DNA from: Candidatus Electrothrix yaqonensis
GTDB lineage: Bacteria > Desulfobacterota > Desulfobulbia > Desulfobulbales > Desulfobulbaceae
Assembly (NCBI GenBank): GCA_047651235.1
Contig: CP178758.1
Span: forward strand, 3,660,001 to 3,692,000
Direction: 5' to 3'
DNA: 32,000 bases
Position numbers and translations under genes: made by a program. How positions within the stretch are numbered: position 1 is the stretch's first letter; every line of letters begins with the position of its first letter. Below, in pieces: positions 1 through 32,000 of the stretch. The notes beneath the pieces are model-generated. The model had not been told where the DNA came from, did no database searches, and saw nothing but the letters and a program-made list of their open reading frames with translations.

Positions 1-811
1 AATCAAGGACAAGGTGCGGCAGCGGCTGGACGAGCCGATTACCGAAATTCACATGGTCGGCGGTATTCATCCTGATCTGCCTTATTCCTATTATCTTGAG
101 GCCCTGCGCGGTATCAAGGAAGTGCGGCCGGAGGTCCATATTCAGGCCTTTACCTGCGTGGAGGTTCAGCATCTGGCGGATCTGAACGGCAAGTCTGTGG
201 GCGATACCTTGGAGGAACTCAAGGAGGCCGGTTTGGGGTCCATCCCCGGCGGCGGAGCCGAGGTGTTCAGTCCGCGCATCCGGGAACTCACCTGTCCGGA
301 AAAACTGAACGGACAGAGCTGGCTGCAGGTGGCCAAGACTGCGCACCGGCACGGTCTGAAGACCAATGCCACCATGCTCTACGGCCATATCGAGACCATT
401 GATGAGCGGCTGGAGCATCTGGATGCCCTGCGCACGGCTCAGGACGAAACCGGCGGTTTTCTCACCTATATTCCCTTGGCCTTTCATCCGAAAAATACGG
501 CGATGTCGCAGTATGCCCAAACGACCGGCATGGAAGACCTGAAGAATATTGCCGTAGCCCGGCTGATGCTGGACAATTTCCCGCATATCAAGGCGTACTG
601 GGTGATGATCGGGCCGAAGCTGGCCCAGGTGGCCCTTTCATTCGGCGCGGATGATCTGGACGGCACGGTCAAAGAGGAGATTATTACCCGGATGGCGGGC
701 GGGGAGAGCGAGCAGGCTCTGGGGCACAAGACGCTGCTCCGGCTGATCAAGGAAGCGGGACGGGAGCCGGTGGAGCGGGATACCCTGTATGAGGTATTAG
801 GGAGGTTTTGA
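1..811 (+). CDS. Radical SAM enzyme of the MqnC/MqnE/CofH family (futalosine-pathway type), C-terminal ~265 aa; the 5' end lies outside the window
   Basis: The frame is open to the left edge (continues through nt 2). The translation has blocks I recognise from this TIM-barrel radical SAM family: HMVGGIHPDLPYSYY, AFTCVE, GLGSIPGGGAEVF, NATMLYGHIET, GADDLDGT. The CxxxCxxC cluster motif would lie upstream of the window, so MqnC and MqnE cannot be told apart here. Confidence 0.75.
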   Translation, partial: IKDKVRQRLDEPITEIHMVGGIHPDLPYSYYLEALRGIKEVRPEVHIQAFTCVEVQHLADLNGKSVGDTLEELKEAGLGSIPGGGAEVFSPRIRELTCPEKLNGQSWLQVAKTAHRHGLKTNATMLYGHIETIDERLEHLDALRTAQDETGGFLTYIPLAFHPKNTAMSQYAQTTGMEDLKNIAVARLMLDNFPHIKAYWVMIGPKLAQVALSFGADDLDGTVKEEIITRMAGGESEQALGHKTLLRLIKEAGREPVERDTLYEVLGRF

Positions 812-842
812 GGTGGGTGCAGACTGGCCGCCTTTCTGCATG

Positions 843-1178
843 TCATACGGAACGCCCTTGCGTGTAAACGCATTTTAAGGCCGAAGCTTTCACGCTCTGA
901 CTGTCCACGCTTCCGGCGGACGGCTCCTTATCCTTTCCCTGCCTTTTTCTCTCCTGTTTCCGCATGGAATCCATAATCTTTTCCCATATTTTCTCCTTCG
1001 ACCATTTCCTGAAGTATCCGTAGACCGTACTCCACGGCTCGAACTCCTTCGGGAGCATCCTCCACTGACAACCTGTTCTGTTCACATATAAAATACCGTT
1101 CACAATTACCCGGAGGTCACGTGTCGGCCTTCCAGGTTTCCCCGGACCGCTTTTCGGTTCCGGAAAAAAAAGAAGCAA
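843..1178 (-). pseudogene. IS5-family transposase relic: N-terminal DUF4096-like part only, truncated at both ends
   Basis: GRPTRDLRVIVNGILYVNRTGCQWRMLPKEFEPWSTVYGYFRKWSKEKIWEKI is the conserved IS5/IS4-type OrfA region. Similarity stops right after VDSQSVKAS, where the DDE domain should begin. The usual N-terminal LTDEQW segment is absent. The ORF starts on a TTG only by ORF-finder convention. Confidence 0.7.
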
Positions 1179-1411
1179 CCCGCTTCGGACCCCGCAGGGC
1201 AGGCATAGTTCAGGCTGTGGCTGTCTATTCTGTCGTATAGATATATGATATTAAAATATAATGATGTTTAATTTGCACTCTGATATGAGAAAATCTATCT
1301 GTCGATGGGTCTCGGACAAAGGCCAACTTTATCCGAGTCTATTATCACACGGGACGCGGCATATAAAAAAATCTAAATTCGAAACCGATGAAGCAGAGTT
1401 TCTCCTTTTCT

Positions 1412-1440
1412 TTGGAAATTATCATCAAAAGTCGTATAGT
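1412..1440 (+). promoter_or_regulatory. Candidate sigma70-type promoter for birA (TTGGAA-N17-TATAGT)
   Basis: TTGGAA at 1412-1417, a 17-nt spacer, TATAGT at 1435-1440, about 50 nt upstream of the birA ATG. The region is AT-rich, so a chance match is possible. Confidence 0.3.
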
Positions 1441-1492
1441 ATAATCTCAAATCCGTTGTTGACAGGAGGTAAACGCGCCGGAAGCGTCGCTT

Positions 1493-2281
1493 ATGCAGGA
1501 ACATCTTTATTGTCATTTTCAGGCTGTTGACTCCACCAATACCCTGGCTGTCCGGCTGGCGGAACAGGGGGCTGAACACGGCACGGTCATTCATGCCGAC
1601 TGCCAGACAGGGGGCCGGGGCCGGGGCGGACGGCGGTTTGTTTCCCCTGCGGGCGGACTGTATTTTTCCCTGATCCTGCGGCCGGAGATCGATCTCTGTG
1701 CGCTGCCCCTGATTACCCTGGCTGCCGGGACAGCCCTCTGTAGCTGTCTGAGAGCAGCGGCAGATGTGCCGGTGCAGATCAAATGGCCCAATGACCTGTA
1801 TCTTCAGGATCGGAAACTTGCCGGTATCCTTACGGAGTCCGGGCCGATCCGGCATGGCCGGACAGATTTTGTCGTCATCGGGGCAGGCATAAATGTCACC
1901 ACGGCACCGGAACAGTTTCCGGCTGATCTGCGGCAGAAAAGTACTTCCTTGGCTGCTGTTGCTGCCCGTTGTCCGGAAAGAGAAAAATTGCTGCCGCTAC
2001 TTGTTGACGCCCTATGTGCAGCTGTCCGGCGGCTGCGTGACGATAACGATAAAGACGCTCTGCTTGCCGAATGGCGCAGTTTTGATTATCTCCGGAAACG
2101 GCCGCTGCAGTATGTCTGCCATGATACAGTGATTCCGGCCACAGGCGTCGGCCTTGCCGATGACGGACTGTATCGCATACTTGATGCGCAGGGAAAGGAA
2201 CACCGGATACCGGCGGGTGACCTGAACCCCATCCGACTGCCCTTATGGAGAAACGTTATAAAGGAAATGGGAACAGCATGA
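1493..2281 (+). CDS. birA: Biotin--[acetyl-CoA-carboxylase] ligase, class I (no N-terminal HTH)
   Basis: 262 aa. Has the DSTN motif, the biotin-binding GRGRGGRRF (GRGRxGR) motif, KWPNDLY..KLAGILTE, and a C-terminal SH3-like tail. Confidence 0.85.
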   Translation: MQEHLYCHFQAVDSTNTLAVRLAEQGAEHGTVIHADCQTGGRGRGGRRFVSPAGGLYFSLILRPEIDLCALPLITLAAGTALCSCLRAAADVPVQIKWPNDLYLQDRKLAGILTESGPIRHGRTDFVVIGAGINVTTAPEQFPADLRQKSTSLAAVAARCPEREKLLPLLVDALCAAVRRLRDDNDKDALLAEWRSFDYLRKRPLQYVCHDTVIPATGVGLADDGLYRILDAQGKEHRIPAGDLNPIRLPLWRNVIKEMGTA

Positions 2282-2315
2282 AGAAAAGAAGGAACAACAA
2301 GGTATAATAGAAAAA

Positions 2316-3326
2316 ATGGAACAGAAAACATTCAAAGCCCTAGTGGTGCGTGGAGATGAAAAACAGGGATTTGTCCGGGCAGTGGAGGAGCGCAACCTTG
2401 CCGATCTTCCGGCCGGAGAGGTCCTGATCCGGGTTCATTTTTCCTCGCTGAATTATAAGGATGCCCTGTCTGCTGCCGGCAATCGCGGCGTGACCAGAAA
2501 ATATCCTCATACACCGGGGATTGATGCAGCTGGGGTGGTTGCCCGATCAGCCTCGGATCAGTTTGCCGAGGGGGATGAGGTTATCTGCATGGGCTATGAT
2601 CTCGGCATGAATACGCCCGGCGGTTTTGCCGAATATATTTCTGTTCCTGCCGACTGGGTACTTGCCCGGCCGGATAATATTTCCCTGTATCAGACCATGC
2701 AGATCGGCACCGCCGGTTTTACGGCGGCCCAGTGCGTGGAACGGCTGATTTCTTTCGGGGTGCGGTCGGATCAGGGACCGATCTTAGTGACCGGCGCCAC
2801 CGGAGGGGTCGGTTCCATCGCAGCTGTCCTGCTGAGCAAGCTCGGTTTTCAGGTTACAGCGGTCACGGGCAAGGAAAGTGCGCATGATTTTTTTCGGGAT
2901 CTGGGTTGTACAGACATCCTGACCCGGAAACAGGCGGCTGGCCGGACAGGAGCTGCCATGCTCAGAGAACGTTGGGCAGGCGTTGTGGACACCGTGGGCG
3001 GGGAGATACTGGCTGGGGCAATTAAAGCGACCCGATATAACGGTATCGTCACCTGCTGCGGCAATGCCGGATCCGGTGATCTGCCCCTGACGGTCTATCC
3101 CTTTATTCTGCGGGGCGTCTGCCTGGCTGGGATTGATTCGGCAAATTGCTCCATGGTCCACAGGGAAGAGATCTGGCAGCACCTTGCCGACGGGTGGCGT
3201 CCTGATATGCCGGAGAGTTTTACGCAATCTGTCCCGCTTGACCGGCTCAACCAGTATATTACCGCCATGCTTGCCGGAAAAAACAAAGGCAGGATCGTGG
3301 TTGATCTCGGAGGAGCTGCGGCATGA
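2316..3326 (+). CDS. yhdH: NADPH:quinone oxidoreductase-like MDR enzyme of the YhdH/YhfP (AcuI acrylyl-CoA reductase) family
   Basis: 336 aa, collinear with E. coli YhdH as I remember it: SSLNYKDAL, PGIDAAG, IGTAGFTAA, TGATGGVGS, CGNAGS..L..TVYPFILRGV.L.GIDS. Confidence 0.8.
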   Translation: MEQKTFKALVVRGDEKQGFVRAVEERNLADLPAGEVLIRVHFSSLNYKDALSAAGNRGVTRKYPHTPGIDAAGVVARSASDQFAEGDEVICMGYDLGMNTPGGFAEYISVPADWVLARPDNISLYQTMQIGTAGFTAAQCVERLISFGVRSDQGPILVTGATGGVGSIAAVLLSKLGFQVTAVTGKESAHDFFRDLGCTDILTRKQAAGRTGAAMLRERWAGVVDTVGGEILAGAIKATRYNGIVTCCGNAGSGDLPLTVYPFILRGVCLAGIDSANCSMVHREEIWQHLADGWRPDMPESFTQSVPLDRLNQYITAMLAGKNKGRIVVDLGGAAA

Positions 3327-4318
3327 CGGTAGAGGAAGCCCAAGAGGTTTTGAACATTGAAGCGGAAGGGATTTATGCGGTCCGCGATGCCTTGGGGCCT
3401 GAATTTCTCCGTGCTGTAGATCTGATCATGGCCTGTCCGAGCCGCTTGGTGATCACCGGGATCGGCAAGTCCGGACTTGTCGGGCAGAAGATTTCAGCCA
3501 CCCTGAACTCCACCGGGACACCGTCTTTTTTCCTTCATCCGGTGGAAGCCGTGCATGGTGATCTGGGTATGGTCAACCCGACTGACGTGGTGCTGGCGAT
3601 TTCCTATTCCGGTGAGACGGCTGAACTGAATCTTCTACTGAAGAGCCTGAAAAAACGCACTGTGCAGATTATCGCCATGACCGGCAATTCCACGTCTACT
3701 CTGGCGGAATATGCTGCAGTTACGCTCAATGTAGCTGTGCCGAGAGAGGCCTGTCCGCTCGGCCTTGCCCCCACCACTTCAACCACAGCCACCCTTGCGC
3801 TGGGAGATGCTCTGGCTGTTGCTCTGCTTCGGCGCAAGCGGTTCAGGGCAGAAGATTTCCGGCGCAATCATCCGGGCGGCAGTTTGGGTGAACGGCTCAA
3901 GGTGGCTGTCCGGGAGGTGATGCTGACCGGTGACAGAGTGCCGCTGATCCGGGAGGATGAGAATCTGCCGACTGCGGTCATTGAGCTGAACAGCAAGAAT
4001 CTGGGCGCAGTGCTGGTGGTTACGGAATCCGGCAGGCTCTGCGGCATTATTACCGACGGCGACCTCAGGCGGCACCTGCTGCAGGGCGGTCTGCTGGCGG
4101 GAGAGAACAAATCAGAAACCAACGGAAAAAAGCTCACCGACGTGATGACCCGGCAGCCGGTGAGCATTGATCAGGACATTATGGCGGCGGACGCGCTCAG
4201 CCTGATGCAGAGTAAGGATATCACCGTGCTCGCTGTGGTGGACAGGGACGGCAGGGTAGAGGGCATTCTCCATCTGCATGATCTGTTGGGAAAAGGCGAG
4301 TTCCGTTTTCTGATCTGA
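3323..4318 (+). CDS. kdsD: KpsF/GutQ-family arabinose-5-phosphate isomerase (SIS domain plus tandem CBS domains)
   Basis: 331 aa. SIS motifs are present (VITGIGKSG, HPVEAVHGDLG, ISYSGET), followed by HPGGSLG and two CBS repeats. A 4-nt ATGA overlap with the upstream gene suggests an operon. Confidence 0.85.
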   Translation: MTVEEAQEVLNIEAEGIYAVRDALGPEFLRAVDLIMACPSRLVITGIGKSGLVGQKISATLNSTGTPSFFLHPVEAVHGDLGMVNPTDVVLAISYSGETAELNLLLKSLKKRTVQIIAMTGNSTSTLAEYAAVTLNVAVPREACPLGLAPTTSTTATLALGDALAVALLRRKRFRAEDFRRNHPGGSLGERLKVAVREVMLTGDRVPLIREDENLPTAVIELNSKNLGAVLVVTESGRLCGIITDGDLRRHLLQGGLLAGENKSETNGKKLTDVMTRQPVSIDQDIMAADALSLMQSKDITVLAVVDRDGRVEGILHLHDLLGKGEFRFLI

Positions 4319-4350
4319 GCTGACAGGAAATTATCCGGGAGAGCAGAACA

Positions 4351-5424
4351 ATGCAGATCTGTCCGAAATGCAAAGAGAAAACAGATACTGAGAATTCTAC
4401 AGCATGTTCGTCCTGCGGTCTTGTTTTTGCGGAATATGAACAGAGAAAGAAGGCGGAAACCGGTCAGGTCTATCAGCTGATCGGTGCGGGAAAACTGCAG
4501 GAGGCCAAAGAGCTGGCAGAAAAACTTTCTCTGGAATTTCCGGAAAGCAAAGGAGAATTTATCCTTCTGATCTCCAATATCAACCGGGATATCAATATTA
4601 CGGAAAAATACCGGCAGGCCAAAGATCTCTTCAATCAGGGCGACTATAGCGGCACAGTGCTGCTGCTCAGAAATATACGGGCCTTTGATCCCGGACTGGA
4701 GGAAAAGGTTATCTCTCTGCGCCGCAAGGCGGAGCGGCAGAACGAAGACAGCGGCAAATTCAGACAGGCGGTCGAGTTTTTTCAGCAGGAGCAGTACGGA
4801 GCTGCAAAGGAACTGTTTCTCGCAGTCCGGGGAGAACGGCATCAGGAGGAAGTTGCTGAATATCTGCACAAACTATATGCTGTTCGAACAGAGCTGATCA
4901 GCGGAGTTATTGCGGCTCTGCGGGAAAATAATCTTCTTTTTGCTCAGGAAAAATTTAACGAGGTGCTGACAATCTTTCCGGATGCAGACGGGAAGTATAC
5001 AGCCATTGCCACTGTGCTGCAGCAGAAAAAAGAGATCAGCGATCGGATTCTTGAAGCTGCCGGGACGGCAAGAAAACAGGGGCGGCTTCTGGAGGCCAAG
5101 GTCATGTATTCGTTTCTCTCTTGGCAGCATCATGAGCTGCGCCCGAAATTACGGCCGTATCTGGATGAGATCGATAAAAACATTGTTGTCAGTCTGGCTG
5201 ATTATGACCGGAAGAACCACATTGATCTGACCGGAACCGGCCTCCGGATCGATGAGAACGGCTTTCTGCTTGCAGCACCGAGCAAACAGCAATCTCTGGA
5301 CGACAATGCTCCGACCGGACATGACGCCCATATTGCTCCTGTCTATATCTGCCCGGAGCCGCTGACTGATCCTCCCTGCCTGCCTGTTAATATTGGCGGC
5401 GAGGAAATTTCTGATTTTACCTGA
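4351..5424 (+). CDS. Hypothetical protein with an N-terminal zinc ribbon (CPKC..x13..CSSC) and helical-repeat (TPR-like) body
   Basis: 357-aa ORF with no competing frame. It has a CxxC...CxxC pair at the N-terminus and repeated ~35-aa helical segments. I recognise no family. Confidence 0.5.
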   Translation: MQICPKCKEKTDTENSTACSSCGLVFAEYEQRKKAETGQVYQLIGAGKLQEAKELAEKLSLEFPESKGEFILLISNINRDINITEKYRQAKDLFNQGDYSGTVLLLRNIRAFDPGLEEKVISLRRKAERQNEDSGKFRQAVEFFQQEQYGAAKELFLAVRGERHQEEVAEYLHKLYAVRTELISGVIAALRENNLLFAQEKFNEVLTIFPDADGKYTAIATVLQQKKEISDRILEAAGTARKQGRLLEAKVMYSFLSWQHHELRPKLRPYLDEIDKNIVVSLADYDRKNHIDLTGTGLRIDENGFLLAAPSKQQSLDDNAPTGHDAHIAPVYICPEPLTDPPCLPVNIGGEEISDFT

Positions 5425-5516
5425 AGCAATCTGCTGTTAAGGGGGGATCGGGACATATTTTTAATGGAAGACGGGAGCAGGAACGTAACGAAAACACCAA
5501 CAAATTCATAATCAAA

Positions 5517-6827
5517 ATGGGACATATTACAACCTCTGAAAACAACTATCGATTTCTGCAGCAACGCCTGTCGCAGAAAGTGCAGGGAAACCGAGAATCT
5601 GAAACATTGATAAAAATTCTGCAGATCTTATTTTCCCCTGAAGATGCGGCTCTTGCCGGAAAACTTCCTCACAGCCTCACCCCTGTTGATGTGTTATCCA
5701 GAAATCTCAATATATCGGAAAAATATCTGCATGAGAAATTGACAGAAATGGCCCGTCGGGGCGTTATTTTAGATGTGGAATACAAAGGCCGCCGGTATGT
5801 GACCCTGCCTCCGGTAGTTATCGGTTTTTTTGAATTAGTTTTTATGCGGGCCCGTCCGGATATTCCGATGAAGGAATTGGCTGATCTTTTTCAGAGATAC
5901 TTCGACGAAAAGGATGGTTCTCTTTTTCGATCATTCTGGCAGGGACAGACTCAGCTCACACGGACGTTTGTCATGGAGGAGACAATACCGCAGATTGACC
6001 ATGCAGAAATTCTGGACTGGGAAAAAGCAACGCATATTATCTCCACCGCAACGGCAATATCTGTCAGCAAATGTCAATGTCATCATACAGCACAACATCA
6101 CGGAAGAGCCTGCGATAAACCAGAAGAAGTGTGCCTGAGCTTTCATTATATTGCAGAGAGTCTGTCAAGAAATGGTCATGCGCGAGCTATATCACAAGAT
6201 GAAGCAATGGACATACTCAGCAGGTGCAAAGAACATAATCTGGTCCAGATCGGAGATAATGTTCAGCGCAAAGTGACTTTTATCTGCAACTGCTGCTCAT
6301 GCTGCTGCCACCTGCTCAGAGGTATCCGAGACTATGATATCAGTAATGGTGTTGTTTCCTCAAACTGGATTATGCAGGTCGATCTTTCCACATGCACCGG
6401 ATGCGGCAAGTGCGTTAAAGCATGCCCTGTCAATGCAATACGGATTGAGGCAAGCGAAGATGAAGGCAGAAAGAAGAGATGGGCAGTCCGTGATGCGGAG
6501 ATCTGTCTGGGATGCGGTGTCTGTACGAAAGTATGCAGAAGCGGGGCAGCCGTTATGCAGCCCCGTGCCCAGAGGATCATTGCGCCGGAAACCGTTTTTG
6601 ATCAGCAGATAGCAATGGCTGTAGAGCGGGGCAAACTGGCGGATCTGCTTTTTGATGATCCGGAAAGACTCAGTCATCGGGCATTAGGAAGGATCGTCAG
6701 TCTGATTGAAAAATCTGCGCCCTTCAGAGCAGCAATGGCTTCGGAATCGATAAAATCGTCCTGTGTAAACGTTCTGGTTAAGGGTGCAAAGAAACGACTT
6801 GGCGATATTGCAGATCAAATTGCATAA
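5517..6827 (+). CDS. Cys-rich 4Fe-4S dicluster domain protein with an N-terminal wHTH-like region
   Basis: 436 aa. Two ferredoxin motifs, CTGCGKCVKACP and CLGCGVCTKVCR. Upstream of them are CQCHH...C...C and an unusual CNCCSCCCH cluster. Confidence 0.65.
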   Translation: MGHITTSENNYRFLQQRLSQKVQGNRESETLIKILQILFSPEDAALAGKLPHSLTPVDVLSRNLNISEKYLHEKLTEMARRGVILDVEYKGRRYVTLPPVVIGFFELVFMRARPDIPMKELADLFQRYFDEKDGSLFRSFWQGQTQLTRTFVMEETIPQIDHAEILDWEKATHIISTATAISVSKCQCHHTAQHHGRACDKPEEVCLSFHYIAESLSRNGHARAISQDEAMDILSRCKEHNLVQIGDNVQRKVTFICNCCSCCCHLLRGIRDYDISNGVVSSNWIMQVDLSTCTGCGKCVKACPVNAIRIEASEDEGRKKRWAVRDAEICLGCGVCTKVCRSGAAVMQPRAQRIIAPETVFDQQIAMAVERGKLADLLFDDPERLSHRALGRIVSLIEKSAPFRAAMASESIKSSCVNVLVKGAKKRLGDIADQIA

Positions 6828-6962
6828 GTGTCCTCGGCTATCGGCAGAATACCCTGCACGGGAGTGCCGGATATCTCGGAAAAGACATTACTTCACTTCA
6901 CTCTATTCCGCTTGGTTGCATCAGGAACATTCCATACAGGAGAGTTGGCACTTATTTACATG

Positions 6963-9900
6963 TTACGCTTCTTTCTCTCCCGCCAGTACCACATACATCT
7001 CCATCCTCTTCCGTTCAAATCTTTCCCTTCCCGCCGCAAACATCTCCTTGCTCCGCTCTATCAGGAAATAGAGCACCGGCACGACCACCAGGGTCAGGAA
7101 GGTGGCGACCAAGAGGCCGAAGATGACCACCACGGCCATGGACTGCCACCACTGACTGGACTCGCTGACCCAGGAGATGCGCAGGTTGCGGAAGTCGTAG
7201 GAGACCCCGGTGACCATAGGGATCAGGCCCAGCACCGTGGTCACGGCGGTAAGCAGAACAGGGCGCAGGCGGGTGGCACCGGCAGAAACCACCGCCTCCA
7301 GCAGGGCAAAGCCGCTTTCCCGCAGCTTATTGGTGTAATCGATCAGGACAATGGCGTTGTTCACCACCACTCCGGCCAGGGAAATCACCCCGATACCGGT
7401 CATGATAATACCGAAGGGCTGGCGGTAGAGCATCAGGCCGAGGAAGGCTCCGCCCATGGACAGGATCACTGAACTCATGATGATAAAGGGCTGGCTCACC
7501 GAGTTGAACTGGGTCACCAAGATCAGGAAGATGAGAAACAGGGCAATGACAAAGGCTTGGCTGAGGAATTCCTGGGATTCCTGCTGGTCTTGTTTTCCCC
7601 CGGTAAAACGGACCGTGTAGCCCGGGGGCAGGGGCATGTCGGCCAGCAGCTTCTCAGCCTGCTCCCGGACCACCGGCCCGGGAACCTTGGTCTCATCCAC
7701 ATTGGCCGTGACCGTGACCGTGCGCTGATTATTGATCCGGTTGATATTGCCCAGAGAACCGGTAAAATCCACTGTCGCCAGGGTGGACAGGGGAACGATA
7801 ACCCCGCTGGGTGTGGGGATCATGAATTCGCGTAGTACATCATCGACCCGGCGGTCCTCTTCCGGCAGCTGCACCGTGATGTCGTAATCCTCATTCCCTT
7901 CCCGGAACGAGGAGATTGCCAGCCCGTTATAGGATGTTTTGATGGCAGAGCCTATTGCGCTGGTGCTCAGGCCGAATAGGGCTGCCTTCTGCCGGTCGAT
8001 TCTGATTCTGACCGACGGCGTCCCTTCCACGAAGTTATCGCGAATATCCTCGACATGAGGTGTCTTTTCCAGAACAGCTCTGATCTCCTTGGCAATCGAG
8101 CCGAGCACAGTAAAATTATCGCCGCTGATCTCAATATTGATTGCCGCGCCCGTGGGCGGGCCTTGCGCCTCCATAGCCACGGTGATCTTGGCCCCGGCAA
8201 TATCCCTGAGTCGCTTCCGGATATCCTCCACTGTCTCGTAGGTGGAACGGGAGCGGTCTTCCAGATCAAGAAAGCGGATGCCCACATGGTTCGGGGTGTT
8301 GGGATCAAAGGCTGAACCGCCCCCGGTGGAGCTGACCGCCTTGCTGTAGATGGTCTTCACGTTGTCCAGATCACTGGGGCCGGTGGATGATTCTGCAGAA
8401 TGATCGGTGAGGGCGAAAGATTTTTCGTCCTTACTCTTATTGGCAAATGATTCGCCCCTACGCTCGCCTGCCACAGCCTCCTCGATCTGGCGAAGAATGC
8501 CGTCAATATAGTTCAGATCTGCGCCTTCCGGCATATCTGTGTTCACGTAAATTCCCTTGGGATCAATATCCGGAAAAAATTCCTTAGGCTTTTCAATACC
8601 CACCACCAGGAGCCAGCCCTGAACCATGAAGACCAGCAAGAAAACAGCAGCAGCAACTAAGGCAAGGGGATGGGCCAGGCAGAACTTGAGCAGCCCGGCA
8701 TAGGAGCGCAGCAGAGGTCCTTGGATGGTTACCGGCTGCTCTCCGGCCGCTTCCACCTCGGCAGAGGAGACCGACCGCACCTGCTTGGCGCTCTTCATGA
8801 ACAGGGAGGCCAGGGCCGGATTGATCACCAAGGCCACAAACAGACTGGAGGACAGGGTGATGATCAGAGTCTGGGGCAGATAGCCCATAAACTCACCCAT
8901 AATGCCGGGCCAGAAGAGCATGGGCGAAAACACAGCCAGGGTGGTCAGGGTGGACCCGATGACCGGCATAGCCACCTCTGAGGTTGCCTTCATGGCTGCC
9001 TCTGCTCTGGGCACACCCTGTTCCATAAAGCGATAGATATTCTCAATGATCACAATGGCGTTATCCACCAACATGCCCAGGGCCAGGGTCAGACTGAACA
9101 GGACCACCATATTCAGGGTGATGCCCAAAAGCTGGAGCATGGTAAAGGAAAGGAGCATGGAAAAGGGGATGGCCATGCTCACCAGCAGGGCATTACGGAT
9201 TCCCATGGCAAAGAAGATCACGACCACCACCAGAACCAGGCCAGAGAGGATGTTATTTTCCAGATCTGCCACATTGGCTTTTGTTTCCTTGGCCTTGTCC
9301 AGCACCTTGGTAATGGTGGTTCCACTGGGCCAGCTCGGCCGCTTTTTGTGCAGGATGTCTTCAACCGCATCGGCAATGGCGATAATGTTCTCGCCGGAAC
9401 GTTTCTTGACCGCGATATTCACTGCAGGCAGGCTGTTAAGCCGGGACCGGCTGGTCTCCTCTTTAAAGGTGTCCAGCACCCTTGCCACATCCCGTGCATA
9501 GACTGGCTGCCCGTCGTGTGTCCCAATGACTAGGCCGTACAGCTCCTCTGGAGTGGTGAACTCGCCGGGCACCCGGACCTGAAATTTGCCGTCGCCCATA
9601 TGCAGAGCCCCGCCCGAGGTGTTGCTGTTTTCACCCTGAACAGCAGCCTGCACCGCAGGGATGCTCAGACCGAAATAGGCCAGCTTTTCCGGAAAGAATT
9701 CAATCCGGATCTCCCGTTCCCGCGCCCCGGTGATCTCTACGTCCAGCACGCCCGATACGCCCTCGATTTCGTCCTCCAGATCATCAGCGATTTCTTTAAG
9801 ACAGCGTTCGCCGCAGGTTCCGGCCAGAGAGAAGATCAGGATCGGTATTTCAGAAATATTGACCTCAAAGACATAGGGATCATCTTCCAGATCATTGGGC

Positions 9901-10256
9901 AGCTCGCCTTTTGCCTCATCCACCTTGTCCTTAACCTTGCGCAGGGCATCGTCGATATCCACGCCGGTGGTGAATTCCACATCGATCAAGGATTCGCCCT
10001 CGGAGCTGACCGACTTGATATTTTTGACCCCGTCCAGACTCTTGAGTTTATTTTCAATCTCAATGGTGATCGAGCTTTCAATATCGCCCGGAGCCACACC
10101 CCGGTAGGCGGTGGAGATAAAAACATGCGGGATGCTGACATCCGGCTCCGCCTCCCTGGGCAGGGTGAGGTAGCTGTACGTACCCATGACCAGGATCAGG
10201 GCGGCAAGGACCAGAACGGAAATGCTTTTTTTGACGGCAAGATCAGAGACTATCAT
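6963..10256 (-). CDS. RND efflux transporter permease (AcrB/AcrD/AcrF, HAE-type), full length
   Basis: 1097 aa with typical RND architecture. The N-terminal TM1 (SISVLVLAALILVMG) is followed by a large periplasmic loop, then TM2-6 with GLVLVVVVIFFAMG, a second loop, and TM8-12 with the VGLIPMV-type C-terminal block. Confidence 0.9.
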   Translation of the reverse strand: MIVSDLAVKKSISVLVLAALILVMGTYSYLTLPREAEPDVSIPHVFISTAYRGVAPGDIESSITIEIENKLKSLDGVKNIKSVSSEGESLIDVEFTTGVDIDDALRKVKDKVDEAKGELPNDLEDDPYVFEVNISEIPILIFSLAGTCGERCLKEIADDLEDEIEGVSGVLDVEITGAREREIRIEFFPEKLAYFGLSIPAVQAAVQGENSNTSGGALHMGDGKFQVRVPGEFTTPEELYGLVIGTHDGQPVYARDVARVLDTFKEETSRSRLNSLPAVNIAVKKRSGENIIAIADAVEDILHKKRPSWPSGTTITKVLDKAKETKANVADLENNILSGLVLVVVVIFFAMGIRNALLVSMAIPFSMLLSFTMLQLLGITLNMVVLFSLTLALGMLVDNAIVIIENIYRFMEQGVPRAEAAMKATSEVAMPVIGSTLTTLAVFSPMLFWPGIMGEFMGYLPQTLIITLSSSLFVALVINPALASLFMKSAKQVRSVSSAEVEAAGEQPVTIQGPLLRSYAGLLKFCLAHPLALVAAAVFLLVFMVQGWLLVVGIEKPKEFFPDIDPKGIYVNTDMPEGADLNYIDGILRQIEEAVAGERRGESFANKSKDEKSFALTDHSAESSTGPSDLDNVKTIYSKAVSSTGGGSAFDPNTPNHVGIRFLDLEDRSRSTYETVEDIRKRLRDIAGAKITVAMEAQGPPTGAAINIEISGDNFTVLGSIAKEIRAVLEKTPHVEDIRDNFVEGTPSVRIRIDRQKAALFGLSTSAIGSAIKTSYNGLAISSFREGNEDYDITVQLPEEDRRVDDVLREFMIPTPSGVIVPLSTLATVDFTGSLGNINRINNQRTVTVTANVDETKVPGPVVREQAEKLLADMPLPPGYTVRFTGGKQDQQESQEFLSQAFVIALFLIFLILVTQFNSVSQPFIIMSSVILSMGGAFLGLMLYRQPFGIIMTGIGVISLAGVVVNNAIVLIDYTNKLRESGFALLEAVVSAGATRLRPVLLTAVTTVLGLIPMVTGVSYDFRNLRISWVSESSQWWQSMAVVVIFGLLVATFLTLVVVPVLYFLIERSKEMFAAGRERFERKRMEMYVVLAGEKEA

Positions 10257-10304
10257 GGCGGGAACTCCCGTAGTGTTTTAAGCAGTAAATATTGACCGTG
10301 GTCG

Positions 10305-10333
10305 ATTTTACAGGGTGTTTGAAAAGGCGTCAA
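10305..10333 (-). promoter_or_regulatory. Candidate strong sigma70 promoter for the RND gene (TTGACG-N17-TAAAAT on the minus strand)
   Basis: Minus strand reads TTGACG (10333-10328), an exact 17-nt spacer, then TAAAAT (10310-10305). It sits ~50 nt upstream of the ATG at 10256, which is preceded by a GGGAG SD. Confidence 0.45.
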
Positions 10334-10429
10334 GGGAGGAGTGCGTCTGAGGCCTCGGCAAGCCCACATTTTGGCTGAGCTGTGACGGAGTAGTATATTC
10401 GCGCTTGCGACAAACCAGGCGCGGAAGTC

Positions 10430-10538
10430 ATATAGCTGGAGCAGTATAAACTGAATACAGGATCAGCTATCTGAAAGGCGTGAAGGCAAAACTTATGCCT
10501 CTTGTGGGCATATTCAAATTATGTTGCTCCAGCTATAT
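10430..10538. repeat. 109-bp element bounded by perfect 14-bp inverted repeats (ATATAGCTGGAGCA / TGCTCCAGCTATAT); MITE-like or a structured RNA
   Basis: Arms at 10430-10443 and 10525-10538. The 81-nt interior holds three small 4-bp hairpins with 7-nt loops: GTAT-AAACTGA-ATAC, GGCA-AAACTTA-TGCC, CATA-TTCAAAT-TATG. There is no ORF. Confidence 0.5.
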
Positions 10539-10617
10539 ACCTTCTTTTTGTGCTTCGAGCTTGCTCGGGCGTTTCCCTTTGTTCGATTTTGCTTTTGGAA
10601 CGACAGGGTTGGGATCT

Positions 10618-11366
10618 TCAATATAAATTATAAATTATTTGGTCTTTATGAACATCTGCCATGAACTTTTCATCGTTATTATCAAGTTTCCGAAGAAATT
10701 GAGAATTCTTCCCGTAAAAACCATCACAACCCACCCAGTTACAACGAACGCCATTCTTTCGCGCATGGAAAACCATGTCAAGAGCCTGCTCATGCTTTGT
10801 TTGGAAAACAATTTTATCGGCGGGAATCTTGGCCTTAAGACAACGTTCCTTGTCATCCGTCCAGCTTTTCGGTAAATACAGCCGACAGTCGATCGGCGTT
10901 GAAAAGCGACCATATCCCAAAGTTGCAAACACTACTACTTGACAGTTGTCGGTTTTACCAAGCTGCCCGCACCATTGACGAGAAACCCCAACAGACATTT
11001 TACCCTTTTTGGGTATCCCGGATTCATCAATAAAAAGAGCGCTATCTTCCTTTCCTCCAAAAATGTTATCCGCATCTTTAGCTACGTGGTTGTTTACAGG
11101 ACGCCAATCCCAGTTCGATTCGGAAAGAAAATACTGGAGGGGCTCATATTTAACGCCCGGAACCTTTTCCTCCATACGTTCCATGTTTTTTTGTCAGACT
11201 GGAATAAACCTTTCAAGTATTGGAATGCTTTATCTGACAAACTTACTGTATGTCTCTTAAAAAAGAGATGATATCTTTCGTGAAAAGACGTAAGTTGCCG
11301 GGCGATGCCGGTCAACTCAAAGAATTTGTCATGGGGACTTCTTTTTTCGGGGCTGGGAGCGTTCAT
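10618..11366 (-). pseudogene. IS701-family transposase, frameshifted and 3'-truncated. The IS remnant extends to about 11545, where composition switches to GC-rich
   Basis: Two ORFs (11094-11366 and 10618-11184) join into one IS701-type sequence: ...YLKGLFQSDKK/NMERMEEKV...WDW...FIDESG.PKKG..SVGVSRQWCG.LGK.DNCQV.V...LYLP..W. The frame break is at the T7/A7 run at 11186-11192. The protein stops at roughly 60% of the usual family length. Confidence 0.75.
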
Positions 11367-11545
11367 AAAAAGAATAAAGTTATAATCAGGGCGATTGACG
11401 GGTATTTTTTTGATAGCTGTTATCAGGTGCTATCTTGATCAAAAAGCGATAAAATTTTCCTAATGAAAGATACAACTTTATCCGGATATTGTAAGAAGTT
11501 TTTACAAATAGATCAAAAGGTTATGGTTGACAAAGTAGAATTAGG

Positions 11546-13652
11546 GGTGTCAGCATCAGGACCTCCCTTGCCAGTCGGCCCTGTCGCACCATCGGGGGGG
11601 CCATAAGGCCAGTTTCAGTCCCAAGGCGTGAAATGGGTGACCGCTACCCGCCAGAAGGTCGCTCCCGGAGCATACCGGCTTGCATCTCCCAAACCGGTCA
11701 CTTCATCGGCAAAGGAACCGTCATTGTTCAGATCATCCGGCGCATCGTCTCCGGTCGAATCCAAGGCATCAACAACACCATCGCTGTCCGTATCCAGCAG
11801 CTTAACCACGACACCGTTTTCAGACGGTACCCAAACCCCGCGATCCCGGTCGTAATACCCGACGGGCACGGCCTCACCAACATCGAATCCAAGGAAGTTG
11901 TCCACCCAGACTATAACCGGTTTCTCAAAGCGCACCCGTGCCGCCCCGTCCACCGAAAGTTCAGAACAATAGGTATAGGCAGAATTGGGCGGCAGTGCCG
12001 CAGGCATGGATTCTTGGGTTTTGAACTCCGTGGCCCTGGTAGTGATATTTGATAATTCCTGAATATCGTTGCCCTGCTCATCAAGCAAATACGCCTTGTT
12101 ATCGCCCTGGAAAACCATCGTCGCGGACCGGTTGCCGAACTCGTCGCTGATCTCTGTGCTTGTATGGGTCACCACTGTGTCAGGGTTGCCGTCAAAGCTG
12201 ATCGTAGTGGCGACTGGATCTTCAGTCAGTAGCTGCACAGTTTCAGCAACCGCAATATCATTCCAGGGCACAGAAACCTGACGGTGCGAGGTGATAAAAC
12301 CATCATGCGTATAGGCAAGGGTCATGGTACCGCCGCCCTCAACAGGAATGGTGAACCTGCCCTCGGTATCAGTGAGCACGGTGCCGTATTCAGGATGGCC
12401 ATGCACCGTGATCCGCACATCCGCCAGCGGCGATCCGGCCAGATTCTTTACCAGGCCGGTAATCAGGGCAAATCGTTTTTCATCGTATGCATCGACGGTC
12501 GCATCCTCAGGGACAAGGTCGTCATACTGCTCCCCATACGAGCCTTCCGGCTGCGGTTCCGGGCTGCCCGTCACCTGCACCGTCACCTGTGCGCTGACCG
12601 TGCCTTTCGTGCCTGAACCGGTAATGGTGTAGGTGGTGGTATGTTCGGGAGTTACGCTCAGAGAATCATTTGCCGCGACTGCACCGATTCCGTTGTCGAT
12701 GCTGACAGTATCAACGTTGCTGCTCTGCCAGGACAGCTCGGTGGAGGCACCGAGGGCAATGCTTTCCGGGTCTGCGGAGATTGTAATTGTGGGGCCAGCG
12801 GGTAATACTTCTACCGTGGCGGTATCCGAGGCGGTGCCGCCGGGACCGATGGCGGTAATTGTGTAAGTGGTCGCGGCAGTCGGCTGCACGGAAAACGAGC
12901 CGTTGAGATCAACCGCGCCGATGCCGTTATCAATGCTCACGGAATCAGCATTTGTGCTGGTCCAGGAAAGCTGCGAACTGCCGCCCGCTATGATGGAGGC
13001 CGGATCGGCGGACAGAGAAACCGTAGGCGGCTGAAAGACGGTGAGCGTGACGCTTTCGGTGACCGTGACGCCCGCACCGGTGGCAGTGATTGTGTAGGTG
13101 GTCGTCGCGGTCGGTGCTACGGAAACGGAGCCGTTGAGGTCAACCGGACCGATGCCGTTATCGATGCTGACAGTGTCGGCATTGTCTGACGACCAAGACA
13201 ATTCAGCGCTCTGACCCGATGCTATGGACTGAGGAGTTACCGTCAGTGCCGCAGCGGGCAGGTCTGCATCAACGGTCAGCCATTTCTTCAGGTAACTCCA
13301 GGGCTTCCTGTTGATCTTGATGTTTAAGCTGCTTTCCAGCAGATCGACCAGGAATTCCAGTGAAAAAACGTTCCGGTTGAAATCTTTGGGGGTGAATATT
13401 TCAGCCCCAAGGATCTGTACCCGGGCACTGCTGATCCGGCCTTTTCTGACTCCATCGCTGTTGCGCACATGGACGCACATGGAGACGCCCCTGTTTGGGG
13501 ATTGCTCGAAAAGAATCGTTGAAAACGTTGGGCTTCCCCGACGTACGGGTATATTTGACAGGCCCAAGGACTGTGACTTCAACGGCTTCAGAGGTGCTTA
13601 CTGAAAGCAATGCGAAAAGCGTAAACAGGAGGAAGTAGGTTGTTTTTCTCAT
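11546..13652 (-). pseudogene. Secreted Ig-like-repeat / CarboxypepD_reg / Rhs-teneurin-like N-terminal region protein, inactivated by frameshift, in-frame TGA and IS truncation
   Basis: A signal-peptide ORF (13401-13652, MRKTTYFLLFTLFALLSVSTSEA) runs in a different frame into the 655-aa ORF 11615-13582. After the TGA at 11615-11617 the same frame stays open (NWPYGPPDGATGPTGKGGPDAD) as far as the AT-rich IS701 sequence. No YD/RHS shell or toxin tip follows. Confidence 0.7.
12563..13261 (-). repeat. Three tandem ~78-aa Ig-like domain repeats (coding) within the pseudogene
   Basis: The pattern ...SA(D/T)P.SI..G.S..LSW.S.N(A/V)D(S/T)VSIDNGIG.V...(G/D)S.SV.P...TTYTIT..G..G... occurs three times in succession. 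Confidence 0.8.
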
Positions 13653-13865
13653 AAGAGGTTGGCCTGGCCGGGAGACTAATTGCGAATATTTATTATTAAA
13701 TATGATATCTCCTATACTTTTTGTATGAAAAAGTCAAGAGAAAAATACCCGGAACAATGCCTTCTTTACAGGCCGCCAGTTATCTGGTACAAGAAGAAAT
13801 GAAAATATAACTAACAGTTACTCTATTGTACCTGGAGATCAGACGGAATATTCCCCGCCCCGATA

Positions 13866-15695
13866 ATGAAAAACAAATCCATATCCTTCTGCGGCCAGAA
13901 CCTCGTCATCAGATATCTGCCCCAAGCTGCCACGGCTGTTGACATTGCCTTTGCCGGTTTTTCGGCAGGCAACCCGCTTGATCCGGTTGCAACGTTTGAT
14001 GTTCTGTTCGATCAGGAGACAGATTCTTTTTCTGTCACAACCGAGGGCGAAGAAATCGGCGCCGAACTGGATCTTGCTGATCTTACTCTGCTCCTCTCGG
14101 CCCGTGCAGCATATGAATTTGCCTGTACCATAACCGACGGACTGGTGATCTATGGAGCTGCTGTGCAGGCCAGCGGCGGGAGTATACTTATTCCCGGCAG
14201 GACAGAAAACAGCAGGCTCATTGCCTGGCTTGTTCAGCAGGGATACAAATATCTGACGAGCGAACTGATCTGTCTGGCGCAGAACGATCAGCTGTTCGCT
14301 TCTCTACCCTGCCCGCTTTTTATCAGACAGGAGGAGCGGCCTGTACTCGAACCGATTATCATGGAGTTCATAGCCCCGAAAAACAGCAGTCGAATACTGC
14401 GCAGCAGGACAGGCATGGTGCTCTCCTCCGGCATTCTTTCTGATGATTTTTCCGGCGAACCCGCTGCAGGGCAGCAGAAACTGGCCTTTCTTCTCTTTGC
14501 AGAGTATCAGCAAAATAGCCGCTTCTCCCTTGAGTCTGTCAGTCCGGCTCAGGCAACCGGACGGCTCATGGGATGTCTGGCAAATCATCATAAATTAGGG
14601 ACAAAAAACGTTACCCGGCTTGCCGCCCTGACCCGGCAGATTCCGGCTCTGTCTCTCCGATATGCGGACCTCGGACAGCTGGAAAACATTCTGCCGCCGA
14701 TTCTTGATTTTATCCTTGCAGCCGAAGGCACCCGGCCGAACCTGCAGCGGGCTGCGCTTAAAGCATTTTCCCGCCTGACAGCAGCAGAGCATCCGCCGCA
14801 GAAACAATTATTTCTTCTACAGCAGGCTACTCCGCCGGGGAAAAAAAGAAAAATTACCATCGGCATGGCCACCTATGATGACTTTGACGGGGTATATTTT
14901 TCTGTTCAAGCCCTGCGGATGTACCATCCTGAAATTATCGATCAATGCGAAATCCTGGTTATTGACAACCATCCGGACGGCCCCTGTGCGGAGAGTCTGA
15001 AAAAACTGGATACGTCCATTGACGGCTACCGCTATGTACCCCTGCCGGATGTGCAGGGGACAGCCGCCGGACGGAACGCCCTTTTTCAACATGCCGGGGG
15101 AGATTATGTCCTCTGTATGGACTGCCACGTTTTTCTTGTTCCGGGCGCAGTACACAAACTGGCAGAGTATTTTTCAGCCCACCCGGACAGTCCTGACCTG
15201 CTCCAGGGCCCTATGATTCACGACAATCTGAAAAGTATTTCCACCCATTTTAAACCGGTCTGGCGGGGCGGCATGTACGGCGTCTGGGGACATGACCCGC
15301 GCGGTGATGATCCTGCCGGAGAACCGTTTGATATTCCCATGCAGGGCGTCGGTCTTTTTGCCTGTCGCCGCAAGGCCTGGCCCGGATTTAATCCGAGTTT
15401 TTACGGATTCGGGGCGGACGAAGGATACATTCACGAAAAATTCCGCCAAGCTGGCGGCCGAACCCTCTGCCTGCCGTTTCTCCGCTGGCTGCACCGTTTT
15501 GACCGCCCTATGGGAGCACCCTATCCTGTCCACTGGAAAGACCGTATCCATAATTATCTGCTCGGATTCACCGAGCTCGGTTTGGATACCGCCCCGGTCA
15601 AGGACCATTTCACTAAGCTGTTGGGTGCGGAAAAAGTAGCAGCTCTCTTTAAAGAAATTGAGAAAGAAATAGCCGGTTCCCCCTCCTGCCCATGA
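13866..15695 (+). CDS. Fusion protein: N-terminal HprK-related-kinase-like domain with a degenerate P-loop, plus a C-terminal family-2 (GT-A) glycosyltransferase
   Basis: Residues ~1-300 are paralogous to the kinase at 21051-21959. Compare ISFCGQNLVIRY / IVGFCGQYVRIS, and AAVQASGGSILIPGRTENSRLIAWLVQQGYKYLTSEL / AAAVLCGKKGVLIPGNTGAGKSTFAAWLTACGCGYLTDEL. The GxGKS Walker-A is replaced by ENSR. Residues ~330-560 carry GT2 features: ITIGMATYDD, LVIDNHPDG, YVLCMDCH. Confidence 0.7.
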   Translation: MKNKSISFCGQNLVIRYLPQAATAVDIAFAGFSAGNPLDPVATFDVLFDQETDSFSVTTEGEEIGAELDLADLTLLLSARAAYEFACTITDGLVIYGAAVQASGGSILIPGRTENSRLIAWLVQQGYKYLTSELICLAQNDQLFASLPCPLFIRQEERPVLEPIIMEFIAPKNSSRILRSRTGMVLSSGILSDDFSGEPAAGQQKLAFLLFAEYQQNSRFSLESVSPAQATGRLMGCLANHHKLGTKNVTRLAALTRQIPALSLRYADLGQLENILPPILDFILAAEGTRPNLQRAALKAFSRLTAAEHPPQKQLFLLQQATPPGKKRKITIGMATYDDFDGVYFSVQALRMYHPEIIDQCEILVIDNHPDGPCAESLKKLDTSIDGYRYVPLPDVQGTAAGRNALFQHAGGDYVLCMDCHVFLVPGAVHKLAEYFSAHPDSPDLLQGPMIHDNLKSISTHFKPVWRGGMYGVWGHDPRGDDPAGEPFDIPMQGVGLFACRRKAWPGFNPSFYGFGADEGYIHEKFRQAGGRTLCLPFLRWLHRFDRPMGAPYPVHWKDRIHNYLLGFTELGLDTAPVKDHFTKLLGAEKVAALFKEIEKEIAGSPSCP

Positions 15696-15760
15696 AATTG
15701 CACAATCCCGCAGCATAATTCCGGACATCCTCGGCAACAGGCTCCGGGCAGGAACTGGAA

Positions 15761-16864
15761 TTATGTGCAGAGATTGAACAGATAGCCGGTAAAGAGAATC
15801 CCTGACCCGACCACGGCAATAAACACAGCGATCAGCTTGGGTTTGAGCACCTTGCGCAGAATCACCATTTCCGGAAGAGAGAGAGCGATAACGCTCATCA
15901 TAAAGGCCAGCACCGTGCCGAGGGCTGCGCCCTTGCCCAGCAGGGCCTCCATAACCGGAATAATCCCGGCAGCATTGGAGTACATGGGAATGCCGAGTAC
16001 GACCGCAGCAGGAACAGACCACCACTGCTCCCTCCCCATAACTGAGGCCATAAAGTCTTCCGGCACGTATCCGTGAATGGCCGCTCCGGCCGCTATTCCG
16101 GCAACCACATAGAGCCAGACTTTGCCTACGATCTCCCGGACTGCTGTCCGGCCTTGTTCCACCCGGTCGGCCCAAGTCAGTTTTTTCTCGATCACCAGCT
16201 GCTGGACATTGCGCATCTCTTGGACCCAGTCCTCAATCCAATGCTCAAGCTGCAGCCGCCCGATGACCCACCCGGCAACCACAGCAATAGTCAGACCGGA
16301 CACGAGGTAGAGCGAGGCGGTTTTCCAGCCTAACAGGCCGTACAGCAAGATCAATGCTACTTCATTGACCATGGGAGCGGCAATGAGAAACGAAAAGGTC
16401 ACACCCAGCGGTATTCCTGCCTGCACAAAGCCGAGAAAAAGCGGCACCGCCGAGCAGGAGCAGAACGGGGTGACAATCCCCAGCAGCGCGGCCAGCACAT
16501 GCCCGGCAGCCTGTCCCCGACCGGCAAGGTATTTCCGCGTCCGCTCGCGGGTAAAGAACGAACGGATCATGCCGATAAGAAAGACGACCAGGGTCAGGAG
16601 GAGCAGGACCTTGGGGGTATCATAGACAAAGAACTGCACAGCCTTGCCGAGGTGACTGCCCTCTGTAAGTCCGAGTATTCTGTAGGCAAAAAAACGGGAA
16701 AAGGGCAGCAGCTGCGAATAGAGAAGAAACCACAGGGCGAGCCCTCCTCCTGCCGCAACAATTTGGCGTATTCTGTCGGGGTACCCCTGCGTTCTGTCTT
16801 GTCCGTTTTCCTGTTTTTTTTCCTGTGCGGTACAGCCGCAGCCGATCGGTTGAAGAGGTTCCAT
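15761..16864 (-). CDS. Permease of the DUF318/ArsP-like family (YraQ-type), ArsR-associated
   Basis: 367 aa and polytopic. It has the family-typical TPFCSCSAVP motif and an N-terminal CGC. It lies 14 nt downstream of arsR on the same strand. Confidence 0.75.
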   Translation of the reverse strand: MEPLQPIGCGCTAQEKKQENGQDRTQGYPDRIRQIVAAGGGLALWFLLYSQLLPFSRFFAYRILGLTEGSHLGKAVQFFVYDTPKVLLLLTLVVFLIGMIRSFFTRERTRKYLAGRGQAAGHVLAALLGIVTPFCSCSAVPLFLGFVQAGIPLGVTFSFLIAAPMVNEVALILLYGLLGWKTASLYLVSGLTIAVVAGWVIGRLQLEHWIEDWVQEMRNVQQLVIEKKLTWADRVEQGRTAVREIVGKVWLYVVAGIAAGAAIHGYVPEDFMASVMGREQWWSVPAAVVLGIPMYSNAAGIIPVMEALLGKGAALGTVLAFMMSVIALSLPEMVILRKVLKPKLIAVFIAVVGSGILFTGYLFNLCT

Positions 16865-16878
16865 TTCCGCTCCTTCGG

Positions 16879-17223
16879 TTATTTTTGTTTGGAAGCGCGT
16901 AACGCTGCTGCATCCGGCAGGGCAGCGAGCATCTGCTGCACCGCCGAGTCATCATTCAGCCAAGCGGACAGCTGTATAAGCATGGTTTCGGCATATATTG
17001 AATCACCATCTGCCAAGCTGTAGAGAATCCATGTACCCTGCCGCCTCCGCCTGACCAGACCGGCTTCTTCAAGAATTTTCATATGCTTTGAAACCGTGGG
17101 CTGAGCCAGCCCCAAAACGTGCTGAATTTCGCAGACGCAGAGTTCATCGCGCTCCAATATTTTCAGGACTCCAACCCTGTTGGGGTCGGAAAGGGCCTTC
17201 ATGATACGGATGAATTGTTGCAT
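16879..17223 (-). CDS. arsR: ArsR/SmtB-family metalloregulatory transcriptional repressor
   Basis: 114 aa. LSDPNRVGVLKIL...ELCVCEI...LGLAQPTVSKHMKIL..AGLV..RR.G.W..Y is the canonical wHTH with the CVC metal/metalloid site. Confidence 0.9.
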   Translation of the reverse strand: MQQFIRIMKALSDPNRVGVLKILERDELCVCEIQHVLGLAQPTVSKHMKILEEAGLVRRRRQGTWILYSLADGDSIYAETMLIQLSAWLNDDSAVQQMLAALPDAAALRASKQK

Positions 17224-17299
17224 AGTTGCAGTTCCTGCTCCTCGGCGGATTGTTTACCGGCAACTGCCTGCACCGTTTGAAGTATTCTTTGGCTTCATT

Positions 17300-17325
17300 T
17301 ATTCCTATATTGCAATATAGGAATA
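17300..17325. promoter_or_regulatory. 26-bp perfect palindrome TATTCCTATATTGCAATATAGGAATA; probable ArsR operator
   Basis: Hand-checked perfect dyad symmetry, ~77 bp upstream of the arsR ATG. It overlaps the predicted -10 of the arsR promoter, which is typical ArsR/SmtB operator geometry. Confidence 0.6.
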
Positions 17326-17343
17326 TTATGATCTGCCTGTCAA
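17314..17343 (-). promoter_or_regulatory. Candidate arsR promoter (TTGACA-N18-TATATT on the minus strand)
   Basis: Minus strand: TTGACA (17343-17338), an 18-nt spacer, TATATT (17319-17314). The -10 lies inside the palindrome. Confidence 0.45.
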
Positions 17344-17363
17344 GTTGATATTTTCGTCACACA

Positions 17364-17437
17364 GGAAAAGTAAAGGAAGTAAAGGAAGTAAAGGAAGTAA
17401 AGGAAGTAAAGGAAGTAAAGGAAGTAAAGGATAAAGG
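17364..17437. repeat. Tandem 9-bp repeat GGAAGTAAA: 6 perfect copies (17375-17428) plus a degenerate copy at each end
   Basis: Read directly: GGAAAAGTAAA (GGAAGTAAA)x6 GGATAAAGG. It is intergenic, between the arsR -35 and the -35 of the 17563 gene. Confidence 0.95.
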
Positions 17438-17482
17438 GAGGTGCTGGACAGCGGAAGAACCCGGAGAATTATCTGGAAAAAA

Positions 17483-17511
17483 TTGACAATTCTGCATAAA
17501 AAAGGTATTTT
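17483..17511 (+). promoter_or_regulatory. Candidate sigma70 promoter for the 17563 gene (TTGACA-N17-TATTTT)
   Basis: TTGACA at 17483-17488, a 17-nt spacer, TATTTT at 17506-17511. A GGGAGG SD at 17552-17557 sits 5 nt before the ATG. Confidence 0.45.
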
Positions 17512-17562
17512 TCTGATTATGTTGGACGGATAGAATTTCATATACTTGTACGGGAGGATCTG

Positions 17563-18561
17563 ATGACAGAAAAAAAATTGGAAGCCGCAAATGCACCTGA
17601 CAGCCAAAGCCGTCGGAAAACTATGAAAAAGCTGGCTGTAGGGGTCGGCGCACTGGCCGGATACAGTTCATTGCCTGAAAAATGGGTATCGCCGATCATT
17701 GAAGGCATTGTCCTTCCTGCCCACGCCCAGACATCGGCAGCGCTCTCTGTCACGAATCCGACAATGGAGCTGATCGGCGGGAGTTCCCGTACAGGTGACA
17801 TGACCCTTCGCGTAACCGGAAGTGTCTCTCCCCCCAGATCGGGGGCGGATCTGAGCTTAACCATTGAAGGGCTTACAGAAGCGACAGGATTCCATCGGCA
17901 GGAGGAGAACCGGGGAGCCTCGGGTTTTCTCGCATCTGTGGCGGATAGCCTTGTTCCGTCGGCTGAAGCCGGGTCACACAAGAAACACAAGGTAAAGGTA
18001 AAGACCGATGCCAAAGGAGCCTTTTCGGTCATCATTGTACTCCACTTCGGTCCGGGGATCGTCCTGTTGAGGTGTGCATGTAAGATTTTCGGCGTGTTTA
18101 TCGGTTATATAGGTTCTCTGGAAGTGCCGGACTGCGACCCCTGTACTACGAAAAAAGGCACCACGGACAAACCGAAGGAAACCACCACGACTGAGGCGCC
18201 AGCAGAAGAAGCGGAAGTGGAGGTGGACAACGCGGCACCATCAGCATGCGAGCTTGTCGTAACTGACACTGACGGGAAAACAGTGACCTTATCGGTCGGA
18301 AAAGACGGCGGGTCCGGGTTGGAAGCTCGGGGAAGCGTAAATAGTCTGCTGAAGAAGCTCAGATTGGAGGCTCTGGATCAGGATGCACTGGGTACGACAA
18401 CCTTTACAGTCACCTGCACATTGACCTATGAAGACCAGACAACAAACGAAGAGGTCGGCGAACTTTCTGCTTCAGATACGATATTTTCATATACCCATCA
18501 GACACCAGATGTTGTCATTGAACTGATAGTAATTTCCATTACTGAGGATTTGCCGATTTGA
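17563..18561 (+). CDS. Secreted protein of unknown family with a Tat-like signal (SRRKTMKKLAVGVGALAG ... LPAHA/QTS), two beta-rich domains and a Thr/Glu-rich linker
   Basis: 332-aa ORF with a strong SD and its own promoter and terminator. It has a twin-Arg n-region, a hydrophobic h-region and an AxA cleavage site. Motifs include KVKTDAKGAFSV (Ig/CarboxypepD_reg-like strand), a CAC...C.PC cysteine cluster and the TTKKGTTDKPKETTTTEAPAEEAE linker. Confidence 0.6.
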   Translation: MTEKKLEAANAPDSQSRRKTMKKLAVGVGALAGYSSLPEKWVSPIIEGIVLPAHAQTSAALSVTNPTMELIGGSSRTGDMTLRVTGSVSPPRSGADLSLTIEGLTEATGFHRQEENRGASGFLASVADSLVPSAEAGSHKKHKVKVKTDAKGAFSVIIVLHFGPGIVLLRCACKIFGVFIGYIGSLEVPDCDPCTTKKGTTDKPKETTTTEAPAEEAEVEVDNAAPSACELVVTDTDGKTVTLSVGKDGGSGLEARGSVNSLLKKLRLEALDQDALGTTTFTVTCTLTYEDQTTNEEVGELSASDTIFSYTHQTPDVVIELIVISITEDLPI

Positions 18562-18623
18562 GCAGAACGGATTTTTCCAATTCAACTCCTGACCGGGTAA
18601 CCTCTCAGAATCAAGAGAGTTCA

Positions 18624-18634
18624 GGGGGGGGGGG
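18624..18634. repeat. Homopolymeric G11 tract (intergenic)
   Basis: Eleven consecutive G, read directly. It lies between the 18561 stop and the terminator hairpin. Confidence 0.9.
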
Positions 18635-18642
18635 ATTCCTGT

Positions 18643-18677
18643 AAGGCCGTGGTGTTCTGCTGCGGCCTTTTTTTATT
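18643..18677 (+). terminator. Rho-independent terminator for the 17563-18561 gene, sitting between convergent genes
   Basis: AAGGCCG (18643-18649) pairs with CGGCCTT (18663-18669), with extra G-U/G-C pairs inside. The hairpin is followed by TTTTTTTATT. Confidence 0.6.
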
Positions 18678-18776
18678 CCGCAGGCAGCTAGCAGATGTGC
18701 TGGCCGCTCGATATTAAGTTAAGGCAACGACAGGCGGAAGTCAGGCATTGCGTATGCTCAACAACAAGGCCCCCGT

Positions 18777-20585
18777 CTACCGAATCTTCCTGTACAGCGC
18801 TGCAGCAAGCGTCTTCCAGTTTCTGAGCAAGGTGAGCCGTGACTGCCGCTTTTTCAGTTCCTGACTGACCTCCAGCGGCAGATTTGCCTGCAGAAAAATA
18901 TCCCAGTAAAGTTTGATCCACCAGAAAATGTGTTTGGGATGTTCAGCCAGCAGGGCCCGCAGACGCCCCAACCGTCCTGTCGGGGCGTAATAAATCCGTA
19001 GCCACCAGTCCGGCGGCAGGAAAGTATCCCGCAGGATCGGGAGCATGCCTCTGCCTTTCTGCTCGCCCAGTTTTCGTCTCGGCCAGCCTGTGAACGATGC
19101 CCCGACTTTTTTTGGTTCTGGTTCGTTCCGCAATGATAACCGCCTGCACACGGTCTCGCTCCAGGGCGTTAAATAATGCAGGTGCGGCAGTGCTCGGAGT
19201 AGGTGGGGATATACCGATTTAATCCGGTCCCAGTCGATGGTCTCCAGCCTGCTTTCGATAAGGCTGACGATATCGGCAGCGGAGATTAGTTTATACGGAT
19301 CATAGGTGAGCGGTGCATGGAATCCATGCTGATACAGATGCCACAGCATTTCCTCATCTGCCAGAGTGTATGCTGTTACTCCGTCTGCATCAAAGGATGC
19401 TGCATTGCGGTACAGCATATCAAAGTCAACCTTTTCGGAATACGGCGGGCAGTCCGGGTAGAGATTACGGTGCAGCTCAAGACAGATCCGGATTCCATCC
19501 ATTTCCTGATAGAGCTCTGCCAAGTGCAAGTGGTCTGCTGCTGTCGGAGTACCCGGATCGAGAAAACCGTGCTTTTGCAGCAGGGCATGGGCAGGCAGGG
19601 CGTCCTTCCAAGGAAGCAGCAGATCGATATCCCGCATAGGACGCAGGCCCGGTTCCGGATACTGGGTATGACAGAGGGCTGCGCCTTTCAGGACAAGAAC
19701 CGGAAAGCCTTCACTTTCCAGCAGAGCCAATATTCTGCCCAACGCCTTGGTCAGCAGCAGATTGGTCTGCCGGTGCCTGAGACAGAGTAGTCTGAGCCTG
19801 CGGAGAAAATTGTCTGGCAGGGCAATCCCGGCAGCTGTGCAATGTCGGTGCAGCAACGGGGCCATGCCGTGCGCCTCGGCCTGCTCAAGCAGATCATCCC
19901 AGCCGCTGAAACCGGCACATGCTTTGACAAGAAGTTCCTGCTGCAGCTGATGCGGTTCGATTCTGGCGCAGAGGCTGAGAATTTGCCGTGTGATCCCAAT
20001 CCCATGCATGTTATCTGCATCCGGTTCTGCAGCCTGCTGTGCAGCGGAACAACTCACCGTCTTTTCCTGAGAATGGAGTGCTGTTCTCATAAAGTTGGGA
20101 ATATAGCGCCAATCCCCTATTTCCGGATGCACACAGACATAGGCAGGGACATCTGCGAGGCTTCCGTACTGACGATACTGGGCAAGTGCCCGATGATTGC
20201 CGTCAATAATGACCCAAGGACCGTCGGGCTGAGCGCAGATCAGTGTAAGGGCAAGCTGCGGAGATGAGCGCAGATCAACCGGCTGTTTCCCGCTCTGTTC
20301 ACTATGCGTTATAAAGGATTCAATCCTTTTTCTTGTCGAATCATCGGCCTTCTTCTGGTCAAAATCTCTTAGTCTGCCAGTATAGCCTTCAGTCCACGGA
20401 ACAAAATCGCAGTCAAGCAGATAGACGCTATCTGTGTCTTCCGGCTCCAGCATGGCTTTATATAGCTTGAATGCATCTGTCGGGGCATGACGGTCCATCT
20501 CATGACTGCCGAGCACCACGCTGGTTTCGCAGTTCTGTTCATGCTTCCGGAGTTCCTCCAGAGAAAGCGGATGAAGAATCTTCAA
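18777..20585 (-). CDS. Fusion protein: N-terminal ParB/Srx-fold-like domain (DGNHR motif) plus an uncharacterised nucleotidyltransferase (NTP_transf_5/PF14907-like)
   Basis: 602 aa with an apparent TTG start preceded by AGGGTAGGG. The N-terminal ~180 aa contain PDGPWVIIDGNHRALAQYRQYG...VPAYV (ParB/sulfiredoxin pattern G..HR..A). The rest matches the family as I remember it: GFPVLVLKGAAL....YPEPGLRPMRDIDLLLP...A...L...GF. Confidence 0.65.
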   Translation of the reverse strand: MKILHPLSLEELRKHEQNCETSVVLGSHEMDRHAPTDAFKLYKAMLEPEDTDSVYLLDCDFVPWTEGYTGRLRDFDQKKADDSTRKRIESFITHSEQSGKQPVDLRSSPQLALTLICAQPDGPWVIIDGNHRALAQYRQYGSLADVPAYVCVHPEIGDWRYIPNFMRTALHSQEKTVSCSAAQQAAEPDADNMHGIGITRQILSLCARIEPHQLQQELLVKACAGFSGWDDLLEQAEAHGMAPLLHRHCTAAGIALPDNFLRRLRLLCLRHRQTNLLLTKALGRILALLESEGFPVLVLKGAALCHTQYPEPGLRPMRDIDLLLPWKDALPAHALLQKHGFLDPGTPTAADHLHLAELYQEMDGIRICLELHRNLYPDCPPYSEKVDFDMLYRNAASFDADGVTAYTLADEEMLWHLYQHGFHAPLTYDPYKLISAADIVSLIESRLETIDWDRIKSVYPHLLRALPHLHYLTPWSETVCRRLSLRNEPEPKKVGASFTGWPRRKLGEQKGRGMLPILRDTFLPPDWWLRIYYAPTGRLGRLRALLAEHPKHIFWWIKLYWDIFLQANLPLEVSQELKKRQSRLTLLRNWKTLAAALYRKIR

Positions 20586-20630
20586 TGCCCTACCCTATGC
20601 CCTGTCCCTGCTTTGCCTGCGGCAAAGAAA

Positions 20631-20948
20631 TCAGCTGTGTTCGATAGCCGACCCCTCGGTATCGTCGTCGGCATTATCAGCGTACCGCAGGACTCCCTGG
20701 GCAAGCAGTGCGTCAAGCGCAGCAGCAATATCAGCGCTGACAGCAGATTTCTGCGCAGGAAAGGCTTCTTCCAGCAGGGCGGTCATTTCTTCCTGCGAAT
20801 GGCCTTTGTCCGCCATTGCGCAGACCAGCCGGGCTGTTTCGTTAAGGTAGACGCCTTTGCCGGTGGAAACAGCATAGAGCAGCGTTTCGCCGTCAAACTC
20901 TTCTGCTTTGAAATCAGGATTCAGAGAAAATTTTCTTGTCGGTTCCAT
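20631..20948 (-). CDS. PqqD-family protein (RiPP recognition element-type peptide chaperone)
   Basis: 105 aa. F.GETLLY...GK.VYLNETA..V....DKGHS.EEM...L.E.F......V..DI...LD.L...GVL is the PqqD/RRE pattern, followed by an acidic tail. Confidence 0.75.
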   Translation of the reverse strand: MEPTRKFSLNPDFKAEEFDGETLLYAVSTGKGVYLNETARLVCAMADKGHSQEEMTALLEEAFPAQKSAVSADIAAALDALLAQGVLRYADNADDDTEGSAIEHS

Positions 20949-21050
20949 ATGGTTTCATATGTCAGATTTGGTCATGCAGAGTTGAAAGAAACGGATACTC
21001 CGGGCTGACCGGCGTCATGCGGGGAGCAGCGTTCTGTCGTTCAGGAGAAA

Positions 21051-21959
21051 TCAGGAAAAAGTATCCCGGAAAAATTCAGGCAAAGCGTCTGCAAGCAGGG
21101 GCCGCAGCCCGGCAAAGCTCCCGTAGGTCAGCTGCAGGATCGGAACATCTCTGCTCAGCCGGGCTAAGCCGCTGATGCCGTGCCCGGGAATATTTCGCGC
21201 ATTTACATAGCATTCCATAAGCCGCGAGCAGCCTCTGCCCGGTGTTAGTTTGGTCAATTCGGTCCGGGCACCGGCCCGGAACCGGGGAAATAGGATTAAT
21301 GCCGGTCGGGGAGTCGCCGGAGTAAATGCAGGATTGAGCAGGCGATGCGGCACCATGAACCCGCTATCGCCTGTCAGTATTTTGGCGCTGTCATTGTTAA
21401 ACCGGACATACGGAGCAAGGGCCGCTGCAGCCTCCGGGCGGAGGGTGACCGGTCGGGTGAACGGCTGGATGCGGTACTCATCTCCTGAAAGGATGACCAG
21501 TTCATCGGTCAGATAGCCGCAACCGCAGGCTGTCAGCCAAGCAGCAAAGGTACTTTTCCCGGCGCCGGTGTTGCCTGGAATGAGCACGCCTTTTTTCCCG
21601 CAAAGAACCGCTGCCGCATGAACTGCCGGCCCACTGTCGTTGTTTTCCAGGCATTGAAAAATAATTTCATTGAGCAGGGCATAGGCCAGCTCCCGGCGGC
21701 ACTCCCCCTGATAGAGCAGCTCGCCTTCCCGGTGCAGGGACATCGACTCTTTCCCGGAAAAGACAAGCCTGCATTCGGCATGGGGTTTCGCATGCTGAAC
21801 GTACTGAGCGTGCTGATTGTCCTGCAGATCTGCACATAAAAAATCGACAAGGGCTGCCGCTGCCGGGCTGTTGCAGCTGATACGGACGTATTGGCCGCAG
21901 AAACCGACAATTTTATCGACACGCTCACCGGCACGACAACAGAGCGAAGTGTTATACAT
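21051..21959 (-). CDS. HprK-related kinase (HPr kinase/phosphorylase C-terminal-domain-like, intact P-loop)
   Basis: 302 aa. HAAAVLCGKKGVLIPGNTGAGKSTFAAWLTACGCGYLTDELV parallels the HprK block G.SG.GKSE.A..L...G..L..DD. An 8-nt overlap with the upstream parA-like gene is present. Confidence 0.75.
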   Translation of the reverse strand: MYNTSLCCRAGERVDKIVGFCGQYVRISCNSPAAAALVDFLCADLQDNQHAQYVQHAKPHAECRLVFSGKESMSLHREGELLYQGECRRELAYALLNEIIFQCLENNDSGPAVHAAAVLCGKKGVLIPGNTGAGKSTFAAWLTACGCGYLTDELVILSGDEYRIQPFTRPVTLRPEAAAALAPYVRFNNDSAKILTGDSGFMVPHRLLNPAFTPATPRPALILFPRFRAGARTELTKLTPGRGCSRLMECYVNARNIPGHGISGLARLSRDVPILQLTYGSFAGLRPLLADALPEFFRDTFS

Positions 21960-22986
21960 TTTTCATCATTTCATGCAGTTCTTCGGCCATCTGTTCAAAA
22001 ACTTTTCTGAAATTATCTCGGCTTTTTTTCATGGTTTCTAAAACAAATCCACCTTGTTCAAGTTGATCGTCGCCGAGTGCGAAAATAGGTACGTTAAACT
22101 TTTGAGATTGCGCAATCAGCGAATTGAAATCTGAAACATTTGCTAAATTATATGGCTCGTCATTTGCTGAATATCTCTTAAATTCTTCAGCAGTTATTGC
22201 CATCTTAATTGGTTCGAGTGCTGGAATGAGCTTACCTGAAACAGTCTTTTTAATTATGTCAATCCAGCGCTGAAAAGATTTGGCGGGAGCGCCACTTCTG
22301 GGCCTATATCTTTGTGAAATAAATCCTATGAATTTAGGTGGGATATTGGGGAGTCTATAATCTACGGTATTGCTTCTGAAAGAAGCCACATCCGTATTCC
22401 ACTTAGGGACAACACTTGAAAGTGACTTGATTGCCTGCGCACAGAAGAAATCAGGAGACGTTGGAACAATAAAATAATCGCTGGACATTAGAAGGCACTC
22501 ATTAAGTGCACCAACACTGGGACTCATATCGATTATGATATATTCAAACTCATGTTTTTCTCCCGTTATACGAAGAAGTTCACCAATACTTCCCGGTAGA
22601 TTTCTGATCGCAGGTATAGCTGTACTGGCTGTCAATGCAACGCTTACTTGCGTCTCAATCTCTGAAAGCGCCAAGTTGCCGCAATAAATAAACAGGTTGC
22701 CATTTCCTGTCGGAGCAGGGTTTCCCGGCTGAAGACCGGTCAAGCTCCCGGACATAACCGGTTGAAGCCCTGCGGAAAGGTCGCAACCAGGGTTGGTAGC
22801 ATAAAAATCCTCAATATCTTCTATAGAATTATAATCGAGGACCAAGGCAGTCAAATTACATTGTGGGTCGGCGTCAACAATCAGTGTTTTATGTCCCTGC
22901 TCCGCAAGAACCCAGCCGAGATTAAAGGCTGTGGTTGTCTTGCTTACTCCACCTTTGTGATTAAACAGTGAAATTAGTTTCATCAA
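21952..22986 (-). CDS. ParA/MinD-superfamily ATPase (deviant Walker A) with a long C-terminal extension; markedly AT-rich
   Basis: 344 aa. The N-terminus reads KLISLFNHKGGVSKTTTAFNLGWVLAEQGHKTLIVDADPQCNLT. The SD AAGGATGGAG lies 12 nt after the trpD stop. Hand counts of two 60-nt lines give ~33-37% GC, against ~70% in a trpD line. Confidence 0.85.
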   Translation of the reverse strand: MMKLISLFNHKGGVSKTTTAFNLGWVLAEQGHKTLIVDADPQCNLTALVLDYNSIEDIEDFYATNPGCDLSAGLQPVMSGSLTGLQPGNPAPTGNGNLFIYCGNLALSEIETQVSVALTASTAIPAIRNLPGSIGELLRITGEKHEFEYIIIDMSPSVGALNECLLMSSDYFIVPTSPDFFCAQAIKSLSSVVPKWNTDVASFRSNTVDYRLPNIPPKFIGFISQRYRPRSGAPAKSFQRWIDIIKKTVSGKLIPALEPIKMAITAEEFKRYSANDEPYNLANVSDFNSLIAQSQKFNVPIFALGDDQLEQGGFVLETMKKSRDNFRKVFEQMAEELHEMMKNV

Positions 22987-22998
22987 ATTTCTCCATCC

Positions 22999-24027
22999 TT
23001 AATCCGTACTGCAGAAGCTGATCAGACGGTCAAGCCGTTCCAGAGCTGCCCCGGACGCCACAACCTCCCGTGCCTGCTCCACCCCCTGACGCAGATCGTC
23101 TGCCTTTCCCGCAGCCACCAGGGCTGCTCCGGCATTGAGCAGCACCATATCCAGCCGGGCACCGGGGGTATTGCTCAACACTTCGCGTACAAGGGCGGCT
23201 GATTCCTCGGCAGTGGCGCCGCCCCGGATATCCTCCATCCCGGCCCGTGCCAGCCCGACATCCTCCGGGGTAACAGTATAGGTCTCCACCTTGCCGTCAT
23301 GGGCATCCGCCACATGGGAAGCACCGGTGACCGTCATCTCGTCCATATTACCCTCACCCCAGACCACCAGGGTTCTCTTCATCCCCAGCCTGCCCAGCAC
23401 TTCGGCAATGGGCACGGTCAGTTCCTTGGCAAAGACACCGGTGAGCTGCACATTGCTTCCGGCCGGGTTAGTCATGGGGCCGAGGATATTAAAAATCGTC
23501 CGGATCCCCAGTTCCCGCCTCGGGCCGATGGCGTGCTTCATGGCGCCGTGCAGCATGGGCGCAAACAGAAAGCCGATTCCCACCGTGCGCACGCATTCAC
23601 CCACCCGGTCTGCCGATATGGACAGGTCAACCCCCAAGGCCTCCAGCACGTCCGCACTGCCGCAGGACGACGACACGGCCCGGTTGCCGTGTTTAGCCAC
23701 CGGGATACCTGCCCCGGCCACGACAAAGGCCGTGGTGGTGGAGACGTTGAAGGTTCCGGAACCGTCGCCGCCCGTACCCACAATATCCATGAGCAGATCA
23801 GAGGCGGTATCCACGCCGGTGTCCACAAAGGTGGCCTTTTCCCGCATCACCCGGACGGCCCCGGCGATTTCGTCAATGGTCTCACCCTTCATGCGCAGGG
23901 CCGTGAGAAAGGAGCCGATCTGGGCATCCGTTGCCTGCCCGCTCATGATCTCCTGCATGACCGCAGTCATCTGCTGTTCGTCAAGGTCCCGGCCGGTCAC
24001 CACCCGGGCGATAGCTTCCTGGATCAT
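22999..24027 (-). CDS. trpD: Anthranilate phosphoribosyltransferase
   Basis: 342 aa with canonical TrpD blocks: GFLTALRMKGET, VGTGGDG..TFNVST, AKHGNRAVSS.CGSADVLEALG, GIGFLFAP..H.AMK, R.ELG.RT.FN.LGP..NPA. Confidence 0.92.
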   Translation of the reverse strand: MIQEAIARVVTGRDLDEQQMTAVMQEIMSGQATDAQIGSFLTALRMKGETIDEIAGAVRVMREKATFVDTGVDTASDLLMDIVGTGGDGSGTFNVSTTTAFVVAGAGIPVAKHGNRAVSSSCGSADVLEALGVDLSISADRVGECVRTVGIGFLFAPMLHGAMKHAIGPRRELGIRTIFNILGPMTNPAGSNVQLTGVFAKELTVPIAEVLGRLGMKRTLVVWGEGNMDEMTVTGASHVADAHDGKVETYTVTPEDVGLARAGMEDIRGGATAEESAALVREVLSNTPGARLDMVLLNAGAALVAAGKADDLRQGVEQAREVVASGAALERLDRLISFCSTD

Positions 24028-24568
24028 AATGGAATTTCCTCAAAGTCGTAGTTGGTTGCAGGTTCTGCTTTGCTGCGGATTCTCAGCCGAAACGCGACAC
24101 CTGTACATTCAGCCGTTAAAGATACGGTATGATGGACTCTTCTGCAAGAAGTAATTCCGGACGGCTGTCTTGTTGGCGTAATAATCTAACTGTCGCGTCC
24201 CATGTGATTGGATACCCGGAAGAAGCTGGTTAACCGCTCGGAATGCAATCACTTGGCGGAATACGGGCAACTGCTTGCTCGTATCGTGAGTAACTGCATG
24301 GTCGTGGCATGAGCAAGTGCTTGGGGATGGATTCGTGCTGTAATAGGCTGTGATATCGGGATGGGTATTTTTTGTTGACTTTTTTGATTCAGCATGGTTA
24401 AAAGTTGACATTAATAGCTGATGTTACGCACGCCAATCCATCTTGTTCTCCTGCGGTCAATGTCGGTAAAGGTGGTGCTTCACCGGCATATTCTACAGGA
24501 AGGATGGATTGGCTTTAACTCCTAATTCGCATTCATAATCTACAATATCCTCTAGCAGGAAAAATACC

Positions 24569-25006
24569 ATGATGCATTATTATAGATTCTTTTCTGCCTC
24601 AATTTTTGGCCTCTTTGCCTTCACTGCTCCTTCATTTGCTGCGCCTACGAACCCATGGATAGAATCTATGGCAGATGAATTTGCTTTGGCTGCAGCGCGA
24701 TCCGTTTGCTACAGCGGACTGAGCAGGCAATCAAGTCACTCAATCATAATAATTCCGCTTCCAAACAGTACAGTAAACCTTGATAGCTTATGCCATTCCA
24801 GGATAAATAGCTATTGGCATGCCGGAGGAGTAGCCAAGCCACGATACTATTCTCAGGACTGCAACGCGGAGATCAATAACAGATATTACGGTGGCGGTTA
24901 TACTAGTTTTGTTGAAGAATCTTATTTTGAAACGCATTCGGCCAACTACCCTAACTGCAACGCCACCAATGCGTTCGTTTGCTGCTCACCACAATTCTCG
25001 AATTAG
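24569..25006 (+). CDS. Small secreted Cys-rich protein of unknown family, in an AT-rich islet
   Basis: 145 aa. Sec-type signal MMHYYRFFSASIFGLFAFTAPSFA/AP, 8 Cys, and a C-terminal NCNATNAFVCC. An AGGA SD is present. I recognise no family. Confidence 0.5.
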   Translation: MMHYYRFFSASIFGLFAFTAPSFAAPTNPWIESMADEFALAAARSVCYSGLSRQSSHSIIIIPLPNSTVNLDSLCHSRINSYWHAGGVAKPRYYSQDCNAEINNRYYGGGYTSFVEESYFETHSANYPNCNATNAFVCCSPQFSN

Positions 25007-25380
25007 GTCTACAGAAACGGGGGCAGGTCTTGCATTATAAGTTTCTTTAATAGAGTTGTTCCTGAATAACTTCAGAGTCCCCAAAAACAGCCTCTTAAGA
25101 AATGAAAATGGGTCTGCAAGCTTATATGGGAACAACTCTAATGAGTAAGGCCGGGGAACCCGGTGCTAACCAGCCGCTGCACCCGACCTTCGGAGAGGAG
25201 CAGAATTCAGGAGTTAGAATCAGGCTCCCGTTTAGCGACCCTCTTTATATCCACATCAGGCAAAGGAACGAGAACTACCCGTTCTACCTCATCACCAACA
25301 AACTCAACGCTATCCCCCGCAAGCACCCCGAACAGGAACGGATACTGGACGTTGACACTCTGACGTTCCCGAAAAACCGA

Positions 25381-25420
25381 AAAGAAAAAAGGGCAACTCT
25401 TACCAAGTGAAAGCTGCCCT
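25381..25420 (-). terminator. Rho-independent terminator retained downstream of the glnA remnant
   Basis: Minus strand: AGGGCAGC-(15 nt)-GUUGCCCU (one G-U pair), followed by UUUUUUCUUUU. It lies ~50 nt after the glnA-fragment stop. Confidence 0.6.
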
Positions 25421-25469
25421 CCATCAGTCTTTTGATAAATCCGCTAGTCCATCGCGGAGCAGGACTGCA

Positions 25470-25847
25470 TCAGTAGTTATTCAGGTAATTATCCACTTCC
25501 CAGTCAGTGACTGCAGTACGGTAGTCATCCCATTCTTTCTCTTTGTTCTCGATGTAGTGATCGAAGATATGATCACCGAGAGTCTCTCTGGCTATCGGGT
25601 TGGCCTTGAGGGCATCGATGGCCTCCTTCAGATTGGCAGGCATGCTCTCGATACCGGCGGCTTCCTTCTCGGCCGGGGTCATTTTGAAGATATCCTGATT
25701 GACCGAATCCGGTGCTTCCAGGCTGTTTTTAACGCCGTCCAGACCTGAATTCAGCATCATGGCAAAAGCTAGGTACGGGTTGCAGGTCGGAGCAAGGATA
25801 CGGGATGGCAAGCAGGGACGGGGCAAGGTGATCACCGAATGCTCCAT
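25470..25847 (-). pseudogene. glnA: Glutamine synthetase (type I) C-terminal fragment, ~110 aa only
   Basis: CNPYLAFAMMLNSGLDG...LP.NL.EAIDAL..N......LG.HIF.HYIE.KE.EWD.YRT.V..WE...Y matches the extreme C-terminus of GSI (Bacillus-type ending). The catalytic N-terminal ~330 aa are absent. Real similarity starts at about nt 25800. Confidence 0.75.
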
Positions 25848-26119
25848 CCAGACTTCGCAGGGTGTTAAGGTTGCTGATGTTGCTTGGGTTTCAGACGAAT
25901 TCTTTGCCCGATACGGCTATGACACGCCATATAAACGCGCCCCGGAAATATGCGTCGAGATAAGTCTCTCCCTCAAATTCAAAGGGAGAGATGGAGGAAA
26001 AGATTGAATTATATCTGGCAAAAGGGGCAAAGGAGGTCTGGCTTGTGCATGAAAAGGGTGACACGGAATGCTACACCTGTGAAGGCCGGACAGATGAAAG
26101 TGCTGAACTGCCTGGCTGA
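25819..26119 (+). pseudogene. Uma2-family (DUF820) endonuclease C-terminal fragment with an internal frameshift
   Basis: ECSIQTSQGVKVADVAWVSDEFF....APEICVEI is in one frame. It continues in the +1 frame as VSPSNSKGEMEEKIELYLAKGAKEVWLVHEKG..., the typical Uma2 block E(V/I)(L/V)SPSN....(K)...Y...G..E.W.V. The N-terminal half is missing. Confidence 0.65.
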
Positions 26120-26141
26120 ATACTTCTTTCTTTTAAACCGC

Positions 26142-26846
26142 TCAATATTTTCGCAGAGGATCCGGCTCATTGTTCGGGTTGTTCAGAACCGGAACAATGA
26201 GCTGCAGCAGCACCTGGACCAGCTTATCCGCGCTTTCAGCAATCTGATCCACTCTGGATTCCAGCATATAGCAGGGAGTGGTGACTATTTTATTTTCCCG
26301 ATCAACCGCGATTTCTCCCTGCATGGTCGGCTGATGCGCAGCGCCTAACTGTCTGATGTGCTCTTCCGTCTTTTTATCCTGGCCGATAGTCAGGGTAACC
26401 TTGCCGAGGATTCTGGCGAGGAGGACCGGAGCGATACAGAGCGCGCCGATGGGTTTGCCTGCCTGATGCACGGCTCTGACCGCCTGCTCCACGTCAGGAT
26501 TGACCGAGCAGTCCGGGCCGTCAAAGGCATAGGTGCAGAGGTTCTTTGCCGCACCGACCCCGCCGGGGATGACCAATGCATCCACGGTGTCCGCGTTGAA
26601 TTCGGCCAGATCCTCTACTTTGCCACGGGCGATGCGGGCCGCTTCAATCAGTACATTCCGCTGCTCATCTATTTCCTGCCCGGTAATATGGTTCAGCACA
26701 TGGTGCTGCATAATATTCGGGGCAAAGCACTGATAATCAGCCCCGTGTTTATGAATGGCCCACAGGGTCAGAGTTGCCTCGTGAATTTCCGCACCGTCCT
26801 GATGGCCGCAGCCGGACAGGATAACAGCTATTTTTTTATTCTTCAT
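26142..26846 (-). CDS. elbB: Isoprenoid biosynthesis glyoxalase ElbB (DJ-1/PfpI superfamily)
   Basis: 234 aa, collinear with E. coli ElbB as I recall it: VILSGCG..DG.EIHEA.LTL, CFAP, NH.TG, RNVLIEAARI.RG, D.L.IPGG.GAAKNL, AGKP.G..CIAP, NKIVTTP.YML. Confidence 0.85.
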   Translation of the reverse strand: MKNKKIAVILSGCGHQDGAEIHEATLTLWAIHKHGADYQCFAPNIMQHHVLNHITGQEIDEQRNVLIEAARIARGKVEDLAEFNADTVDALVIPGGVGAAKNLCTYAFDGPDCSVNPDVEQAVRAVHQAGKPIGALCIAPVLLARILGKVTLTIGQDKKTEEHIRQLGAAHQPTMQGEIAVDRENKIVTTPCYMLESRVDQIAESADKLVQVLLQLIVPVLNNPNNEPDPLRKY

Positions 26847-27340
26847 GGTTTAGTTCTCCTTCTGGTTTTCCTGTTGCTCCTGTTCTGCTCAATGGATTTC
26901 AGTTAAGTTCAGTCGTAACCTTTCAGCCTGGATCGGAAAAAATGAATTCTGCTCTTCCTCACTCGGCTCCTGACAGAAGATGGAGATGTCAGGCCGTTGG
27001 GAAACTGGATATAGACATCTACAGCGTGGACGCAGGCGCACTCCGTGCTGTCGCCTTTTTCTATCCCCTGGACGATGCGTTCCACATGCTTCTGATGGCG
27101 GTATACCGGCTGGGCTTCTCAGATCGGCAGACTATTGACGATTTCAAGACGGATTCCCAGCTCGTTCGCCCGAAGGAGGGTTGGTGACAGGCTCATAATA
27201 AAACCGGTGTGAGAAAAAGGATGCGGTACATTTATAGCCTATTAACTTCAGGACTGTACAAAACCGGAGAAAATTATGCAACAGCGGAATCTCTTGCAAA
27301 AAGATTAGCGCTACTCTTGAAAAAGATGCTTCTTACATCG

Positions 27341-27673
27341 TCACGAGGCCTCACCATACATTTCAGAGATCAGCTTCCGCAACTGGGAAGCATCTGCTTT
27401 GGACAAAACATCAATTTTCTGCCCAAGACGAGTCTTACTGATCGTCCGTACCTGATCCACGGCGATTTCAGCTGCTCTGCCTGCACAGGAAATTTGCATC
27501 CGACTTCTCCATGTCGGATGCAACGATGAGGTCAGGGGGCAGATAACAACCGTTTCCAAATTTTTGTTCATGGGATTCTGACTGACAACAACCACTGGAC
27601 GAACCTTACATATTTCACTGCCCTGTGTCGGATTCAGGTCTGCAAAATACACTTCATAGCGTTGCACCTTCAA
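27341..27673 (-). CDS. mazF: Type II toxin, MazF/PemK-family endoribonuclease
   Basis: 110 aa. Y.V.FADLNPT.GSEI.K.RPVVVVS.N..N......V.ICPLTS is the PemK/MazF signature. It has a 4-nt overlap with the upstream antitoxin gene. Confidence 0.9.
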   Translation of the reverse strand: MKVQRYEVYFADLNPTQGSEICKVRPVVVVSQNPMNKNLETVVICPLTSSLHPTWRSRMQISCAGRAAEIAVDQVRTISKTRLGQKIDVLSKADASQLRKLISEMYGEAS

Positions 27674-27933
27674 CTTTCTTTCTCCAGCCCATCCGCAACC
27701 GTCACATTAAAATCGCTCCAGTCCTCTTGCTCCTCAGACATGGCTTTGTAGGTCTCTTCCCAGGAGAGCTTTTTATCTCCCTGTTTTCGGAGAAAAAGTC
27801 CCGAATCTGTTTCTTCAAGAATCAACGAATCGACAAAGCCATACTTCCGCAAAACAACTTTCGGCAGGCGAATCCCCTGAGAATTGCCGATGGGAACGAT
27901 CTTAACCTTCTTTCTCCTGAAATTTTTTTCCAT
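27670..27933 (-). CDS. mazE: Type II antitoxin, AbrB/MazE/SpoVT family
   Basis: 87 aa. IVPIGNSQGIRLPK is the swapped-hairpin AbrB-type DNA-binding motif. An acidic C-terminal tail is present. Confidence 0.85.
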   Translation of the reverse strand: MEKNFRRKKVKIVPIGNSQGIRLPKVVLRKYGFVDSLILEETDSGLFLRKQGDKKLSWEETYKAMSEEQEDWSDFNVTVADGLEKES

Positions 27934-27981
27934 AATCCTGCTCCGGTTATGAGTTTGTGTAAATCACATATTTTTATTGGG

Positions 27982-27998
27982 GTAATTACCGTAATTAC
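27982..27998. promoter_or_regulatory. Two tandem 8-bp palindromes GTAATTAC-C-GTAATTAC; probable MazE/MazEF operator
   Basis: Read directly at 27982-27989 and 27991-27998, ~50 bp upstream of the mazE ATG, in an AT-rich promoter-like region. Confidence 0.45.
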
Positions 27999-28172
27999 AT
28001 AATACCATTCCTGCACCAGAAATACAAGAAAAGAAAGTGAATAGCTCATGTTACCGCAGCCGAAACGCAAAATCGGCAGATTCTACGCTTTGGGTGTCTC
28101 GTACTTACTGGTCTTTTATTTGCGTGCGTAACATCCGTTATTCAATGTTTTTCCAACCTTCTTGTTGATTTG

Positions 28173-29858
28173 CTATAATTTTATAACACTCGGCAGCACT
28201 ACTGCCCGATTGAATTTCATCACCCCCTGCGTCTGCTCCGGCAGCAGGGCGACAGGCCCGTTCTCAGTGCAGTTCTTTCCGGTCATTCCGATCAGGTCGA
28301 GGAACTGCATGGCCTCCTGAGAAAGTTCGACAAAGGTAGACTGCTTGAGGAACTCGACACGGGTCTGATAGGTGAACAGGCCCTTCAGGTTCTGGGGAAG
28401 CTGATTGCGCAGGCGGTTCCGCAGCTCGGCCTGCGATACTTCGGTGAGATAATCCGGCAGGGTGCGGTGGCCGCAGCGCAGCCAGTCATAGCGCAGCAGG
28501 TCCAGGAGCAGGGCACTGTCCCTGCGGTTCCTGACCAGTTCCGTCAGAATCCGGTTCATGAGCTGATGGGTGCGGGCAACCCGGAAAAAGTCATACTCCC
28601 GGCAAAGGGTAAGTAGTTCGACAAAGAACGCGTAAGGTTCCTCGTTGCGGCGAATGAGATACTGCCAGAGGGAGCGGAAGAACCGGTTGTTGTGGAACGA
28701 CTCGGTGCATTCACACAGCTCGTACAGCTCACGCAGTTGCCCGTGCGCCAGCCAGCGGGTGGCCAGCACCGCATAAGGCGGTTCCTGGCAGAAGATCAGG
28801 CCGAACTCCTCTGTCTGCCGGGCGATCTCTGTACCGGGCAGCACCTTGAGCAGTCCTAACTGGAGGTAATGGGGCGCAAGCCTGAACACCCGGTTGAACG
28901 AATCCCGGAAGCTTGCTTCGGTTTCAAAGGGCAGGCCGAGGATGAGGTCCACATGCAGATGAATATTGTCCGGGGCGAGCAGGCGGCGGATATTGCGGCA
29001 GGAGGCGTCGAGATTCATCCTGCGGTTGACTGCTGCTAGGGTCGGTTCGTGACAACTCTGTATCCCGATCTCGAACTGGAACTGGTTGCGGGGAACTGTG
29101 GCGAGCAGCTCGAACATGGGTTCGGTAAAGCGGTCCGGGGCAATCTCGAAATGAAAACGTACATTCCCCGCTTGCTCGATGAGAAATTGCCAGATCTCCA
29201 GAGCACGCTCAGGATGCGCATTAAAGGTACGGTCCACCAGCTTGATGATCATGGGCCGGGCCGCGATCAGCTCGGTCAGTTCCTCTTTGACCAGGGCAAG
29301 GGGCTTGCGCCGCACCCCTTTGGACCCGGAAGAGAGACAGTAGGAGCAGGAGAACGGACAGCCGCGGGAGGATTCATAATAGAGCTGCCGATTTTTCAGG
29401 GCCCCGCTGAAGTCCTCCTGCCGGTAGGGAGAAGGAAACGAGGCGCTCGGTTCGGCCCTGTACAGCGGCTGCAGACGGCCTTTTCCGAGGTCGCGGTAAA
29501 ACGCATCAGGCGCACCTTCGATTTCCCCGATAAAGAGGGTGCATTGATCCGGCAGTTTCCCCAGGGCCGGAGCCTGCGGTCCGCCGATAACGATGGGCAG
29601 ATTGGGCTGCAGGCGGGCGAGATCGGTGATCAGACGTCGGATATACCGGTGGTTCCAGATATACACGGAAAAAAAGACCGCCCCGGCCGGTTGACCGCTG
29701 ATGCGCAGCAGGGTGGCATAATACGGATCATTGATGGTGCACTGGCTGAGAACGATGTCTGCTTCAGGCAGATGCTGTTCCAAGGCATTGCGGACCGAGA
29801 ACAGGGCCGGGCAGGAATGGGAAAAACGGCAGTTCAGCGCAACAAGATGCAGCATCAT
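28173..29858 (-). CDS. B12-binding-domain radical SAM protein with a DUF4080-type C-terminal domain
   Basis: 561 aa. An N-terminal Rossmann-like B12-binding region (LHLVALNCRFSHSCPAL...SVYIWN) is followed by the radical SAM motif SSRGCPFSCSYC and a long helical C-terminal domain. Confidence 0.8.
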   Translation of the reverse strand: MMLHLVALNCRFSHSCPALFSVRNALEQHLPEADIVLSQCTINDPYYATLLRISGQPAGAVFFSVYIWNHRYIRRLITDLARLQPNLPIVIGGPQAPALGKLPDQCTLFIGEIEGAPDAFYRDLGKGRLQPLYRAEPSASFPSPYRQEDFSGALKNRQLYYESSRGCPFSCSYCLSSGSKGVRRKPLALVKEELTELIAARPMIIKLVDRTFNAHPERALEIWQFLIEQAGNVRFHFEIAPDRFTEPMFELLATVPRNQFQFEIGIQSCHEPTLAAVNRRMNLDASCRNIRRLLAPDNIHLHVDLILGLPFETEASFRDSFNRVFRLAPHYLQLGLLKVLPGTEIARQTEEFGLIFCQEPPYAVLATRWLAHGQLRELYELCECTESFHNNRFFRSLWQYLIRRNEEPYAFFVELLTLCREYDFFRVARTHQLMNRILTELVRNRRDSALLLDLLRYDWLRCGHRTLPDYLTEVSQAELRNRLRNQLPQNLKGLFTYQTRVEFLKQSTFVELSQEAMQFLDLIGMTGKNCTENGPVALLPEQTQGVMKFNRAVVLPSVIKL

Positions 29859-29874
29859 CAGACGGTGTTGTATT

Positions 29875-31842
29875 TCAGTGTCCGGGCTGTTTGCCCAGTT
29901 TTTTGATCAGCGGAACCGTGTCGTTCTGCGTTTCTTCCGTCCGCAGCACGGTCGCATCAACAATGACCTCATCGGGCCGGGTAACACTGCTCACACCCAT
30001 AGCCCGGTACATTTTCAGACTTTCCAGCAGAGGAACGATGATCTGATCAACAAGGATTTTGCTCTTTGCCCCGGTCTTGGGATCACGCACAGCGATCATG
30101 GTGCCTGCCCAGGAGGCAAGTTCCTGCAGCGCTGTGACAAGCTCTGCTATGCGGGCAAACAGATGCAGATTTGCCGGTTCAGTTGTGCCGGGGAGAACCG
30201 CCTGAAAATCCGTATCCTGCAGCAGGCTTTTTTTCCGCTGCAGAAGAATATCTTCAAGCTGCTCCCTGCTGTCTGCCACCAGAAGATTCCCGTTAACAAA
30301 GGCGTAGGAAGGCTGCAGCATACCATTGGCTGCCAGCAGCGAGACAACCGGTATGCTGGCGATCTGATCGCGTTTGACCGGCAGTCCGGCAGTGATTTTC
30401 CGGAGAAAAAATTCTAGCTTTTCCTGATTGCGCACCGCAATGCTGAAGCAGATGCGGGGGACAGGAAAAAAACCGGCCGTGCTGATTGCGGTCACATTGA
30501 AACCGAATTCCCGGCCGAACAGTCCCCAGAAGGTCTCCATATCCATTCCGATCTGCTGATTAATCCAGTCTGTCATTCTGGCTGCTGCCGCCAGTTCGCC
30601 CTCTTCCCCCCGGGCAACAGTGGTCTGCCACCAGAGCTGCGGCTCCAGCCAGTTGCACCAGAACGAGATAATCTGGTCCGCCGATGTTGCCTGCAGACTG
30701 TGGTTGCGGATCGGGGATCTGGTATAGATTCTGCGCTGAAAAGGACGCAGCTGATTTTCTGAAAAACGGGTTACCGCCCTGAAATGCAGGGAAGGGCCTT
30801 CCGCATGGTAAAAAAAGCCCATGCTGCGCACACCTGCAGCCCAGGGACGGTTTTCAGGGGGCTGATTATTATTCTCTGCGCCGGACAGCGCATTCATGAA
30901 GCCGTGGTGGAGCTTGAAACGAAAGAGATCTGCATAGAGAAAAAGTTCGTTTTTTTCTGACCGGTGTTCCCGGAGCCGAGTATAGTCTTCCTGCCGGAAA
31001 CCGGACTGTCCGGTGAAAATATGATGGAGAAACAGGTCAATGCTCTGTCGGACCGGCTGCCGGGCAAAGGAAAGCGCAACATATTGTCCGACCGGAACGA
31101 GGTACAGCTGTTTTTTATCTTTCAGGCGCAGGGAAGTAATAGTGAACCCGTAATACTTGCGGGTAGCTCTTTTTCCGCCGAGCATGTTGAGCAGGGCAGA
31201 TTGGACCGCCTGCGGGTCGTCCGGGCCGCACTGCAGCAAAATAAGCAGATTGTCGGGCAAGGTATTTTCTTTTTCCCTGCGGGGCAGAGAAAACGGGGCG
31301 GCAAGCCGGGCAACAACAACTTGCCTGCTGAAGATCTCCGGGAAATCCGGATGGGTAAGCAGCTCCATCAGCCCGGAAGTTGTACGCTCCAGCGGGCGGC
31401 GCAGGCTCGGTTTTATGCGTAGCCGTTGCATGACGGAGCGCCATTGAATCTCATTCAGAGCCCGGCCAAGCGGCGAGGCAAGGAATGCCCGGCCTGTTGC
31501 TGCGGCATCACGTATGTCCAGAATTAGTGCAGCATTCCGGGAAACCAGCGCCAGAGGTTCCATCGGAGGGGCATGGGCCGGGATCTGTTCGCTGATGTAT
31601 TTTCCGGGAAGCGACAACAGGATCGACCGGTCAATGCTGCAGAGCTGGCGAACCGGTCCGGAGGTAAGGAATTTTCCGGTCAGGGAAATAAGGCCGGGGC
31701 TGCTGACCTTTTTGACTTTTTGTACGGCTTCCTGCGTATTTTTTTTCAGGGGAGTTTTGCTGTTTCGGGAAAAGAATACCGGGCTGGACAAAACAGCAGA
31801 AACGGCAAGGAAAAGAAGGAGAATAGGGCGCGGACGTTTCAT
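29875..31842 (-). CDS. Exported hypothetical protein, 655 aa
   Basis: A long ORF with signal peptide MKRPRPILLLFLAVSAVLSSPVFF, ending 16 nt upstream of the radical SAM gene (operon-like). I recognise no family. Confidence 0.55.
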   Translation of the reverse strand: MKRPRPILLLFLAVSAVLSSPVFFSRNSKTPLKKNTQEAVQKVKKVSSPGLISLTGKFLTSGPVRQLCSIDRSILLSLPGKYISEQIPAHAPPMEPLALVSRNAALILDIRDAAATGRAFLASPLGRALNEIQWRSVMQRLRIKPSLRRPLERTTSGLMELLTHPDFPEIFSRQVVVARLAAPFSLPRREKENTLPDNLLILLQCGPDDPQAVQSALLNMLGGKRATRKYYGFTITSLRLKDKKQLYLVPVGQYVALSFARQPVRQSIDLFLHHIFTGQSGFRQEDYTRLREHRSEKNELFLYADLFRFKLHHGFMNALSGAENNNQPPENRPWAAGVRSMGFFYHAEGPSLHFRAVTRFSENQLRPFQRRIYTRSPIRNHSLQATSADQIISFWCNWLEPQLWWQTTVARGEEGELAAAARMTDWINQQIGMDMETFWGLFGREFGFNVTAISTAGFFPVPRICFSIAVRNQEKLEFFLRKITAGLPVKRDQIASIPVVSLLAANGMLQPSYAFVNGNLLVADSREQLEDILLQRKKSLLQDTDFQAVLPGTTEPANLHLFARIAELVTALQELASWAGTMIAVRDPKTGAKSKILVDQIIVPLLESLKMYRAMGVSSVTRPDEVIVDATVLRTEETQNDTVPLIKKLGKQPGH

Positions 31843-32000
31843 GCACGCTTCATATCTGTTGATTGCACAGCTCCGGGAGGCGTTTTTGAGCGGAGCTGTC
31901 CGTTAACCGGCAGAACACACAAAGGGCAGCTCTGCCGGAAACGTTTATCCGGGCCTGCCGGACCTTCAGACAGTAAATTCAGTTATCCAGAAATCGTGTT

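Follow-up and report, generated by a model that had tools for sequence, protein, structure and literature searches.

Why should a glycosyltransferase carry at its N-terminus a kinase domain without catalytic residues, when an intact relative of that domain is encoded about 5 kb away? The question is raised by a gene of Candidatus Electrothrix yaqonensis that lies within a 32,000 nt stretch of contig CP178758.1 (the window, to which all positions refer). The gene appears to be one component of a peptide-modification system that is widespread but undescribed and that acts on secreted, Thr-rich proteins.

The fusion protein and its kinase-fold domain

The gene and its N-terminal half are listed here together with the related stand-alone kinase.

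13866..15695, + strand: whole gene, an intact ORF for a 609-aa HprK-like pseudokinase plus GT2/GT-A glycosyltransferase
13866..14765, + strand: N-terminal HprK/PEPCK-fold domain (residues 1-300), predicted to be catalytically degenerate (BLASTP, domain model, Foldseek)
14151..14153, + strand: codon for Tyr96, at the family-conserved His of the LHAGAV motif (His in 100% of 87 motif-intact homologues)
14196..14216, + strand: degenerate Walker A, G111-R-T-E-N-S-R117 (alignments; family consensus GxxGxGK[ST])
14259..14264, + strand: Ser132-Glu133, at the Asp-Glu of the family YLTDE motif (Asp 100% conserved in intact members)
21051..21959, - strand: stand-alone HprK-like kinase, 302 aa (TIGR04352, E 2.6e-19)

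The initial annotation had aligned the N-terminal domain with the operon kinase by eye, and BLASTP bears this out, with 28% identity over ~290 residues (E 2e-22) in an alignment that takes in the N-terminal strands, SISFCGQNLVIRY in the fusion and IVGFCGQYVRIS in the kinase. Its assignment to the HprK family agrees with the NCBIfam model TIGR04352 (HprK_rel_A), which matches residues 83-274 of the 609-aa fusion at E 2.5e-9. The scores are 36.7 bits for the fusion and 69.4 bits for the stand-alone kinase against a curated equivalog cutoff of 200 bits, and both proteins are relatives of this equivalog and not members of it. A Pfam scan of the fusion at E ≤ 0.01 gave no match to PF07475 (Hpr_kinase_C), which some fusion homologues match weakly (23–25 bits, cutoff 33.3). 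The AF2 model of the complete protein has a mean pLDDT of 92.8, and that of residues 1-300 has a pLDDT of 92.8 and a pTM of 0.90. When the latter was compared with the PDB using Foldseek (E ≤ 0.001), it matched solely PEPCK (E 4.7e-5, TMq 0.55) and HprK/P (1kkm, E 1.5e-4, TMt 0.45), and a PEPCK-like P-loop fold is present. These results support true homology, within the HprK/PEPCK fold, between the N-terminal domain and the operon kinase.

The active-site motifs are altered. Where the family has LHAgAV, GxxGxGK[ST] and YLxDE, the fusion has Y96, GRTENSR and TSE. At the Walker A motif, GNTGAGKST of the kinase aligns to GRTE--NSR, with a two-residue deletion and the Lys replaced by Asn115; G114 and K115 are both 100% conserved in motif-intact family members. 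Two other family-conserved sites have also changed, Arg149 to Cys and NARN to NHHK. The shorter, Lys-less GRTENSR noted at the outset is confirmed by the alignments, and the losses from the active site extend over three motifs and two further conserved sites. The fused kinase domain of the window protein is, as judged from its sequence, dead. The stand-alone kinase retains all of its motifs: His114, GNTGAGKST (129-137), YLTDE and NARN. It is highly improbable that the fused domain still has kinase or phosphotransferase activity by way of a non-canonical nucleotide pocket, which would leave the protein bifunctional. Such a pocket could draw on Arg112 and Arg117 in the shortened loop, on the retained Glu133 of the DE pair and on an intact fold, but five family-invariant elements have gone (His96, G114/K115 together with the deletion, Asp132, Arg149 and NARN), and an intact paralogue is encoded in the same region.

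The paralogy, the dead active site and the GT-A/DxH half (see below) described in the initial annotation have all stood up to analysis, but its view that the architecture is unusual has not. HprK-like plus GT2 fusions are found in at least 865 homologues and 427 species genomes; the homologues are annotated just as 'glycosyltransferase family 2', and most are kinase-intact (about 90% of the 120 closest). The nearest DNA relatives of the window gene share about 55–64% protein identity with it. Going by these motifs, the fusion is normally a putative bifunctional kinase-glycosyltransferase, and the dead state a lineage-specific decay. Intact and dead versions coexist in nature, which makes a direct comparison possible. 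Among loci in system context, the fusion lacks one or more motifs in 6/8 where a stand-alone kinase is present and in 7/52 where none is (Fisher p = 7.6e-4, with relatedness among loci ignored and the stand-alone kinase scored within ±10 kb). In a neighbor-joining tree of the Desulfobulbales loci, stand-alone and fused kinase domains fall into separate clades with long branches, and the window kinase belongs to the stand-alone clade; the two are thus old paralogues.

These patterns bear on whether the N-terminal domain has become a relic without function, left to neutral decay after a separate kinase took over, with the glycosyltransferase working unaided or via PqqD. The Walker A lesions differ between relatives (GRTENSR, GHLGGEHS, GGA---EQE, GDYSPERS, GKPGSGRH), the tree branches are long, and of the 30 N-domain columns that are conserved but not catalytic the window fusion keeps just 16, all of which observations would suit a relic. 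Nevertheless, we regard it as unlikely, since a full-length N-domain is retained in every motif-dead lineage, with a high-confidence fold (pLDDT 92.8), and the losses are uneven. Motif-dead members have jointly lost R149, P212, A241-R242-N243 and G267, and their active-site residues are down to 8–33%, whereas W121, F211, L234, N240, R257, P260, A261, Q271 and L272 are kept at ≥92%, indicating selective loss and not uniform decay. Nor did any GT-subfamily member in the 81 loci have an N-domain deletion without replacement: a Pfam-verified PqqD domain stands in its place ahead of the same GT subfamily in one (L072), and TPR and other domains in another (L078).

The glycosyltransferase domain

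14841..15692, + strand: GT-A domain (residues 326-609) with a polypeptide-GalNAc-transferase-like fold (PF00535, conservation, fold search)
15120..15128, + strand: D419-C420-H421, the DxH metal/nucleotide-sugar motif (D419 and H421 invariant in 101 sequences)

The C-terminal half had been described as a GT-A/GT2 domain with a DCH site, and it is one: PF00535 (Pfam GT2) matches residues 333-442 of the 609-aa fusion at 50.9 bits (cutoff 23.3), and the model ends in helices at residue 609. About 50 residues of the domain are invariant in the family alignment. D338-D339, D367-N368 and D419-x-H421 do not vary among 101 sequences and are found in the window fusion too, H543 is invariant in the same 101 homologues, and the window fusion keeps 143/150 of the family-conserved GT columns. 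The top 50 PDB fold matches of the domain are all ppGalNAc-Ts, with E-values down to 2.6e-12. A Pfam scan of the 609-aa fusion found no ricin-type lectin domain. From this conservation and the modeled fold, the glycosyltransferase domain is probably active and peptide-directed.

The neighboring cassette, the candidate substrate and a proposed pathway

The kinase lies in a single strand-run with genes for a PqqD and an NTP_transf_5 protein, ~5 kb from the fusion gene. A candidate substrate gene lies between the cassette and the fusion gene, 1.9 kb downstream of the latter.

17563..18561, + strand: candidate substrate 'U332', 332 aa (homologues bearing such a leader are linked to fusion genes)
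17734..17736, + strand: codon for Ser58 of U332, the predicted phospho-acceptor at the third position past AHA (from the leader alignment)
18777..20585, - strand: NTP_transf_5 protein of the PsmN/LppN family (PF14907, E 8.3e-42, residues 228-457)
20631..20948, - strand: PqqD-family RiPP recognition element (RRE), 105 aa (PF05402, 34.6 bits, cutoff 23.4)

The best PDB sequence match of the PqqD protein is the lasso-peptide RRE TfuB1 (6jx3, E 9.5e-4), over nearly its full length. The NTP_transf_5 protein carries about 200 additional aa at its N-terminus, unique to it and without a homologue in 83 other loci, and the ParA-like gene of the window has no counterpart in other loci; neither is therefore counted as a conserved part of the system. 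The fusion gene is monocistronic, arsP/arsR on the opposite strand separate it from the substrate gene, and the cassette is 5 kb off, so that co-regulation is not evident. The substrate gene has its own promoter-like site (17483-17511) and terminator (18643-18669).

Association of these genes with the fusion recurs across alpha-, gamma- and Desulfobulbales lineages, with PqqD found in 54/81 fusion loci, NTP_transf_5 in 51/81 and leader-bearing precursors in 46–48/81 (GT and PqqD loci being counted with domain-only profiles). In one locus (L050), NTP_transf_5 and PqqD are themselves fused (Pfam-verified). A dead fusion with a precursor occurs in Electronema sp. PJ, with no PqqD or kinase within 10 kb. 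An ordinary GT2 of envelope polysaccharide or LPS synthesis, linked only by coincidence to the PqqD/kinase cassette and the ORF at 17563-18561, would be in keeping with the sole annotation of the homologues as family 2 glycosyltransferases, a weak sequence match to the teichoic-acid glycosyltransferase TarP (E 5e-3), the additional GT25, LicD or sulfotransferase domains of longer family members, and the fifteen loci (Labrys and others) where the fusion is without any system or peptide context. This explanation is quite improbable given the recurrence of the linkage across the lineages named, the existence of a PqqD-GT fusion (L072), and nearest folds that are peptide-modifying ppGalNAc-Ts and not polysaccharide synthases; as far as could be noticed without a dedicated predictor, the protein also has no membrane-spanning segment.

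U332 was found solely via homologues in other loci. Its leader is twin-arginine-like (R17-R18) and is followed by the RRE box W41-x-x-P44-x-I46, P52-A-H-A55 and Ser58, after which come a folded domain and a Thr-rich stretch, TTKKGTTDKPKETTTTEAP. The box itself reads W41-V-S-P44-I-I and fits [Y/W]xxPx[LVIFA]. Homologues with a U332-type leader occur in 46/81 fusion loci, 69 of 78 lying within 3 kb of the fusion gene and 58 of 78 upstream of it on the same strand. Their leaders end in the consensus LPxKWxKPVVxxVxxPAHAxxS, followed by Thr-rich cores (median Thr 29%, against a background of 4.4%). The W, P+3, P+11 and A+14 positions, the upstream RR and the AxA are each conserved in 81/81 leaders, AHA in 76/81, and Ser or Thr at +3 after AHA in 78/81 (61 Ser and 17 Thr at the position of Ser58). 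U332 is a folded 277-aa protein with 12.6% Thr, and not a short poly-Thr peptide. Short ORFs (20–140 aa) with a [YW]xxP box were also sought beside the window kinase cassette, and nothing convincing was found.

Precursors score 17.5, 16.6, 16.0, 12.9 and 12.2 bits with the TIGR01409 TAT_signal_seq model (cutoff 16.7), and U332 itself has no listed match to it. In Electrothrix sp. AR4 the substrate gene directly follows the fusion gene, 110 nt downstream, and in E. aestuarii three substrate paralogues flank tatA and the PqqD/kinase/NTP cassette. The tatA linkage, seen in E. aestuarii and absent from the other 83 loci and the window, is a weak hint at a Tat route. When the 52-aa consensus leader was used as a database query it returned just three proteins, all 'hypothetical', and gene callers mostly miss the leader-bearing precursors. 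The precursor genes are a previously unrecognized candidate family, of which U332 would be the copy in the window.

Taken with the modeled domains, this context makes it moderately likely that the fusion family works in RiPP-like cassettes, where in this genome the dead kinase domain docks the glycosyltransferase on a leader-bearing substrate. Points against this are the low Thr content and folded nature of the window substrate, the monocistronic fusion gene, the Electronema locus, the fifteen context-free loci, Tat-model scores at or just under the cutoff and a tatA linkage confined to one genome. The biochemical steps that we infer are as follows. PqqD would bind the WxxPxV box in the U332 leader, and the stand-alone kinase would phosphorylate Ser58, the third residue after AHA. 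The dead kinase domain may retain recognition of the leader, or of the PqqD complex, and thereby hold the active glycosyltransferase on its substrate, where it would O-glycosylate the Thr/Ser-rich stretch or extend a glycan begun on the phosphate. Export of the modified protein, probably by Tat, would follow, with cleavage behind AHA. The idea that the dead domain delivers the glycosyltransferase to the substrate of the kinase fits the shared PqqD, the candidate substrate and the exchange of the kinase domain for PqqD in one relative.

A wider and more tentative possibility is a widespread proteobacterial 'mucin' pathway in which one sequence is both twin-arginine signal peptide and RiPP leader, served by a kinase, a ppGalNAc-T-like glycosyltransferase and Tat export. 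PqqD would read the WxxPxV box inside the signal peptide and keep the precursor cytoplasmic while the HprK-like kinase phosphorylates the Ser three residues past the future signal-peptidase site and the ppGalNAc-T-like domain O-glycosylates the poly-Thr core; Tat and the housekeeping signal peptidase would replace a dedicated exporter and protease. The fused kinase of cable bacteria may have become a pseudokinase adaptor and the cargo there a folded periplasmic protein family.

If the docking proposal is true, the fusion would be a clear bacterial case of a pseudokinase kept as the targeting module of another enzyme. A recognizable glycosyltransferase is now tied to the HprK-kinase/PqqD/NTP_transf_5 module, for which work on linear polyphosphorylated peptides (LPP) and pseudomycoidin had not settled the partner for glycosylation or what the NTP-transferase does (PMC13381572, PMC6993621). 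The linked substrates, poly-Thr peptides and proteins that carry a signal-peptide-like leader, form an unannotated family present in at least 46/81 loci, and for cable bacteria a small periplasmic protein family that is probably modified is indicated. Mucin-type-like O-glycosylation in proteobacteria could be tested in cultured strains of Oricola indica, Desulfofustis glycolicus, Desulforhopalus singaporensis and Bradyrhizobium.

Comparison with known systems

A literature search returned no description of the HprK-like/GT2 fusion family or of its precursors, and the comparison below is with systems that share parts of it. HprK/P (PDB 1ko7, 1kkm, 1jb1) shares the fold of the N-terminal domain, the motifs come in the same order (His, then Walker A, then Asp-Asp), and the fusion-family profile matches 1ko7 at E 2.2e-5, alongside the 1kkm fold match given above. 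All three motifs are absent from the window fusion, which also differs in having an extra N-terminal beta subdomain that is a better match to PEPCK (TMq about 0.55). The substrate of HprK/P is HPr, whereas a leader-bearing peptide is predicted for the GT-fused window protein.

The best structural match of the window glycosyltransferase is the GT-A catalytic fold of ppGalNAc-T (CAZy GT27; animals, Toxoplasma). A DxH motif and a downstream invariant His are common to both, H543 being the presumed residue-level equivalent of the latter, and the substrates genetically linked to the fusion family are Thr/Pro-rich and mucin-like. Sequence identity is just 14–18%, however, and ppGalNAc-T carries a ricin-type lectin domain, while the window enzyme is without one, cytoplasmic and bacterial. 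Targeting by the lectin domain would have its counterpart in the leader, the RRE or the dead kinase domain.

Ribosomal peptides are also glycosylated by the GT2 enzymes of glycocin systems (SunS, ThuS and relatives), and the window enzyme, as proposed, would likewise be a GT2 acting on a ribosomally made peptide before export. Glycocin systems use double-glycine leaders and ABC export. The glycocin glycosyltransferases are not known to have a kinase domain or a PqqD partner.

The closest known relatives are the tailoring systems of LPP and paeninodin. The LPP clusters of Bacillota encode LppA/K/B/N/S/D, and LppK phosphorylates Ser3 of the LPP core, ~2–3 residues after a signal-peptidase-type cleavage site and at a spacing from the YxxPxV box similar to that of Ser58 in the window (PMC13381572). 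The two systems have in common an HprK-like kinase, an NTP_transf_5 protein and a PqqD-type RRE that is a discrete protein, and neither has a lasso cyclase; in both, the precursor leader has a [Y/W]xxPxV box and a conserved Ser follows a signal-peptidase-type site, 18 residues from Y to S in LPP and 17 from W to S in the window family. The SpI-like peptidase and MsbA-like exporter of LPP were not found among the window ORFs by Pfam scan. Unlike LPP, the window family occurs in Pseudomonadota and Desulfobulbales, its leader resembles a twin-arginine signal peptide and ends in AHA, its cores are Thr-rich or whole folded proteins, and a ppGalNAc-T-like glycosyltransferase is fused to the kinase domain. 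Paeninodin and pseudomycoidin share with the window an HprK-family kinase acting on a peptide Ser (PadeK/PsmK) and an NTP_transf_5 protein, PsmN, without which no hexose is added to the phosphoserine (PMC6993621), and the closest match of the window PqqD is the lasso B1 protein TfuB1. They also possess a macrolactam synthetase (lasso cyclase) and a B2 protease, for which the Pfam scan found no counterparts among the window ORFs. Their acceptor Ser is C-terminal, whereas that of the window family is predicted to lie near the N-terminus of the core.

Kinase-like half of the fusion protein

The open reading frame at 13866-15695 (+) is intact and encodes a 609-aa protein. By BLASTP, its residues 3-276 align with residues 15-289 of the 302-aa stand-alone HprK-like kinase (28% identity, E 2e-22), a span that includes the N-terminal strands and core motif that the initial annotation had matched by eye. 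The sequence GRTE--NSR lies opposite the kinase Walker A, GNTGAGKST, and, as had been noted, is two residues shorter and lacks the Lys. The NCBIfam model TIGR04352 (HprK-related kinase A) matches fusion residues 83-274 (E 2.5e-9) and, more strongly, the stand-alone kinase (E 2.6e-19), with both far below the equivalog cutoff of 200 bits, and a Pfam GT2 (PF00535) match covers residues 333-442 (50.9 bits). These matches are far above chance, and the original observation is therefore real.

A search of 5.8 billion protein sequences (E<=0.001) returned at least 865 homologues, the best 120 being full-length at 38-57% identity. Their alignment gives the catalytic consensus LHAgAV...GxxGxGK[ST]SL.aWL...G..YL(S/T)DE, and [GA]xxxxGK[ST] is kept in about 90% of those 120. 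In the window fusion the consensus His is replaced by Tyr96 and the Asp by Ser132, and the shortened Walker A lacks Gly114 and Lys115. When 87 motif-intact and 12 motif-dead homologues were compared, Arg149 fell from 99% to 8% and Ala241-Arg242-Asn243 ('NARN') from 93-98% to 8-33%; Pro212 and Gly267 were also lost, whereas Trp121, Phe211, Leu234, Asn240, Arg257, Pro260, Ala261, Gln271 and Leu272 were kept at >=92% in the motif-dead set. The window fusion has the motif-dead pattern (C149, NHHK), while the stand-alone kinase retains all compared residues. AlphaFold2 models of the whole fusion and of the N-terminal domain alone both have a mean pLDDT of 92.8 (pTM 0.90 for the domain), and the only PDB matches of the domain at E<=0.001 (Foldseek) are ATP-dependent PEP carboxykinases (E 4.7e-5, TMq ~0.55) and HprK/P (1kkm, E 1.5e-4). 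The family profile also matches HprK/P 1ko7 by sequence (E 2.2e-5). The predicted fold is retained and the active-site residues are gone, which justifies calling this domain a pseudokinase.

Spread of the family and decay of the kinase domain

The architecture had been considered unusual, but when one genome was scanned for each species, 427 genomes encoded a relative, including those of Desulfobulbales (Electronema, Desulfocapsa, Desulfofustis glycolicus and Desulforhopalus singaporensis), Hyphomicrobiales (Bradyrhizobium, Labrys, Oricola and Ahrensia) and Arenicellales. Public annotations read only 'glycosyltransferase family 2' or 'hypothetical', and in longer members a GT25, LicD or sulfotransferase domain is added. 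Far from being a rare architecture, the fusion is a widespread and presumably bifunctional enzyme, and the copy in the window has decayed.

Gene context was surveyed in 81 non-redundant loci. PqqD is present in 54 and NTP_transf_5 in 51, mostly as direct neighbours of the fusion gene, and many alpha- and gammaproteobacterial loci have the operon order NTP_transf_5 - PqqD - fusion, so that the fusion occupies the place of the kinase. Desulfobulbales loci often have both, the stand-alone kinase adjoining PqqD and NTP_transf_5 on the strand opposite to the fusion. A rough NJ tree separates the stand-alone kinases, in a clade of their own, from the fused domains encoded at those loci, which group in a second, long-branched clade, and for this reason we regard the two as old paralogues. 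Among loci with system context, at least one motif is lost from the fusion in 6 of the 8 that also encode a stand-alone kinase versus 7 of the 52 that do not (odds ratio 19, Fisher p 7.6e-4, a ±10 kb comparison that ignores phylogeny). The lesions vary among relatives, and Electrothrix sp. AR4 (GRSGNSK--) shares the two-residue deletion of the window fusion yet still has the His, which suggests stepwise decay.

In fifteen loci, neither PqqD nor NTP_transf_5 nor any precursor is encoded within 10 kb of the fusion (among them L074-L076 and L079, from Labrys spp., and L044, L058, L065, L068 and L082). In all 15 one or more kinase motifs are gone, e.g., His to Arg in Labrys, and these fusions may represent a sub-family with a different role.

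Gene order and the candidate substrates

Genes around the fusion in the window:
13866-15695, +, fusion gene
15761-16864, -, arsP (ArsP-type permease, PF03773)
16879-17223, -, arsR (ArsR-like regulator)
17563-18561, +, U332, 332-aa candidate substrate (promoter-like site 17483-17511, terminator 18643-18669)
18777-20585, -, NTP_transf_5 protein
20631-20948, -, PqqD
21051-21959, -, stand-alone kinase
21952-22986, -, ParA-like ATPase (8-nt overlap with the kinase start)

Encoded on the strand opposite to the fusion gene and U332, arsP and arsR separate these two genes. Since the U332 homologue of Electrothrix sp. AR4 begins 110 nt after the fusion gene, the ars genes look like an insertion that split an ancestral pair. 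Directly upstream of the U332 promoter-like site, the intergenic region contains 7.1 perfect tandem copies of the 9-bp unit AAGTAAAGG (17368-17431). In the NTP_transf_5 protein, the first ~200 residues form a unique N-terminal extension containing IIDGNHRALA, which is ParB/Srx-like by eye but has no Pfam match; neither the extension nor the ParA-like ATPase has a counterpart in 83 related loci. Pfam scans of the window ORFs found neither a signal peptidase nor a lasso cyclase, a B2 protease or an ABC exporter.

Further from the cassette, an ORF of 83 aa that includes a signal peptide (13401-13652, -) lies directly upstream, in a different frame, of a 655-aa ORF (11615-13582, -) encoding Ig-like repeats plus a teneurin TTR-like domain; together they look like one frameshift-split surface-protein gene, which has a DDE_5 transposase fragment (10618-11184) as its neighbour. 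A B12-binding radical SAM/DUF4080 protein is encoded at 28173-29858 (-), at a distance of about 12 kb from the window fusion, and another 2.6 kb from that of an Arenicellales locus (L003, 14445-15911, -), a proximity that may be coincidental.

Homologues of the unannotated U332 were, unexpectedly, found in about 50 loci. The strict pattern RR...W..P.{7}PA[HQ]A matched 79 of 8,985 ORFs, spread over 46 loci; of 78 precursor ORFs, 69 are no more than 3 kb away from the fusion gene, and 58 precede it on its own strand, many of them in tandem sets of 2-4. Precursors and PqqD tend to occur together (Fisher p 1e-4). The leader is strongly conserved across phyla, with Trp, Pro at +3, Pro at +11 and an upstream RR in 81/81 and Ala-His-Ala in 76/81, and the third residue past AHA is Ser in 61 and Thr in 17. 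The cores (median 59 aa) have a median Thr content of 29% (background 4.4%), and many are Thr runs. No Pfam or NCBIfam family covers the precursors, their TIGR01409 Tat-signal scores straddle the cutoff of 16.7 bits (17.5, 16.6 and 16.0), and a database search with the consensus leader returned three proteins only, all 'hypothetical'. The precursors are candidate substrates of a new class, rich in Thr and headed by a signal-peptide-like leader.

U332 carries an internal second copy of the leader-end motif at residues ~126-141 (17938-17985, VADSLVPSAEAGSHKK), also seen in precursors of L084 (Ca. Electrothrix aestuarii, CP159373.1) and L020/L063. Among 28 long-core substrates from Electrothrix and Arenicellales, 11 contain the form (D/E)x(L/V/I)(V/I)PxA(H/E)A, about 40x background, and this copy may mark a second processing or modification site. 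L084 has three U332 paralogues, placed on either side of a tatA gene and the PqqD/kinase/NTP_transf_5 cassette; the tatA/E gene (9315-9527, +) lies between paralogues and adjoins the cassette, and a 63-aa PqqD-like fragment is found at 9600-9791. The tatA linkage was absent from every other locus looked at.

The glycosyltransferase and related peptide-tailoring systems

Across an alignment of 101 sequences, about 50 residues of the C-terminal half are invariant, including D338-D339, D367-N368, E519, H523, H543-R544 and D419-x-H421, the DxH-type site recognized at the outset, and the window fusion retains 143 of 150 columns of >=80% conservation. Compared by fold with the PDB, this domain scores best against polypeptide GalNAc-transferases of human, fly and Toxoplasma, which make up all of the top 50 matches (E from 2.6e-12, probability 1.0, ~260-316 aligned columns, 14-18% identity). 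These enzymes initiate mucin-type O-glycosylation on Thr/Ser-rich peptides via a DxH motif; the fusion domain shares the fold and DxH but has no lectin domain. In L072, the place of the kinase domain ahead of the same glycosyltransferase subfamily is taken by a PqqD domain, and L050 encodes an NTP_transf_5-PqqD fusion, so the glycosyltransferase is probably a recognition-protein-linked peptide enzyme. Within the PDB, the window PqqD most resembles TfuB1, a recognition protein of lasso peptides (E 9.5e-4).

The best current reading is that the pseudokinase would dock the glycosyltransferase onto the kinase's substrate. The surrounding system outweighs the fusion itself in importance: it amounts to a proteobacterial, LPP-like tailoring module that includes a fused polypeptide GalNAc-transferase-like enzyme and whose biochemical steps, docking included, we infer. 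In the linear polyphosphorylated peptide (LPP) clusters of Bacillota, the HprK-like LppK places multiple phosphates on Ser3 of the core, and the leader is cleaved immediately before core AQS by a signal-peptidase-I-like enzyme (PMC13381572). The LPP leader motif, YxxPxVLxHQxIxFETxxS, has nearly the same geometry as WxKPVVxSVxxPAHA|xxS of the precursors, and WxxPxV is the box bound by lasso and LPP recognition proteins (PMC13381572). PsmN, the NTP_transf_5 protein of pseudomycoidin, is required for the hexoses on its phosphoserine (PMC6993621). For LppN no activity could be obtained, and a missing partner was suspected (PMC13381572). The physical fusion of a glycosyltransferase to the kinase in the proteobacterial systems suggests a candidate for that partner.

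Follow-up and report, generated by a model that had tools for sequence, protein, structure and literature searches.

When the window (the whole 32,000-nt stretch of DNA that was analysed, from the cable bacterium Candidatus Electrothrix yaqonensis, Electrothrix sp. YB6) was compared with 86 related loci (87 in the HMM and leader counts), a widely conserved triad without a lasso cyclase was observed, consisting of a PqqD-family protein, an HprK-like kinase and an NTP_transf_5 nucleotidyltransferase (NTase). The locus as a whole is best described as a mosaic (probability roughly 0.6), in which this triad is the functional core, a ParB/Srx-like domain is a rare add-on, a ParA-like ATPase gene and trpD are bystanders, and the core would act on a convergently encoded 332-aa protein. 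On the grounds of analogy and synteny we favour, with similar confidence, leader-guided phospho-glycosylation of proteins bound for Tat export as its role, and the cassette probably acts also on further proteins with the same ~55-aa leader. The features are as follows.

22999..24027, minus strand: trpD (anthranilate phosphoribosyltransferase; TIGR01245, 408 bits), incidental upstream neighbour and non-member
21952..22983, minus strand: ParA-like ATPase, 343 aa; horizontally acquired passenger outside the cassette
21051..21959, minus strand: HprK-like P-loop kinase, 302 aa (TIGR04352, E 2.6e-19); core cassette member
20631..20948, minus strand: PqqD-family RRE peptide chaperone, 105 aa (PF05402); core cassette member
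20061..20585, minus strand: N-terminal 'DGNHR' domain, aa 1-175 of the 602-aa protein; ParB/sulfiredoxin-like fold (borderline), rare accessory fusion
18777..20009, minus strand: NTP_transf_5 nucleotidyltransferase domain, aa 193-602 of the 602-aa protein (PF14907); core cassette member
18643..18669, plus strand: terminator-like element (12-bp GC-rich hairpin and T-run) between the convergent candidate-substrate gene and the NTase gene
17728..18561, plus strand: aa 56-332 of the candidate substrate, the hypervariable body; no relationship between the bodies of different phyla, although leaders align
17563..17727, plus strand: conserved leader of the candidate substrate, aa 1-55; twin-arginine SRRKTMKK, Gly/Ala-rich h-region, then LPEKWVSPIIEGIVLPAHA
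13866..15695, plus strand: pseudokinase::GT2 fusion, 609 aa (GT2 PF00535, 50.9 bits); accessory member

The four minus-strand ORFs (ParA-like, kinase, pqqD and the 602-aa gene) are present at the coordinates of the original prediction, and their spacing was confirmed with one shift. The trpD stop lies at 22999-23001, and a TTG start at 22986 would give the predicted 12-nt gap to the ParA-like gene. However, the ATG at 22983 is favoured by the length of 343 aa that the NCBI protein shares with all homologues, and the gap is then 15 nt with GGAG 7 nt upstream. The ParA stop and the kinase start overlap by 8 nt (ATGTATAA, 21952-21959). The kinase stop and the pqqD start are separated by 102 nt, and the pqqD stop and the TTG start of the 602-aa gene by 45 nt; neither gap contains a plausible small precursor ORF. 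The lasso cyclase had been predicted to be absent from the window, and the window ORFs that were scanned include neither an Asn-synthetase-like nor a transglutaminase-like protein.

Profile HMMs supported the domain calls for PqqD (PF05402, 34.6 bits; cutoff 23.4), the NTase (PF14907, 143.9 bits; cutoff 31.2) and the ParA-like protein (AAA_31, 94.5 bits; CbiA, 54 bits), but not fully for the kinase, whose best NCBIfam model (TIGR04352, HprK_rel_A) gave 69.4 bits, far under the cutoff of 200, and whose match to Pfam Hpr_kinase_C had an E-value of 0.03. The ParB-like domain had no Pfam match. As predicted, the kinase keeps an intact HprK-type P-loop (GNTGAGKST), and this and the YLTDELV motif are kept across 14 homologues. 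In the NTase, the DxD is intact, K300, G301, D319, D321, E370 and H372 are nearly invariant, and the AF2 model has a pLDDT >90. Its nearest solved folds (ANT(2'')-Ia, LnuA and TM1012) are small-molecule O-nucleotidyltransferases.

About 70 of the 86 related loci have a kinase homologue and 73 of 87 a PqqD HMM match, and the triad is co-conserved across ~70 loci in several phyla, in two fixed gene orders. The predicted cassette of three proteins without lasso core enzymes stands: the neighbours of the 87 loci included neither an Asn-synthetase-like cyclase nor a B2 protease nor any recurrent small ORF, and the case that had been named as refuting, a canonical lasso cyclase and protease beside orthologous triads, was not encountered there. 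E. communis-type loci retain PqqD and NTase only, and the kinase is therefore dispensable in some lineages. In two loci (L043 and L055) it is fused to a fucose pyrophosphorylase and a GHMP kinase.

Both the HPr-rel-A system and the lasso enzymes PsmK/PsmN are regarded as sisters of the cassette, which belongs to neither. The HPr-rel-A models (TIGR04352, HprK-related kinase A; TIGR04353, PqqD_rel_X) include the best-scoring NCBIfam match of the window kinase, and that system, presumably named from context only, shares with the cassette its gene trio and the absence of a known substrate. However, the window kinase (69 bits) and seven kinases of related loci (82-107 bits) compare with a cutoff of 200, and the PqqD proteins (20-28 bits, 20.4 for the window protein) with a cutoff of 35. 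The label used in the original prediction is not strictly applicable because the proteins score far below these cutoffs, and a sister clade is the better description. The SynChlorMet cassette likewise pairs HprK-like and PqqD-like proteins (ScmC/ScmD), and homologous kinases have precomputed weak matches to Pfam ScmC, but TIGR04249 reached only 17 bits where its cutoff is 125, and no radical-SAM/SPASM partner was seen beside the triad.

Lasso tailoring in Firmicutes (paeninodin PadeK; pseudomycoidin PsmK/PsmN with a B1 RRE) uses the same three protein types, an HprK-like Ser kinase, an NTP_transf_5-type transferase and a PqqD-like RRE. There, Ser is the target of PsmK, and phosphorylation is followed by a +162 Da hexose on the phosphate that requires PsmN (catalytic D134/D136), which gives a chemical precedent of phospho-Ser and then hexose on phosphate (PMC6993621; review, PMC8498205). 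The window cassette differs in being without lasso cyclase, B2 protease and short precursor, and its candidate substrates are 130-330 aa long and carry a Tat-type leader.

The convergent 'Tat protein' (17563-18561, 332 aa) is one of a family whose sole defining feature is a ~55-aa leader (SRRxxLK...LPxKWxKPVxE...LPAHAQTS) before a hypervariable body. The leader is conserved without gaps in Desulfobulbales, Chloroflexota, Verrucomicrobiota, Lentisphaerota, Acidobacteriota and Gamma-/Betaproteobacteria. Tat export of the family is suggested by the motif; the TIGR01409 TAT signal model (cutoff 16.7) gave 14.8 bits for the window protein, and 24.9 and 18.9 for the proteins of L047 and L065. Matches to TIGR04224 were noise, and no published description or family model was found for this distinctive export leader. 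The body begins with QTS, a Ser/Thr occurs at +3 after AHA in almost all members, and the window body has a Thr-rich linker and, at aa 132, a second internal motif, VPSAEA.

As to the proposed check of co-occurrence, 53 of the 87 loci have a leader-family gene near the triad, at a median of 169 nt and in 39 cases no more than 500 nt away. This leader-bearing protein is probably the substrate of the triad, a role that the original prediction had overlooked. In the other 34 loci no leader gene was within reach, 13 of these having full 10-kb flanks. When metagenomes were searched with a degenerate leader DNA pattern, 120 of 120 matches were true leader-HMM matches. Thirty-two of them were accompanied by a triad gene on the contig, and most contigs were short. 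Among the remainder, some stood beside giant GT28/GT1-GT2-GT32-Anp1 proteins, and several long contigs had the leader gene and no triad.

Glycosyltransferases are recurrent partners of both. The paralogous pseudokinase::GT2 fusion, predicted ~3 kb beyond the operon, lies 3082 nt past its end. Alignment of its N-terminal domain with the kinase spans the full length (27% identity, E 3e-21); the P-loop has degenerated to GRTE--NSR, and the TDELV motif has lost its Asp. Orthologous fusions adjoin the triad in eight loci (L006, L010, L012, L015, L023, L025, L054 and L064), some with an added GT25 or sulfotransferase, and multi-glycosyltransferase proteins are recurrent among triad neighbours. Pseudokinase::GT2 fusions or giant multi-glycosyltransferases often accompany the leader family, a link that persists where the triad is absent.

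Under phospho-glycosylation guided by the leader, the substrate would be made with its Tat-type leader (SRRxxLK, Gly/Ala-rich h-region, then LPxKWxKPVxE...LPAHA|QTS). PqqD would bind the LPxKW...LPAHA segment, as RREs do on RiPP leaders, for cytoplasmic retention and enzyme recruitment. The kinase would phosphorylate a Ser/Thr, our best guess being S58, a near-invariant Ser in position +3 after AHA; against this choice, the kinase of the lasso precedent acts on the C-terminal Ser, which is not conserved in the leader-family proteins. The NTase may then put hexose(s) or a nucleotidyl group on that phosphate, by analogy with PsmN on the phospho-Ser of pseudomycoidin, and the pseudokinase::GT2 protein may dock via its dead kinase-like domain and extend the glycan. 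The modified, folded protein would exit through Tat and be cleaved after AHA. Serine-rich repeat adhesins (GtfA/B, accessory Sec) have an unusual extended signal peptide and receive their glycans in the cytoplasm, from glycosyltransferases encoded nearby, before they are exported; they differ from the present case, with its Tat-motif route and its other enzymes (RRE, kinase and NTase).

For the first 175 aa of the 602-aa protein, Pfam, NCBIfam and PHROG gave no match. The AF2 model of this segment has a pLDDT of 96.8, and when it was used for a fold search the top matches were all ParB/Srx (PDB E 0.2-1.7; best BFVD E 2.9e-3). The modelled fold can be called ParB/Srx-like on a borderline basis, as had been predicted. 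Little or no variation is seen at D128, G129, H131, R132 and H153. Fusion to the NTase occurs only in three assemblies (YB6, Electrothrix AR4 with P0121 at 62% identity, and P0075), and the domain HMM matches only 3 of 87 cassette loci; NTase homologues of ~404 aa start where the NTase domain of the 602-aa protein starts. Elsewhere the domain forms free-standing proteins of ~165 aa (105 representatives). It may be an occasional nucleotide-binding add-on.

Other readings of the triad were weighed. A non-protein target (cell-envelope glycan, lipid or small molecule), with the leader proteins as co-regulated secreted partners or acceptors of the glycosyltransferases only, would fit the antibiotic nucleotidyltransferases among the nearest NTase folds, the weak match of one kinase homologue to the FomB phosphonate kinase model and the plentiful glycosyltransferases and sugar-activating enzymes in the neighbourhoods. 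We consider it unlikely: PqqD/RRE is a peptide-binding module co-conserved with the enzymes, a conserved leader with a variable body is the signature of a recognised substrate, and PsmN, of the same Pfam family as the NTase, acts on a peptide (PMC6993621). An orphan lasso-type tailoring cassette, with the gene for its small peptide at another genomic site and with no relation to the leader protein, is quite improbable. The same three protein types do tailor paeninodin and pseudomycoidin, and the window PqqD weakly matches lasso PqqD models, but the lasso genes and small ORFs are missing from the neighbourhoods and gaps as described above, the C-terminal Ser is not conserved, and the adjacency of leader protein and triad (53/87 loci, metagenome matches) is too consistent for chance. 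Tat proofreading chaperones (TorD/DmsD/NapD-type REMPs) are small cytoplasmic proteins that bind a Tat signal peptide and delay export until maturation is complete. PqqD can be likened to them, although its fold is unrelated and maturation here would be covalent modification, not cofactor insertion. That PqqD is such a chaperone, the leader merely an unusual Tat/Sec signal peptide and the enzymes otherwise employed would agree with the twin-arginine motif, the AHA cleavage-type site and the tatA gene among three paralogues in E. aestuarii, the one locus with tatA nearby. We give this little credence, since the LPxKWxKPVxE block between h-region and AHA is conserved far beyond the needs of a signal peptide, some bodies have a second internal VPSAHA-like motif and the glycosyltransferase link persists without the triad.

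The original prediction had placed a ParA/ParB-like pair in a trpD-linked RRE cassette. On such a reading the string of five genes from trpD to NTase would be one system, in which the pair might, for example, position the modification machinery. The tight spacing, the ParB/Srx-like fold class of the N-domain, the intact deviant Walker A motif of the ParA-like protein (KGGVSKTT) and its match to a ParA-like partition protein (phrog_164, E 6e-51) recall ParABS systems. However, the ParA-like protein gave 59 bits against a ParA_partition cutoff of 180, and the N-domain lacks the ParB HTH and a Pfam ParBc match. When the neighbourhoods of the related loci were compared, the GT2 fusion and the Tat protein co-occurred with the triad and the ParA-like gene did not: it was near 0 of 86 related loci, including both others with the same N-domain (L005 of AR4, and L006). 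With a GC content of 41.6%, against 51-63% in its neighbours (trpD, 62.8%), the gene encodes a protein with 87% amino-acid identity to proteins from unrelated phyla (Syntrophotalea, Halomonas and Prosthecochloris), and its 80% nucleotide identity to S. carbinolica is confined to 22983..21951, ending exactly at the ORF ends. Homologues elsewhere have transposases as neighbours, occupy cargo slots of P4-like satellites or lie on plasmids, with no cassette nearby. The paired reading is largely refuted by this synteny and is very improbable; the ParA-like gene is a horizontally acquired passenger, unrelated to the triad and private to YB6. The trpD linkage, also found in 0 of 86 related loci, is likewise private to YB6, and trpD is a bystander. 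Having arrived by horizontal transfer, the ParA-like gene now provides the kinase start codon with its 3' end.

Four minus-strand genes lie head-to-tail downstream of trpD, as the original prediction had described them, and its domain calls for a ParA/CbiA-type ATPase, PqqD and NTP_transf_5 were backed by HMM searches. The genes are as follows.

22999-24027 (-), trpD
21952-22983/22986 (-), ParA-like gene
21051-21959 (-), HprK-like kinase gene (302 aa)
20631-20948 (-), pqqD (105 aa)
18777-20585 (-), 602-aa gene, with an N-terminal domain (aa 1-175, N-domain) and an NTP_transf_5 domain (aa 193-602, NTase)

The spacing was also as first given, except that the ParA-like gene more likely starts at ATG 22983, since a length of 343 aa is found for the annotated protein and for every homologue; the gap to trpD is then 15 nt. 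The observation was confirmed, and the interpretation placed on it is partly supported. The YB6 genome paper makes no mention of this locus.

When related loci (80 genome loci obtained through the NTase alignment and six by exact look-up) were searched with the window proteins, the proposed triad of kinase, PqqD and nucleotidyltransferase proved to be real. It recurs in about 70 loci, its genes lie side by side both in the window and in some 60-70 of the related loci, and 326 related stretches were confirmed in a genome scan. Triad-bearing groups are Desulfobulbales (including cable bacteria), Chloroflexota, Verrucomicrobiota, Acidobacteriota and Proteobacteria. In Desulfobulbales the genes run PqqD-kinase-NTase, whereas Chloroflexota and others have NTase-PqqD-kinase. 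Homologues of the 602-aa protein are almost always ~404 aa long and begin at its residue ~193. No match was found when the cassette proteins were submitted to PADLOC.

The cassette resembles the NCBIfam HPr-rel-A system in its co-encoded kinase, PqqD and nucleotidyltransferase, and the HPr-rel-A models are the nearest ones. The window kinase scored 69.4 bits against TIGR04352 and seven kinases of related loci scored 82-107 bits, all below the curated cutoff of 200 bits. Its match to Pfam Hpr_kinase_C was barely there; the P-loop and the motifs common to the homologues are intact. The window PqqD exceeded the cutoff of PF05402 (34.6 bits; cutoff 23.4), so a PqqD/RRE domain is present, and scored 20.4 bits against TIGR04353, below the 35-bit cutoff. 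With the latter model, related PqqD proteins gave 23.2 bits (locus L079), 28.3 bits (L081) and no match (L041). As all tested kinases and PqqD proteins were well below the HPr-rel-A cutoffs, the cassette was considered a sister clade. The NTase domain matched PF14907 with 143.9 bits (gathering cutoff 31.2). It has a Pol-beta NTase fold with nearly invariant catalytic carboxylates (D319 and D321), and among solved structures it comes nearest to ANT(2'')-Ia and LnuA.

The same two structures are those that PsmN was reported to resemble. In lasso-peptide clusters, PadeK and PsmK transfer phosphate to a Ser of the precursor (PMC8498205, PMC6993621), and PsmN, an uncharacterised NTP transferase annotated as NTP_transf_5-type (catalytic Asp134/136), is needed for the addition of one or two hexoses to the phosphate (PMC6993621, PMC8498205). 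The present cassette appears to work like the PsmK/PsmN tailoring pair, but without a lasso cyclase or a short precursor. The predicted absence of lasso core enzymes held for the cyclase: no Asn-synthetase-like protein appeared in the scanned window ORFs, in the clusters of neighbours that recur, or in the leading Pfam families of the 74 nearest large neighbours. As to a transglutaminase-like B2 peptidase, clustering of the neighbours showed no recurrent group of ~140 aa besides PqqD, and no small ORF for a short precursor peptide with a C-terminal Ser was present in the gaps between the cassette genes. So far, the only characterised role of the trio of PqqD, HprK-like kinase and NTP_transf_5 is in the tailoring of lasso peptides. 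Full-text literature searches found only lasso-peptide papers, and none on a free-standing trio or on the leader described below.

The ParA-like gene had been proposed to form, with the N-domain, a ParA/ParB-like pair within a trpD-linked cassette. Both the pair and the linkage are refuted, as ParA was found in none of the 86 related loci and trpD likewise in none. Unlike in ParABS systems, ParA here has no co-conserved ParB partner (0/86 cassette loci). Within the genus, E. aestuarii carries PqqD-kinase-NTase and E. communis PqqD-NTase only, both without ParA. The GC content of the gene is 41.6 %, compared with 62.8 % for trpD and 57.1 % for the kinase gene. Its closest relatives (87 % identical) are from Syntrophotalea carbinolica, Halomonas and Prosthecochloris, followed by relatives at 63-66 % identity in Citrobacter, Vibrio, Aeromonas and Pseudomonas. 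The similarity to S. carbinolica (80 % nucleotide identity) extends exactly from start to stop (22983..21951). Homologues elsewhere are solitary, without a ParB partner or the cassette; they were seen adjoining a DDE transposase, in a P4-like satellite cargo slot, and on Pantoea plasmids adjoining umuC, an Abi gene and an integrase. We concluded that ParA is a horizontally transferred passenger inserted in an apparent operon. The kinase ATG (21959) lies inside the native last codons of ParA (AAA AAT GTA TAA), so the apparent translational coupling of ParA and kinase is a by-product of the insertion. Because a gene-sized transferred ParA sits seamlessly in an apparent operon here, close spacing and overlapping stop and start codons should not be taken as proof of shared function. 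A defence or plasmid-related role of ParA is possible. It matches phrog_164 (ParA-like partition protein), and in PADLOC it gave only a weak P-loop match to PDC-M28B. The ParA-like gene (21952-22983 (-) in the window; also in L087, L090-L093 and L219) acts as a gene-sized mobile unit and has a low GC content in every host.

The N-domain had no match in Pfam, NCBIfam or PHROG, and a sequence-profile search of the PDB gave noise only. Its AlphaFold2 model (pLDDT 96.8) was compared using Foldseek. The top 27 PDB matches were all ParB/Srx-fold proteins, including sulfiredoxin, KorB, ParB, Noc, free serine kinase and 1vk1, with non-significant scores (E 0.2-1.7, TM 0.2-0.3). Matches in BFVD were mostly ParB/sulfiredoxin-domain proteins (best E 2.9e-3, probability 0.97). 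The motif VIIDGNHRALA is located where strand 124-128 passes into helix 130-140 and fits the strand-(D/G)GxHR-helix nucleotide-binding motif. From the model, a ParB/Srx-like fold is likely, and the N-domain is a putative member of the superfamily.

An exhaustive HMMER search returned 105 cluster representatives of this DGNHR family, mostly free-standing proteins of ~165 aa, with D128, G129, H131, R132 and H153 fully or almost fully conserved. Fusions of the N-domain to the NTase were also found in Electrothrix AR4 (62 % identity) and in one further protein, P0075 (52 %). Given these identities in two other assemblies and the more than 100 free-standing relatives, we rejected the idea that the N-domain is an open frame arisen by chance or through a frameshift. 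The N-domain was likewise rejected as a regular member of the cassette, since its HMM matched only 3 of 87 cassette loci and its contexts elsewhere are heterogeneous. Settings of free-standing members include a CBASS island and a site beside a molybdopterin oxidoreductase, and one adjoins a GT2/GT25 gene facing the triad. At L094 (8001-8510), a free-standing member adjoins a CBASS pair (CD-NTase and Cap15) and an NYN-domain gene, and defence islands may be a further setting of the family.

A candidate substrate of the cassette is the convergent 332-aa "Tat protein" (17563-18561 (+)). It had tblastn matches in most loci, limited to its first ~60 residues. What defines the family is a single leader, [ST]RRxxLK followed by a Gly/Ala-rich segment and then by LPxKWxKPV[IV]E and [VA]LP[AV]HAQ[TV]S, with essentially gap-free spacing, and the bodies behind it (80-280 aa) are unrelated between phyla. 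A conserved leader and a variable core in a protein next to the triad are as expected of an RRE system, with the atypical feature that the core is a whole protein. The leader HMM detected the family in 53 of 87 loci at a median distance of 169 nt from the triad; 39 of these 53 have the leader gene within 500 nt. The window leader (SRRKTMKK...AHA) scored 14.8 bits against the TAT signal model TIGR01409 (cutoff 16.7), and members at L047 and L065 scored 24.9 and 18.9 bits. The rest of the leader is covered by no model. Nearly all members have a Ser or Thr at position +3 after AHA. The idea of a C-terminal Ser as the kinase target was rejected, since this residue is not conserved (2 of 56 adjacent leader proteins).

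In the reverse direction, a degenerate DNA pattern of the leader was used against metagenome contigs. At least 120 contigs, most of them short, were matched, and all 120 examined were true leader-HMM matches. A triad gene was present on 32 of the 120, and on three of the six contigs that extend 3 kb or more to either side of the leader gene. Several "orphan" leader genes adjoin giant GT28/GT1-GT2-GT32-(GT2 or Anp1) proteins. These results show that the family marked by the leader extends beyond the members next to the triad, which fits one processing system with several substrates.

In seven members, the window protein (aa 132) among them, the body contains a further motif, [LIV]P[SA]A[HE]A. 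In its longer form, [LIV][VI]P[SA]A[HE]A, it was seen in the window protein, in the L001 paralogues and in L074 and L075, ~40-85 aa past LPAHA. It resembles the leader's own end, is common to Electrothrix and gammaproteobacterial members with otherwise unrelated bodies, and may serve as another site of recognition or cleavage. In E. aestuarii (L001, CP159373.1, 8412-13329), the PqqD-kinase-NTase operon is followed downstream by a cluster of three leader paralogues (299-311 aa) and tatA, the only tatA homologue that turned up when all loci were searched.

The expected co-occurrence of the GT2 fusion and the Tat protein with the triad holds across related loci. The 609-aa window protein (13866-15695) is a paralogue of the kinase with a destroyed P-loop, fused to GT2. 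Its orthologues directly adjoin the triad in eight Desulfobulbales loci, some with an added GT25 or sulfotransferase, and multi-glycosyltransferase giants are the triad neighbours in other phyla. The sole recurrent specific families among the 74 nearest large neighbours were GT32, GT2, Anp1 and GT1-like domains.

Giant single polypeptides combining GT28/GT1-like, GT2, GT32 (DXD) and Anp1/GT62-like domains directly adjoin leader genes (metagenome loci L130, L132 and L140; L034, L040, L069, L074-L076 and L086), sometimes on a triad-free contig. In Verrucomicrobiota and Lentisphaerota (L043:11382-15332; L055:3098-6076), a giant protein at the kinase position consists of the kinase fused to fucose pyrophosphorylase and GHMP kinase, the latter two looking like a built-in sugar-activation module. 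In the window, an ArsR-family regulator and an ArsP_1/SaoE-like permease (15761-17223 (-)) lie between the genes for the pseudokinase::GT2 fusion and the candidate substrate, which adjoin each other directly in relatives such as L064.

From gene content, conservation and synteny we infer a widespread leader-guided protein modification system. In its specific form, the RRE (PqqD) would read the ~55-aa Tat-type leader (SRRxxLK...LPxKWxKPVxE...LPAHAQTS) on whole proteins and direct the kinase, the NTP_transf_5 enzyme and glycosyltransferases to them, resulting in cytoplasmic phospho-glycosylation before Tat export, with one cassette serving several dispersed substrates in the style of a sorting system made up of a tag plus a processing enzyme. 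We give this reading a probability of roughly 0.4. As to binding, site, chemistry and export, by analogy PqqD would bind the conserved leader and the kinase would phosphorylate Ser/Thr, with S58 as the best candidate; the NTase would then cap the phosphate with a sugar or nucleotide, the pseudokinase::GT2 protein would extend the glycan, and the folded product would exit via Tat and be cut after AHA. The leader proteins offer a concrete candidate substrate with a likely site (Ser +3 after AHA) and a phospho-glycan as the likely outcome. If true, RiPP-style leader recognition has been carried over to full-length Tat-exported proteins, and bacterial secretion has an extra cytoplasmic glycosylation route.

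The window region is a mosaic. Insertion sequence remnants are present at 843-1178 (-) and 10618-11184 (-), namely an IS4/5-type DUF4096 fragment and a truncated DDE_5 transposase. A 655-aa protein (11615-13582 (-)) has three tandem repeats of ~95 aa (SADP..LSW.S.NAD.VSIDNGIG), Ig-like in look, and a teneurin-TTR/CarboxypepD_reg domain; its end adjoins the truncated transposase and it may itself be truncated. By eye only, a 125-aa ORF (25470-25847 (-)) looks like the C-terminus of glutamine synthetase and is perhaps a fragment of a gene, and a 110-aa ORF (27341-27673 (-)) has the look of a PemK/MazF-type toxin.
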